DNA from: an uncultured Selenomonadales bacterium | GTDB lineage: Bacteria; Bacillota; Negativicutes; Selenomonadales; Selenomonadaceae | DNA: 51,858 nt | NCBI GenBank assembly: GCA_946543495.1 | Contig: CAMNLS010000001.1 | Span: 1-51,858 of the forward strand | Direction of reading: 5' to 3' | Shown: positions 1-51,858 of the stretch, one piece after another | How the letters are laid out: each line of letters opens with the position of its first letter | Position numbering within the stretch: position 1 is the stretch's first letter | Made by a program: the position numbers and the translations under genes | Notes under the pieces: model-generated | The model's database searches: none | What the model was told of the DNA's origin: nothing | Seen by the model: only the letters and a program-made list of their open reading frames with translations

Positions 1-155
1 TTCAAACGTCGCCGCCAAGCACAGGAAGATTGACAGCAGGAACGCCGCCGCCCCGCCGAACTCTTCTGTTGTCGCCGCCAAGATGAAAGGTGGCAACATC
101 GCCGCGCCGCACGCTAAAGTTAAGTAGCCCAGCAAGCCCGCTACAATTCGACGAT

Positions 156-1250
156 TCATTTGTTTGACTTGCGGCGATTGCACGCCTTGCACAGCATTTG
201 ACAATTCTCCGCTGTCGTCTTGCCACCCGCGCTCCACGGCGTGATATGGTCGCCTTCCATTTGCTCAAGTTCAAAGTGTCCGCCGCATTTCGCGCAGATT
301 CCCTGTTGCCGTTCGTAAGCCGCGCGCTTTAGCTTCTTTGAGAACTTGCGCAGATTCAAATGACGTTCGTCGCCGTCCAACAAGTATTCATATATGCCCG
401 CGTTGCGTTTTATTTCCTCGTCCTCCATGAGCCGTTTAATCTTCTCTTCAAGCTCCGCCGCGTCCAAGAACTTTTGCCCGTGACGATTATACATCAGCCC
501 CCACGGCAAGCCTTTCATCTCTTTACGATAGATGGGGAACGTCGCCTGCGCCCACGCGAACACGTTTTGAAAATAAATCCAAAGCTCGTTGCAATGGGTG
601 TCGTGCTGATGATTCGCCATGTACTCTTCCACAGAAATTTTATCGCGGTCGGCTATCCACTTAAGCGCGGTTTCTAAGAACTCTTGCTTTATCGCCGAAC
701 CCTTTAACCAGTCTTTATAGTTCTTGTGCGCCGCGCAGTCTTTCTTGCTGAAAAATTTCTTCGCCGCCGTCAGCCAAGCTCCTATGTAAACTATGTTGCG
801 ATTCTCTTGCTCCGTCAGCTCCACGCCCGCGATATTAACTATCTTAAACCAGTTAAGCTTTTCCATGTCACTGCCGCCGCTACAAATGTAAATCATCAGC
901 TTGTAATCCAGAAAGGCTTGCTTCTCTTCGGGCATCAAGTTCTTAAAGCCGCGCTTGTTGACCAGATAATCTCCGTGAACGTATTGGCAGATGCTTAGCG
1001 TGCGTTGTTGTCCGTCGAGGAGTTCATAACTTCCATTGCCGCTGTCCACCCAATACATCACGTTCAGCGGAAAATTTTTTTGTATGCTCTCAATCACCGC
1101 GTTGCGCTGTGCCTTCTTGTAAACGAATTCGCGTTGATAGGCAGGGCGTATGTTCAGCCGCCCGCCGTAGCAAAAGACGCCTTCATCAGCATTATCAACG
1201 TAGCCCGCTACCACTTCGCCTATCGGTATCTCGTGCATTTCAATCTTCAT
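156..1250 (-). CDS. DUF262 (GmrS/ParB-like) domain protein fused to a C-terminal HNH endonuclease; candidate restriction/defence nuclease
   Basis: 364-aa ORF. DUF262 hallmark DGQQR in 'YELLDGQQRTLSI'. C-terminal HNH zinc finger 'CAKCGGHF..GDHITPWSAGGKTTAENCQMLCKACNRRK'. Lies 16 nt downstream of the Fic gene on the same strand. Confidence 0.8.
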   Translation of the reverse strand: MKIEMHEIPIGEVVAGYVDNADEGVFCYGGRLNIRPAYQREFVYKKAQRNAVIESIQKNFPLNVMYWVDSGNGSYELLDGQQRTLSICQYVHGDYLVNKRGFKNLMPEEKQAFLDYKLMIYICSGGSDMEKLNWFKIVNIAGVELTEQENRNIVYIGAWLTAAKKFFSKKDCAAHKNYKDWLKGSAIKQEFLETALKWIADRDKISVEEYMANHQHDTHCNELWIYFQNVFAWAQATFPIYRKEMKGLPWGLMYNRHGQKFLDAAELEEKIKRLMEDEEIKRNAGIYEYLLDGDERHLNLRKFSKKLKRAAYERQQGICAKCGGHFELEQMEGDHITPWSAGGKTTAENCQMLCKACNRRKSNK

Positions 1251-1266
1251 GTTGCTTCGCCTCCGC

Positions 1267-1875
1267 CTAATTCAAATCCTCACTTCGATAAGCAAAATAA
1301 TTTTCGTAGAAGTAACTTGCGTCCAGTCCTTTCATAAAAATTTCGCGGTCGTCAGTCTTATCAGTCAACGCGGCGGCTAACAGCTTTTTTATCTGTGCGT
1401 CGTCAATCGGACTGCGCTCCATTGCCTGAAGATATTTTGTCTTGTCGATTCTGCTCCAGTCAATTACATTACCAATTTCCCTGCTTAGAATGTCATCAAG
1501 CCACAGCCGCATACTTCGCCTGTTGCCCTCTCTGAAAGGGTGCGCCACGTTCATTTCAACATACTTGGCGATTATCTCTTCAAAAGTTTTCTGCGGCATT
1601 TGCTCCACGCTCAAGACCGCCTCACGCAGATACAATGCCGAAGCAAATCGGAAGTTGCCCTTGCTTATGTTCTCGTTGCGAAGTTCGCCCGCGAAGTCGT
1701 AAAGCTCCGAGAACAGCCGCCGATGAATATGAGCCAGTGCCTTGAACGTGCCGCAATGAAATTGTTTCAGCTCGCCGCCCTGCCAAAGTTCAATCGCCGC
1801 TTGCTTGCTGAGCCGCTCCTCTGCTCGCGCTAACTCAATCGGGCTATCCAATCCCAATTTGTTTTTTAGCGTCAT
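1267..1875 (-). CDS. Fic/DOC-family protein (small, class-III-like) with deviant active-site motif
   Basis: 202-aa ORF. Fic motif 'HPFREGNRRSMR' (HxFx[DE]GN-R-RxxR, with R where the canonical second G sits). C-terminal 'SYFYEN' fits the (S/T)xxxE(G/N) auto-inhibitory helix motif. Start overlaps the MTase stop by 32 nt. Confidence 0.85.
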   Translation of the reverse strand: MTLKNKLGLDSPIELARAEERLSKQAAIELWQGGELKQFHCGTFKALAHIHRRLFSELYDFAGELRNENISKGNFRFASALYLREAVLSVEQMPQKTFEEIIAKYVEMNVAHPFREGNRRSMRLWLDDILSREIGNVIDWSRIDKTKYLQAMERSPIDDAQIKKLLAAALTDKTDDREIFMKGLDASYFYENYFAYRSEDLN

Positions 1876-2929
1876 TGCCTCGCCTCCTTATGAACAGCCG
1901 CTTATAAACTTTCCTGCCGTCAATCGTCGCTTGCCTGAACTGTGAATCGTCGTGCCACAGTCCATTTGAAAAGCCAACGCCTTCGCTCTCCGTCGCGCCG
2001 ACAATATCAAACTGCGTGGGGCAATACTTATCAAGGAAAGTAATCGGGACGCCCATGACGCCGAAATAATCTTCGGGAATCTCGGCGGTCTTGCTGACTT
2101 CGATAGCGTCGTAGTTGTCGTAGCGCGGATTGTCTTCGGGCGAATACTTCTTCCAAAGCGTCAACTCCCAATAGCGTTTCGGCGTCTCTATGTTCGTATA
2201 CCATAAGCATTGATTTGTTGAAACGATTCGTTGTCCGCCTTCAATGCGTGCCTCAGTCCCGTAAAGCTCGTAATCGTCGGGAACGATGAAGCCTGAAATT
2301 GCTCGTCCCATGCCATAACCCAGCCACATTTTATTTTGCATGATGAGCGGGAAGATTTCCTTGTAAGTGATTGAATTGATGTTGCCGATGATGAGAAACT
2401 TTTTATCGTAGTCGATGAGTTGCTTGACGTATTCGCGGAAGACGCTAAAGGGCGGGTTCGTGACGACAACATCGGCTTGCTTGAGGAGCGCGATTAACTC
2501 TTTGGAGCGGAAGTCGCCCGCGCAATAGTGCTCGTCGCCTTCAAGGGTCGTCGTCTTATAAATGCCGTGCTCAATGGCAAATTTCACGTCGTCGAGGTCT
2601 TCTGCGCCGTCGCCGTTCCAATCGCGTAGCTCGTCAACTTCAGTCATGTAAGCGGTCTTGCCGTCGGGGAAAAGGTTAATCTCCTTGCCGGCAATGGGTG
2701 AGTCGGCATAACTTGTGGTGATGAGCTTTTTAATCTCAAGCGTATTGAACATAAGCGCGAAGTATTGGAAGAAATTACTCTCGAAGGGGTCATCGCAGTT
2801 GCAAAGGACGACCTTGCCTTTAAAGAACTCTTTGTAGTGTCGAACCTCTTCGGCGATGTCGTCAAGCTGCGTATAGAACTTATCCTTCTTAGCACGTGCC
2901 GCCGCGTTCAGATTGTTATTCTTAGCCAT
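1844..2929 (-). CDS. N6-adenine DNA methyltransferase, EcoRI-methylase-like family
   Basis: 361-aa ORF. Catalytic NPPF in 'VVVTNPPFS'. N-terminal 'DKFYTQ...KVVLCNCDDP..SNFFQYFAL' resembles M.EcoRI-type enzymes. RBS GGAGGC upstream of the ATG. Confidence 0.8.
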   Translation of the reverse strand: MAKNNNLNAAARAKKDKFYTQLDDIAEEVRHYKEFFKGKVVLCNCDDPFESNFFQYFALMFNTLEIKKLITTSYADSPIAGKEINLFPDGKTAYMTEVDELRDWNGDGAEDLDDVKFAIEHGIYKTTTLEGDEHYCAGDFRSKELIALLKQADVVVTNPPFSVFREYVKQLIDYDKKFLIIGNINSITYKEIFPLIMQNKMWLGYGMGRAISGFIVPDDYELYGTEARIEGGQRIVSTNQCLWYTNIETPKRYWELTLWKKYSPEDNPRYDNYDAIEVSKTAEIPEDYFGVMGVPITFLDKYCPTQFDIVGATESEGVGFSNGLWHDDSQFRQATIDGRKVYKRLFIRRRGNDAKKQIGIG

Positions 2930-2941
2930 AGTGTAGCCTCC

Positions 2942-4474
2942 TTACCAGCTAGACTTCTTACGACGAACTTTGATACCCGCTAACGCAATCAGCAACGCGA
3001 ATATCTCAAGCCGCCCGACAATTAAAATTATCATGCAAAAGACTTTGCCGAACGCCGATAAACTCAAGAAGCTTTGAGCGTCGCACAGCCCCGGCAAATT
3101 CCCGACGGTCGATAAGCAAACGATTGACATTGCCACCGCCTCAGAAAATCTTGCGCCCAAGAAACTCAAGACAGCCGCGCAGATAAACATAGTAACGAGC
3201 GCAAGGAAGAAGAAACAAAGAATCCTTCCGACAGTATGCATTGGAACAGGCACGTTGCCGACACGAATCGCAGTCATCATGCGCGGGTGCATTGTCTTCT
3301 TTATATCCGCCGCCGTGATTTTGAATAGGACAATCAGCCGAATGATTTTAAAGCCGCCGGTCACCGAGCCGATACAACCGCCCGTCACAGCCATTAGGAA
3401 GATAAAAAATTTATCGAAGTCGTGAACCGCGCCCGCGCTCTCGTCAAGCGTGATACCCGTCGTGCTGATGAACGATACGATATAAAACAATGACTTATGA
3501 AACGCTTCGTTGCCGTCAACGTAAAGCCCTTGATAAAAGACGTGCAACATAAGAATCAACATGCCGAAGAAAATCATGCCGTAAAGAACTTGCACTTCCT
3601 CATTGGCGAAGACAAGTTTAAAGTTATCGCGGATTGTTCGATTGAGGCGCAGGAAGTATTGCTTAAGGCGCGTGAAGTAATTCCAACCAAATTCAAGGCG
3701 CGGCGGCAGAAGATTATAAATCACGCGATAATAAAGCAAGAAATTGCCGCAAGCGATTAGCATTGAGAATATCGCGGCGTATTCGACGTAAACATTGCTT
3801 TGCTCAGGGAAGAACCTTCCGCCGCCCGTCGAGATACAACGCATAGCCATAATCAATGAATCCCACACGTCAAGCCCCGCGAGCTTGAACACGACAACGC
3901 TAACCGCCGTCAACGTCACGTAAACTTTCATAACGCGGACGCTCATCAAGTTCATCTGCCCGATAACCGCGCTGAAGCCTTGCCCGCCTGGCAAGCTCAA
4001 ATTAATTCCGAAACAGCCGCTCACTTCCGGCAAGACGGTAACGAGCATGATTAAGAATAGGAACGAGCCGAGCCACATCAAAGAGCTTTGCCACAAGATT
4101 AAAGGATAAGGCACATTACTTGGCAAGATTGATAAGCCCGCCGAGGTCAAGTCGCCGACGGTTTCCAAGAGGGCGTCGAGCGGCATAAGGCAACCCGTCA
4201 GCACGAACGGCAAGCACCCGAAGAACGCAGTTATCGGATACATGATTAATATCGCCGCCGCCGAAGCCGCAATGGGTGCGCGTTGAAATCTGCCGATGCC
4301 TAATTGAAAAAAAAATATTCCCATCAAGACGGATACAATGCCCGTTAAGGCAAAGACAACCGCCGAGTCAGGTTCTTGAGATTCAATCAGCGCGTAAGCA
4401 ATCGGCAAGAGGAGTGTCGCCGCGAGCATAAGCACTGCTTGGCTCTGAATTCGCAAAATCATTTTTAAGTTCAT
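2942..4474 (-). CDS. TrkH/KtrB-family potassium uptake membrane protein
   Basis: 510-aa polytopic ORF. Glycine pore-loop motifs ('CISTGGG', 'VTGGCIGSVTGGFKIIRL') are typical of TrkH/KtrB. No TrkA/KtrA partner gene in the window. Confidence 0.75.
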   Translation of the reverse strand: MNLKMILRIQSQAVLMLAATLLLPIAYALIESQEPDSAVVFALTGIVSVLMGIFFFQLGIGRFQRAPIAASAAAILIMYPITAFFGCLPFVLTGCLMPLDALLETVGDLTSAGLSILPSNVPYPLILWQSSLMWLGSFLFLIMLVTVLPEVSGCFGINLSLPGGQGFSAVIGQMNLMSVRVMKVYVTLTAVSVVVFKLAGLDVWDSLIMAMRCISTGGGRFFPEQSNVYVEYAAIFSMLIACGNFLLYYRVIYNLLPPRLEFGWNYFTRLKQYFLRLNRTIRDNFKLVFANEEVQVLYGMIFFGMLILMLHVFYQGLYVDGNEAFHKSLFYIVSFISTTGITLDESAGAVHDFDKFFIFLMAVTGGCIGSVTGGFKIIRLIVLFKITAADIKKTMHPRMMTAIRVGNVPVPMHTVGRILCFFFLALVTMFICAAVLSFLGARFSEAVAMSIVCLSTVGNLPGLCDAQSFLSLSAFGKVFCMIILIVGRLEIFALLIALAGIKVRRKKSSW

Positions 4475-4477
4475 GAT

Positions 4478-4867
4478 TCAAAAGTGAAAGTGATTCATCA
4501 CATGTTCGGTTAAAGACTTCGCGTCGTCGTTCTTGTGCTCAAGAAGATATTCGAGCGTGTGCACGTTGAAGAACGAAGTTATCGGGACGTAGCGATTATA
4601 TTTGCGGAAGTCGCCCCACTTCATCAGCTTGGCATGTAGCTTGGAAATATCTTTCTTAGTTGCTTTGTGACGCTTAAGAATTCTGCCTAACAAAGCGTCG
4701 TCGCTTATCGCCGCAAAAATTTCGTCGATGAGCTTCGGATTAAGTTTGTCGTTCTCGTACTTCTCAATCAACGCGACGGAGGCTTTAGACATTTTAAGCG
4801 TTCGGCGTATCGCGAAGACGAAGTAGACAACCAACGCGACGAGTAGGACATCCAAGAAAATACTCAT
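4478..4867 (-). CDS. Hypothetical protein with N-terminal membrane anchor
   Basis: 129-aa ORF with one N-terminal TM helix ('IFLDVLLVALVVYFVFAI'). Stop lies 3 nt before the trkH-like start, suggesting co-transcription. No family recognised. Confidence 0.5.
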   Translation of the reverse strand: MSIFLDVLLVALVVYFVFAIRRTLKMSKASVALIEKYENDKLNPKLIDEIFAAISDDALLGRILKRHKATKKDISKLHAKLMKWGDFRKYNRYVPITSFFNVHTLEYLLEHKNDDAKSLTEHVMNHFHF

Positions 4868-4991
4868 GATTCATTCTCCGCTGTTCAAAATATTTTGACT
4901 GTGCTATTATTACTCAAAAGACTTCCGACCCATACGGAAGCGAAATGTATGAGCAGTGCTGTAATAATAACACAGCTAAGGAGCAAAGGAA

Positions 4992-5705
4992 ATGAATTAT
5001 AGCGGAACTTTTTACGGAATAGGCGTTGGACCGGGCGACCCGGAATTATTGACGGTCAAGGCGATTAATGCGCTAAGGAAAATCGACACGCTTATTGCGC
5101 CGAAGACCGAAAAAAAATCTGACAGCGTTGCCTTGTCAATCGCTCAACCTTATCTTAAACCAAGCGTCGAGATAATTTATCAGACCTTCCCGATGATTAA
5201 AGACTTTGCGGAGGAAACTGAAGTTTTCGAGGCGAACAAGGAGGAGATATTAAAGCACCTGCGCGACGAACAAAACGTTGGCTTTGCGACGATTGGTGAC
5301 CCTATGTTTTACAGCACGTACATTTATATCTTCCAACTGCTGGAGTCGTGCGGCGTTAAGATAGTGACGATACCTGGCGTGCCCGCGTTCCTGGCGATTG
5401 CCTCGCAGATAGGTCGCCCGCTCGCTTACGGCAATGACATCTTGACGATAATTCCGGCAACCGCTGAGCCAAACGCAATTAACACTGCCCTTGACCACGC
5501 TGACGCAACTGTTCTAATGAAGGTCTACAAAAATTTCCCGGAAGTCGTCGACGCTCTTCAAGCTCGCGGCATGCTTGACGAAGCGGCGTTAGTCAGTCGT
5601 TGCGGGCTTGATGACGAAAAGATTATTACGGACATTGCCGCGCATAAGCAGGAGCAATTAAATTACTTATCAACCATTCTCACGCGCCGCAAGCATCGCG
5701 GTTAA
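4992..5705 (+). CDS. cbiL: Precorrin-2 / cobalt-factor-II C20-methyltransferase
   Basis: 237-aa ORF. Tetrapyrrole methylase N-terminus 'FYGIGVGPGDPELLTVKA'. 'FATIGDPMFYSTY' and the length fit CbiL/CobI. RBS AAGGAG upstream. Confidence 0.75.
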   Translation: MNYSGTFYGIGVGPGDPELLTVKAINALRKIDTLIAPKTEKKSDSVALSIAQPYLKPSVEIIYQTFPMIKDFAEETEVFEANKEEILKHLRDEQNVGFATIGDPMFYSTYIYIFQLLESCGVKIVTIPGVPAFLAIASQIGRPLAYGNDILTIIPATAEPNAINTALDHADATVLMKVYKNFPEVVDALQARGMLDEAALVSRCGLDDEKIITDIAAHKQEQLNYLSTILTRRKHRG

Positions 5706-5920
5706 GGCTATTGTTGTAATCAAGCGGCAAATCTCTTTAAAAAAATTTTTTCATTTATCATAGGAAAATCATATAGCTTAATTATAATACGCGGTATCGG
5801 GCAATAGTTTTCGTAAATAAAAAATCGTTTAAAGGAGGGATAGTTTGGAAGAGGGAATAAATCTGCAGTTATATTAGACGTAAGAAACGTAAGCAATTAT
5901 TTCATTCGTATTTCAATCTA

Positions 5921-5948
5921 TTGACAAGAGGATTGATATTTGTATAAT
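5921..5948 (+). promoter_or_regulatory. Sigma70-type promoter for the Tad locus (TTGACA-16 nt-TATAAT)
   Basis: Perfect -35 TTGACA at 5921-5926 and perfect -10 TATAAT at 5943-5948, in a 315-bp AT-rich intergenic region about 90 nt upstream of cpaB. Confidence 0.5.
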
Positions 5949-6035
5949 GTGACCGAAAATTGCATGATAGGTCACAATTAAGTAATTATCAAAGGTAATT
6001 TGGTAAAATTGTTCATGTAGATGAGAGGCTTAGTC

Positions 6036-7115
6036 ATGTTTCAGAAAATATTAAATAAGCTAAATGACCTGCGACCTAAGCAACTAGCAATTTTGGCAGG
6101 AATCGCGGCGTTACTGATGTTCGTCGCGATTTATGCAGGGATAAGCATGATGACAGGAAAGGAAGTTGTCGTTAATCCTGTGGAACCTCCGCAGGAAGAA
6201 AAACCTGTCATCGAAACAAAATCCGTTGTCGTCGCGAAAATAAATATCCCTGCGCGGACAAGAATCCAAGAGAGTATGCTTGAGATGAAAGAAGTCCCTG
6301 CCGATTTGATTACGAGCGAGGCTATAACCAGCTTTGACTCCGTTAAGGATGTGCAAGTTAAAGTTTCAATATTCGCAGGCGACATACTCACAGTTCAAAA
6401 AGTTTTTAACGATAAGGGCGAGGAAGGCTTTGTAGGTGCAATTCCTCCTAACTGCCGCGCAGTATCGATAAATGTAAACGAGATAACGGGCGTAGCAGGA
6501 TTTGCCAAGCCAGGCGACCGCGTTGATTTACTCCTTGTCGAAAAAAGTAATTACAGCGCGACGACTGAAATTATCTTGCAGAATGTGCCGCTTCTTAGTA
6601 TTAACCAAGACATGAACGGTGCTAACATTGTCGACGAAAGCGGTGTAACTACTTCTGCAATAAGCAATCCGTCAATCGCAACGTTTGCATTGCCGCCCGA
6701 AGACGTTTTAGAATTAATCTCTGCGTCGAAGCTCGGGGAAATTTATATGATGTTGCGTCCCGCGAATCCAAGAGCTACTTATGTCGCGGAAAAGGCATGC
6801 ACTATGAATTCCATTAATAAGCCGCAACCTGTTTATGAACCCGAACCGACACCGGTTATCCCTTCAACCCCAGTTCCTGATGTACCTCTGCCGCAAATCC
6901 CTGTAGTGCCCGTCACACCGAAGTTTGATATTATTCAAGGCGACGAGCTTACACAAAGCTCTGAAGCAACTGCACAAGTTCAAAGCTTTTCCGCCTCTGC
7001 CCATTCCGCACTTCCAGCAATCCCTTCACGCAATGCCAGTACCGAATCTTATGCACCACCTGTTCCAAGCACGCCTGTGTCGAATTCTCCTATCATGAAT
7101 CAAATTGGACATTAA
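6036..7115 (+). CDS. cpaB: Flp pilus assembly protein CpaB/RcpC
   Basis: N-terminal TM anchor, then SAF-like region 'VVVAKINIPARTRIQESMLEMKEVP' and 'GFAKPGDRVDLLLV', typical of CpaB. Pro-rich C-terminal tail. The ORF track starts at 6021, but GAGAGG-7 nt-ATG favours 6036. Confidence 0.8.
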   Translation: MFQKILNKLNDLRPKQLAILAGIAALLMFVAIYAGISMMTGKEVVVNPVEPPQEEKPVIETKSVVVAKINIPARTRIQESMLEMKEVPADLITSEAITSFDSVKDVQVKVSIFAGDILTVQKVFNDKGEEGFVGAIPPNCRAVSINVNEITGVAGFAKPGDRVDLLLVEKSNYSATTEIILQNVPLLSINQDMNGANIVDESGVTTSAISNPSIATFALPPEDVLELISASKLGEIYMMLRPANPRATYVAEKACTMNSINKPQPVYEPEPTPVIPSTPVPDVPLPQIPVVPVTPKFDIIQGDELTQSSEATAQVQSFSASAHSALPAIPSRNASTESYAPPVPSTPVSNSPIMNQIGH

Positions 7116-7135
7116 AGAGTATAGGACTGTTAATT

Positions 7136-8641
7136 ATGAACTATTCAATCTTAAAGAAAATTTGTTTGGCGGCAGTAGTGCCCATTTGTTTATCGTCAAG
7201 TGTTGCTCATGCCGCCGAAGTCGAAACGCTTAGCATAAAGAAACAGACTTCGCATTACATAGACATGAAAAAGCAAATCACGCGAATTGCGGTGGGCAAC
7301 AAGGACATTGCGTCGGTTATTCAGTTGCCTGGCTCGGCGAATGAATTCTTAATCGTCACTAAGGCAAATGCCGGTTCGACTGCGCTGTTCGTGTGGACAA
7401 TCGACGGTGCTCGATATGAATATAATATCGTCGTTTCGCCCGAAGACCCCGGACAAGCCATGCTGATTGAACAGGCAATCGGGCTACCCGATGTTCATGT
7501 TAAGATGGTCGGCGAAAGAATTTTGCTAACAGGCACGGTCGAGAATCAATACGAAAAGAATTACGCCCTGCAGACGGCGCGGCTTTTTATAAACGGTAGC
7601 ACGGATAGCAGTCTTCTTGTCGGCAGTGGTTTCGACATGGAACTTAACATACAAAGTGCCAAATCCGAAGGCGGTGGAAATGGCGAAGTGAGCGAGTCAC
7701 AATCTTCTGGAACGATTATAGACCTTTTGCAAATTCTTCACCCGACGCAAATCCGCCTTGAAGCTCAGATTATTGAAATTAATTCCGATGACGCAAGAGA
7801 CCTCGGTCTCCAATACGGCACGAGCGGCAGAGGAGGCGTCTTTTATTTCGGCGAAGACTATGCCCGTTCTAATGCTCATACTTCTTTTAGAAATAATCCT
7901 ATCAAATGGGCAGAACAACATTTTTCTCCAATTAATGCCACAATTAACGTATTGGTCACTAATGGCAAAGCAAGGATTCTTTCGCGCCCAAGCGTTACGA
8001 CACTTAGCGGCGAACAGGCAACCATTCAAATCGGCGGTAAAATCCCTTATACGAATTATAGCGATAACGGCAGACCTGTTGTTAATTTTGAAGACTATGG
8101 CGTCATTTTGCAATTTAGACCTGTCGTTGACGCACAAAACCGGATAAACTCTGCAATCCATACGGAAGTTAGTAACCTCAGCGGGCAAAGTGTTGAAGGG
8201 CAACCGATTATCGCCACACGCCGCGCTGACTCTGTCATAACTTTAAATTCTGGCTCGCCAATCGTCATCGGCGGGCTTATGGATTCTTCGGAGAGTAAAA
8301 CCGTTTCAAAGATTCCGCTCCTTGGCGATATTCCCATTCTCGGCGAATTCTTTAAACATACCTCCAAAACCCGCGATAAACGTGAACTCATAATCGTCGT
8401 TACACCTTACCTCGTCGAATCGGAAGAAGAGCTTTCTCAATCTCCAATGTCAGAGCCTATGCGCCAGTGGTATGAACAGGAAGAAGCACAACGCAAAGTA
8501 ATGGAACCCCATGACTTCAAGGAACCTGAAGAATCCGACGATGACATTTTAGAAATTAAGGAGCCAGAGCCCGAAAGGATTCTGCCACCCGCCAATTATC
8601 CCCAAGACGGGAAAACCACCGATACACCGTTTAAAAAATAA
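7136..8641 (+). CDS. cpaC: Tad pilus secretin CpaC/RcpA
   Basis: 501-aa ORF with signal peptide ('..SSSVAHA'). BON-like N-domain. C-terminal secretin signature 'VSKIPLLGDIPILGEFFKHTSKTRDKRELIIVVTPYLV'. Confidence 0.9.
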   Translation: MNYSILKKICLAAVVPICLSSSVAHAAEVETLSIKKQTSHYIDMKKQITRIAVGNKDIASVIQLPGSANEFLIVTKANAGSTALFVWTIDGARYEYNIVVSPEDPGQAMLIEQAIGLPDVHVKMVGERILLTGTVENQYEKNYALQTARLFINGSTDSSLLVGSGFDMELNIQSAKSEGGGNGEVSESQSSGTIIDLLQILHPTQIRLEAQIIEINSDDARDLGLQYGTSGRGGVFYFGEDYARSNAHTSFRNNPIKWAEQHFSPINATINVLVTNGKARILSRPSVTTLSGEQATIQIGGKIPYTNYSDNGRPVVNFEDYGVILQFRPVVDAQNRINSAIHTEVSNLSGQSVEGQPIIATRRADSVITLNSGSPIVIGGLMDSSESKTVSKIPLLGDIPILGEFFKHTSKTRDKRELIIVVTPYLVESEEELSQSPMSEPMRQWYEQEEAQRKVMEPHDFKEPEESDDDILEIKEPEPERILPPANYPQDGKTTDTPFKK

Positions 8642-8658
8642 TTTAGGAGGAAGCTTTC

Positions 8659-9528
8659 ATGGCTGTTGAAACTGCTAACTCACTCGAAAGAAGCAGTGTT
8701 ATTATCAGCGTCTTCAGTACGACGCCCGGCATTGGCAAAACTATAATTGCAATTAATTTGGCGGCGGGGCTTGCTCATGAAGGCTACAAGGTTTGCCTGT
8801 GCGATTTGGATTTGCAGTTCGGCGACGTATTAAATTACCTTAAGATTACTTCTGAAACAGAGCTTACCTCTGAAAAAACTGTCGCTGGTGCTCAACGCTA
8901 CTTGCTCGATCACCCCAATAAATTCAATATCAAAGATTTTCTTATTGACTATACTCAAGGCAATGTAACTTTTTCAATTCTGCCTGCGCCGCTTTACGTT
9001 TTCGACGCCTATCAAATCGATGTTCAAATCATCTCGAACATTATTGGGCGGCTAAACTTCTTTGACTATATTATCCTCGACCTTAACTCAATGTTCAGTG
9101 CCTTGAATTTAGAAATGCTTGATATAAGCACGGTTATAAACTATGTTGGCGTTATAGACTTCCTGCCTGCGCTAAAAAATTATAAGGTTGGTTACGATAC
9201 GTTGATTCGTTTTGAATACGAAGAAAGTAAGATTCGTCTCGTTGAAAACCGCGCCGATTCACAAAAACTCATTGAAGGTCGCGACGTAGAAAAACTTTTG
9301 GGCGAACCATTTTATCACAGGCTGCCAAACGATTATCCGTCTGTCAATAAATCAATTAATAGCGGGCAACCTTTAATGTTCGCCGCACCAGATTCAAAGC
9401 TAACCAAAAGTTTTGATGAACTCGTCGGGCTTTACACTAACCGCCCAAAATCAGTTCTGCAGGGCGAAGGACAAACGTCAAGCAGTGGCGGATTATTTAG
9501 TAAAATCAAGAGCTGGTTCGGATTCTGA
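8659..9528 (+). CDS. ParA/MinD-like ATPase of the TadZ/CpaE family (no receiver domain)
   Basis: 289-aa ORF. Walker A 'STTPGIGKT' keeps the P-loop Lys but has Thr at the signature-Lys position. 'CLCDLDLQFGDV' as in CpaE/TadZ. Strong RBS AGGAGG. Confidence 0.75.
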   Translation: MAVETANSLERSSVIISVFSTTPGIGKTIIAINLAAGLAHEGYKVCLCDLDLQFGDVLNYLKITSETELTSEKTVAGAQRYLLDHPNKFNIKDFLIDYTQGNVTFSILPAPLYVFDAYQIDVQIISNIIGRLNFFDYIILDLNSMFSALNLEMLDISTVINYVGVIDFLPALKNYKVGYDTLIRFEYEESKIRLVENRADSQKLIEGRDVEKLLGEPFYHRLPNDYPSVNKSINSGQPLMFAAPDSKLTKSFDELVGLYTNRPKSVLQGEGQTSSSGGLFSKIKSWFGF

Positions 9529-9563
9529 TTGAATAAAATTTTTGCGTAGGAGGATTAAAAGTT

Positions 9564-10670
9564 TTGGCTTATCGAGTGATTGTAATTGAAGACGATCCTG
9601 TTATGCTTGAAGAGATTGTTGCCGTCCTTAGACGTTCGCCTGATTTTGAAGTTGCGTCGACTTATAAACAAGCACACGCCGCGATTAATCCTTCGGCGAT
9701 GTTTCAACCCAACTTGTTTCTTATGAACGTCGATAACGAAGAGATGCTTGATATGGTGCCCGACTTTGTCGACAGATTTCCGAAAGCTTATATCTTGGGC
9801 ATGATGAACCAATGGGATCCTCTTGTCGCCCAAAGAGTGGCGCAAGGTGGCGGGACGGGCTGTATCTTGAAACCATTCACTGCCAAGGACATTCTTGAGC
9901 ATCTTCAAGTTTACGCCAGCCGTGGAAAGAATAAGCCCGCCAAATTAATTTCCTTCTTCAGCCCAAAAGGGCGTGCTGGGCGAACAACTTTAGCCGCGAT
10001 TCTTGCGTTGCTCATTGCAGAGAAGACTGGCGAACGTGTCGCATTAATTGACGCCGATTTACAATTCGGAGACCTGCCGATTTTCTTCGACTTGGAGCCA
10101 AAGCGTACAGTTATCGACGCCACGCAAGATATAAGATTGTTGACGCCCGTGACGTTCGCACCATATTTTTATCCGATTAAAAAAGGTGTCTCGCTCCTTA
10201 GCAGTCCCGATCGTCCGGAGTATGCCGAGCTTGTCACGCCCGAAGGTCTAGTTGAAGTTGTAATGATGACAGGTAATATCTTCCGCTATGTGCTTGTTGA
10301 CTTGCCGTCGGGTTTTAATCCATTGGCTCTCAACATATGTCGCATTTCCAACTTAGTTTTTATCACCACAATGATTAACAGCGGTTTCGAGATTAAACAC
10401 GCTAGGAAGGCAATGGACATGTTTGCGCAACAAGACGACGGGCGGCGCAAGGTTCATGCGGTCTTTACTCGTGTTAATCCCTTCACAGAAGAGAACCGCA
10501 AAAAAATCTCGGAGCAACTCGGCTATCCTGTCGACTATATGATTCCTAATGAATACAAAATGATTTCTGTCGCTAACAGCGGTCGTCTTGCGCAGGGCTT
10601 GCCGAAAGATACTCTTTTAATGCAGACGATTAGCGGCATGGCAGATAAAATTATTGCCGCGAAGGAGTGA
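9564..10670 (+). CDS. tadZ: TadZ/CpaE pilus localisation protein with pseudo-receiver N-domain
   Basis: 368-aa ORF with TTG start after AGGAGG. N-terminal CheY-like fold 'RVIVIEDDPVMLEEI' whose acceptor position reads 'LFLMNVD' (Asn, not Asp). ATPase domain Walker A is 'SPKGRAGRT' (P-loop Lys replaced by Arg). 'LIDADLQFGDL'. Confidence 0.8.
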   Translation: MAYRVIVIEDDPVMLEEIVAVLRRSPDFEVASTYKQAHAAINPSAMFQPNLFLMNVDNEEMLDMVPDFVDRFPKAYILGMMNQWDPLVAQRVAQGGGTGCILKPFTAKDILEHLQVYASRGKNKPAKLISFFSPKGRAGRTTLAAILALLIAEKTGERVALIDADLQFGDLPIFFDLEPKRTVIDATQDIRLLTPVTFAPYFYPIKKGVSLLSSPDRPEYAELVTPEGLVEVVMMTGNIFRYVLVDLPSGFNPLALNICRISNLVFITTMINSGFEIKHARKAMDMFAQQDDGRRKVHAVFTRVNPFTEENRKKISEQLGYPVDYMIPNEYKMISVANSGRLAQGLPKDTLLMQTISGMADKIIAAKE

Positions 10671-10676
10671 GGATAA

Positions 10677-11639
10677 ATGGTTTTCCTCATCGCATTAGTT
10701 GGCGCAGTGGCAACTTTTACTTTTATATTTCTAGTCTTAACCCTTATTAAGAAACGTAACAAGATAGATATTTTCAAACGTCTTCGCAGGCATGTTGATG
10801 TTGACGCAAATAAAGGTCAAGGCGAAGATGAAGATATTATCCGCCGCATTTCTAATTTCATTAAGCGTATGGCAAATCCTATTTCAGATTGGGAAATCTC
10901 GAAGAAATTGGACTTCCGCCTTAGGCAAGCAGGCATTCCGTTATTCGGAGCAGAGTTCATCATTCTTTGCTTATTGTGTGCTATAGTGGGCGGCGGCGTT
11001 ACTTTCGTTATCACGCTGAATTTATCGGTTGCGTTGCTTGCGGCTGTGGCGATACCGCTCGGCTTGTGGATGTGGAGTGCAATAGCAATAAATAAAAGGC
11101 GGAACTCTTTTACCGAACAGCTAAGCGATTGCTTAACAACGGTTGCAAACGCATTGCGCGCAGGCTACAGCTTTCAACAGGCAATGGACGTTGTGGCTCG
11201 TGAAATGGAACCGCCCATGAGCACTGAATTTGAACGCGTCTCAACTGACGTGGCAATGGGCGTAACGTTGGAAGAGGCACTGGAGCAAATGAACGTTCGA
11301 GTTGCTAGCCCAGACTTTGATCTCGTTGTTACGGCGGTTCTGATTCAGCGTGAAGTAGGTGGTAACCTTGCTCAAATACTCGACACAATCAGTGAAACAA
11401 TCAACGAACGAATCCGCATGAAACGTGAGATTAATGCGCTGACTGCACAAGGTAGATTTTCTGCATGGGTATTAATCTTGTTGCCGTTCGTCGTTGCCAT
11501 ATTCTGTTACTTCTTCAATCACGATCAGACAATGATGTTGTTTACTGAGGAGTCGGGGCGCATTGCTCTTGCAGCCGCACTAATTATGGAAATTGTAGGC
11601 TACGTAGTCATTCAGCGCATTGTTGACATCGAAATATAA
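10677..11639 (+). CDS. tadB: Tad pilus inner-membrane platform protein TadB (T2SS-F domain)
   Basis: 320-aa ORF with TM segments flanking a T2SSF-like cytoplasmic domain ('LRAGYSFQQAMD', 'REVGGNLAQILD'). Confidence 0.85.
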   Translation: MVFLIALVGAVATFTFIFLVLTLIKKRNKIDIFKRLRRHVDVDANKGQGEDEDIIRRISNFIKRMANPISDWEISKKLDFRLRQAGIPLFGAEFIILCLLCAIVGGGVTFVITLNLSVALLAAVAIPLGLWMWSAIAINKRRNSFTEQLSDCLTTVANALRAGYSFQQAMDVVAREMEPPMSTEFERVSTDVAMGVTLEEALEQMNVRVASPDFDLVVTAVLIQREVGGNLAQILDTISETINERIRMKREINALTAQGRFSAWVLILLPFVVAIFCYFFNHDQTMMLFTEESGRIALAAALIMEIVGYVVIQRIVDIEI

Positions 11640-11655
11640 ATTTTTGTTTAATGGC

Positions 11656-11684
11656 TTGAATTTCTTACATGAATGTTTTATAAT
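11656..11684 (+). promoter_or_regulatory. Sigma70-type promoter for the flp pilin gene (TTGAAT-17 nt-TATAAT)
   Basis: -35 TTGAAT at 11656-11661 and -10 TATAAT at 11679-11684, about 100 nt upstream of the flp ATG. Confidence 0.45.
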
Positions 11685-11786
11685 GCCTATCGCTTAAGCT
11701 TTGAATTGGCTGACTGTGACAGAATCAGTCATCAAGGATAGAGGCTTTAATCAAAGGATAGAGTTTAAGTTTGGAGGAGATATTCT

Positions 11787-12005
11787 ATGATTAAGTACAT
11801 TGATAAGTTGATCAAGAAGCTCAAAGCTTCGGAAAAAGGTCAAGGCATGGTTGAGTACGCGCTCATTATTGCTTTCGTCGCGGCTATCGCTATCGTCGCC
11901 CTCAATAACGGTCTCGGCAAGGCTGTCGACAATGCTTTCAGTGGCGCAGCCGATATGGTTAATTCTGCGTCTAGTGCTGCAGGAACATGGGCAACCCATA
12001 AGTGA
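11787..12005 (+). CDS. flp: Flp-family type IVb pilin
   Basis: 72-aa ORF. Flp processing motif G/xxxxEY in 'EKGQG|MVEYALIIAFVAAIAIVAL'. RBS GGAGGAG. Confidence 0.9.
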   Translation: MIKYIDKLIKKLKASEKGQGMVEYALIIAFVAAIAIVALNNGLGKAVDNAFSGAADMVNSASSAAGTWATHK

Positions 12006-12060
12006 TGAAGAGGACAGACCAAAACTAAATAAGAAACGATTGGCTTAACAAAACTTTATG

Positions 12061-12095
12061 AGCTTCCGAAAATTTTTTTTGGAAGCTCTTTTTTC
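12061..12095 (+). terminator. Rho-independent terminator/attenuator downstream of flp
   Basis: Perfect 8-bp stem GAGCTTCC/GGAAGCTC (12061-12068 and 12082-12089) followed by TTTTTT (12090-12095). It lies inside the annotated 5' part of ORF 12058..12564, which argues for the downstream ATG. Confidence 0.7.
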
Positions 12096-12114
12096 AGAGA
12101 GGCGGGCGATATTT

Positions 12115-12564
12115 ATGAAGAGGCAACGCGGACAGTCAGCATTGGAATTTGCGCTTATGTCGCCGCTTATTTTGCTGATTGTTTTTGGGGCAATTTACGG
12201 AGGCATAATGTTCCTTCAATTCATGAACTACAGTAACGAAGCTCGCACCATTGCCAGAGAAATAGCCGTAGCGAGTACAACACCAGGAATAGATGGAAAA
12301 TCTGAAAGAACAAAAAAGGTAGAACGATATAACGGAGTCGCGGCGAACTCTGAAGGAGAGATTCTCGGCGGTATCTACAAAGTGACGCTGACGACCACTC
12401 TTTTAAAAAAGGATGAGACTACTGAAGAACTTGTTCCCACTACTTCCAATGATACTGAAGCAGACGAAGTAGGCGTGAGATTTGAGTTTGATCACGGACA
12501 CGATTTTCCCTTTGGTTTTCCGCCGAGGACTTTTGCGGCGTCTTATCGTATGCAACTTGAATAA
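12115..12564 (+). CDS. tadE: TadE-like pseudopilin
   Basis: TadE N-terminus 'RGQSALEFALMSPLILLIVFG'. Start moved to ATG 12115 because the 12058 start would run through the terminator hairpin. Confidence 0.75.
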   Translation: MKRQRGQSALEFALMSPLILLIVFGAIYGGIMFLQFMNYSNEARTIAREIAVASTTPGIDGKSERTKKVERYNGVAANSEGEILGGIYKVTLTTTLLKKDETTEELVPTTSNDTEADEVGVRFEFDHGHDFPFGFPPRTFAASYRMQLE

Positions 12565-12590
12565 AATTAACGCAGGGGGTTGAAAAATCT

Positions 12591-14096
12591 ATGTCAAGAT
12601 CTCTGTCGTTGCTTGAAAGGCTTGGCGGCAAAACTAAAGAGGATAAGCCGCAACATCATGCGTCAGGTGAACGCCAGCATTTACCCAAACCAGAAGCAGC
12701 AAAACATTCGTCAAATCCACACTCTGATTACACAGAAAAACAAATTCAACAAGAACGCGAAGCGGCGTTAGAAGCCTCGGCATTCGCTGGTAGACGTGCA
12801 TTGACTTCTAGAACGGATGTAATGCAAGAATTAAAGCTTGCAGTTCACCGCCGCATTGTTGATGAGATGACGCCTGAAGAACAAAATGTTCTAGTTCGCG
12901 GCGAAGAGGCACGAGAGCAAATAAAAAATATCATCTCGGTCTACAGCAATAGGGAATTGGCGGAAAGTGCTTACACTCTATCACGCGGTGAAAGAATTCA
13001 GCTTGTCGACGATATCAGTAACGAATTACTCGGACTTGGACCGCTTGAACCACTACTTCAAAATGACAGCATAACAGAAATAATGGTCAACGGACCGAAG
13101 CAAATTTTTATCGAACAAAAAGGCAAGCTCAAACTCAGTGACGTTCATTTCTATGACAACGCGCATTTAATGAACATTATCGAACGCATTTTGACGCCGC
13201 TTGGTCGTCGTGTTGATGAGTCTAGCCCGTTGGTTGACGCCCGTCTTGCTGATGGTTCTCGTGTTAATATCATTATCCCGCCGCTGTCATTGGTAGGACC
13301 GGTTGTTACTATCCGAAAGTTTTCCAAGAATGCATTATCAATTCACGATCTTGTTAGCTTCGGCACGCTAAGCGAGGATATGGGCAAATTCTTGGATTGT
13401 TGCGTTAAAGCGCGATTGAATATCTTGGTATCGGGTGGTACTGGTTCTGGTAAGACAACAACGCTTAACGTGCTTTCGTCGTTTATTCCAGAGACGGACA
13501 GAATAGTCACTATTGAGGACGCGGCGGAACTTAGGCTTCAGCAAACGCACGTTGTTACGTTGGAAAGTCGTCCAGCGAACTTGGAAGGACACGGCGCGAT
13601 AACAATCCGCGACCTTGTGAAGAATGCACTGCGTATGCGTCCTGATAGAATAATCGTCGGTGAGGTTCGTGCGGGTGAGGCTCTTGACATGTTGCAAGCA
13701 ATGAATACTGGTCACGATGGTTCCTTGACGACGGCGCACGCTAACACGCCCCGCGACGTTCTCAGCCGTCTTGAAACAATGGTTTTAATGGCTGGCATGG
13801 AACTTCCCGTTCGCGCAGTTAGAACGCAAGTGTCTTCGGCGATTGATTTAATCCTCCAGCAGTCAAGAATTCGTGACGGCTCAAGGAAGATAACATATAT
13901 AACTGAAGTTCAAGGCATGGAAGGCGACACGATTATTTTGCAAGACCTTTTCCGCTATGTTCAAGACTACATCGATGAGAAAGGAAAATCCGTTGGGCAC
14001 TATGAGAGTATGGGGCTGATGCCGAACTTTATGGATAAATTCCAAATGAATGGTATCGACTTGCCGCCGTCGTTTTTCCAAAGCGGGCGGAGGTGA
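12591..14096 (+). CDS. tadA: Tad pilus secretion ATPase TadA/CpaF
   Basis: 501-aa ORF. Walker A 'VSGGTGSGKTTTLN', 'IVTIEDAAEL', Walker B 'RPDRIIVGEVR' and His box 'GHDGSLTTAHAN', typical of CpaF/VirB11-type ATPases. Confidence 0.9.
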   Translation: MSRSLSLLERLGGKTKEDKPQHHASGERQHLPKPEAAKHSSNPHSDYTEKQIQQEREAALEASAFAGRRALTSRTDVMQELKLAVHRRIVDEMTPEEQNVLVRGEEAREQIKNIISVYSNRELAESAYTLSRGERIQLVDDISNELLGLGPLEPLLQNDSITEIMVNGPKQIFIEQKGKLKLSDVHFYDNAHLMNIIERILTPLGRRVDESSPLVDARLADGSRVNIIIPPLSLVGPVVTIRKFSKNALSIHDLVSFGTLSEDMGKFLDCCVKARLNILVSGGTGSGKTTTLNVLSSFIPETDRIVTIEDAAELRLQQTHVVTLESRPANLEGHGAITIRDLVKNALRMRPDRIIVGEVRAGEALDMLQAMNTGHDGSLTTAHANTPRDVLSRLETMVLMAGMELPVRAVRTQVSSAIDLILQQSRIRDGSRKITYITEVQGMEGDTIILQDLFRYVQDYIDEKGKSVGHYESMGLMPNFMDKFQMNGIDLPPSFFQSGRR

Positions 14097-14102
14097 CGTT
14101 CA

Positions 14103-15107
14103 ATGGCTTTATTCGGTATTGCACTGGTTGCCTCGTTATTGTTCGCTTTCTTAGTAAGTATTGGAATTTTGTATTTTCAGCAAAACCCCGAAGCGCAGTT
14201 GCGAAAACGTCTGAACGAGATGATTGTTCAAGCGGAGGCGGAACGTGCCAAAAATCCTAAGAAGCGGAAAAATAAAACGCCGACCGTCATCGAAACGGCA
14301 CCGAACGCCGCAGTACAAGTAATCGCACAACCACGCAACAACAACAGTTTCAAGGCTCGCGTGATTCAACCGATTATAAATTCCTTAGACGAACGCTTTC
14401 AAAAGTTAGCACCCAAAGAGATTAAAGCTCAGCTGGAAGATAAAATTTTCCGCGCAGGCAAGACAGGTGTTTGGAGTGTTACTCGACTCGTAACTATTTG
14501 GGTTTTGTCAATTATCGGTTTCACGGGTATTGCAATCTTTATGCTTCAGGGCGTGATGATTCATCCCGTCCAGCAATTGTTCATAATCGTTTTGGCAATG
14601 TTTATGGGTGCGGCAATTCCGTTTGTCATTTTGAATTCGACGATTAGAAAGCGCAAGAAAAATATCCGCCGTCAACTTCCCGAATTCCTCGACTTGCTTT
14701 GTGTCAGTGTTCAAGCAGGACTTTCATTTGATGGCGCAGTCAATAAAATGACTAAACGCATGAAAGGTCCGCTTATCGACGAATTTAACCGAATGCAAAA
14801 TGATATTGCACTCGGCATGACTCATCAATACGCGTTGACAAATTTGGCGCGGCGGTGTGATTTGGAAGAAGTTTATTTATTTACAACGTCTGTAATTCAA
14901 GCGGAGAAGTTAGGAACGAGCATGACGCGGACGCTTAAACAGCAGGCGGACAATATGCGCGATCGCCATCGCCAGTGGGTCAAGGGTGAAGCTTTAAAAG
15001 CTCCTGTCAAAATAATTTTCCCAATGATTTTGTTTATCTTTCCGTCAATATTCGTTGTTCTTCTCTTCCCTGCAATGATTTCCCTTATAAGAGCTTTTAA
15101 CGGCTAA
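14103..15107 (+). CDS. tadC: Tad pilus inner-membrane platform protein TadC (T2SS-F domain)
   Basis: 334-aa ORF. T2SSF-like domain ('LPEFLDLLCVSVQAGLSFDGA', 'QAEKLGTSMTRTLK') flanked by TM segments. Confidence 0.85.
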   Translation: MALFGIALVASLLFAFLVSIGILYFQQNPEAQLRKRLNEMIVQAEAERAKNPKKRKNKTPTVIETAPNAAVQVIAQPRNNNSFKARVIQPIINSLDERFQKLAPKEIKAQLEDKIFRAGKTGVWSVTRLVTIWVLSIIGFTGIAIFMLQGVMIHPVQQLFIIVLAMFMGAAIPFVILNSTIRKRKKNIRRQLPEFLDLLCVSVQAGLSFDGAVNKMTKRMKGPLIDEFNRMQNDIALGMTHQYALTNLARRCDLEEVYLFTTSVIQAEKLGTSMTRTLKQQADNMRDRHRQWVKGEALKAPVKIIFPMILFIFPSIFVVLLFPAMISLIRAFNG

Positions 15108-15213
15108 ACGTTAAGAGTTCGCAAAATAATTTCCCCGTCAATATTTATTGACTTCGTCTTACTTTTAAAGTTGTCACATACTAAACCTTTGACGGGTGAG
15201 CTGGATTGAAATT

Positions 15214-16863
15214 ATGGAAATTAACAAAAGTATTCGAGCGAAACTCTTCGCCTTGTTTGTTATTATGGGAGCGATTCCGTTTCTCCTCCTCGTTGGTATT
15301 ACTGCAAACAGCACCTACGATGACTTGGATAATTATGCCAAAGATGCTGGGCGATTAAAAAATTATATCATCTCCGAACATATAACAGAATTAATCGAGA
15401 AAAATAGAATTGTTTTGCAGTCAGTTGCTTTGTCTCCTGAAGTAATACAATATATTCAAGAACCAACTCCTCAACGCCGTGAAATTGTCAGTAAGCTCTT
15501 GAATAATGTAAACAGCATCTTTGACGATACTAACTGTATGGCGTTGACTGGTGCCGATGCTTGGCAACTTATTCGCACAGACGACGCAACACTCGTAAAC
15601 TTGAGTAAACGCCAACATTTTAAAGAGGCGATGAAGGGCAAAAGTTATGTCACTGATATCATATCCAGCATGTCGACAGGGAGCATGATTATCGTCGTGG
15701 AATCTCCTGTGTTCAACGCCGAAGGCAAGCCTATTGGTATGGTGCAGAGAAATTTTGATTTAACCGCTCTGGAAGATTATATTAAAATCCTAGATGACGA
15801 AGAAACTTATATTGTCCTTATGGATAGATCAGGACATATTATTGCTAACTCTAGAAAAGTCGTACAAAATCAACCGGAATTAGTTACGGATAACAATTAC
15901 AAATTTATATTAGACAGGATTTATAACAGTTCAGGTGCCATTTATTTGAACGTTGACGGCGAAAAATCACTCGTTGCGTATTCTCGAAATGTCAATACAG
16001 GTTGGACGGTTATATCGGTTCGTCCTTATCGTCAACTTATGGAAACCGTCTTTGATAAATCAGTAAAAGCACTTATCTTTGGTCTGGTTATGTTGTTCTT
16101 CGGTGTTTTAGCGGCTTATGTAGCGACTTTCCAAGTGACAAAACCGCTTATTGAGATGACAAACGTCGTTGATGACATTATCAGCGGTAAAAAGGGCGTT
16201 GAAAAAATAGATATCTCTTCAAATGACGAACTTGGGCAAATGGCAGCTGCTTTCAACAGGATAAAATCCGACCGGGATACCTTTCGCTCGGAGGCTGAGA
16301 TTGATAAACTCACAGGGCTTTTTAACAAAAAGACGATGGAAATGCTCTGTAAGATGAAGTTGAAGGCTTTCAAGGAATCTTTAAAAAATAATGCAGAGAC
16401 GACTAGTTTAATAGCGTTTTACATAATCGACTTGGATCATTTTAAAGAAGTTAATGATCTTTTAGGACATCAATTCGGCGACAAAGTATTGATTGAGTTT
16501 TCAAAGGGTTTGAAGAAAATCTTCCGTCCGAATGATTACATAGGACGTTTCGGCGGCGATGAGTTTGTTGTTATAGTTGATGGTTTGCCAAATATGGAAG
16601 TCGTTTGTCGTAAAGCCACACAGATTAATGACATTGCAACTAACTTGGCAATTGATGGAAAAGCTAGAATTGTAACGGCGAGTGTCGGCATTTCGGTTGC
16701 TCCAAAAAATGGACTTGATTACGATACTTTGTTTGCGGCGGCAGATAAAGCAGTTTACTTTGTTAAAAACCACGGCAAGAATAATTACCATTGCGATCTA
16801 CTGGACGATAAAAAAGACGACGATGAAGACGACGACAGTAAAAAAGAAATAGAACCTACGTAA
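15214..16863 (+). CDS. Membrane-bound diguanylate cyclase (Cache sensor - HAMP - GGDEF)
   Basis: TM helix, periplasmic Cache-like region, second TM, HAMP ('TKPLIEMTNVVDDI..NDELGQMAAAFNRI'). GGDEF domain has intact 'RFGGDEFVV' and I-site 'RPND' five residues upstream. Acidic C-tail. The ORF track starts at GTG 15196; ATG 15214 is preferred but uncertain. Confidence 0.85.
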   Translation: MEINKSIRAKLFALFVIMGAIPFLLLVGITANSTYDDLDNYAKDAGRLKNYIISEHITELIEKNRIVLQSVALSPEVIQYIQEPTPQRREIVSKLLNNVNSIFDDTNCMALTGADAWQLIRTDDATLVNLSKRQHFKEAMKGKSYVTDIISSMSTGSMIIVVESPVFNAEGKPIGMVQRNFDLTALEDYIKILDDEETYIVLMDRSGHIIANSRKVVQNQPELVTDNNYKFILDRIYNSSGAIYLNVDGEKSLVAYSRNVNTGWTVISVRPYRQLMETVFDKSVKALIFGLVMLFFGVLAAYVATFQVTKPLIEMTNVVDDIISGKKGVEKIDISSNDELGQMAAAFNRIKSDRDTFRSEAEIDKLTGLFNKKTMEMLCKMKLKAFKESLKNNAETTSLIAFYIIDLDHFKEVNDLLGHQFGDKVLIEFSKGLKKIFRPNDYIGRFGGDEFVVIVDGLPNMEVVCRKATQINDIATNLAIDGKARIVTASVGISVAPKNGLDYDTLFAAADKAVYFVKNHGKNNYHCDLLDDKKDDDEDDDSKKEIEPT

Positions 16864-16889
16864 GAAAATGAATCCTTTAGCTAAGACTA

Positions 16890-16926
16890 AAAAAACCCGC
16901 CTCTGTTTTTGAGGTGGGCTTTTTAT
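16890..16926. terminator. Bidirectional rho-independent terminator between the GGDEF gene and rpsI
   Basis: AAAAAAA-CCCGCCTC-tgttttt-GAGGTGGG-CTTTTT: 8-bp stem (one G-U) with an A-run upstream and a T-run downstream. Confidence 0.75.
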
Positions 16927-16943
16927 TGCATTCAATCCATTTA

Positions 16944-17336
16944 TTAACGTTTTGAGAACTGGGAAGCCTTGCGAGCTTTCTTGAGTCCGTATTTGCGACG
17001 TTCTTTTTCGCGCGGGTCGCGAGTGACGAAGCCAGCCTTCTTGAGTGCGGGACGCAAGTCGGCATCAAGCTCCATAAGTGCGCGGGTAATGCCGTGACGA
17101 ATTGCGCCAGCTTGACCGGTCGTGCCGCCGCCTTTAACGTTGGCAATTACGTCGTATTTATCATTCATCTCGGTGAGGACGAGCGGCTGACGAACAATCA
17201 GCTCCAAAGTCTTCAAGCCGAAGTATTCTTCCATTGCGCGATTGTTAATCGTGACTTTGCCGTCGCCCGGAACCAAACGAACGCGAGCAACTGAACTTTT
17301 GCGGCGGCCTGTGCCGTAGTAGCTTACTTGTGCCAT
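16944..17336 (-). CDS. rpsI: 30S ribosomal protein S9
   Basis: 130-aa ORF. '[14 protein letters not shown]', '[19 protein letters not shown]' and C-terminal '[12 protein letters not shown]'. Confidence 0.97.
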
Positions 17337-17350
17337 ATAATATCCTCTCC

Positions 17351-17791
17351 TTAGCGCGTTTCAATTTTAAGTTCTTCGGGCTTCTGGGCGGCGTAGGGGT
17401 GCTTATCGCCCGCGAAGACGTGAAGTTTTCTAAACAAATCCGCGCCGAGTTTATTTTTCGGCAACATGCCCTTTACCGCGTGTTCAATGACGCGTTCGGG
17501 GAATTTTTGCATCCACTCGCCAGCAGTCGCATATTTGCCGCCGCCGAGATAGCCGCTGTGGTGGAAGTAAACTTTCTTGCGCAATTTCTTGCCAGTGAAT
17601 ACAGCCTTAGCCGCATTGATAACGATAACATAATCGCCCGTGTCGACATGAGGAGTAAACACAGGTTTATTTTTGCCGCGAAGAACCTTCGCGATTTCTG
17701 CCGCCATACGACCGACGGTTTTTCCTTCGGCGTCGACGATGTACCATTTCTTTTGAACGTCGCCCGCCTTTGCCATGTACGTATCTTTCAT
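17351..17791 (-). CDS. rplM: 50S ribosomal protein L13
   Basis: '[15 protein letters not shown]', '[19 protein letters not shown]', '[10 protein letters not shown]'. Start set at ATG 17791 (GGAGGAAAATC-ATG), not the longer 17875 ORF. Confidence 0.95.
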
Positions 17792-17915
17792 GATTTTCCT
17801 CCATGATTGACTGATTTGAACGCACGACGAAGTTCGCTTTTGTCCGGGGCTAATGGAAACATCGCAACCCGTCATACGTTCGCGATTGTAATAGAAACTT
17901 TTTGCGCTGTCAAGT

Positions 17916-18155
17916 TTACTTTATAAAGTTCAGATAAATTGCCAGCAGAATCAAACCAGGCACGCCGAACACGCCGACAATCAGCGCGTGAATAAAAGTT
18001 ATCTTTATCGTAACGAATCCTATAAAGTTCACGAAGTAAAGCATAACCGCGCCGATAACGCTGTTCCAAATTATCTTGAAGGGCAACTCGATAAAAAATT
18101 TAAGCGCGAGGATTATCAACAGCCCCGCAACCAATCCAATTGCAATTTCAATCAT
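17916..18155 (-). CDS. Small membrane protein, BofA-like (pro-sigmaK processing inhibitor family)
   Basis: About 79 aa with two hydrophobic helices. '[13 protein letters not shown]...[16 protein letters not shown]' resembles BofA-family proteins. Start at ATG 18155 after AAGGAG. Confidence 0.5.
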
Positions 18156-18381
18156 GCTAACGCTCCTTAAAAATTTTTTTGTGATTCTACAATGCGACAA
18201 GAAATTTTTCAAGCCACTTTTGAAAAGTGGACAAACAGTAAACGCGATTAAGTCATCGATACAGTCGGAGCTTATGCCCGCGCTTGATGTTGCAAGAAAT
18301 TTTTCAAGACGTTGCAGAAAATAGTTGATACCTGCTATAATCGGCGTTAAAGTTCAAAGTAAAAACGCGGAGGGAATTGAG

Positions 18382-19569
18382 ATGAGTTTAAGGAAAATAT
18401 TTTGCGGAGCATTGGCGGCGTTGATGATTTTTTCCGCGTCGAGCTTTTGCGGGGCGGCTTCGGATGAATCTGCCGCTGATAAGCTTGCGAGGATTGAAAC
18501 CGATACTTACGGCGCAGAACAGAGCGGCGCAATCCTCGACAGAATCAGCCGCTTGGAGAAGAGCTACAGCGGGCAAAACATGAGCGGCAACATGAACGCC
18601 AGAATCGATGCAATTTATAATATTCTTTATGATAACGACGCTGGACCCGGCGTCTTGGCGAAGATTAATGCGCTGGAGTGGAATATCAATCACGAAGTGG
18701 CAAGCGGCGGAGTTGATAAGCGGCTGGCGGCTTTGGAGAATACTATTCTTGGCAACATAACCGAGGGCAGTTTCAATGAAAGGATTCGTACCCTTGCTAA
18801 AGCCTCTTACGGCGAAGAGATTTTGCCGATAACTTTGATTCCTATTCCGGAGAACACTTTGATAAAGGTTGTGACGACTGTCCCTGTTGGCTCAAAAGTT
18901 TTGCAGGAAGGCGATATCATTCCGATTAAAGTCGCCGAAGATGTCTTTGTAGATGGCGGGCTTGTCTTCGCTAGGGGCTTGCCGGGCGAAGGCGTCGTTA
19001 CGAGTGTTCGCCGCGCTAAACACATTTTTAGCAACGGCAAGATTGAAGCGGACTTCCACACGTTGAAGGCGATTGACGGGCAGGACGCAAAGACTTTCAC
19101 GGGCATTGAGGCAGTCGACGCAATGACAGCGGCTTCAATGGGGCGTGGACTTAGTTTGTTAGGTCAAACGTTTTCGGGCAAGAACAAAGAGATTGAAGAA
19201 GTTCTGGTGCGTGGAAAGAATATAGACTTGCCTGCGGGCGTGGAACTTTACGTTCAGATAAAAACGCCGATTGTTGTCTACGGCGTCAAGTCGATTGGCG
19301 GTGGAATTTCGGCTCTTCTTCCTGACGAGGTAAACACGCTCACACCCGACGAGACAACTACACTTGCGCCCGACGAGTTAGGAACGCTTACACCCGATGA
19401 ACAAACCGCGATTCCTTCAACAGAGCCGGAAAACGTGCTTGTACAAGTTGACCCTGAATCACATAAGCCCGCGCCGCCCGAACAATCAAACGTGGAGCCG
19501 CGTCCTGAAGAGGGCAAAACTCCCGACGGTTACGATGGCGAAATTATAGAGATTATAGACGAGGATTAA
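18382..19569 (+). CDS. Secreted hypothetical protein with helical repeats and C-terminal (T/L)LxPDE octapeptide repeats
   Basis: Signal peptide 'MSLRKIFCGALAALMIFSASSFCGAAS' after GGAGGG. Recurring 'RIxxLE/INALE/LAALE' units. Near the C-terminus: 'LLPDEVN TLTPDETT TLAPDELG TLTPDEQT'. No family recognised. Confidence 0.6.
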   Translation: MSLRKIFCGALAALMIFSASSFCGAASDESAADKLARIETDTYGAEQSGAILDRISRLEKSYSGQNMSGNMNARIDAIYNILYDNDAGPGVLAKINALEWNINHEVASGGVDKRLAALENTILGNITEGSFNERIRTLAKASYGEEILPITLIPIPENTLIKVVTTVPVGSKVLQEGDIIPIKVAEDVFVDGGLVFARGLPGEGVVTSVRRAKHIFSNGKIEADFHTLKAIDGQDAKTFTGIEAVDAMTAASMGRGLSLLGQTFSGKNKEIEEVLVRGKNIDLPAGVELYVQIKTPIVVYGVKSIGGGISALLPDEVNTLTPDETTTLAPDELGTLTPDEQTAIPSTEPENVLVQVDPESHKPAPPEQSNVEPRPEEGKTPDGYDGEIIEIIDED

Positions 19570-19572
19570 TCG

Positions 19573-21096
19573 ATGAAAAAATTTTTAAGCGTCGTATGCG
19601 CCGCGCTGTTCGTAACGTCGACGGCAGAGGCGGTTTACGAAGCAAAATCGGATACGGGCACGGGGCTATTTGATTACATAGAAAATCAACGGCGCGAGGC
19701 TCGCGAACAAAAGCTAACTGAGGAACAAGAAAAACTACTTGCCGACATTGAAGCGGCTAAGGCAAAATTGCCGCACGAACCGAAACCAGGCGACCATGTT
19801 CCCGCCGTGTTCGAGGGCGATGATATGGTTTATTATTCGGGTAGCGGCGAATTCATTGCGACGGGCAAGGTTGACATCATTCAGCTTGACGGCTATCGTT
19901 TTCAAAGCGCGGAGGCAAAAGGCAACGTCAAAGAACAATTCGTTCGCGTGGATGATAAAGCTCATCTACTTCAACTGACGGAAGGCGCGCCGCGTGTCAC
20001 GTTGGACGGCTATAAGACGTTTTACAATTACGGCACGAAGACCGGCACTATGGGCGAGGCTAACGGCAAGGCGGGCGAATATTATCTGACGGGCAAGCGG
20101 TTTGAATTCTATCCCGATCATATCGTCGTTTATGACGGCACGCAGACTAAGTGCGGCGCGAAGTCTCCTGACTATCACCTTAGCGCGGAACGAATGGAAA
20201 TTTGGCCTGAACAAGTTATCCGCATGTACAACGTCAAGTTCTGGGTCAAGAATAAAGTCGTCGGCACGAAAGAATACGAAGAGCGTAGCATGGAAGCTAA
20301 GGAAAAGAATTATTTCCCGCGCGTTGGTTATAACAGCGACCATGGTGTATACGTTCGCGATAACTTTGAGATACCTCTTCGCAAACACTTGGATTTAATT
20401 ATCGGCGCATACGTTGAGACCAAGAAGGGTGTTCGCAGTAACGCGGAACTTTTTTATAGCAATCGTGAACTTAATGGTTGCGTGAAGTATGGCTTCTACG
20501 ACGATAACGACGCTCGTTGGATTCAAAAAGAACCGTCGCTTGATATTTGGTATGGAAAGCACATTGGCACATCACCCCTAAGCTATAAGATTGAAGGTGA
20601 GTTCGGTCATTGGCGGCAAAATTCTATCACCAGCACGCACCAAGAATACGAATTAAAATTGTATCACGACCCGATTAATATAGGAAAATATCTGCTCTTC
20701 CTCGACACGGGATATAAAATCACTAAAGACGACGCCAAGAACGTTGATAACGGCAATACGACGGTAAGAGGCTTCAACTATAATATTTTGCTTGGCAGGG
20801 AGTTCAATGAAAGGCTTGCGGCTTACGTCGGCTTTTCTTACGACAAAAACAACTCTACGAATTCTCTTTTCGACTTCGACTTAGATGATTATTCGCGGAA
20901 GTTTCAAGCGGGCGTTAGTTACTGGTTGACGCCGAAAGATCGTGTCGTTGTCGGCATGAAGTGGAATGCCGATAAGCACACCGTTGAAGACGTGGATTAT
21001 TATTGGTATCACGATTTACACTGTTCGCAAGCGGTTCTTCGTTGGCGTGGCAAGCGTAAAAAATTGGAAGTTCATTGGGAGTTCGTGCCTTGGTAA
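19573..21096 (+). CDS. Outer-membrane protein, LptD/OstA-like
   Basis: Signal peptide 'MKKFLSVVCAALFVTSTAEA'. OstA-like N-domain ('FEGDDMVYYSGSGEFIATGKVDIIQLDGYRFQSAEAKGNV'). LptD-like 'TKCGAKSPDYHLSAERMEIWPEQ'. Beta-rich remainder ends in the aromatic 'EFVPW'. Shorter than typical LptD. Confidence 0.5.
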   Translation: MKKFLSVVCAALFVTSTAEAVYEAKSDTGTGLFDYIENQRREAREQKLTEEQEKLLADIEAAKAKLPHEPKPGDHVPAVFEGDDMVYYSGSGEFIATGKVDIIQLDGYRFQSAEAKGNVKEQFVRVDDKAHLLQLTEGAPRVTLDGYKTFYNYGTKTGTMGEANGKAGEYYLTGKRFEFYPDHIVVYDGTQTKCGAKSPDYHLSAERMEIWPEQVIRMYNVKFWVKNKVVGTKEYEERSMEAKEKNYFPRVGYNSDHGVYVRDNFEIPLRKHLDLIIGAYVETKKGVRSNAELFYSNRELNGCVKYGFYDDNDARWIQKEPSLDIWYGKHIGTSPLSYKIEGEFGHWRQNSITSTHQEYELKLYHDPINIGKYLLFLDTGYKITKDDAKNVDNGNTTVRGFNYNILLGREFNERLAAYVGFSYDKNNSTNSLFDFDLDDYSRKFQAGVSYWLTPKDRVVVGMKWNADKHTVEDVDYYWYHDLHCSQAVLRWRGKRKKLEVHWEFVPW

Positions 21097-22604
21097 ATTA
21101 TATTTGTCTGTTCATTGTTTCGTTAATTTTATTTTTCTTGGGCGGCTGGTCTATTCCCATAACCGACCCGACCGAATCTGTTTACACGTTGACTGCAAAG
21201 GAAATGTTAGCGGCGGGCGATTGGTTATCGCCGCGCATCTACGGAGATTTTTGGTATGACAAGCCGATAATGTTTTATTGGGAGCTGTTGACGGCTTACA
21301 AAGTTTTCGGCGTTAATGAATTCGCGTCGAGGTTCTTCCCAGCAGTCTTCGCGATGCTCGGATTGTTCCTGACGTATTTTTTTGGCGCGAAGCTTTACAA
21401 TAAGAAAGTCGGATTCGCGGCGGCGATAATGCTTGCGACCTCTCTTGAGTATTGGTACTTGTCTCACGCCGTGATAACCGATATGACGCTCCTTGTAATG
21501 TTCTCGTTGACGCTGATAACTTTTTACTTTGGCTACCGCGCAGGGCGTCCGCAACTTTATTTAATATCGTTCGCGGCGTCGGGCGTGGCAGTCATCACGA
21601 AAGGACCGATTGGATTTTTCTTGCCCGGTCTTATAATTTTAATCTTCCTCGTGTGGCAGGGCGACTTAAAGCATTTATTGAAACTCTTCCGCCTGAAAAA
21701 TTTCTTGCTGTTGATTGCGATAGTGGCTGTCTGGTATTTGCCGATGACTTTGATTCACGGCGTGGAGTTCATTGAAAACTTTTTGGGCGTGCATAACTTC
21801 TTGCGGTCGACGGTCTCCGAATATCCAAAGACGGACGTTTGGTATTATTACGCCTTGATTACGGCGATAGGATTCTTTCCGTGGTCGGTGCCGCTGATTG
21901 TCGCCGCCGTGAAGAAATTCTTTCGTCGAGCAGAGCTATTCATTGAGGAAGGACGCTTGCCAACCTTCGACGTGCCCGAAAGATTTTTAATCGTGTGGGC
22001 GGCGACGGTGATAATCTTCTTCCAACTCTGCGCGACAAAATATGTGACTTACACTTTGCCCGCGATGATTCCCATTGCAATTTTCGTGGCGCGGTACTTC
22101 GTCAATCGTTGGAAAGTTTTTATCGGATTGGCGGGCGCATCGCTGATAATTTATCCGCTACTGCTGTTCACGGTTGCTTTACCGCTTGCCGAAGACAATT
22201 CTGCGCGGCGCGAGGCTCAAATAATTTCTAAGCTCATCGACGATAAAACTTGCGTCGTAAGTCACGGTAAAGAGTATTCGGGGTCGCTTGTCTTCTACAC
22301 GGGCGAAAAAATTTATCGGCTGGAGACTAAAGAGAACTTCGACAAGGTTAAACCACAAAAATTATCGTGGACAAGCAAAAATGTTATGCCGTTCATGCTG
22401 TTTGACGATTTGCCCGCCGATAAAACGATTATTGCGGTCGTCAGCGTCGATTATGAGAAAAATTTTCTTGATAACGCGGCGGGCAAGTGGAAAATCATCG
22501 GCGAAGTTCCTAAAGGCGAGCTTGAAGCCTTTGCAGAAAAATTTTTCTACGGAAAAGAGCAACGCAAGTTAAAAAACAAAATTTATCGGAGGGAAATTAA
22601 ATGA
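21075..22604 (+). CDS. ArnT/PMT-like membrane glycosyltransferase (GT39/GT83 type)
   Basis: 509-aa polytopic ORF. N-terminal loop 'DPTESVYTLTAKEML..GDWLSPRIYGDFWYDKPIMFYW' is typical of ArnT/PMT_2 enzymes. The TTG start overlaps the upstream stop, so the exact start is uncertain. Confidence 0.7.
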   Translation: MGVRALVNYICLFIVSLILFFLGGWSIPITDPTESVYTLTAKEMLAAGDWLSPRIYGDFWYDKPIMFYWELLTAYKVFGVNEFASRFFPAVFAMLGLFLTYFFGAKLYNKKVGFAAAIMLATSLEYWYLSHAVITDMTLLVMFSLTLITFYFGYRAGRPQLYLISFAASGVAVITKGPIGFFLPGLIILIFLVWQGDLKHLLKLFRLKNFLLLIAIVAVWYLPMTLIHGVEFIENFLGVHNFLRSTVSEYPKTDVWYYYALITAIGFFPWSVPLIVAAVKKFFRRAELFIEEGRLPTFDVPERFLIVWAATVIIFFQLCATKYVTYTLPAMIPIAIFVARYFVNRWKVFIGLAGASLIIYPLLLFTVALPLAEDNSARREAQIISKLIDDKTCVVSHGKEYSGSLVFYTGEKIYRLETKENFDKVKPQKLSWTSKNVMPFMLFDDLPADKTIIAVVSVDYEKNFLDNAAGKWKIIGEVPKGELEAFAEKFFYGKEQRKLKNKIYRREIK

Positions 22605-23092
22605 TAGAGGTCATTTCTTATGAATCAACGTTCGTCGGCGCGGCAATTAAAATTTGGAACGAAATTGTTCGCGAAGGCATTGCTTTTCCTCAAGAAGACG
22701 AACTAAACGAAATTTCAGGCGACGAATTCTTTAAATCGCAAAGTTTTACCGGTTTAGCTGTCGATAAGGATACAAATGAGCTTTTAGCTCTCTATATTCT
22801 CCACCCAAATAACGTCGGAAGGTGCGCTCACATCTCAAATGCAAGTTATGCAGTGCGTTCGGACGTTCGCGGGCGTCATATCGGCGAAATTATCGTCAAA
22901 GATTGCATTTCACGCGCTAAACAGCTCGGATTTAGGATTTTGCAGTTCAATGCGGTCGTTGCAACCAATATTCACGCTCGGCACCTGTATAAACGGCTCG
23001 GATTTAAAGAATTAGGCACAATTCCAGGCGGTTTTCGTATGCCAGACGGTTCATTTGCAGATATTGTTCCGCAATTTATCAGTTTGACTTAG
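22601..23092 (+). CDS. GNAT-family N-acetyltransferase
   Basis: 163-aa ORF. Acetyl-CoA motif A 'VRGRHIGEIIVKDCISRAKQLGF' and 'NAVVATNIHARHLYKRLGF'. ATGA overlap with the upstream gene. Confidence 0.8.
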   Translation: MIEVISYESTFVGAAIKIWNEIVREGIAFPQEDELNEISGDEFFKSQSFTGLAVDKDTNELLALYILHPNNVGRCAHISNASYAVRSDVRGRHIGEIIVKDCISRAKQLGFRILQFNAVVATNIHARHLYKRLGFKELGTIPGGFRMPDGSFADIVPQFISLT

Positions 23093-23103
23093 GAGGTGAG
23101 GAC

Positions 23104-24096
23104 TTGCAAGAGCTTATAAGCATTATAAACAGGATAAACGGCAAAAAAGTTTTAGTTATCGGCGATATGGTGGCTGATGTCTACGTTGACGGCAGAATTT
23201 CTAGGATTTCGCGCGAAGCTCCCGTTTTAATCCTCGAAAAAGCCGGCGAAAAGGTCGTGGCGGGCGGTGCGGCTAATGTCGTTGCTAATTCAGCCACGCT
23301 AGGCGCGGAAGTTTATGCTATCGGGGTCATCGGCGACGATTTTCACGCTGAAAACCTAAAAAATACTTTAAAAGGCTTCGGCGTTCACATTGAAGGGCTT
23401 ATTCATGATAAATCGCGCCCAACTATCTCTAAAACTCGAATTATCGCCGGCGGAAGGGCTACTGTCAGTCAACAAATCGTCAGAATCGACGAAGAGAGCA
23501 AAAAACCTATCAGCAGTGATGTTGAAGCGGAACTTATCAATAAAATCAATGAAATACTTCCAAAAGTCGACGGAATTATCATGAGCGACTACGGAGCCGG
23601 AACAATAACAAATAATGTCCGCAAATTGATTACTCGTTACGCAAATAAGAATAATATTCCTAGTATCGTTGATTCGCGGTACAATATCGGCGATTTTGAG
23701 GGCGTCGGATACATAAAACAGAATGATTCGGAGCTTGGACACTTCGTAGGCTATCCACTTAATGATATTAATGATTTAATCGGCGCAAGCAATAAAATTT
23801 TGACGAAACTTAACGTCGATGGCGTGTTAATTACTCGTGGCGATAAGGGAATGAGTTTATTTGAACGAAATGGAGCGGCTCATCACATTCCAGTTAGCGA
23901 TATGAGCGAAGTTTACGACGTTTCGGGCGCGGGAGACACTTGCGTTGCCGCTTTTCTACTTTCTTTGGCTGCAGGTGCTCAATCTTTGCTTGCAGCGAAA
24001 ATTTCTAACTTTGCGGCGGGAATTGCCGTTAGAAAACTCGGTACAAGCACCGTAAGCGCGACAGAATTAATTTCAACGCTTGAAAGGGCTAGATAA
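23104..24096 (+). CDS. hldA: D-beta-D-heptose 7-phosphate kinase (RfaE domain I, PfkB family)
   Basis: 330-aa ORF. PfkB motifs 'VVAGGAANVA' and 'DVSGAGDTCVAAF'. TTG start after GGAGGTGAGG. Immediately followed by the adenylyltransferase gene. Confidence 0.8.
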   Translation: MQELISIINRINGKKVLVIGDMVADVYVDGRISRISREAPVLILEKAGEKVVAGGAANVVANSATLGAEVYAIGVIGDDFHAENLKNTLKGFGVHIEGLIHDKSRPTISKTRIIAGGRATVSQQIVRIDEESKKPISSDVEAELINKINEILPKVDGIIMSDYGAGTITNNVRKLITRYANKNNIPSIVDSRYNIGDFEGVGYIKQNDSELGHFVGYPLNDINDLIGASNKILTKLNVDGVLITRGDKGMSLFERNGAAHHIPVSDMSEVYDVSGAGDTCVAAFLLSLAAGAQSLLAAKISNFAAGIAVRKLGTSTVSATELISTLERAR

Positions 24097-24558
24097 ATGC
24101 TGATTAACAGAAAAAATGTAGTTGAATTCCGCCGGAGCCTTAAAAATAAAAAAATCGTCTTTACTAACGGCTGTTTTGATATAATTCACGCCGGACACGT
24201 AAGATATTTGACTGCGGCTAAGAGTTTCGGCGATATTTTAGTCGTTGGACTCAATACTGATGAATCTGTTCGCCGTTTGAAGGGAAATTCACGCCCCATT
24301 AACAACCAAAACGACCGCGCAGAAGTTTTATTGGGACTTAAAGCCGTCGATTACGTGATTTTATTCGGCGAACGAACTGCAGAGGCTTTAATCGCCGAAA
24401 TTCAGCCCGATATTTACGTTAAGGGCGGCGATTACACGTTGGAAACGCTCCCTGAAGCTAAAATCGTGCAAAATTACGGCGGGCGTGTCGAATTAGTTAA
24501 TTTAGTCGCAGGAAAATCAACGACTAACATTATTGAAAAAATTTTAGCGGAGAAATGA
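24097..24558 (+). CDS. hldC: D-beta-D-heptose 1-phosphate adenylyltransferase (RfaE domain II)
   Basis: 153-aa ORF. Cytidylyltransferase signature 'FTNGCFDIIHAGHVRYL'. 'GLNTDESVRRLKG..RPI'. Confidence 0.85.
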   Translation: MLINRKNVVEFRRSLKNKKIVFTNGCFDIIHAGHVRYLTAAKSFGDILVVGLNTDESVRRLKGNSRPINNQNDRAEVLLGLKAVDYVILFGERTAEALIAEIQPDIYVKGGDYTLETLPEAKIVQNYGGRVELVNLVAGKSTTNIIEKILAEK

Positions 24559-24559
24559 T

Positions 24560-25585
24560 ATGGAAGACTTAAAAAACGTTTTAATTGTCAAGCTAAGCGC
24601 GCTGGGCGACGTAATTCACGCTTTGCCCGTCAGTTACGCCATAAAAGAAACTTTTCCCGACGCAAAAGTTACTTGGGTCGTCGAACCGCCCAGTTTAAGC
24701 CTTTTGGAAATGAATCCGTGCGTCGACAAGATAATTTTGTTCAAAAAGAAAGATTTCAGAACGCTAAAAGGGTTCATGAAGGAATTTTTCCCGTTCAAAC
24801 ACGAATTGCAAGAACAAAGTTACGATGCAGTGCTTGATTTGCAAGGATTATTCAAATCAGCGGCGATTGCGTTCTTTGCAAAGTCAAATATTAAGCTCGG
24901 AATATGCAATATGCGCGAAATGAGCGATAAAATTTCAAAACCAGTCGTCGGACAGAACGCTCAAGGGCATATCGTCGAAAGATACCTCGATACGGCGCGT
25001 GCAATGGGTTGCGTAGTCAATAAAATTACTTTTCCGATACAAATTCCCGTTGAACAGTCGGAAAAAGCGCGAGCAATCATGGAACACGCCGGAATTCGCG
25101 AAGGAAATCCCTACGTTGTGTTTGCAGTGGGGGCAAATTGGGTGAATAAACGCTGGCCGACGGAAAATTTCGCTGAATTAGGCGATTGGTTCTATCAACT
25201 AGCAGTTATTCCCGTTTTAATCGGTTCAGGAGACCTCGACGAGCAAATTTCTAAAGAAATCGAATCGAAAATGGAAATTCCGCCGATAAATTTAGTAAAC
25301 CGCACAAATATTCCGCAACTGGCGCATGTAATAAGAAGTTCGCGATTAATTATCGGCGGAGACACGGGTCCAGTACATTTGGGCGCGGCATTGGGCGTTC
25401 GGACTATTATGTTAATGGGACCGACGAATTTTGAACGAAATGGGGCTTTCGGGCAACTTCAAAACGTTATCGAAGTCGAAAGACCTTGCAAAGGCTGTTG
25501 GAAGAGATTTTGCCCCAAAAAAGAAATTTGTCTTGAAAAAATTCCCGTTAAATTCGTCGAAGATAAGATTAAATCGATGGGATAA
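24560..25585 (+). CDS. LPS heptosyltransferase (glycosyltransferase family 9, WaaC/WaaF-like)
   Basis: 341-aa ORF. 'ILIVKLSALGDVIHALP' N-terminus and 'GGDTGPVHLGAALG' C-terminal motif of GT9. Confidence 0.85.
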   Translation: MEDLKNVLIVKLSALGDVIHALPVSYAIKETFPDAKVTWVVEPPSLSLLEMNPCVDKIILFKKKDFRTLKGFMKEFFPFKHELQEQSYDAVLDLQGLFKSAAIAFFAKSNIKLGICNMREMSDKISKPVVGQNAQGHIVERYLDTARAMGCVVNKITFPIQIPVEQSEKARAIMEHAGIREGNPYVVFAVGANWVNKRWPTENFAELGDWFYQLAVIPVLIGSGDLDEQISKEIESKMEIPPINLVNRTNIPQLAHVIRSSRLIIGGDTGPVHLGAALGVRTIMLMGPTNFERNGAFGQLQNVIEVERPCKGCWKRFCPKKEICLEKIPVKFVEDKIKSMG

Positions 25586-25587
25586 GC

Positions 25588-25626
25588 AAAAATCCTCCCG
25601 ACCGCGCAGGTTGAGAGGATTTTTTA
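25588..25626. terminator. Bidirectional rho-independent terminator (GT9 gene / HxlR gene)
   Basis: AAAAATCCTCCCGACC-gcgc-AGGTTGAGAGGATTTTTT: long imperfect hairpin with an A-run and a T-run on either side. Confidence 0.7.
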
Positions 25627-25630
25627 TTGC

Positions 25631-25990
25631 CTAAGCCGATTTTTTAAGTATTTTTTCGCCCCAAATGTACAATTTATTGAGTGCAGGGATTAATTCTTTG
25701 CCAAAATCAGTTAATGAATACTCTACGACCTTCGGCGGCGCAGAAATTAGCTCGCTACGCACTACTAAACCGTCATTTTCCAATTCTCGCAGTGATTTTG
25801 TCAGCATAAAGTGCGTTATACCTGGTATTCGCCGCTTGAGTTCGTTAAATCGAGTATTTTCCTTTTCGTGAAGGTACCAAACTATCGGTAATTTCCATTT
25901 TGACCCGATTACGTCCATTGCGCATAGTATCGGGCATTTTTTATTGACAACATCGCTTAACGTTGAATCAATCGGATAATTTTTCTTCAT
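25631..25990 (-). CDS. HxlR-family winged-helix transcriptional regulator
   Basis: 119-aa ORF. 'CPILCAMDVIGSKWKLPIVWYL....RFNELKRRIPGITHFMLTKSLRELENDGLV' matches the HxlR/DUF24 pattern. Divergent from the OYE-like gene. Confidence 0.85.
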   Translation of the reverse strand: MKKNYPIDSTLSDVVNKKCPILCAMDVIGSKWKLPIVWYLHEKENTRFNELKRRIPGITHFMLTKSLRELENDGLVVRSELISAPPKVVEYSLTDFGKELIPALNKLYIWGEKILKKSA

Positions 25991-26075
25991 TTTAACCTCC
26001 TAAGGCAGATTTTTATGCGTTCTAGTCAAAAATTCACTTCAACATTATACTATACACAGTCAAGGAGGTTTTAAC

Positions 26076-27437
26076 ATGAAAAAACTTTTTGAATCAATCG
26101 AATTAAGCAATTTGCACATTAAAAATCGTCTTGTTAGGTCGGCTACGTGGGAAAATTTAGCAGAAAATGACGGTTCAATCGGCGAAAATACTTACGAAAT
26201 TTATCGCGAACTTTCAAAAGGCGGCGTAGGTGCGATTATAACCGGATTTACAAGCGTTTCGTCTGATGATTTTTATTTCGGCGGCATGATGCGCCTTTCC
26301 GACAATAAATTGATTCCGCAGTATAAAAAATTGGTCGAAATTATTCATAATGAGCACTGCGCGGCGATTAGTCAGCTTGCACTCGGCGCATTTTATAAAA
26401 ATTACGTAGAAATCGGCGAAAATGAACTTTCTACGGCTGAAGTCGAAAATATTATTAAAATGTTCGTAGACGCGGCGATTCGCGCTGAAATTTGCGGTTT
26501 CGACGGCGTTCAGATTCACGCGGCGCATTTTTTCTTCCTCAGTCGCTTTATCAGTTCAAAAATCAATCACCGAACAGATAAATTCGGCGGCTCAACGGAA
26601 AATCGCGCTCAAATTCTGCTTGAAATACTGCGCGGAATAAAAAAATCTGCGCCAAAACTCCACGTCACGATAAAAATTAACTCAAGTGACTTTGTTTACG
26701 GCGGTTTGGAAGAAAATGAGAGCCTTAAAATTTGTAAAATGCTTGAGGCGGCGGGAATTGATTTTATTTACGCGCAAACCAACGACGCGCTCGGAGAAAT
26801 TGAAACTTACAACGTAAAAACCGGCGAAAAAGAGCTAATCGGCTCGTGGAACGAAAGATTTTCCTACACCGACGAAGATATTGACGCATATTTGGATTTT
26901 GCGGCTAAAAATTATAAAAATATCATTTTGGCAGGGCATTCACTCGGCGCAAACAAAGTTATTTACTATTTGGCGCATCATCACGATAAAAATCGGGTTA
27001 AAAAGTTTATTTTGATGAGTCCGGCGAATTTAACGCACATGATGAGCGGAGTTAGCGACGGCGAACGCGATTTTATAGAAAAATTGGTTCGATACGGTCG
27101 CGGCGATAAAATTTTGCCGTTTTACTTTATGGGTTGGGTGTTATGCACGGCGAACACTGCGCATGACTGGTTGAGCGGCATTTTGGACAACACGAACGGG
27201 AAAAATTTCAGTCAGTTGGAGCAAATAACGCACGAAGGCGCGTTGATAATCGGAACGTACGATAATTTCACGGACGGAGACCCTTCGGGGTTCTTAAAAA
27301 TGATAAATTCGCACATGAAGACGGCTGAAAGGAATAAATTAATCTTCATCGAGCGAACGGGGCATACATATCAGCAAAAACACGCGGAGATAGCGGAGAT
27401 AATCAAAAATTTAGCGGTTGAATGGAGTTTGGAGTAA
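26076..27437 (+). CDS. Chimeric protein: truncated Old-Yellow-Enzyme-like TIM-barrel N-half fused to an alpha/beta-hydrolase C-half
   Basis: Residues 1 to about 240 are OYE-like ('LHIKNRLVRSAT', 'GGVGAIITG', 'HAAHFFFLSRFISSKINHRTDKFGGSTENRAQILLEIL'). From about residue 245 it reads as a hydrolase, with nucleophile elbow 'GHSLGAN' and a late 'GHTY'. Confidence 0.6.
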   Translation: MKKLFESIELSNLHIKNRLVRSATWENLAENDGSIGENTYEIYRELSKGGVGAIITGFTSVSSDDFYFGGMMRLSDNKLIPQYKKLVEIIHNEHCAAISQLALGAFYKNYVEIGENELSTAEVENIIKMFVDAAIRAEICGFDGVQIHAAHFFFLSRFISSKINHRTDKFGGSTENRAQILLEILRGIKKSAPKLHVTIKINSSDFVYGGLEENESLKICKMLEAAGIDFIYAQTNDALGEIETYNVKTGEKELIGSWNERFSYTDEDIDAYLDFAAKNYKNIILAGHSLGANKVIYYLAHHHDKNRVKKFILMSPANLTHMMSGVSDGERDFIEKLVRYGRGDKILPFYFMGWVLCTANTAHDWLSGILDNTNGKNFSQLEQITHEGALIIGTYDNFTDGDPSGFLKMINSHMKTAERNKLIFIERTGHTYQQKHAEIAEIIKNLAVEWSLE

Positions 27438-27443
27438 AAATTT

Positions 27444-27474
27444 AATCCTCGACGGATTTGTCGGGGATTTTTTA
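27444..27474 (+). terminator. Rho-independent terminator after the OYE/hydrolase gene
   Basis: AATCCTCGAC-ggattt-GTCGGGGATT followed by TTTT: 10-bp stem with one G-U. Confidence 0.75.
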
Positions 27475-27485
27475 GTTCAAAAGAG

Positions 27486-27650
27486 ATTTGGAGCGTCGAA
27501 AACGTCTGTGAAACTGATTTTGGAGCTTTGAAACGCGTTTGGAGCCGTGAAACTTGTTTGGAGCGTCAAAAACGTCTTTGAAACTGATTTTGGAGCTTTG
27601 AAATGAGTTTTGAGCTTTAAAAACGTCTTTGAAGGTGGATTTGAAAGGGC
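27486..27650. repeat. Intergenic array of degenerate short direct repeats (core TTTGGAGC / GAAA) including a 47-nt segment duplicated with 70-bp period
   Basis: TTTGGAGC at 27487, 27519, 27538, 27557 and 27589, plus TTTTGAGC at 27608 (spacings 32, 19, 19, 32, 19). Segment 27487-27533 is repeated at 27557-27603 with 2 mismatches. Confidence 0.8.
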
Positions 27651-27770
27651 AAAAATGAAATTCCCAAATATGGTAATTTGTCAAATGGAGGTTTAGCGGG
27701 CGAAAAAATTTTTTGGCGCGGCTGATAAAATCTGATATAATAGCGGAAAAACTAAATGGGAGGAGCTTGG

Positions 27771-29759
27771 GTGTTGAAGTTCCTAAAAAGATTCTTTGAA
27801 GGCGTCCAACGCGACGCAAGGTTATTTTTTTTCGTATTGATACTGCTTGAAGTCTATCGCGGGCTATTTATCCTCTTCATGTCGAATTACATGAGCACGG
27901 AGTCTGGAGCGGGGCAAATATTTTCTGCGATGTTCACGGGCTTGCGATTGAGCTTGAAAACGGCGGGCGCAGTAACTTTAATATCGTTTATTTTGGTTAC
28001 GATTATCGGTTTGCGAACTCGATTGCGGCTTTTAATCGGAATAATAGCGTCGCTGGCATTTTCAATGCTATTTATGCTTAGATTTCCGTATTATCGGGCG
28101 TTTCAATCGACATTTGGAATGGAAGTCGTGCAAGGTTGGAATGACGACCTTTTATCGATAATCGTCACGATGTTTCAGGAATATGGGATAGCTTGGCGGT
28201 TTATCGTCGCGTTGATTCTTACTTTAATATGTATTGCGGCTTTAAGTCGGCTTTTGATGATAAAAACGTTTCCGCTCCCCGAATTCGACACTAAAACAAA
28301 AAATTTTGGCTTTTCGGCGGGTTTAATCGTTGGAATTTTTATTTTTGGGCTGTTCGTAAGGTTCGGAGGAAGTTTTACGTATGGAAATGGGATAAATTGG
28401 GAGAATGCGGGCGTCACGACCGATAATTTTTTAAATGAATGCATACTTGACGACGCGCAGGCGTTATATAGGGCGCGAGCAATGGCAAAACGTATGGAAG
28501 CGGGCGAAATTTCAGGTGTTGATGCGAAAAAAATTGTAGAATCCGCGCAGATAGTCGCCGTAAACAAAAATTTGACAGAACAGAACCTTGCGCCCTACCT
28601 TGAACGCAAATCACCCGGCGAACGCATACCAAAACCCAAGCATATCTTTATAATTTTGGGCGAAACGTTCATGCAATGGCCGATGCTGGGAAAATATGAC
28701 GAATTATTGGTTGCGGAAGGGATAAAATCGTTAATCGCGGAAGAAAATTGTTATTACAGCCGAAATTTTATGCCGAACGGAGATTTTACGTCCACAGCGA
28801 TAACTGGACTGGTTACGGGCTTGCCTGACGTGAATATTCGCGTAAATTATCAATCTCGAACGTATGAAAAGCTTTATATCACGTCAATGGCGGCTCCGTT
28901 CAAAGAATTGGGCTACAAAGTCGATTTTTGGTATGGAGGAATGCCAAGTTGGGATTCGATAGCAAAAATGAGTTTAGCGCAGGGCTTTGACAATTTTTAT
29001 GGCTATCCAGACTTCAACGCGCCAAAACAGACGACTTGGGGCACAAAGGACGAAAATTTATTCAACGCCTTGCTTGCGCACCTTGCCAGCGAGCCTCCGA
29101 CGGTTCATTTAATCATGACGACGACGAATCACCCGCCGTATAATCTTGATTTGGCTGTTGAAGGCTACGATTTGGAAAAAGTCACCGAAGCTTTGAAAAA
29201 AATCCCGAACGTCGACGACGTGAATCAGTTAGCGGTTGAGCTTGGGCATTATTGGTATATGGACGAGGTTATCACTAACTTTGTCCGCGCCGCGAGCGCA
29301 AAGTTTCCGGAAAGTCTTTTCGTCGTGACGGGCGACCATGCAGTTCGTTGCGACCCTTCGACGCACCCGACTATCTTTGAACATCAAAGCGTACCGTTCG
29401 TGTTGTATGGCGCGGGCATTACCAAAGAAATTCTTCCGCCCGATGCCGTCGGCGACCACATTTCGATTGTCCCAACGATTATCGAACTGATTGCTCCGAA
29501 GGACTTTGCTTATTACTCAATCGCGCCGAGCCTCTTCAACAGTGACGGCGTAGGATTTAATACGCAGGCATTTGTCACGGCGAAGGTTGCCGGGCAGATT
29601 GATTCGGACGTTATCGAATTGTTGCCGCACGTCGCCTCCAACGAACTCAACGACGTGAACTTAAACGACGAACGCGAACACGCTACGCAAATAATCAGCG
29701 CAATGCGGACGGTTGCTTGGTGGATGATTACGAACGGACTTTTCCTCGGCAACGAATAA
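27771..29759 (+). CDS. LtaS/MdoB-like membrane sulfatase-family transferase (phosphoglycerol / phospho-substituent transferase)
   Basis: N-terminal block of about 5 TM helices plus an extracytoplasmic alkaline-phosphatase/sulfatase domain ('FIILGETF', 'TNHPPY', 'FVVTGDHA'). The track starts at ATG 27756, but GGGAGGAG-5 nt-GTG favours 27771. Confidence 0.7.
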   Translation: MLKFLKRFFEGVQRDARLFFFVLILLEVYRGLFILFMSNYMSTESGAGQIFSAMFTGLRLSLKTAGAVTLISFILVTIIGLRTRLRLLIGIIASLAFSMLFMLRFPYYRAFQSTFGMEVVQGWNDDLLSIIVTMFQEYGIAWRFIVALILTLICIAALSRLLMIKTFPLPEFDTKTKNFGFSAGLIVGIFIFGLFVRFGGSFTYGNGINWENAGVTTDNFLNECILDDAQALYRARAMAKRMEAGEISGVDAKKIVESAQIVAVNKNLTEQNLAPYLERKSPGERIPKPKHIFIILGETFMQWPMLGKYDELLVAEGIKSLIAEENCYYSRNFMPNGDFTSTAITGLVTGLPDVNIRVNYQSRTYEKLYITSMAAPFKELGYKVDFWYGGMPSWDSIAKMSLAQGFDNFYGYPDFNAPKQTTWGTKDENLFNALLAHLASEPPTVHLIMTTTNHPPYNLDLAVEGYDLEKVTEALKKIPNVDDVNQLAVELGHYWYMDEVITNFVRAASAKFPESLFVVTGDHAVRCDPSTHPTIFEHQSVPFVLYGAGITKEILPPDAVGDHISIVPTIIELIAPKDFAYYSIAPSLFNSDGVGFNTQAFVTAKVAGQIDSDVIELLPHVASNELNDVNLNDEREHATQIISAMRTVAWWMITNGLFLGNE

Positions 29760-29764
29760 GCAAT

Positions 29765-29801
29765 AAAAAATCCCCCGCGTCATTGCAGGGGAATTTTTTT
29801 G
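29765..29801. terminator. Bidirectional terminator between the LtaS-like gene and the lactate permease gene
   Basis: AAAAAA-TCCCCCGC-gtcatt-GCAGGGGA-ATTTTTTT. Confidence 0.7.
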
Positions 29802-29812
29802 TTCAAAATGTT

Positions 29813-31330
29813 TTACAACATCGATTGTCCGAAGTAGACCACGCAACCCATAATCAAGATAAACGGCAAGTAGACTTTGACGGCGACTTTCATGAGCTGA
29901 CCTTCAATGCCGAATGCACCGACAGCCGCCGCGCCGATTGCGATTGATTGCGGGGAAATGATTTTGCCGACGCAAGAGCCTGCCGCGTTCGCCGCCGCTA
30001 TCCAAGCTTGAGCGTCTTGTTCAAGACCGATTGCAACAGCGGAATCAACTTGCAATTTGCTCAAAAGGACGCAGCTTGAAGTTGCCGAGCCTGTGATAAA
30101 CGCGCCGATTGAACCGATTAGCGGGGCGATGAACGGATAAATCGTTCCCGTCACGGCAACGGTTGTCGTCGCTACCGCCATCGTCATGCCAGAATAGCCC
30201 ATGATTCGTGCCGTAGCAATAATCGTGATAATCGTTATGAACGTCGGAATCAAAGTTTTAACTGTGCGCGAAAGGACGTTGATCATGTCGCTAATCGAGG
30301 CGTTATTAATCAAACCGCTGAGTACTGCGGATATAAAGATTATTGTCGGAGTCGTTATCCATTGGAAAGTAGTAGGGGCGGCGTCCGCGCCAGAGTAAAT
30401 CATAATTTTGGTATTTACGGTTTTGAGAACATCTGCAACGGCAGGTATGGAAGTGCCAATCAAAAAGATAAAAATAAGTATGAAGACAAGCCAAGCTCTT
30501 ATTGCCTCGCTGGGAGTTATTGAAAAATTTTCGTTGTAGTCGTCAATCTCGTATTCGGGGTCGTGTATGGGAAATTTTTTGCCGTAGACAACCAGCGCAC
30601 TCATTGAACACACAGCACCCGCTATTCCCGCCAAAGAGGCTCCTAATGTAGCAGCGGCAAGCAAAGACGGCAAACAGAACGCAATTCCGCCAACCAAGCA
30701 CGCGGGAATCATGCCTTTTAAAGCCTTCATCCCTCCATAGGCGATGAGCATGATAAACGGCATAAGAATCATCATTACACTAAGCTGAATCGCCGTATAT
30801 GAGGCTATCTGCAAAGGGTCAAAATTGGTGAGCTTTGCAAGCGTTGTTAAAGGCAAACCGACCGAGCCATATGAACTCATTGCGGCATTGGATAATAAGG
30901 AGACGATAACGGCTCCCACTGGCGTCACACCGACCGCAACCAACATACTTGCGCCGATAGCAACCGCCGTGCCGAAGCCCGACATACATTCAAGGAAGCC
31001 GCCGAAGCCCCATGCGATAATGAGTATCAGCATTCGTTTATCCGTTGAGACTGAGGACAGCATATCCTTAATTTTTTCCATGCCGCCGGTATGCACAGTC
31101 AAGTTATAGGCAAATATCGCCGAAACGATAACTCCGAGAATCGGCCATATCGCCATGAGTGCTCCTTCCAATGTTCCCGTTGCTACGTCCATTAGCGGCA
31201 TTTCAAAGCACTGGTTAGCGATGATAAAAGAGATAATCAGCGCGACGGGGCACGCCTTCCACGCTGGCAATTTCAAAACGCTCAACGCGACGATTAGCCA
31301 TAGGATTGGTGCTAATCCTTGAATAAACAA
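29813..31330 (-). CDS. lctP: L-lactate permease (LctP family)
   Basis: 505-aa polytopic ORF. The N-terminus 'LAPILWLIVALSVLKLPAWKACPVALIISFIIA' and overall pattern resemble LctP/LldP permeases. Confidence 0.75.
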   Translation of the reverse strand: MFIQGLAPILWLIVALSVLKLPAWKACPVALIISFIIANQCFEMPLMDVATGTLEGALMAIWPILGVIVSAIFAYNLTVHTGGMEKIKDMLSSVSTDKRMLILIIAWGFGGFLECMSGFGTAVAIGASMLVAVGVTPVGAVIVSLLSNAAMSSYGSVGLPLTTLAKLTNFDPLQIASYTAIQLSVMMILMPFIMLIAYGGMKALKGMIPACLVGGIAFCLPSLLAAATLGASLAGIAGAVCSMSALVVYGKKFPIHDPEYEIDDYNENFSITPSEAIRAWLVFILIFIFLIGTSIPAVADVLKTVNTKIMIYSGADAAPTTFQWITTPTIIFISAVLSGLINNASISDMINVLSRTVKTLIPTFITIITIIATARIMGYSGMTMAVATTTVAVTGTIYPFIAPLIGSIGAFITGSATSSCVLLSKLQVDSAVAIGLEQDAQAWIAAANAAGSCVGKIISPQSIAIGAAAVGAFGIEGQLMKVAVKVYLPFILIMGCVVYFGQSML

Positions 31331-31335
31331 TTTCC

Positions 31336-32241
31336 TCAGTCCTTTCCAAACTTTTTAAGCTGTTCCAAGACAAATTCCATGTCGTCGGGCAATGGAGCCG
31401 TAAACGTCATAAGCTCGCCGCTTGTCGGGTTAATCAAGCTTAGTGTGTGTGAGTGCAGTGCTTGCCCATCAATGTCAAAGGGATTCTTCCGCGTAGTATA
31501 TTTGGTGTCTCCTAAGAGCGGATGACCTATCGCCGTCATGTGTACGCGGATTTGATGCGTCCTGCCCGTTTGAAGCTTGCATTCAACGTAAGTGAACTCC
31601 TTAAAGCGTTCCAAGACTTTAAACTCCGTGACAGCAGGCTTGCCGCCCGCGACGATTGCCATCTTTTTACGGTCAACCTTATCGCGCCCGATTGCGCCCG
31701 TGATAATTCCTACGTTGTCAGTCAAGACGCCGTGAACGATTGCTAGATAATTCCTCGTGGCGGTTTTATTTTTAATCTGCGCGGCTAAGCTCAAATGCGC
31801 GGCGTCAGTCTTAGCAACGACCATAACGCCCGAAGTGTCCTTGTCGAGACGATGAACAATGCCCGGACGTTTGATGCCATTAATGCCCGATAAGTCCTTG
31901 CAATGATAAAGCAATGCATTAACCAACGTGCCACGCTTGACGGTCTCGGCGGGGTGAACAGTCATTCCGCGTGCCTTGTTGACGACGATTATATCCGCGT
32001 CTTCGTAGAGAATATCCAACGGCAAATCTTCGGGCAAGTACTCAACATCAGTGGCGGCGACCTCTTGAATAAAAATTTCTTCGCCGCCCGTGAGTTTAAA
32101 GCTCGCCTTGACCTTAGCACCGTCGACAGTTATCAAGCCGTCCGCGATTAACTTTTGAACATGCGAACGCGTCGCAGAAAGTTTTTCGCTAAGGTAAACG
32201 TCAAGCCGACTGTGCTCCGTCCCTTCGACAAATAAATTCAT
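31336..32241 (-). CDS. rluD: 23S rRNA pseudouridine synthase, RluD subfamily
   Basis: 301-aa ORF. N-terminal S4 domain ('RLDVYLSEKL..TRSHVQKLI'). Catalytic motif 'HRLDKDTSGVMVVAK'. 'GRTHQIRVHM'. Confidence 0.9.
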   Translation of the reverse strand: MNLFVEGTEHSRLDVYLSEKLSATRSHVQKLIADGLITVDGAKVKASFKLTGGEEIFIQEVAATDVEYLPEDLPLDILYEDADIIVVNKARGMTVHPAETVKRGTLVNALLYHCKDLSGINGIKRPGIVHRLDKDTSGVMVVAKTDAAHLSLAAQIKNKTATRNYLAIVHGVLTDNVGIITGAIGRDKVDRKKMAIVAGGKPAVTEFKVLERFKEFTYVECKLQTGRTHQIRVHMTAIGHPLLGDTKYTTRKNPFDIDGQALHSHTLSLINPTSGELMTFTAPLPDDMEFVLEQLKKFGKD

Positions 32242-32777
32242 CGTCTGATTTCCTCAACCTTACTTAGTCCGCCATCGAGCCGAAAAAGTATCGCGTAAAT
32301 CATGAAGCCCATACCCAAGACAATCGCAATGTCGGCAACGTTGAAGACTGGCCAAATCCTGAAGTCGAAGAAGTCAACAACGTAACCTGTCTGCGCCCTG
32401 TCGATTAAGTTCGCAACCGCCCCGCTCAATATAGCCGTCGCCCCCAGTCTAAGGAAAGTGTCCGACTTCTTAAGGAGCGGATAAAAGTAAGCCGTTGCCA
32501 AGATTAATACTAAGCCCGTGACTAGCAAAAACATTCGCTGATTGGAAAAGATTCCGAACGCCGCGCCCGGATTCAATATGTAGGTTAAGTGGAAGACGTT
32601 CTGCACAATCGGGATTGATTCGCCTGGTACCATTGACTTCATAACTAAAGCTTTGGTGAGTTGGTCGCACACGACGACGCCGACGAACAAAACTTTTTCC
32701 CAATTAAAGAACGCTATAGCAAACACGCACTCAACAACCAGCAAAATCTTTTTGAGGACGTCGACAAGAGATTTCAC
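32238..32777 (-). CDS. lspA: Lipoprotein signal peptidase II
   Basis: 4-TM ORF with 'NPGAAFG' and catalytic box 'FNVADIAIVLG'. GTGA/ATGA overlaps with both neighbours. Confidence 0.9.
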   Translation of the reverse strand: MKSLVDVLKKILLVVECVFAIAFFNWEKVLFVGVVVCDQLTKALVMKSMVPGESIPIVQNVFHLTYILNPGAAFGIFSNQRMFLLVTGLVLILATAYFYPLLKKSDTFLRLGATAILSGAVANLIDRAQTGYVVDFFDFRIWPVFNVADIAIVLGMGFMIYAILFRLDGGLSKVEEIRR

Positions 32778-33508
32778 TTTGCCGCCCCCTTATCGCGGGC
32801 GGGCTTAACGGGCTTATAAGTTTTTGTTTCGTCGGTAACGGGCTTCGTGGAAATGTCAACGATATTTGGTTCAATGTCGTCGTCTTCAGGCTCTGGCTCG
32901 GATTTTTCTTCAAGCTTAGGCTCTTCGACGGTCGGCGCGGTCTTTTCGACAGGCGGCGCAGGTTCTTCGACAGGTTTTGGCTTATCTTCTGGCAAAATTT
33001 GTTTGACTGCCTCAGCAACGCTCGGAACGTCTTCAATCATTTGCTTTGTTAGCGTCAACTCGGATTCAAGGATTGTGCGCAACTTCATGAGGAACGCATT
33101 TTTCTCGCGAACGAATTTATCATACTCTGCCAAAATCGCATCGCGTTTTACCTTTGCGCTGTCAATCTGTTGCGTTGCCTCGTATTGTGCTTGGTCTTTA
33201 ATTTGTTGACACTCGCGGGCGGCGTTTTCCTTCATGGCGTCGGCATTCTTCCTTGCGGCGGCAATGACTTCATCTGCTGTGCGTTGAGCCACTATCAGCG
33301 TATCATTCATTGTCTTTTCCAATCCGCGATACTTTTCTAATTCCTTTTCCGTCGTATAAAGTTGAGTTTTAAGACGTTCGGTTTCATTCAAGAGCTTTTC
33401 AAAGTCAACAACGATTCTATCAAGAAAATCATCGACCTCGTTTTCATTGTAGCCACGAACCATCGCTTTCTTGAATTGATGATCGTGAATCTCCATTGGC
33501 GTAAGCAA
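32774..33508 (-). CDS. divIVA: Cell-division protein DivIVA
   Basis: N-terminus 'MLTPMEIHDHQFKKAMVRGYNENEVDDFLDRIV', then coiled coil and a Pro/Glu-rich tail. TTG start after GGAGG. Confidence 0.9.
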   Translation of the reverse strand: MLTPMEIHDHQFKKAMVRGYNENEVDDFLDRIVVDFEKLLNETERLKTQLYTTEKELEKYRGLEKTMNDTLIVAQRTADEVIAAARKNADAMKENAARECQQIKDQAQYEATQQIDSAKVKRDAILAEYDKFVREKNAFLMKLRTILESELTLTKQMIEDVPSVAEAVKQILPEDKPKPVEEPAPPVEKTAPTVEEPKLEEKSEPEPEDDDIEPNIVDISTKPVTDETKTYKPVKPARDKGAAK

Positions 33509-33529
33509 CTATATCGCCTCCAAACTAAA

Positions 33530-33982
33530 TTAAGGATTATCAGACTCCTTGAATTTTTTATCATAGCGGAAGTTATGTCCGCCGTTCGTCGGGGGCGGCA
33601 GTTCCGCATTCTTCTTGTCACGCTCCGCCACTAAATCATCTGCCAAGAGCCAGCCCGCCGATTCAAGCATTGCTAATGAAACCGTTGGCGCAACCAGTTG
33701 ACCGATAAACGGTAAGACCTTTGAAATTTCTTTCGTGATGACTCGAAGTGGTTGATTTTTTATCGTCGCGATGATTGCACTGGTTGCCATGTTCTTTGCT
33801 ACCGATTCTGTTATCGAACCGCCGAACACGGATGCCAACGCCATTGCCATTGTCGTCATCGTCACGGTATCCACTGCTATTCCGACTCCTGGGGCGGGCA
33901 CTAAGTTTCCTGCCGCCGCCGCTGCCGCGTGTCCGTGAATTATCTTTTGACACTTTTTCTTTTCCTCTTCCGTCATTGGCAA
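33530..33982 (-). CDS. Hypothetical membrane-associated protein (possibly DUF697-like)
   Basis: 150-aa ORF. 'IIHGHAAAAAAGNLVPAPGVGIAVDTVTMTTMAMALASVFGG' pattern. It sits where ylmG lies in Bacillus-type dcw-distal clusters but does not look like YGGT. Confidence 0.45.
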   Translation of the reverse strand: MPMTEEEKKKCQKIIHGHAAAAAAGNLVPAPGVGIAVDTVTMTTMAMALASVFGGSITESVAKNMATSAIIATIKNQPLRVITKEISKVLPFIGQLVAPTVSLAMLESAGWLLADDLVAERDKKNAELPPPTNGGHNFRYDKKFKESDNP

Positions 33983-33995
33983 GAAAATCTCCTCC

Positions 33996-34784
33996 TTAGA
34001 AGAATCTCTTTAACAGAACGCCGACGCGCCCCTTTTTAGTTTGCCCGCGAACCTCAACGACTTCCAAACGCCCACGCCCGCGCATACTAAGTATATCGCC
34101 TTCCTTAATAGACTGCGATGCATTCTTGACGGTCTGCCAGTTAAGTTTAATCTTCTCCGCAGCAATCTCCGTCGCCGCCTTACTTCTTGACATGCCAAAG
34201 CCCGCCGCCGCTATCGAATCTGCGCGAAGGGAAGCAACCGTTGCTTTAATCTCTTTAGTGCGCTCTTCTTTGGCAGAAATATTTTCCAACTCGTCAATCG
34301 AAGTCGTGACCGTCGTCCCACCGATTTGCGTCAAGTTCAGCGTGAAGTATTCGCCCATCTTTTTATCAATAAGAATCCTCGCGCAATCTTTAGTTGCGAT
34401 AATGTCGCCAATATATTCGCGGTCGACGCCGAGACTTAATATTGAGCCTAAAACATCACGATGACCGAGCCGAGCAAATTCGCCATTCCATTCCGCCTTG
34501 ATAACGTCAATTTCAAAGTTCGGCGTGCCTTTGAAGTCTTCACGACAAAAGGCGGCGCGTTGACGTTCAGCCCCGCGATAGCCGCCGTAAAAGTCGACGT
34601 TGAGTTCGCCGAGACTGTTAGCAATGACGCCTGCCATTTCCTGTTCAAAGGGCGACAGAAAACCCGTAAGCTTACACTTGCGACTTTTAACCGTCTGCGC
34701 GGCGAAGTCGACGAGCTTAACGGCGGACGCTTCGCCCGCGGTGCCTTTATAGTAACGAATAATTTTTTCTCTTGCGTCTTGCAT
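33996..34784 (-). CDS. ylmH: YlmH-like RNA-binding (S4 domain) cell-division-associated protein
   Basis: 262-aa ORF with C-terminal S4 domain ('RADSIAAAGFGMSRSKAATEIAAEKIKLNWQ'). Positioned between sepF and divIVA as in Firmicutes. Confidence 0.75.
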   Translation of the reverse strand: MQDAREKIIRYYKGTAGEASAVKLVDFAAQTVKSRKCKLTGFLSPFEQEMAGVIANSLGELNVDFYGGYRGAERQRAAFCREDFKGTPNFEIDVIKAEWNGEFARLGHRDVLGSILSLGVDREYIGDIIATKDCARILIDKKMGEYFTLNLTQIGGTTVTTSIDELENISAKEERTKEIKATVASLRADSIAAAGFGMSRSKAATEIAAEKIKLNWQTVKNASQSIKEGDILSMRGRGRLEVVEVRGQTKKGRVGVLLKRFF

Positions 34785-34802
34785 ATCTCTAGTTCCTGGT
34801 TC

Positions 34803-35330
34803 CTATAGCTTTCGCGTGAGCCACGAAAAGTCATTGCGCTCTTGCTTAGGTTCTTCCCTGTTAAATGTGACCATGACGGTTTTGGGCGTGCACACGAAGA
34901 CATATTCGCTGACCTGCTGAACGTCGCCATCAATGGCATAAGTCGTGCCCAACGCGAAATCGATAATCCGCCGGGCGTGTTCGGGGCTCGTGTCCTCCAA
35001 GTTTATGATGACGGGCACATCTTCGCGAAGGCAATCGGCGATAACTTTTGCGTCGTCGTCGAAGTTCTTCGGTCTGACCGTCGTGATTTTCGATTTGACC
35101 ATGCTTTTGGTCGTGCTATTGTTTGTCATAAAATTATCCCTCGCCGACATCGCCGAATTAAAATCAACTACTTTGTGCCCCGACATAGTCGCGGGCGGCG
35201 GTTGTATTGGCGATTCTTTTTCTTCTGGCTGCGTGGTTGGCAGCTCTTCTTTTGTGCTCATCTTTACTACCTTCTCCTCATCTTTTTCTAACAGTCCGAG
35301 AGAGCGGCTAACCTTGTCGATGATTTCCAT
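34803..35330 (-). CDS. sepF: Cell-division protein SepF
   Basis: C-terminal SepF domain ('TVRPKNFDDDAKVIADCLREDVPVIINLEDTSPEHARRIIDFALGTTYAIDGDVQQVSEYVFVCTP'). Start set at ATG 35330 (GAGGAG upstream), which removes the overlap with yggS. Confidence 0.85.
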   Translation of the reverse strand: MEIIDKVSRSLGLLEKDEEKVVKMSTKEELPTTQPEEKESPIQPPPATMSGHKVVDFNSAMSARDNFMTNNSTTKSMVKSKITTVRPKNFDDDAKVIADCLREDVPVIINLEDTSPEHARRIIDFALGTTYAIDGDVQQVSEYVFVCTPKTVMVTFNREEPKQERNDFSWLTRKL

Positions 35331-35355
35331 GCATTCAAACTCCTCTCGCAAATTT

Positions 35356-36009
35356 TTATCTGTAGGATCTCTCGCCGAAGATAGCCGTACCGACTCGAAC
35401 GACGTTTGCGCCCTCCTCGACTGCGATTTTATAATCATGCGTCATGCCCATTGACAAGAAGTCGAAAGCCACCCGATTAGTCTTCAGCCCGTCGAAGAGT
35501 TCACGCATTGTTTTAAAGAACGGGCGACACTCATTAACGTCTTCCAGATTCGGCGCAATCATCATCAGCCCGCGCAGTCGAAGGTTCTTTGCCGCGTCGA
35601 CGAACTTTATCAGCCCGTCTAAGTCCTCAAGCATTACTCCAGACTTTTGCGGCTCGCGGGCGGCGTTGACTTGGATTAGCACATCTTGAACCTTGCCGAT
35701 TGAAGCCGCCGCCTTGTCGAGTGCCGCCGCTAAGTGTTGGCTGTCGACCGATTGAATCAAATCGAAGAGCTTGACTGCCGCCTTAGCCTTGTTGGTCTGC
35801 AGGTGCCCGATTAGATGGCGGGTGACTTTGCGGTTAAGCGTTTGGAATTTCTCCGCCGCCTCTTGAACGCGGTTTTCGCCAATGTCGGTTGCTCCCGCGT
35901 CGATTGCCTCGCGCATAAGGTCAACGCCATGATTCTTCGTCACCGCGACCAAAGTTATTTTATCGCCTAGTTCGTCTCTTATCGCTTGAAAGTTTTCTGC
36001 TACGCTCAA
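35356..36009 (-). CDS. yggS: YggS/YlmE-family PLP homeostasis protein
   Basis: 217-aa ORF. 'LVAVTKNHG' (PLP Lys), 'HLIGHLQTNKAK', 'LSMGMTHDYKIAVEEGANVVRVGTAIFG'. Confidence 0.9.
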   Translation of the reverse strand: MSVAENFQAIRDELGDKITLVAVTKNHGVDLMREAIDAGATDIGENRVQEAAEKFQTLNRKVTRHLIGHLQTNKAKAAVKLFDLIQSVDSQHLAAALDKAAASIGKVQDVLIQVNAAREPQKSGVMLEDLDGLIKFVDAAKNLRLRGLMMIAPNLEDVNECRPFFKTMRELFDGLKTNRVAFDFLSMGMTHDYKIAVEEGANVVRVGTAIFGERSYR

Positions 36010-36113
36010 ACGTCTTTCACCTCCACATAAAAATTTTCACGCATATATTAAACTAGTTGCCTTGCCGCGTCAATGAAAACAGCTTGAATAAATTTCCATG
36101 CGCCAAAAAATAT

Positions 36114-36142
36114 TTGTCGATTGCCGCCTCGAATAGTATAAT
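36114..36142 (+). promoter_or_regulatory. Candidate sigma70 promoter of the CNNM/CorC gene (TTGTCG-17 nt-TATAAT)
   Basis: -35 TTGTCG at 36114-36119 and -10 TATAAT at 36137-36142. Leaves a leader of about 95 nt containing hairpins and a T8 run. Confidence 0.4.
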
Positions 36143-36243
36143 GCGGAAAGCAACGTGACGTTGCATCCAATGGACGCGGTTGAGTCTTCGATGAGTCGGA
36201 GCAAATTACCGCGCTCGAACTTTTTTTTAACGGAGGTTTGTTA

Positions 36244-37563
36244 ATGGACATCGTGCCCATATTACTGCAAATGTTTCTCGTGGCGTTCCTGATTGCAATG
36301 AACGGTTTCTTCGTGGCGGCGGAGTTCTGTTGCGTTAAAATGCGTCCGTCGCGATTGGAAACGCTAATCCAAGAGGGCAACACGCGAGCCAAGTACGCAA
36401 AGAAATTAATCGACGAACTAGACGAGGCATTATCAGTCACGCAACTGGGAATAACTTTGGCGTCGCTCGGACTCGGCTGGGTCGGCGAACCATTCGTAGC
36501 AGAACTAATCGCACCTTTGATTCACGCGGCGGGCTTCGGCGAGACTTTGGGGCATACAATCTCGTTCGCGCTTGCCTTTTCCCTGATAACTTCAATGCAC
36601 ATCATCTTAGGCGAGCTGACACCCAAGAGCATGGCAATCGCCGCCTCGGAAAAAATCCTACTCAACATTGCGATACCGATGCTTATCTTCTGGAAGGTCA
36701 TGTATCCGTTCGTGTGGCTACTCAATCGGACGGCAAGCTTTGTAAGTCATCACCTGGGCTTGAGCATATCTGAGGGCGAAGTCGCGCACAACCCGGAAGA
36801 GATTCGCCTGCTCATGAAGGAAAGCCGCAAGCAAGGACTCGTCGACGATACGGAAGTTGATTTCGTGGATAACGTCTTCGACTTCACCGAACGCAACGTC
36901 CGCGAAATCATGGTGCCGCGCCCCGATATGGTTTGCCTTTACCTAAACAAGACTTACGAAGAGAACCTAGCGACGATTCTTGAAGAGGAAATGACACGCT
37001 ACCCGATTTGCGACGAGGACAAGGATCATATCGTCGGCTTCCTGCACATCAAGGACTTGACGAACGTTTTGATTCAGGGCAAGCGCAAACCGAGCTTCAA
37101 GAAGTTAGCGCGGAAAGTTTTCTTCGTGCCGGAGAGCATGGACGTTAGTGTATTGCTGGAGACAATGCAAAAGAACCGTTCGCAGCTGGCAATCGTCGTT
37201 GACGAGTACGGCGGGACGGCTGGCATGGTCACGATTGAAGACATTATCGAGGAGATTGTCGGCGACATTCAAGACGAGTTCGACGAGGAACGCCCCGATG
37301 CCGAGAAACGCGATGATAATCTTTATTCGATTGATGCGAAGATGTTGCTTGAAGAATTGGAAGACGAATTCGGCATTAAAATTGACGAAGAGGACGTTGA
37401 CACGGTTGGCGGCTGGCTCAATGATAAATTGGGCGGCGAACCGCGCGTCGGTCAATCAGCGGCGTTCGAGGGCAATACTTTTTACGTTGAAGAGGTCGAA
37501 GGCTTGAGGATAACTCGCGTGCTGATTCGGCTTGCTAAAAAAATTAAGGAGGACATCACATGA
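36244..37563 (+). CDS. CNNM/CorC/TlyC-family divalent-cation transporter (DUF21 - CBS pair - CorC_HlyC)
   Basis: N-terminal DUF21 TM domain ('NGFFVAAEF'), CBS pair, and C-terminal CorC_HlyC ('VDEYGGTAGMVTIEDIIEEIVGDIQDEFD'). ATG 36244 after GGAGG is preferred over TTG 36238. Confidence 0.85.
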   Translation: MDIVPILLQMFLVAFLIAMNGFFVAAEFCCVKMRPSRLETLIQEGNTRAKYAKKLIDELDEALSVTQLGITLASLGLGWVGEPFVAELIAPLIHAAGFGETLGHTISFALAFSLITSMHIILGELTPKSMAIAASEKILLNIAIPMLIFWKVMYPFVWLLNRTASFVSHHLGLSISEGEVAHNPEEIRLLMKESRKQGLVDDTEVDFVDNVFDFTERNVREIMVPRPDMVCLYLNKTYEENLATILEEEMTRYPICDEDKDHIVGFLHIKDLTNVLIQGKRKPSFKKLARKVFFVPESMDVSVLLETMQKNRSQLAIVVDEYGGTAGMVTIEDIIEEIVGDIQDEFDEERPDAEKRDDNLYSIDAKMLLEELEDEFGIKIDEEDVDTVGGWLNDKLGGEPRVGQSAAFEGNTFYVEEVEGLRITRVLIRLAKKIKEDIT

Positions 37564-37847
37564 ACGACAAAGATTATTTTAACTTCAACGTGCTCAGCAT
37601 GTACGATAAGCGCATGAAAAAGGCGGTAAAGAAAGCTAAAAAGCGCGGAACAATTTCAGCGGCAGAGGCAAAGGAATTGGAGCAAATGAACTTCGCAGAC
37701 TTAACATCTATGTTGGCACTCATGATGGGCGAAGTGGACATGGCACGCGACTTTCAAAAGTTCGGCACGGTAAAAGTTCCAGAGGAGCAGCTTGACGAAT
37801 TAAAACGAAAACAGGAAGAGCAAAGTCCGCAAGGTAAGAACCTATAA
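37560..37847 (+). CDS. Hypothetical small charged protein
   Basis: 95-aa ORF whose ATGA start overlaps the CNNM stop. Lys/Glu-rich; no family recognised. Confidence 0.4.
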   Translation: MNDKDYFNFNVLSMYDKRMKKAVKKAKKRGTISAAEAKELEQMNFADLTSMLALMMGEVDMARDFQKFGTVKVPEEQLDELKRKQEEQSPQGKNL

Positions 37848-37876
37848 AAAAATATCCCCGACTGAACGTCGGAGAT
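37846..37876 (-). terminator. Candidate rho-independent terminator downstream of def (minus strand)
   Basis: Hairpin CCGAC/GTCGG extended by 3 further pairs (37854-37876). On the minus strand it is followed by a TATTTTTTT run (complement of 37845-37853). Confidence 0.45.
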
Positions 37877-37891
37877 TCACTTAGCTGAGGT

Positions 37892-38365
37892 TCATTCCTC
37901 CGTTTTTTTTCTGCCCTGCGTTATGTTCTTAGCAATGTCAATGAATAGTCGCCCGTCAAGGTGGTCAAGCTCGTGTTGAATGCAACGACTAAGCAAGCCT
38001 TCCGCCTCCAAAGTTTTCTTCTTGTTGAAGCGGCTAATGTACTCGACGCGAATTTTTTCCGCACGCTCCACATCGCCGAAAAGATTCGGGCAAGAAAGGC
38101 AACCTTCCTCGCCGACTTTAGAGCCTTCACGATAAACGATGACGGGGTTAATCAAGTCGTAGCGATTCTTCTTGTCCACGTCGACAACGCAAACGCGAAT
38201 TGACTCGCCAACTTGCGGCGCGGCAATTCCAACACCGTCACTCGCGTACATTGTCTCCGCCATGTCGTCTAGGAATCTCCTTAAGCGTTTGTCAATCTTA
38301 TCGACCGGTGCACAAATTTTTTTCAAGACGGGGTCGCCCGCCTTTTTTATTTCAAGCAATGCCAT
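37892..38365 (-). CDS. def: Peptide deformylase
   Basis: 157-aa ORF with 'GIAAPQVG', 'EGCLSCP' and 'HELDHLDG' metal-binding motifs. Confidence 0.95.
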   Translation of the reverse strand: MALLEIKKAGDPVLKKICAPVDKIDKRLRRFLDDMAETMYASDGVGIAAPQVGESIRVCVVDVDKKNRYDLINPVIVYREGSKVGEEGCLSCPNLFGDVERAEKIRVEYISRFNKKKTLEAEGLLSRCIQHELDHLDGRLFIDIAKNITQGRKKTEE

Positions 38366-38427
38366 ATGTCTGCCTCCAAAATTTTTTCTACTTGAACGTT
38401 TCGACGCCGCGTAGATTTTTTCCTACT

Positions 38428-39891
38428 TCAATATCCTTCAAGATGAATCTCCACGTTTGATGATTTGCCAGTGCGTTTGTCGATTGCTTCAAGTTTCATA
38501 AGCCCGCTTTTATCAATCGTCATCGTTAAAAGGGTCTCGTCGCCCTTCCTGCTACCTTCTATCCCGTGAATCTCAATCTCGCCGATGTAGGTTCCGTCTT
38601 CGGGCATATAAACTTCGTCTGTGCATTCCGATTCGTAGACCGCAATATAAGTGCTCGATAAACCGTCGCGAACCTTACTGGAATTTGATTCGCCGCTCGT
38701 CGGCAATTCGTCGCCCTTGTAAATGATATTGTAAATCCGTAGGCGGTTATAATCTTTGTAGCGGCTGAAGTCTTGAATATACCTCGCGCCGTAAGAGAAT
38801 TTGCAGATGTCATGAAGGAAACTTTCTTCCGTCAAGTGTTCGGCATAAATCGCCGCTCCAAACGCAATAGCTTTCTCCGGCTCAAAGATTTTTATCTCGA
38901 TGCCGGGATAATTCTTCTCGAACGCCTTGCGGACTTGCGGCATGTTTGAACTACCGCCGACAAGGACAATGTAATCAATCTTAGTCGAACAGTTCTGCTT
39001 GAGCTTGTCGACCATGCGCATTGTATCCTGCAAAAGCTCGGACGTTATCTTCTCGAACTCCGCGCGCGTTATCTCGAAGTCGTAATCATCGCCGCCGACT
39101 TCAACATATGATTCGTATCGTTCAAGCCGTGACAGCTGATGCTTAGCTTTAATCGCCGCCTTTAAGATTTTATTCTCCGCCCGTGCATTGAACTTTATAG
39201 CGGGTTCTTGCTCGCGACACTTGCGCTTAATCAGCTCGCCAAGAAGTTTATCCCAATCACGCCCGCCAATCCTCAGCATTTCCGAATCAATGACCTTGTA
39301 CCACTCCGAAGAATTTTTATCGGAACGAACAATCGCAACGTCGCACGTACCGCCGCCCAAGTCATATACTAAAATAGTTTTATCGTCCTCACCGGCGGGC
39401 GCATTGAAGTAAGCAATGGCAGCGGCAACTGGTTCGCGAATGAATCCAAGAACTTTCAAGCCGGCTTCCTCCTGCGCGGCGTCGCGAATGAAGTTAAGCT
39501 CGCGAAGTGTAAACGCCGCCGGCACCGAGACAACTGCGCCGTCAATCTCCTGCGACATGAGCTGTTGATATTCAATGCCCTCAAGTGCAACTTGATTAAT
39601 CTCGCGGAAGATGTGCCCGACGATTTTTTTCTTGTCGAAGGTCTTGCCGTCAAGCTGGTAAGTTTTTTGGTTAGGATTGCTAATCTCCATTTTGATATTG
39701 CGAACGATGTTATCCGGGTGACGGTCGCCTTGGTCTTCAGCGGGAATACCAATCAAAATGCCTTGACTGTTGTCGTAGTAGAAAACCGACGGCAGTCCGT
39801 ATTGTCCACTATGCAAGAGCGTTGCGGGGTTTCCATTTATCATCGCGGCGGGCAATGAAAAGCTCGTGCCGAAGTCTATTCCTATCTTCAT
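38428..39891 (-). CDS. Non-canonical Hsp70-family ATPase with truncated substrate-binding domain
   Basis: 487-aa ORF. Actin/Hsp70 NBD motifs 'KIGIDFGTSFS', 'VYDLGGGTCDVAIV', 'IVLVGGSSNMPQVR'. The C-terminal 100 aa or so end in an Hsp70 SBD-beta-like 'LLTMTIDKSGLMKLEAIDKRTGKSSNVEI'. No helical lid and no EEVD. Confidence 0.8.
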   Translation of the reverse strand: MKIGIDFGTSFSLPAAMINGNPATLLHSGQYGLPSVFYYDNSQGILIGIPAEDQGDRHPDNIVRNIKMEISNPNQKTYQLDGKTFDKKKIVGHIFREINQVALEGIEYQQLMSQEIDGAVVSVPAAFTLRELNFIRDAAQEEAGLKVLGFIREPVAAAIAYFNAPAGEDDKTILVYDLGGGTCDVAIVRSDKNSSEWYKVIDSEMLRIGGRDWDKLLGELIKRKCREQEPAIKFNARAENKILKAAIKAKHQLSRLERYESYVEVGGDDYDFEITRAEFEKITSELLQDTMRMVDKLKQNCSTKIDYIVLVGGSSNMPQVRKAFEKNYPGIEIKIFEPEKAIAFGAAIYAEHLTEESFLHDICKFSYGARYIQDFSRYKDYNRLRIYNIIYKGDELPTSGESNSSKVRDGLSSTYIAVYESECTDEVYMPEDGTYIGEIEIHGIEGSRKGDETLLTMTIDKSGLMKLEAIDKRTGKSSNVEIHLEGY

Positions 39892-39897
39892 TGAATG

Positions 39898-40977
39898 TTA
39901 CCTCCCGAAAAAATTTCCAAACCGCGTAGCATTATTCGTTGACTGCGCGGCAGGTTCGACGATTTCAACTTCAGCCTTCCTAAGGACTCGCCCCTTATAA
40001 ATCAAGCCGACGTTCAAAACCTTAGCAACCTTAGCCGAATTCGACGGGCGGACGGTGTTCGTTACCTTGTGCCGCGAAGTGTCAAGCGGAATATCCGTTT
40101 CGTTGATGAGTTCGGCACCGAGCATCGCCAATGACTGTTCCACGTAACGAGCAAAACTTTTGCAACGCTTGATAAGTTTATCGTAGCCCTTTTGCGTATC
40201 GGGTTGCGGGTGACGTTGTGCAGTCTCGTTAATCATGTCGAACAGCTGCACCAGTTGATTTATCGGCTCCTCCAATGTCTTGAAGTCAAGCCCGTCCCGA
40301 ATGTCCGAAATAGTTTTCAGCGTGCCTTGTAAGCGCGGCAACTCGTCTTGCAACGCGAGTTGAACTTTTTTTATCTCGTCGATGATTTTCTCGTCGTCGG
40401 TGCGTCGATTATCGGCGAATGTCTTTAAGCTCTGTAAAAGTTCTTTATCTTGTTCATTGGCTTGCGGCGTTGGAATCGAAACCTCAACGCGCTTCTCAAC
40501 TATTCGTTCGACAGGTACTTCAATCCGTTTCTCAATGATTCGTTCACCGGCACAAAACTTTCCGAGCCCTTCGTCCAATGCAATTAAATTCTTTTGCAAC
40601 GGTTGCAAACCTTCGTTGCTTAGTTGCACGCCGTGAAAGATGCGTTCGGCATTACTTGCAAAGACATTAAGGCACGATTCAAGATTTTCAGCAAGGGCGA
40701 CGTTTAGCCCGTAGACGACAGTGAACAAGTCGAAGCTCGTGTACAGATTGAATGACACTTGCACGGGCTCCAGCGAAAAATTTTTCGTTGGCAAGACTAG
40801 ATTATTGACTCTGCACAGCGTGGATATAAGCGGCGAAGTTTTTTTAGTCGTCAGCTCGTAGAAAGTCATCGTCATTAGTTGAAGATAAAAATTTTTCAGG
40901 ACGGGTACGGCTGCGGCATTCGGATTGTTCTTCGCGAAGGTCAATGCCTCTTTATAAAGTTCAAGGCTGTTAATCAC
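39898..40977 (-). CDS. GrpE-like protein with unknown N-terminal domain and internal RI(I/V)EKR(I/V)EV repeat
   Basis: 359-aa ORF. C-terminal 'LGAELINETDIPLDTSRHKVTNTV....VAKVLNVGLIYKGRVLRKAEVEIV' parallels the GrpE 'G.e.i...G..FDP..HeAv....V.evl.kGY.l.drVlRpA.V.V' pattern. A long helical segment precedes it. The N-terminal 150 aa or so match no family I recognise. Stop lies 6 nt from the Hsp70-like start. Confidence 0.5.
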   Translation of the reverse strand: MINSLELYKEALTFAKNNPNAAAVPVLKNFYLQLMTMTFYELTTKKTSPLISTLCRVNNLVLPTKNFSLEPVQVSFNLYTSFDLFTVVYGLNVALAENLESCLNVFASNAERIFHGVQLSNEGLQPLQKNLIALDEGLGKFCAGERIIEKRIEVPVERIVEKRVEVSIPTPQANEQDKELLQSLKTFADNRRTDDEKIIDEIKKVQLALQDELPRLQGTLKTISDIRDGLDFKTLEEPINQLVQLFDMINETAQRHPQPDTQKGYDKLIKRCKSFARYVEQSLAMLGAELINETDIPLDTSRHKVTNTVRPSNSAKVAKVLNVGLIYKGRVLRKAEVEIVEPAAQSTNNATRFGNFFGR

Positions 40978-40994
40978 GATTTGTTCCTCCTTTC

Positions 40995-42068
40995 CTATTG
41001 TAAGAGTGAACGATATTTTTCTCGAAGTCTGGTAGCTTCTTCAGCAATTTTTTTCAGCGTGGCGTTCGATGACTCAATCATTTTCTTATTTTCTATGGAT
41101 AGCCTTTCTTTTGTTTCTTGAAGTAATTTAGCAGGTGTAATCACGGTGGGTGCGGCGGGTTCCTCTTCGACAGGCGCGGGTGGTTGTTCTTTGGTTTGCT
41201 TGAGTAAATTTAAATCGTTCGTCACGAGATACGCCAAAGAAATATCGTCGTTGCTACCGTGCTCGGTCATATAGGGCAACAGTTCATTGCGCAACGCCTC
41301 GCGCGTCTTCTCAAAGCCGCTATTAATCATGCTATCAATCACGGTGCTGGCGTAGAGCTTGTAAAGGTACTTCGCGTTGTCGCCAATCGGATAGCAATCG
41401 TCTAGACCGTCGGTGCTAAGGAAAATCGCGACGGGCGCAAGCGGCGAATCCTCCGCGCAATCCAAGACGACGTGACGAAACTTTTTATAGCCGTCAACGT
41501 CACAAAGCGAAGTCGTCACGTATCCAAAGCTATCACTGTCGGGCGGCACGGGCACTTTAAATTCTCCGTTCTTCTGCAACACAACACAGCTTCCGTCGCC
41601 GATTTGAACAATCAACACTTGCCAGCCGATTGACACCGCGCAGATTAAAGTTGTGCCGTAAGCCACAGGGATATATTGTTCGTCGGTAGTGAATCGCGCC
41701 TTGTATTTGTCGCTGACGTTTTGCCAACGCGGCTCATCATCGCGGACGGGATTTTTTATCCAATCGGCTTTGACTGCTTCGCGCCACGCCTCCCACAATT
41801 TGAGTTCAAAATTTATGATGCTACTGTCTGAAAAAGTTTCGCCCGCTGAAATGCCATCGCAAAAAATTTTTATCTGTTCAAAGGCAATTTCAACTGCAAG
41901 TCGTGCGCCCGTGTCAGAGCGGAAATAATCTTTGCCGCCATGACCATCAGCAATGGCAATCGCTTGCACGCCGTCGAACTCCAGCACTTGAGCAAAGTCC
42001 TGGCAGGGTAAGCCGCGTTCACGATACTTTTTCCCGTGAACGGACGCGGCGAACGTGCTGAATCTCAT
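40995..42068 (-). CDS. PP2C-family Ser/Thr protein phosphatase with coiled-coil C-tail
   Basis: 357-aa ORF. 'CQDF', 'AIADGHGG', 'FLSTDGLDD' and 'GSNDDISLAYL' metal-binding Asp motifs. Pro-rich linker, then a helical tail. Confidence 0.8.
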   Translation of the reverse strand: MRFSTFAASVHGKKYRERGLPCQDFAQVLEFDGVQAIAIADGHGGKDYFRSDTGARLAVEIAFEQIKIFCDGISAGETFSDSSIINFELKLWEAWREAVKADWIKNPVRDDEPRWQNVSDKYKARFTTDEQYIPVAYGTTLICAVSIGWQVLIVQIGDGSCVVLQKNGEFKVPVPPDSDSFGYVTTSLCDVDGYKKFRHVVLDCAEDSPLAPVAIFLSTDGLDDCYPIGDNAKYLYKLYASTVIDSMINSGFEKTREALRNELLPYMTEHGSNDDISLAYLVTNDLNLLKQTKEQPPAPVEEEPAAPTVITPAKLLQETKERLSIENKKMIESSNATLKKIAEEATRLREKYRSLLQ

Positions 42069-42084
42069 TTGACCTCACGCCCCT

Positions 42085-42876
42085 TTACCATTCCTCATCG
42101 TCAAAGACCTGGCTTGTGTGAACTGGATTGATTGCGCGTGAAGAAACATTCCCGATGATTTGAAGAATAGTCTTTAGCTCTTCAGCCGTAAGCCCTCTGT
42201 ATTTCCTTGCCGCCGATGAAAACTCCGCAACGAAATTAATCGCCTCTTCCATTTCACGGATATTCAATCGCCGCTCGGATTTACTTTTCTCCGGCGAATA
42301 ACTTATGTGTTTGATAATTTCCTCTGGATTTAAAGTGTGCAGGATTATGCCTTCCTTGCCGACGAACTCGCGCAGAACATCATCATTTGCCGCACCATAG
42401 CCAACCGCCACACGCGAAGCTATCTTGTACCAGATATTTTTCCTGAGTTCAGCCAAAGCAGATTTATAGTCGTCAGTCGGCTCGCCGTCCATAAAGAGAA
42501 TCAAAAGCGGCGATATGAATTTCGAGGCGGGATTAAGAAAGCCGCTCTCGTCAGAAAGTTTTTCGTTCAAGGCACTCAAAGCCGTGCCCATAGATGTAAT
42601 TCCGCCCGCTTCCAAATCATTCCAAGAGTTCTGCACGTCTTCGGGCTTAAGCAATTCCTCGCCGCCGACAACCCATTTAGCTTCGTTGCTGAACGTCATA
42701 ATCGCCACTCGGATTTCAACGTTAGGATTTGAATCGTTCTTGGCAATCAATTCGGACATAAAATTTTCAATCGCGCTGTTTAGGGCACCAATCGGCGCAC
42801 CCACCATGCTCCCCGACGTGTCTAGCAAAAAGATTACGGGGCAAACCTTGCGCGGCATCTTATCAAACATACTCAT
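42085..42876 (-). CDS. TerY-like von Willebrand factor A (vWA) protein, copy 2, ends in DDEEW
   Basis: MIDAS 'FLLDTSGSM', 'GGITSMG', 'LFMDGEPTD'. About 65% identical by eye to copy 1 over the vWA core. Start set at ATG 42876 (GGGGAG upstream). Confidence 0.85.
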   Translation of the reverse strand: MSMFDKMPRKVCPVIFLLDTSGSMVGAPIGALNSAIENFMSELIAKNDSNPNVEIRVAIMTFSNEAKWVVGGEELLKPEDVQNSWNDLEAGGITSMGTALSALNEKLSDESGFLNPASKFISPLLILFMDGEPTDDYKSALAELRKNIWYKIASRVAVGYGAANDDVLREFVGKEGIILHTLNPEEIIKHISYSPEKSKSERRLNIREMEEAINFVAEFSSAARKYRGLTAEELKTILQIIGNVSSRAINPVHTSQVFDDEEW

Positions 42877-42910
42877 AAAAATTTCTCCCCCGTCCTTTGA
42901 TAGCAAGCTT

Positions 42911-42944
42911 AGAAAAATCCCCTGAAAGACTTTTCAAGGGATTG
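42911..42944 (-). terminator. Intra-operon rho-independent terminator/attenuator hairpin between the two vWA genes
   Basis: Perfect 8-bp stem AATCCCCT/AGGGGATT (42916-42923 and 42937-42944) with a 13-nt loop. On the minus strand it is followed by TTTTTCT. Confidence 0.55.
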
Positions 42945-42970
42945 TGTCTTATTCAAGCTCAGCAAAAGAT

Positions 42971-43702
42971 TTACCATTCCTCGTCCGCCGTGGCAAGTGA
43001 GCCGCCTTGATTCTGAAGAGCTTCGGCAGTCTTTTGCGTGTTGTCATCGGGATTAACGTTGCCCGTGTTGTCTACGCTACTACCTTGACTTGCTACACGC
43101 GACGACGTGACGGCGATAAATCTAATCATATTCCGCAACTCTTTAGCGTCGTTAGTGTGAATGACCGTTTCGGCGTTGCCCGTGAATTCGCGCAGGACAT
43201 CATCATTTGAATCGCCATAGCCGACCGCCACACGCGCCGCAACCTTATACCAGTTGTTATTCTTCAAGCGTTGCAAGCCGTCTTGATAATCGTCAGTGGG
43301 TTCGCCGTCCGATAAGAGGAACAACACTGGCGCAACCGAGCCGGAGGCGTGTTTCATGAAGCCATGAGAGACGGAAAGTTTATCGTTCAAAGCGCGGAAC
43401 GCCTCGCCCATAGACGTGGGACCGCCCGCGTTTAAATCGTTCCAAGAGTTCTGCACGTCTTCAGGCGATAGCAACTCATTGCCGCCGACAATCCAATCTG
43501 CGTCGAAACTGAACGTCATTATCGCGACTTTAATCTCGTTGTCGGGATTGGAATCGTTCATTGAAATAAGTTCGGGCAAGACATTTTCAATCGCACTGTT
43601 GACGGCTCCAATCGGCGCACCTGTCATGCTCCCAGACGTGTCCAGCAAAAAAATCACGGGGCACATCTTACGCGGCATTTCCAGTTTATCGAGCATTCCC
43701 AT
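42971..43702 (-). CDS. TerY-like vWA protein, copy 1, ends in ADEEW
   Basis: 243-aa ORF. MIDAS 'FLLDTSGSM', 'GGPTSMG', 'LLSDGEPTD'. Lies 13 nt downstream of the kinase stop. Confidence 0.85.
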   Translation of the reverse strand: MGMLDKLEMPRKMCPVIFLLDTSGSMTGAPIGAVNSAIENVLPELISMNDSNPDNEIKVAIMTFSFDADWIVGGNELLSPEDVQNSWNDLNAGGPTSMGEAFRALNDKLSVSHGFMKHASGSVAPVLFLLSDGEPTDDYQDGLQRLKNNNWYKVAARVAVGYGDSNDDVLREFTGNAETVIHTNDAKELRNMIRFIAVTSSRVASQGSSVDNTGNVNPDDNTQKTAEALQNQGGSLATADEEW

Positions 43703-43715
43703 TTAAAATTCCTCC

Positions 43716-45038
43716 TTAGCTGTTGACGACGACTTGAGCAATGTTTTTATTATAAAAGTCAATCTGAGCGTCCGCGCCCAAGACGAGCACTTCGCCGGGC
43801 TGCTTAGCTAAAATTTTTCCGCTGGGCGTCTTAATCTTCCAGTTGAAGTTTGAATCGTTCTTGAGTCCAAATTTGCCGGGCTTCTCCAAGATGACTGCCG
43901 CCTTTGTCGCGAAGTCCTCCGATAAAGAATTCATGTGATAATCGTAGAGCACAACATCTTTGAAAATCGGAACGGTGACATCTTGCCCCGCGCGCTTGCC
44001 GAAGAGTAAATGACCTATTGCCTTAACTGACTTCTTGCAAGACTGACAGACCGTCACACGGTCGCTTTCCAAAAACATTTCCTCGCCGCAATGCGGGCAA
44101 CGAATTAACGAACTCTTCAGCCGCATTAAGATATTGAACCAATCTTGCTCAAGCAAACGCTCCTTGCCGCCCAATAAACTTTCTTGGCTGAACGACTGAC
44201 AGAACGCCTCTTGAATGAAACTCGGAAAGAATCCCCACAACCTTAGCGCGTTTTGATGTAGGAGCTTATGCGGTGCGTTCGATGAATCTTTTTTGTCGAA
44301 GATGAACAGCGGCTCCGTTCCGTAAATTTTTTTCTCATACTTATTCGTAAGCGCGGGATAATTCGTCTTGATGCCTTCGAGCGGGTGATTGCCGACGAGT
44401 AGCATGAAGAGTATCACCGCCAAAGAAAATCTGTCCGTTGACTTATCGGGCTTCTTCTCACCGCGCACGACTTCCGGAGCCATGTAACGAGCCTTGCCCA
44501 ATACGCCGGAGTATTCACCGTGCCCCATGACGTTATCATTGTCGCAGATTAGAACTTTGCCGTTCGTCGGGTCGATAGAGAAATTGCCGTCGTTGAGGTC
44601 TTGATAATTGTAGCCTTTGTTGTGCAGAGCCTTGAAGGCGGCAACGATATTCAACGCGGCATCGACCATCGCGGCAACGTTCTTGAATTGAGCCTTCGCC
44701 AAGAGATAGCGCGAAAAGCTTTCGTAGCCCTTCGGAAAGATTTTCATCGTGTAGCCGAAGGTCTCGCCTTCAACGTACTCGGTTAATTGCTCCGGCCAAA
44801 GGAAAGCTTCCGACGGCGAACCGACTTTTATATTGTCTGCAAGGTGTCTATAGAACTGCAACGGGTCTTTGAGGTAGCCGAGGAAGAACCATTTAAGCGC
44901 GCGTTCCTCGCCCGTGTCATAGCGCACGCGATAAACGATGCCTTGACCGCCCTCGCCGAGCTTATCGGTCACAGTGATTGTCCGCCCGTCCGCTAGTCTC
45001 AAAGTCTGATTCTTTCTTAATGGAACGAAGTCCGCCAT
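43716..45038 (-). CDS. Ser/Thr protein kinase (Hanks-type) with C-terminal zinc ribbon and beta-rich domain
   Basis: Gly loop 'LGEGGQGIVYRV', 'ERALKWF' Lys, catalytic loop 'YQDLNDGNF', 'ICDNDNV' (DFG equivalent), 'ARYMAPEV'. Then 'CPHCGEE...CQSCKK' and a tail of about 110 aa. Start at ATG 45038 (GAAGGGGTG upstream); the track starts at 45068. Confidence 0.85.
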   Translation of the reverse strand: MADFVPLRKNQTLRLADGRTITVTDKLGEGGQGIVYRVRYDTGEERALKWFFLGYLKDPLQFYRHLADNIKVGSPSEAFLWPEQLTEYVEGETFGYTMKIFPKGYESFSRYLLAKAQFKNVAAMVDAALNIVAAFKALHNKGYNYQDLNDGNFSIDPTNGKVLICDNDNVMGHGEYSGVLGKARYMAPEVVRGEKKPDKSTDRFSLAVILFMLLVGNHPLEGIKTNYPALTNKYEKKIYGTEPLFIFDKKDSSNAPHKLLHQNALRLWGFFPSFIQEAFCQSFSQESLLGGKERLLEQDWFNILMRLKSSLIRCPHCGEEMFLESDRVTVCQSCKKSVKAIGHLLFGKRAGQDVTVPIFKDVVLYDYHMNSLSEDFATKAAVILEKPGKFGLKNDSNFNWKIKTPSGKILAKQPGEVLVLGADAQIDFYNKNIAQVVVNS

Positions 45039-45067
45039 AAATATCACCCCTTCAAAAGTTTTCGTCA

Positions 45068-45096
45068 ATTATAATTCGTTGCCCCTCTTTAATCAA
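45068..45096 (-). promoter_or_regulatory. Sigma70-type promoter of the kinase-vWA-PP2C-GrpE-like-Hsp70-like operon (TTGATT-17 nt-TATAAT)
   Basis: On the minus strand: -35 TTGATT (45096-45091), 17-nt spacer, -10 TATAAT (45073-45068). About 30 nt upstream of the kinase ATG. Confidence 0.5.
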
Positions 45097-45178
45097 GACA
45101 GGAGCGACGAGACGTTGTATTCAATGGTCGCGTTGACGTTATTGATAATCTGTAGTATTCTTCGCGCATGTGAGGTGA

Positions 45179-45808
45179 TTGAGCTTGGCAAATAAAATCA
45201 TCGTCGCGGGCATTGGACCGGGCAACGAAGATTATATCTCGCCCACCGCGCTGAAAAGGATTCGTACGGCTAAGTTCCTTGTTGGCGGACGCCGTGCGCT
45301 TGATGAGTTCGCGGCGGTCAATCAGATAACCTGCGCCATAACCCGCGACCTCGACGCGCCGATTAACTTTATCCGCGACAATCTCCCGCTTGATGATGTC
45401 GTCGTCATGGTCAGCGGCGACCCCGGCTATTATTCGTTGCTTGACTTGCTCAGAAAAAATTTCTCGCCGCAGTCAATCGAAGTCATTCCGTCAATCAGCG
45501 CAATGCAACTCGCCTTTGCAAAGCTTGCGCTCCCGTGGCACGACGCAACCTTACTTAGCTTTCACGGACGACAACCGACGCCCGACGCATTGAAGTTCAC
45601 GGACGGAAAAATTCTTGGGCTCTTAACAGATGCAGAGTTCAATTCCGCGACAATCTCCAAGCTCCTAATTGATTACGGCTGGGATAAAAATTCTTCCGTA
45701 ACGATTTGCGCTCGCCTCTCTTACCCCGACGAAAAAATTATAGCGACGACACTCGACGCCGCCGCTAACGCTGAACCGGTTAAGCATTGCATTTTGATTG
45801 TAAAATAA
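45179..45808 (+). CDS. cbiE: Precorrin-6Y / cobalt-precorrin-7 C5-methyltransferase CbiE
   Basis: 209-aa ORF. 'IIVAGIGPGNEDYISP' and 'VVMVSGDPGYYSLL' tetrapyrrole-methylase motifs, CbiE-like length. TTG start after GAGGTGA. Confidence 0.7.
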   Translation: MSLANKIIVAGIGPGNEDYISPTALKRIRTAKFLVGGRRALDEFAAVNQITCAITRDLDAPINFIRDNLPLDDVVVMVSGDPGYYSLLDLLRKNFSPQSIEVIPSISAMQLAFAKLALPWHDATLLSFHGRQPTPDALKFTDGKILGLLTDAEFNSATISKLLIDYGWDKNSSVTICARLSYPDEKIIATTLDAAANAEPVKHCILIVK

Positions 45809-46037
45809 ACTTGAGGTCAACTACCCCATGACTAAAGTCAAGGGCTTGCAGCTGGACTGAAATCCGCCGCGTTCGGCTGGTTGACTACAGCCTTGCAAAT
45901 ATTTCTACTTGCAGCATTGAAGTCTTACAACTACTAGTCGGGTGCCTTCGTGTTTCAGCACTAACCGTTTTTCCGATGTTCAAATTATAAATTCAGGTCT
46001 ATAAAAAATCAAGAAAGGCGCATTAAGGTGATTTGAA

Positions 46038-46808
46038 ATGAGTTATAGGCTTTGGGACTTCTTTAAGGACTTGCAAACGAGTTATGAGCTTGTCGACTTA
46101 ACGCACGCGCTCGACAACGACAGCCCCTATTGGGCGGGAATTCCGGAAGGCTCCGTGGAATTGGGCAAGACGTGCTTTGATTGGGGCAATCCGATGCTTG
46201 AATGCTTGATTCAAACGTTCAAGTTCCCCGGACAGTTCGGCACGCATGTCGACTTCCCCGGACACTTCATCAAGGGCGGCAAGCTTAGCGATGCTTACGG
46301 CGTGCAGAATATGATTTATCCGTTGTGCGTCATCGACATAAGCGCGAAGGTTGCTGAGGACGTTCACTACGCTGTGACGGCGGACGACATCAAAGCCTAC
46401 GAGAAAACGTACGGAGACATTCCCGACGGAGCATTCGTCGCTCTGTATAGTGGTTGGGCGCGTCATTGGTCCGACATGAACGCCATTAGCGGCATTGCTG
46501 AAGACGGTAGCGAAAACTTTCCTGGCTGGAGTATTGACGCGTTGAAATACATTTACGAGACGCGCAACGCCGCCGCCAATGGTCATGAGACTTTAGACAC
46601 CGACGCTTCAAAGCTTGCGGCTGAGGCGGGCGACCTTGCTTGCGAACGTTACGTGCTGTCAAAGGGCAAACTTCAAGTCGAAGTCTTGACGAATCTTGAT
46701 AAGGTTGCTTCGGTTGGTGCATTGGTGTTTGTAGCGTGGGCAAATATTAAAGGCGCAACGGGTTTACCTGCGCGATTGATTGCTATTACTCCTAAATCAT
46801 TCGATTAA
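46038..46808 (+). CDS. Cyclase-family protein (kynurenine formamidase-like)
   Basis: 256-aa ORF. Metal motif 'QFGTHVDFPGHF' (HxGTHxDxPxH type) of the putative-cyclase family. Confidence 0.75.
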   Translation: MSYRLWDFFKDLQTSYELVDLTHALDNDSPYWAGIPEGSVELGKTCFDWGNPMLECLIQTFKFPGQFGTHVDFPGHFIKGGKLSDAYGVQNMIYPLCVIDISAKVAEDVHYAVTADDIKAYEKTYGDIPDGAFVALYSGWARHWSDMNAISGIAEDGSENFPGWSIDALKYIYETRNAAANGHETLDTDASKLAAEAGDLACERYVLSKGKLQVEVLTNLDKVASVGALVFVAWANIKGATGLPARLIAITPKSFD

Positions 46809-47749
46809 GCGATTAAGCACGCGCATATTAAAAATAAAATCGTGGCGGTGTACATCATGCGAATCGCGCCGAGTATGTGCACCGCTTCTAAATTTTCGTC
46901 AGGCTCGCCCATGTAAGCGCGGAAGTGCGGCTCGCCGAAATAATAATTCATGCCGCCCAATCGAATATGTAATGCTCCCGCGACTGTTGCCTCAGCCCAG
47001 CCGCCATTCGGACTTGGATGCTTTGCGGCGTCGCGTCTCATCATATTAAAGGCGTTCTTGTAGTCGAGCTGAAGAAGCATCGCCGCCCCGATAAATAACA
47101 AGCCCGTCAGCCGCGCAGGAATTAAATTCGCCACGTCGTCAAGCCGAGCCGCCACGCGTCCGAAGTAAAGATACTTGTCGTTCTTATAACCAAGCATTGA
47201 ATCCATTGTGTTAATCGCCCGATAGGCGATTGCAAGCGGCAAGCCTCCAATGGCAAAATAAAATAGCGGCGATATAATTCCGTCAACGGTGTTTTCCGCG
47301 ACGGTTTCGACGGTGGCGCGGGTGATTTCCGATTCGTTAAGGTTTTGAGTATCGCGCCCGACAATCCAGCCGACTTTCTCGCGGGCACGCACGAGGTCTT
47401 CCCTTGCCAACAAAAAATAAATTTCGCGACCTGCGTCGCCTAAACTGCGCGGGCTAATCATGAAGCTAAGCACCAACGCTTGAATAAAAATTTGCGCGGC
47501 AAGGCTTGGAAGTTGATTCGTCAGAGCTTCGACGCTCCAGCCAATTATGAACGTTGCAAGCACGACGATAACAACGAGCACGCCGCCCTTGAAGATTTTT
47601 TTATTTGGGCTGTCGAGGTCGCGGCGCAAACATTTTTCGAGCGCGGAAATTAAATTGCCAATCAAAACGACGGGATGAAATTTGCTACGCGGGTCACCAA
47701 TCATCGCGTCAATCAGGAAGGCGACGACCGCTATAATTATTGGACTCAT
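46805..47749 (-). CDS. cbiB: Adenosylcobinamide-phosphate synthase CbiB/CobD
   Basis: Membrane protein with N-terminal 'IDAMIGDPRSKFHPVVLIGNLI', plus 'SPNGGW' and 'GGMNYYFGE', typical of CbiB. The start is either 47749 (MSPIII) or 47776. Confidence 0.85.
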   Translation of the reverse strand: MSPIIIAVVAFLIDAMIGDPRSKFHPVVLIGNLISALEKCLRRDLDSPNKKIFKGGVLVVIVVLATFIIGWSVEALTNQLPSLAAQIFIQALVLSFMISPRSLGDAGREIYFLLAREDLVRAREKVGWIVGRDTQNLNESEITRATVETVAENTVDGIISPLFYFAIGGLPLAIAYRAINTMDSMLGYKNDKYLYFGRVAARLDDVANLIPARLTGLLFIGAAMLLQLDYKNAFNMMRRDAAKHPSPNGGWAEATVAGALHIRLGGMNYYFGEPHFRAYMGEPDENLEAVHILGAIRMMYTATILFLICACLIA

Positions 47750-47829
47750 TAAATCAAACCTTCTAAAGTTTTCCAAAAAGTATTCGGGTGCTTAAAAATT
47801 TTTCCTGCAATGTTTAGGAGTGACTTAAC

Positions 47830-48672
47830 TTGAAAAATATCATCGTGAACGCGGACGACTTCGGTCGGCATGAATTGATTAATCGTGCAGTCGAGCGGGC
47901 GTTCAATGCGGGTTGCTTGAGGTCGGCGACGCTTATGGCGGGCGGCGTTGCCTTCGACGACGCTGTTCAACTTGCAAAGAAAGTTTCGGGCTTGGGCGTC
48001 GGGATTCACTTCACGCTTGCCAATGGCAATCCGATTCTGCCGCCGAAAGAAATTCCCTCGCTCGTCACGGAGGAGGGAACGTTTCATGGCGACTATATAA
48101 AATTTTTGAAACGCTATCTGAGTGGGAAGATTTCTTTGGCTGAAGTTCGTTCGGAACTCGCCGCGCAGTTGGAAAAGATTTTGAACGCGGGCTTGACGTT
48201 GACGCACTTCGACAGCCATCAACACTTGCACCACGTACCGGGCATATCCGAAATTGCTTTAGACTTGGCGGAGGCGGCGGGGATTAAGTCAATGCGCGTG
48301 GCGAATACAAAACTTTTTGACGGTGAACTCAACAGCTTAGGCAAGTTCGTCGGGCGATTGGGTTTGGGGTCGTTGGCTAAGCTCACGGCTCATCAAGCGC
48401 ACAAAAAAAATTTCGCGACGCCTGATAACTTCGCGGGAATCGTGGCGGGCGAAGAGGTTAGCGAAACTTTTATGATAAACTTGATTGAGAACTTGCACGC
48501 GGGCACAACGGAAGTTATGTTGCACCCCGGCACCGACAATGAAACTTTGCAAGGCTTTTGCCAATGGGCGCACGACTTCGAGGCGGAACTTGCCGCAGTG
48601 ACTTCGCCGCGTGTGTTGAGCTTGCTTGCCGAGAAAAATATTTCAGCGATTAACTTTGCGGACTTGAGGTGA
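47830..48672 (+). CDS. YdjC/ChbG/HpnK-family carbohydrate deacetylase
   Basis: 280-aa ORF. N-terminal 'IIVNADDFG' and 'HFDSHQHLHH' motifs of the YdjC family. TTG start. Confidence 0.75.
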   Translation: MKNIIVNADDFGRHELINRAVERAFNAGCLRSATLMAGGVAFDDAVQLAKKVSGLGVGIHFTLANGNPILPPKEIPSLVTEEGTFHGDYIKFLKRYLSGKISLAEVRSELAAQLEKILNAGLTLTHFDSHQHLHHVPGISEIALDLAEAAGIKSMRVANTKLFDGELNSLGKFVGRLGLGSLAKLTAHQAHKKNFATPDNFAGIVAGEEVSETFMINLIENLHAGTTEVMLHPGTDNETLQGFCQWAHDFEAELAAVTSPRVLSLLAEKNISAINFADLR

Positions 48673-48676
48673 TTGA

Positions 48677-49060
48677 ATGACACGTGAACGCATGTTAGAA
48701 ATTGTCCGATTCTGTTTCGTGGGCGGCGTCTCGTTTCTTATGGATTATTCGTTGCTGTTCGTGCTCACGGAGTTTGCGGGCATTTATTATCTTTACTCGT
48801 CGGCGATTTCGTTCAGCATAACAGTCGTCTTCAACTATTGGCTGTGTGTTATTTACGTCTTCAAAGGCGCGAAGAAGCAGACGACACGGCAAGCGATAAT
48901 TTTCTTTGGGTCGGGCGTTGTTGGGCTCGGACTCAATCAGCTTTGTATGTGGTTCTTCGTCGACGTAACGAACTTTCATTACATGCTTGCGAAGATTTTT
49001 GCGACTGCTATCGTCACGATTTGGAATTACGTAACCAAACGCAAAGCCGTCACGGGCTAA
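48677..49060 (+). CDS. GtrA-family membrane protein
   Basis: 127-aa, 4-TM ORF. 'RFCFVGGVSFLMDYSLLF' and 'IVTIWNYVTKRK' are typical of GtrA-like proteins. Confidence 0.8.
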   Translation: MTRERMLEIVRFCFVGGVSFLMDYSLLFVLTEFAGIYYLYSSAISFSITVVFNYWLCVIYVFKGAKKQTTRQAIIFFGSGVVGLGLNQLCMWFFVDVTNFHYMLAKIFATAIVTIWNYVTKRKAVTG

Positions 49061-50442
49061 ACCGCGCAAGTGTCATAGAGTCGCCGCAGAAACTTTCCAA
49101 AGCCTTTGACCGTCGAATCGAACTTGAAAGGCTCCGTTAGTCGATAGAAGACCTCGTGAAGTGTCAAGTTGGATTTGTTGCCGTCAATCGTGGCGAAAAG
49201 TTTTTTGTCGACGAGCTTAGCCGGATTAGCCTCGAACATGTCGGGGTTTATCAAGAATATTTCGCGTCCATTGAGCGTTTCAATCTGCTTGAGCCACGCC
49301 GCGAACGCCTCAGCATAAAAATTAAAGTTCACGACTTCGGGCGAGGTTAAGTCAACGTCCTTTAAGAAGTCCACGAACCACGGATATTTATAATCCTTCG
49401 CGTCGCCCGACATCAAAGCTATCAACACGGGCTTAATCAAGTGGACGTAAGCAAAAATAAATCGGGCGAACTGCACAAAACGTTCACTCGACGCGGGGAA
49501 GTCGCTCCAAGAAAATTTATCGCGCTCGTGGTGGCAAATGTACTTAAAGATTTTGGGCGTGTGCAGAGGTCGCGAATAAAAGTCAGCCGCCGCCAATGCC
49601 GCATAAAGTTCGACGATGTGCGCCTCGTTGCGTTGATTCGCCGAGCCAACGCTGAACTCTCCGACGGGCGTCATCACCGAATCGCCAACAAAATACGTCG
49701 CGTCGAAGAGGTTTTCTTTCTCCGAATAATATTTCAGCGCGGCTTTAGTGTTTGGCAAAAAATTTTCACTGCGGGCAAAGAGTTCGTCGAGCTTATCAAC
49801 TGGCGTGAAGCTGAAGTAGGGCAGAATCAACACGCCGCCGATTGAAACTCTGTCCGCGTAGTCAGCGAGATTATTTTTAAGCAAGCGGGCAATAGTTGGT
49901 AAGCCAGCCGCGCCCGTGCCACCGAAGACCGAGCCGGCTAAAAAAATTTTCACGGAGTCGCCCTCGCCGATAACTTTTTCAATCTGAGCGGTGAGCCTTG
50001 AGCCGTCATCGAACTTCTTAGCAAGAACCGCCGCGCCAATCGACGGGTGTCCGCGGAAGCCTTCGTTGAGCGTGGTGTCACGTTCTTTTTTTGTGTAAAG
50101 AACTTCATAGAGCTTGCCAACGGGCGTGTTGCTGTGATGATAAAATTCGATGAGGTCGTCAAGCGTCTTGTCATGACCGGTTGGATTCCACGGAAACGGG
50201 CGCACGATTGAAATTTTATTTTTAAAAAGCGTTGTGTCATTGCCGACGGAAAAATTTTGGAAGACGACGAAATTATTTAGAGCAGTCGAAGTCCTTTCAA
50301 GGTTGCCATTGCCGACATCGGGATCAATCGCCGCTATATAAAGTCGTTCGTTGCTCGGCAATAAGCCTGCAATGCAAAGGTGCGTTAAACTCTCCATGAC
50401 CTTCGCGCCCGTGCCGCCGATTGATATAAAGTAATAGCTCAT
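49057..50442 (-). CDS. Tubulin/FtsZ-like GTPase (Tubulin_2 / FtsZ-like-1 type), function unknown
   Basis: 461-aa ORF. N-terminal 'YYFISIGGTGAKV' (T1-like), 'FRGHPSIGAAV', and 'FLAGSVFGGTGAAGLPTIA' (tubulin signature-like GGTGxxG). Long C-terminal region of unknown fold. RBS GGGAG. Confidence 0.5.
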   Translation of the reverse strand: MSYYFISIGGTGAKVMESLTHLCIAGLLPSNERLYIAAIDPDVGNGNLERTSTALNNFVVFQNFSVGNDTTLFKNKISIVRPFPWNPTGHDKTLDDLIEFYHHSNTPVGKLYEVLYTKKERDTTLNEGFRGHPSIGAAVLAKKFDDGSRLTAQIEKVIGEGDSVKIFLAGSVFGGTGAAGLPTIARLLKNNLADYADRVSIGGVLILPYFSFTPVDKLDELFARSENFLPNTKAALKYYSEKENLFDATYFVGDSVMTPVGEFSVGSANQRNEAHIVELYAALAAADFYSRPLHTPKIFKYICHHERDKFSWSDFPASSERFVQFARFIFAYVHLIKPVLIALMSGDAKDYKYPWFVDFLKDVDLTSPEVVNFNFYAEAFAAWLKQIETLNGREIFLINPDMFEANPAKLVDKKLFATIDGNKSNLTLHEVFYRLTEPFKFDSTVKGFGKFLRRLYDTCAV

Positions 50443-50569
50443 AATCTACTCCCATTTGTCACTTACAAATTTTTCTTTTGCGCGTCCAAAAGAGCCGCTT
50501 TAAAAGCGGCGGAACAATGGTTACTTCGTTCTCGTCACTGACGTAAAAGAGTACCCATTGGATGCAACA

Positions 50570-51067
50570 TCACGTTGCGTCACGTTTGCTTGTTAAAAGT
50601 TGCGCTCCAAGCGGCGTGTACTTAAAGGCAAGCGGCGTCGTGAAGATTGTTAAGAGCCAATAGCCCAACCCCGCAAAGATTGCCGCGAACAGCCCGAAGA
50701 TTATTCCGTTGAGTTTTATTCCGATTATCGGCGCGTAGAAGTGTGGAATGCCCAGACTTACAGCCAGCGATGCCATAAGCAACGTCGCCCAAAAGATTCG
50801 CTTGCCCGCGCCCGCCGCCTCGTCGACTTTAAATAAAAATCGCGCTGTAAGGAACCAACTTAGCGCACACAGTCCGTTGATTAAACCTGTCGTTCGCGTC
50901 AAAGCAAAAAATTTTTCTTGCCACCGCGAATAATTCATGTTGTCGGACGCCGTCGCTAATGCGTGCCCTGTGACGTTTGAACAAAGATAGTAAGCCGCCG
51001 CCGTGCAAGCGACCGTCACTGCCACAATTAAAAATATTTTTATGATCGTTCGCGTCGTTCGATTCAT
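50570..51067 (-). CDS. Hypothetical integral membrane protein (4 predicted TM helices)
   Basis: 165-aa hydrophobic ORF whose start overlaps the YrbL-like stop by 4 nt (ATGA). No family recognised. Confidence 0.55.
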   Translation of the reverse strand: MNRTTRTIIKIFLIVAVTVACTAAAYYLCSNVTGHALATASDNMNYSRWQEKFFALTRTTGLINGLCALSWFLTARFLFKVDEAAGAGKRIFWATLLMASLAVSLGIPHFYAPIIGIKLNGIIFGLFAAIFAGLGYWLLTIFTTPLAFKYTPLGAQLLTSKRDAT

Positions 51068-51675
51068 TCAAATTCAGCCAACTTTCTTAAGAATTCTTCC
51101 GAGAATAAAATTTTGTAACGATTACTCAGTTCCTTTACGAACATTAGCCAATACTTTTTTGCTCTCTTTTCGGCGAGCGAATCAAAGTAATAAGCCAATG
51201 GAATAAAAGCGGAAGTACCAACGTTGTCGATGATTCGGACGCGGTTTTCTGTCGGGGAAATTCTTTGCACAAGATAATTATCTGCGTCGATGCCCGCGAG
51301 CAAAATTTTTTCCGCAAAGTAAGTGTGCTTGAAGTCGAACAAAATCTTTTCAAGGTTCGCTAAAATATTTTTATCGTGAATGGCGTCTTCAAAAAGATTC
51401 AGCATGGTTTTACTGGGCTTGTCGTCGTAATCATGAACGCGCTCAAAAACGTAGCCTTTACCCTTGGAAGTTTCAATCTCGCCGAAATATTTTGTAAGGA
51501 GCGTCATTTCATTTGCGCGCTTGCCCAATGCCTTTCGATAGCGGGATTCTCGTTCCCAATCTTCATCGGGCATCGTGTGCAAAATTTTTATGCACAAGTT
51601 CTTATCGGTCGGGTGCGCGTAAACCGTCTTATGCATGCCCGTGCCCAAATATAAATCGTCCGTCAAGTTAATCAT
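51064..51675 (-). CDS. YrbL-like (PhoP regulatory network protein family) kinase-fold protein
   Basis: 'MINLTDDLYLGTGMHKTVYAHPTDKNLCIKILH' parallels the E. coli YrbL N-terminus (as I recall it, 'LSEQSPLGTGRHRKCYAHPEDAQRCIKIV'). The later 'IIDNVGTSAFIPL' also resembles YrbL. Start set at ATG 51675 (GAGG-7 nt-ATG) rather than the TTG at 51756. Confidence 0.65.
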   Translation of the reverse strand: MINLTDDLYLGTGMHKTVYAHPTDKNLCIKILHTMPDEDWERESRYRKALGKRANEMTLLTKYFGEIETSKGKGYVFERVHDYDDKPSKTMLNLFEDAIHDKNILANLEKILFDFKHTYFAEKILLAGIDADNYLVQRISPTENRVRIIDNVGTSAFIPLAYYFDSLAEKRAKKYWLMFVKELSNRYKILFSEEFLRKLAEFE

Positions 51676-51676
51676 G

Positions 51677-51856
51677 TCAATACCTCGTCTTTGTAGCCTC
51701 ATCACGTGTCGGCTCGTTAAAGCGTTCGTCGACTTCGGGAACTGTCCTTCGTTCAATCTGCGGTTCGTCGTAAGTCCTGCGGTCAGTTGAGTTAGTCCTC
51801 TCGTCGTCGTAAGTCCTGCGGTCAGTTGAGTTAGTCCTCTCGTCGTCGTAAGTCCT
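51677..51856 (-). CDS. 3' end of an upstream ORF running off the window; highly charged tail with 13-aa tandem repeats (partial)
   Basis: A minus-strand frame is open from the window edge to a TGA at 51679-51677, 1 nt before the YrbL-like ATG. It translates as '(RTYDDERTNSTDR)x2 RTYDEPQIERRTVPEVDERFNEPTRDEATKTRY*'. The repeat length of 39 bp is 13 codons. A second frame is also open, so the coding status is unproven. Confidence 0.3.
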   Translation of the reverse strand, partial: RTYDDERTNSTDRRTYDDERTNSTDRRTYDEPQIERRTVPEVDERFNEPTRDEATKTRY

Positions 51857-51858
51857 GC
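51764..51858. repeat. Perfect 39-bp tandem repeat, at least 2.4 copies, truncated by the window end
   Basis: Unit 'cgtcgtaagtcctgcggtcagttgagttagtcctctcgt'. Positions 51765-51803 equal 51804-51842, and 51843-51858 start a third copy, with no mismatches. Confidence 0.9.

Follow-up and report, generated by a model that had tools for sequence, protein, structure and literature searches.

The TerY-P triad of Anantharaman, Iyer and Aravind (2012), as described in PMC11090510 and PMC4978471, comprises a stand-alone vWA protein with a MIDAS motif, an active PP2C phosphatase and a kinase with a C-terminal Zn ribbon. According to a quotation in PMC11090510, it was first proposed as a metal-sensing switch. 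Phage resistance conferred by TerY-P triads has been reported (Gao et al. 2020, via PMC11090510), and TerY-P was active against phage in P. aeruginosa (bioRxiv 10.1101/2022.08.12.503731). An earlier sequence-only reading of the DNA analysed here, which held that the function of the triad is not experimentally established, was therefore outdated. In GAP1-N2 double-GTPase conflict systems (Kaur et al. 2020, PMC7159879), accessory theme 2 consists of Hsp70 and GrpE, and accessory theme 3, reported only in actinobacteria, consists of a kinase-ZnR-beta-rich domain protein, PP2C and vWA. The two themes were called non-overlapping, and each attaches to DO-GTPase, GAP1 and FNIII-repeat proteins, the FNIII protein carrying a fused DnaJ. 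In type III CoCoNuT systems, the Hsp70-like protein CnuD is found with TerY-P and an McrBC-like GTPase (PMC11090510).

The window, a 51,858-nt stretch of DNA from a rumen Selenomonadaceae bacterium, contains a six-gene operon on the minus strand (38428-45068). All genes are co-directional, in the 5' to 3' order kinase, vWA-1, vWA-2, PP2C, GrpE-like and Hsp70-like. The ORF listing agreed with the six minus-strand ORFs of the sequence-only reading, and its intergenic gaps of 13, 94, 16, 17 and 6 nt were reproduced exactly with the biologically likely start codons (ATG at 45038 for the kinase and at 42876 for vWA-2). On L099, a near-identical contig, gene calls made independently gave the same sizes of 440, 243, 263, 357, 359 and 487 aa. 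A TTG start at 45068 from the mechanical ORF call was rejected as the kinase start because it overlaps the -10 box. The near-consensus promoter noted earlier, TTGATT-17-TATAAT (45068..45096, minus strand), is present and is the top promoter-like site of the region, with a 10/12 match. However, such sites are no more frequent in the region than expected by chance (9 found versus 8.5 ± 2.5 expected), and thus only the position of the candidate promoter, ~30 nt before the kinase ATG, supports it.

The flanking genes encode YggS-like, CNNM/CorC and def products on one side and a cbiE-type methylase, a cyclase and cbiB on the other, in agreement with the earlier placement of the cluster between housekeeping genes (def and cbiE). 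The terminator scan found no terminator-like site in the 62-nt gap between the Hsp70-like gene and def (peptide deformylase, 37892-38365, minus strand; Pfam Pep_deformylase 2.4e-50). The first terminator-like hairpin downstream of the operon comes only after def (37876-37854, minus strand), and def may therefore be co-transcribed with the operon.

The kinase, vWA and PP2C genes resemble a TerY-P triad. The Ser/Thr protein kinase (440 aa; 43716..45038, minus strand; Pfam Pkinase 1.9e-17), with an RBS (GAAGGGG) upstream of its ATG, is composed of a kinase domain, a CxxC...CxxC Zn ribbon with weak Pfam matches and a conserved ~100-aa beta-rich C-terminal domain (PGKFGLKN...IDFGN). The PP2C-family Ser/Thr phosphatase (357 aa; 40995..42068, minus strand; Pfam PP2C_2 1.7e-28) ends in a variable, low-complexity/coiled region. 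vWA-1 (243 aa; 42971..43702, minus strand; Pfam VWA 7.5e-15) is a stand-alone vWA whose MIDAS is intact, with an S/T-rich linker and a conserved C-terminal acidic-aromatic tail (DEEW). The motifs of the kinase (GEGGQG, ALKW, YQDLNDGN, DNDN and MAPE), the PP2C (ADGHG, IGDG, TDGxDD and S.DD[IV]S) and the MIDAS (DxSxS, T and D) were invariant in cross-phylum alignments, which upholds the claim that the catalytic motifs of all enzymes and both MIDAS sites are intact. The triad architecture recognised earlier was likewise confirmed, including the C-terminal Zn ribbon on the kinase.

As in the triads described in PMC11090510 and PMC4978471, the three genes are adjacent and co-directional, and a Roseburia locus (L009) even shows the vWA-PP2C-kinase order. 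In contrast, the order in the window is kinase-vWA-PP2C, and the window vWA has the conserved tail. The TerY-P system of Gao et al., as presented in PMC11090510, has the same three enzymatic/adaptor activities and is the nearest system with an experimental function. However, its kinase is fused to an OB fold, as opposed to the Zn ribbon and beta-rich domain in the window, and its three genes come without chaperone components, whereas the window module adds an Hsp70-like and a GrpE-like protein. The partners reported for the triad are ter genes, McrBC/CoCoNuT components, helicases and nucleases; in the window, this position is taken by the private chaperone pair.

The duplication of the vWA gene, previously regarded as a feature of the system, did not hold across loci, since a single vWA is found elsewhere. 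Sequence comparison identifies vWA-1, which shares 60-76% identity with the single vWA of other short- and long-form loci (see below) and 44% with that of L007, as the orthologue of this protein. vWA-2 (263 aa; 42085..42876, minus strand; Pfam VWA 1.8e-14) has a ~70-aa helical insert ahead of the DEEW tail and shows 64% identity to vWA-1 and 38-62% to the vWAs of other loci. It is restricted to the immediate lineage of the window and is absent from L091 of the same def-adjacent clade. vWA-2 is a lineage-specific, faster-diverging duplicate of vWA-1. It is full length in L099, and the near-identical strain L089 has a 108-nt in-frame deletion (36 aa) within it; vWA-2 may be decaying.

The GrpE-like protein (359 aa; 39898..40977, minus strand) matches Pfam GrpE (2.1e-8) at residues 195-340 only. 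In the AF2 model, a helical N-domain (aa 1-145; 40543-40977, minus strand; pLDDT 92.7) and a disordered VEK-repeat linker precede the GrpE long helix, helical bundle and beta-domain. A Foldseek search of the PDB, one of the checks proposed earlier, confirmed the GrpE fold of this model, with all top 12 matches being GrpE (prob 1.0); the N-domain had no match among PDB structures. The family is rare, with about 40 representatives at E<=1e-30 among 1.84 billion proteins. We interpret the protein as a dedicated nucleotide-exchange factor of the GrpE type, with a novel helical domain at its N-terminus. The Hsp70-like ATPase (487 aa; 38428..39891, minus strand; Pfam HSP70 1.8e-59) consists of an NBD, a conserved interdomain linker and SBD-beta, and it aligns to DnaK residues about 5-508, ending where SBD-beta ends. 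Its phosphate-1, phosphate-2 and adenosine motifs and the equivalents of DnaK K70, E171 and T199 were invariant across loci.

Both proteins exceed the Pfam GrpE and HSP70 gathering thresholds, and the pair shares with canonical DnaK-GrpE-DnaJ the GrpE fold and an Hsp70 NBD with an intact ATPase site, linker and SBD-beta. They could thus be the housekeeping grpE and dnaK of the organism, lying beside a signalling triad by chance. However, the Hsp70-like protein scored 179 bits against the NCBIfam DnaK cut-off of 648, and the GrpE-like protein, with its extra 145-residue N-domain, scored 17-18 bits against GrpE cut-offs of 176-348. The Hsp70-like protein shares only ~29% identity with DnaK and lacks the alpha-helical lid, and the pair has no J-protein and lies outside an hrcA operon. 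Furthermore, related contigs carry the canonical genes, namely hrcA-grpE-dnaK-dnaJ in L043 (Selenomonadales) and dnaK-dnaJ in L011 (Selenomonadaceae), which scored 970-993 bits, and the pair accompanies the triad in different phyla. The housekeeping reading is refuted at family level, and we give it practically no chance. The pair is private, as the sequence-only reading had proposed. Its statement that J-domain and ter genes are missing nearby was also supported: no ter genes were found, nor a J-domain partner that would trigger ATP hydrolysis.

The kinase architecture and both component sets are also present in GAP1-N2 systems, in which occasional NBD-only Hsp70 copies are comparable to a fusion and second Hsp70 in L008/L097. 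However, the window joins both themes directly, without GTPase, GAP1, FNIII or J domain. The novelty lies in the direct coupling of two sets whose parts were already described separately as accessory themes (PMC7159879). The Hsp70 homologues of CoCoNuT systems (PMC11090510) are predicted RNA binders without a GrpE partner, and their Walker A-like motifs are degenerate while the Walker B-like motif is usually kept, as opposed to the window protein, which keeps all ATPase motifs. Their partners are McrB/McrC, helicase and HEPN genes, and the window locus has none of these.

Syntenic orthologues, which the earlier hypothesis requires, were found in other genomes. A five-component core (kinase, vWA, PP2C, GrpE-like and Hsp70-like) recurs in about 17 lineages, including Selenomonadaceae, Enterococcus, Clostridia and Planctomycetia. 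Among the loci examined, the GrpE-like gene was directly upstream of the Hsp70-like gene in all but one, and PP2C, vWA and kinase genes lay beside the pair wherever the contig extended far enough. All five proteins co-vary across loci. The Roseburia locus has all of them in the permuted order vWA-PP2C-kinase-GrpE-Hsp70. The five genes are thus co-inherited across phyla, and their association survives gene-order permutation. In addition, two independent assemblies (L008 and L097) encode a continuous GrpE-like::Hsp70-NBD fusion, which supports a direct partnership.

The loci occur in a short form (window/L089/L099, L001/L094, L003, L090-L093 and L095) and a long form (L005 Enterococcus, L006 Planctomycetia, L007 Clostridiales Family XIII, L096, L098 and L101). 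The long form, found outside Selenomonadaceae, adds a C-type-lectin-like DUF6273 protein and often also a transglutaminase-like protein, and frequently adjoins a T4SS coupling protein, relaxase or integrase. The earlier statement that effector and mobility genes are absent is therefore correct for the window and incorrect for its relatives in other phyla. In L007, L096 and L098, the module comes immediately after a T4SS coupling protein and an unknown gene that these loci share, arranged in identical order; a relaxase and Tox-GHH (L096), an integrase (L006) and phage capsid/ClpP (L098) are also nearby. The module is rare and patchily distributed, and its longer form is carried on mobile elements.

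These neighbours are consistent with a cargo that benefits mobile elements and not the host (e.g. establishment, anti-defence, exclusion or addiction on ICEs), of which the Selenomonadaceae copy would be a domesticated or decaying remnant. The loss of the DUF6273 and transglutaminase genes from the short form, the deletion in the L089 vWA-2 and an orphan Hsp70-like gene in L100 fit this explanation. However, defence systems are common ICE cargo too, so that the context does not discriminate, and searches of sequenced plasmids (PLSDB), phages and viral contigs found no orthologue. Furthermore, in Selenomonadaceae, where identity is 44-76%, the active sites of all five core genes are invariant, indicating purifying selection rather than decay. 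We consider the cargo explanation distinctly improbable.

A physiological, non-immune role, in which the dedicated Hsp70/GrpE senses an endogenous client or proteostasis/metal stress and the kinase and PP2C set the phosphorylation of cellular targets in growth, envelope or development, is rather unlikely in our judgement. It agrees with the proposal of a metal-sensing switch quoted in PMC11090510. Several observations speak for this role, against a conflict system, or both. Housekeeping genes surround both the window copy and L101, and the GC content of the operon equals that of the neighbouring genes. Besides the window, def lies downstream of the module in L089, L090, L091 and L099 only; these loci form one clade, and the fixed position suggests vertical inheritance. 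The lack of orthologues on the plasmids, phages and viral contigs searched counts against a conflict system. Rumen Selenomonadaceae carry the module widely (about 100 clusters at 90% identity), and one Synergistaceae contig has an orphan Hsp70-like orthologue without partners. The short form has no recognisable sensor, nor an effector beyond the kinase. The proposed neighbourhood survey showed that the arrangement recurs in unrelated genomes, but the short-form flanks were not enriched in recognisable defence genes. The six proteins matched no PADLOC model named TerY, and their defence-library matches were generic kinase-domain ones and a weak PDC-M61B only. However, the scatter of orthologues at 53-63% identity over Bacillota, Planctomycetota and Synergistota implies horizontal transfer, and the long form rides conjugative or integrative elements. 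Within Selenomonadaceae, the module sits in four or more distinct chromosomal contexts. As a whole, the family is very rare, and gain and loss of lectin-like, transglutaminase-like and second vWA genes are typical of conflict systems.

We consider the locus to be a self-contained five-component signalling module, most likely a TerY-P-type conflict system (anti-phage or anti-mobile-element), a reading to which we assign about an even chance. No TM segments were found in the module proteins, suggesting that the module is cytoplasmic. The conflict-system reading draws on the validation of TerY-P triads as anti-phage (as reported in PMC11090510 and in bioRxiv 10.1101/2022.08.12.503731), on the occurrence of both gene sets as accessory themes in systems predicted to act in conflicts (PMC7159879), on the co-inheritance of the five genes with their invariant motifs, on the difference of the pair from the housekeeping chaperones, and on the mobile-element neighbours, variable Selenomonadaceae contexts and rare GrpE-like family. 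Most likely, we infer, an Hsp70/GrpE cycle gates a TerY-P-type phosphorylation switch in a conflict or stress-sensing module.

The phosphorylation-gated vWA/Hsp70 assembly machine of the sequence-only reading is a hypothetical mechanism. In the mechanism proposed here, the lidless Hsp70-like ATPase, driven through its cycle by the private exchange factor, would hold or remodel a client, with the vWA protein (or just its tail), the kinase and a foreign protein as candidates. Client loss or gain during infection or stress would flip the kinase/PP2C switch, much as DnaK titration releases sigma-32; this client titration is proposed by analogy only. The kinase would provide the output by phosphorylating proteins of the host or the invader, and the PP2C would reset the switch. 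In the long form, the C-type-lectin-like DUF6273 protein probably gives ligand recognition and the transglutaminase-like (papain-fold) protein is probably an extra output; the Selenomonadaceae short form would have lost both genes, and the lineage of the window would have gained the second vWA. This rare operon, which joins a phage-defence-type switch to its own Hsp70/GrpE pair, suggests a chaperone-gated signalling or immune module that has not been described before.

The six minus-strand open reading frames proposed by the sequence-only reading (38428-45068) are real, and their gaps of 13, 94, 16, 17 and 6 nt were reproduced with the likely start codons. The most likely start of the kinase is ATG 45038 on the minus strand, with a GAAGGGG ribosome-binding site upstream, and that of the second vWA protein (vWA-2) is ATG 42876 on the same strand. 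Gene calls of equal size (440, 243, 263, 357, 359 and 487 aa) were obtained in L099, a near-identical independent contig. Pfam matches were found for the kinase (Pkinase, 1.9e-17, with weak C-terminal Zn-ribbon matches), both vWA proteins (VWA, 7.5e-15 and 1.8e-14), the phosphatase (PP2C_2, 1.7e-28), the GrpE-like protein (GrpE, 2.1e-8, residues 195-340 only) and the Hsp70-like protein (HSP70, 1.8e-59), and none of the six module proteins contains a transmembrane-like segment. The proposed promoter, TTGATT-17-TATAAT, is present and is the top-scoring site of the region. However, such sites are no commoner there than in shuffled sequence (9 observed versus 8.5 ± 2.5 expected), so what argues for this one is its position. 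The terminator scan found no terminator-like hairpin in the 62 nt that separate the stop codon of the Hsp70-like gene from def; a hairpin with a T-run is first met 3' of def (37876-37854), and def may therefore be read through from the operon. A domain scan of the neighbours bore out that housekeeping genes flank the module, and the module does not differ from them in GC content. The names carried by the closest homologues point to a rumen-type Selenomonadaceae as the source. Elsewhere in the window, the GC content at 15001-17000 and 24001-29000 is 0.38-0.42, below the window average of about 0.47-0.50, and these stretches may be islands.

The catalytic motifs are indeed intact, as those of the kinase, PP2C and MIDAS sites are invariant across phyla, including the metal-binding aspartate motifs of PP2C in a cross-phylum alignment. 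The kinase carries a CxxC...CxxC Zn ribbon, and up to 6 of 8 orthologues gave Zn-ribbon matches. C-terminal to the ribbon lies a conserved region of ~100 aa that is rich in beta structure. No Pfam or PDB sequence match was found for this region: Pfam at E<=10 returned Zn ribbons only, and the PDB profile search returned solely a chance-level segment of methionine aminopeptidase. An FHA-like domain, considered because of the pattern GLKNxS..W...G...PGE..L...I.FG, was not supported.

We checked the possibility that the Hsp70-like and GrpE-like proteins are the ordinary housekeeping pair. The Hsp70-like protein scored 179 bits on the NCBIfam DnaK equivalog (cut-off 648), and the GrpE-like protein 17 to 18 bits on the GrpE equivalogs (cut-offs 176-348), with a Pfam GrpE score of 34.4, above the gathering score of 25.8. 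Canonical hrcA-grpE-dnaK-dnaJ or dnaK-dnaJ operons were present in contigs of relatives (Selenomonadales L043 and Selenomonadaceae L011), where DnaK scored 970-993 bits. The 487-aa Hsp70-like protein aligns to DnaK from its N-terminal end through the whole beta-sandwich substrate-binding domain, as far as about residue 508 and no further; the protein thus has no helical lid. Within its subfamily, the phosphate-1, phosphate-2 and adenosine motifs, the equivalents of DnaK K70, E171 and T199, and the interdomain-linker motif are invariant. The claim that no J-domain protein is present also held, as neither a J domain nor a conserved HPD motif occurs in any module protein. A hidden J domain was thereby rejected; the GrpE-like protein carries a conserved HPxxD, which lies in a bundle loop common to canonical GrpE. 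In contrast to housekeeping DnaK/GrpE/DnaJ, the module pair lacks equivalog-level scores, the lid, a J-domain partner and the hrcA-grpE-dnaK-dnaJ context. The module is dedicated and separate from the housekeeping chaperones. A third Hsp70 paralogue of 545 aa was seen in two Selenomonadaceae metagenome-assembled genomes (MAGs; L011:9989-11626 and L012), ~7 kb from canonical dnaK-dnaJ; its nucleotide-binding domain (NBD) is 35% identical to that of the window protein, and its C-terminus is unlike DnaK.

The GrpE-like protein belongs, by profile matches and predicted structure, to the GrpE fold superfamily, with a long dimerisation helix, a helical bundle and a C-terminal beta-domain. Its AlphaFold (AF2) model comprises a helical N-domain predicted with confidence (residues 1-145), a linker of VEK-type repeats that is disordered, and a GrpE part (long helix, helical bundle and small beta-domain), and all 12 of the top 12 Foldseek matches in the PDB were GrpE structures (probability 1.0). 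Modelled alone, the N-domain reached a pLDDT of 92.7, and no fold match was found for it in the PDB (best E = 1.6, TM <= 0.30); its identity as a TPR- or 14-3-3-like reader of the vWA tail was not supported by this search. As an N-terminal addition to a GrpE-type exchange factor, this domain, predicted to fold with confidence, is new. An exhaustive HMMER search of 1.84 billion representative proteins placed only 40 sequences in the family at E<=1e-30 and 58 at E<=1e-10, and canonical-size GrpE (about 170-230 aa, matching the C-terminal part of the profile only) was reached just near E = 1e-4. Judged by these searches, the GrpE-like family is small and distinct. Word-index candidates from a homologue search with a GrpE-like profile were mostly from Selenomonadaceae, the sole addition being a Planctomycetia protein (P0231). 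The short VEK/IEK repeats of the linker (IEKRIEVPVERIVEKRVEV, window 40468-40530, aa 150-170) differ in copy number among relatives and give spurious matches to PF12314-containing proteins (P0101-P0109), two of which are source-labelled 'flap endonuclease-1-like'.

The MIDAS residues DxSxS, T and D are invariant in the module vWA proteins. Compared with the single vWA of the same other loci, vWA-1 is 60-76% identical and vWA-2 50-62%, and the two are 64% identical to each other; by sequence, the single vWA of other loci is orthologous to vWA-1. The duplicated vWA is present in the window as claimed, but it is a recent, lineage-specific event and not a feature of the system. L091 shares the def-adjacent position and yet lacks vWA-2, and L096 has a second vWA of independent origin. 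L089 matches the window with 99-100% identity over the rest of the operon, but its vWA-2 has an in-frame deletion of 108 nt (36 aa) inside the vWA fold (L089:2852-3532 versus window 42085-42876), suggesting relaxed constraint on this gene; vWA-2 is full length in L099. Furthermore, in 16 of the 17 vWA orthologues compared, the C-terminus is an acidic run closed by a W or F (for example DEEW, DETW, EDDF, DDSW, DDIW, VDDEF and PEDEW), after a low-complexity linker that holds a conserved DP(D/N)D(N/T)T motif. These tails are found at the C-termini of both window proteins (42971-43702 and 42085-42876) and in L001, L003, L005-L007, L089, L093-L096 and L098, and the acidic-aromatic tail is a candidate docking peptide or phospho-site.

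Synteny in other genomes was the main test put forward by the sequence-only reading, and the five-gene association was found to recur in Selenomonadaceae, Enterococcus, Planctomycetia, Family XIII and Roseburia. Six Selenomonadaceae loci (L001, L003, L091 and L093-L095) have a short form, kinase-vWA-PP2C-GrpE-like-Hsp70-like, with a single vWA and 44-76% protein identity. Further members of the Hsp70-like subfamily, with 53-63% identity, carry the labels Enterococcus, Eubacteriales, Clostridiales Family XIII, Synergistaceae and Planctomycetia. A long form, kinase-vWA-PP2C-DUF6273-GrpE-like-Hsp70-like, usually followed by a transglutaminase-core gene, was found in Enterococcus sp. 669A (L005), a Planctomycetia MAG (L006), a Family XIII MAG (L007) and metagenome contigs L096, L098 and L101. 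All five core components also occur in a Roseburia MAG (L009), where the order is permuted to vWA-PP2C-kinase-GrpE-Hsp70. This locus and canonical-operon controls were the only yield of a genome-collection scan with the Hsp70-like alignment, which keyed on the generic peptides ILVYDLGGG and FI[RK]EPVAAA; nearly all of its 80 kept loci were housekeeping DnaK at about 29% identity. In two independent assemblies (L008 and L097), a complete GrpE-like protein and an Hsp70 NBD form one continuous open reading frame, located 3' of a gene for a 1,485-aa membrane protein ending in DUF6273 and 5' of a second Hsp70-like gene. The 1,485-aa protein (L097:409-6927, also in L008) has N-terminal transmembrane helices, long EEKERKRKLEE-type repeats and the C-terminal DUF6273. 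No kinase, vWA or PP2C gene was found within the sequenced upstream stretch at these fusion loci. The Hsp70-like and GrpE-like proteins are partners.

The sole partnerless locus is on a Synergistaceae MAG contig (L100:5375-7255), where an orphan Hsp70-like orthologue with 63% identity has neither GrpE-like protein nor triad. Its 5' side carries a 97-aa coiled-coil open reading frame and a perfect 13-bp inverted repeat, GTAGGGGCGGATA...TATCCGCCCCTAC. The gene 3' of the Hsp70-like gene varies among loci and encodes a transglutaminase-like protein, a DUF805 membrane protein, an EamA transporter, a coiled-coil protein or Def. In one Selenomonadaceae lineage, a 142-aa DUF805 small membrane protein gene follows 12 nt after the Hsp70-like gene (L001:12573-13001, L094:12239-12667), and its product could be a lineage-specific membrane output. 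That the five-gene association survives differences in phylum, gene order and fusion argues strongly that it is a functional unit, and the Hsp70-like/GrpE-like pair is functionally tied to the kinase/PP2C/vWA switch. According to published reports, DUF6273 folds like a C-type lectin and is often targeted by diversity-generating retroelements (PMC10743442; bioRxiv 10.1101/2024.10.15.618418), which suggests a role in ligand recognition for the long form.

A defence-island check of 93 flanking open reading frames gave a mixed result, with the long form flanked by mobile-element genes and the short form by housekeeping genes. In three long-form loci (L007:1-1458, L096:1920-4596 and L098:2941-5544), a type IV secretion system coupling protein gene, a gene for a common ~430-aa protein without Pfam or PADLOC match, and the module follow one another in constant order, suggesting a conserved cargo slot of an integrative and conjugative element. 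L096 also carries a relaxase and a Tox-GHH nuclease, L006 an integrase, and L098 phage capsid/ClpP genes. A function serving the mobile element itself is quite improbable in our estimation. No module orthologues were found in viral contigs, PLSDB plasmids or the GenBank phage collection. L101 is near rnpA-yidC-jag. At least four different chromosomal settings of the module are seen across Selenomonadaceae, but within the clade of the window it keeps its place beside def; an empty-site search with the exact Def and CbiE proteins returned just one further occupied site, L099. A physiological stress-signalling role appears somewhat unlikely. The window copy is the least 'defence-like' version, located among housekeeping genes and without the lectin-like and transglutaminase-like genes. 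PADLOC gave no system-level match for the core and accessory proteins, only generic kinase matches (mad6, PD-T4-6 and others) and a weak PDC-M61B match. Strong matches to the GajB model (UvrD helicase) in the flanks are most likely the UvrD/PcrA helicase beside ligA in L007.

The kinase with Zn ribbon, PP2C and vWA correspond to the TerY-P triad architecture of the 2012 definition, as summarised in PMC11090510 and PMC4978471, and the module likewise has a stand-alone vWA with an intact MIDAS, adjoining an intact PP2C and a Zn-ribbon kinase. The proposed triad stood in its components and their adjacency. In PADLOC, at E<=0.1, the vWA, PP2C and kinase matched no TerY-named model, the presence of TerY-P models in PADLOC being unconfirmed; no TerY-specific profile in Pfam or NCBIfam matched the module vWA either. 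The statement that TerY-P function is not experimentally established has to be corrected. According to Gao 2020, as cited in PMC11090510, related TerY-P modules with an OB-fold kinase are experimentally validated anti-phage systems, and a Pseudomonas aeruginosa TerY-P protects at low and high multiplicity of infection (bioRxiv 10.1101/2022.08.12.503731). The kinase of the Gao 2020 systems has a C-terminal OB fold. The module kinase has a Zn ribbon and a beta-rich C-terminal region without a Pfam or PDB sequence match. For GAP1-N2 double-GTPase conflict systems, Kaur et al. described three accessory themes that do not overlap; one is Hsp70 with GrpE, and a second is a kinase with Zn ribbon and beta-rich domain plus PP2C and vWA (PMC7159879). 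Here, the two themes are joined directly, without GTPase, GAP1, FNIII or DnaJ. No DO-GTPase and GAP1 core, and no GTPase or additional gene in or adjoining the operon, was found in the window and 15 related loci. The FNIII-repeat protein, often DnaJ-fused in GAP1-N2 systems, was also absent, and the long form has the DUF6273 C-type-lectin-like protein instead. CoCoNuT type III systems group TerY-P and an Hsp70-like unit, whose Walker A-like motifs are degenerate, around McrBC (PMC11090510), whereas the module Hsp70-like protein keeps its ATPase site. None of the CoCoNuT type II/III domains (McrB-like NxD GTPase, McrC-N DUF2357, CnuH helicase, HEPN CnuE) was found in the window operon and related loci. 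A full-text search found no description of Hsp70/GrpE combined with kinase/PP2C/vWA; an earlier mention of an Hsp70 link in the 2012 Ter paper is possible.

The module is real, conserved and rare, and its parts are of known kinds. Analogy with the validated TerY-P systems and the mobile-element context of the long form point to a conflict system in which the Hsp70 cycle would gate the phosphorylation switch and the kinase would be the output, which we regard as the most likely reading, at about even odds. A chaperone-gated immune kinase, in which a J-protein-independent, lidless Hsp70 with its own exchange factor would act as an infection sensor, is more specific and, as it stands, unlikely. 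The Hsp70-like protein would bind a phage-made or phage-displaced client, possibly passed on via the acidic-aromatic vWA tail and the GrpE-like N-domain; client binding would license the TerY-P kinase, whose phosphorylation output would block infection, and PP2C would reset the system. Client titration in this detail is speculative.

TerY-P triads have been validated as anti-phage, but neither their infection sensing nor their output is known to have been explained, and Hsp70/GrpE pairs have been predicted in conflict systems and are not known to have been tested there. The module appears to join a TerY-P-type switch and Hsp70/GrpE directly, in a compact set of five genes whose products are predicted to be soluble and enzymatically intact, which makes experimental follow-up worthwhile. 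Together with its natural variants (permuted order, GrpE-like::Hsp70 fusion, presence or absence of the lectin-like and transglutaminase-like genes, and duplicated vWA), this compactness makes the role of a private Hsp70 cycle in a phosphorylation switch testable by cloning five genes. If the chaperone-gated reading is true, the module would be the first bacterial immune pathway that senses by the Hsp70 ATPase cycle and an entry point to the mechanism of TerY-P defence. If its role is physiological and not immune, the module would nonetheless stand out as a specialised Hsp70 system that does without a J-protein.
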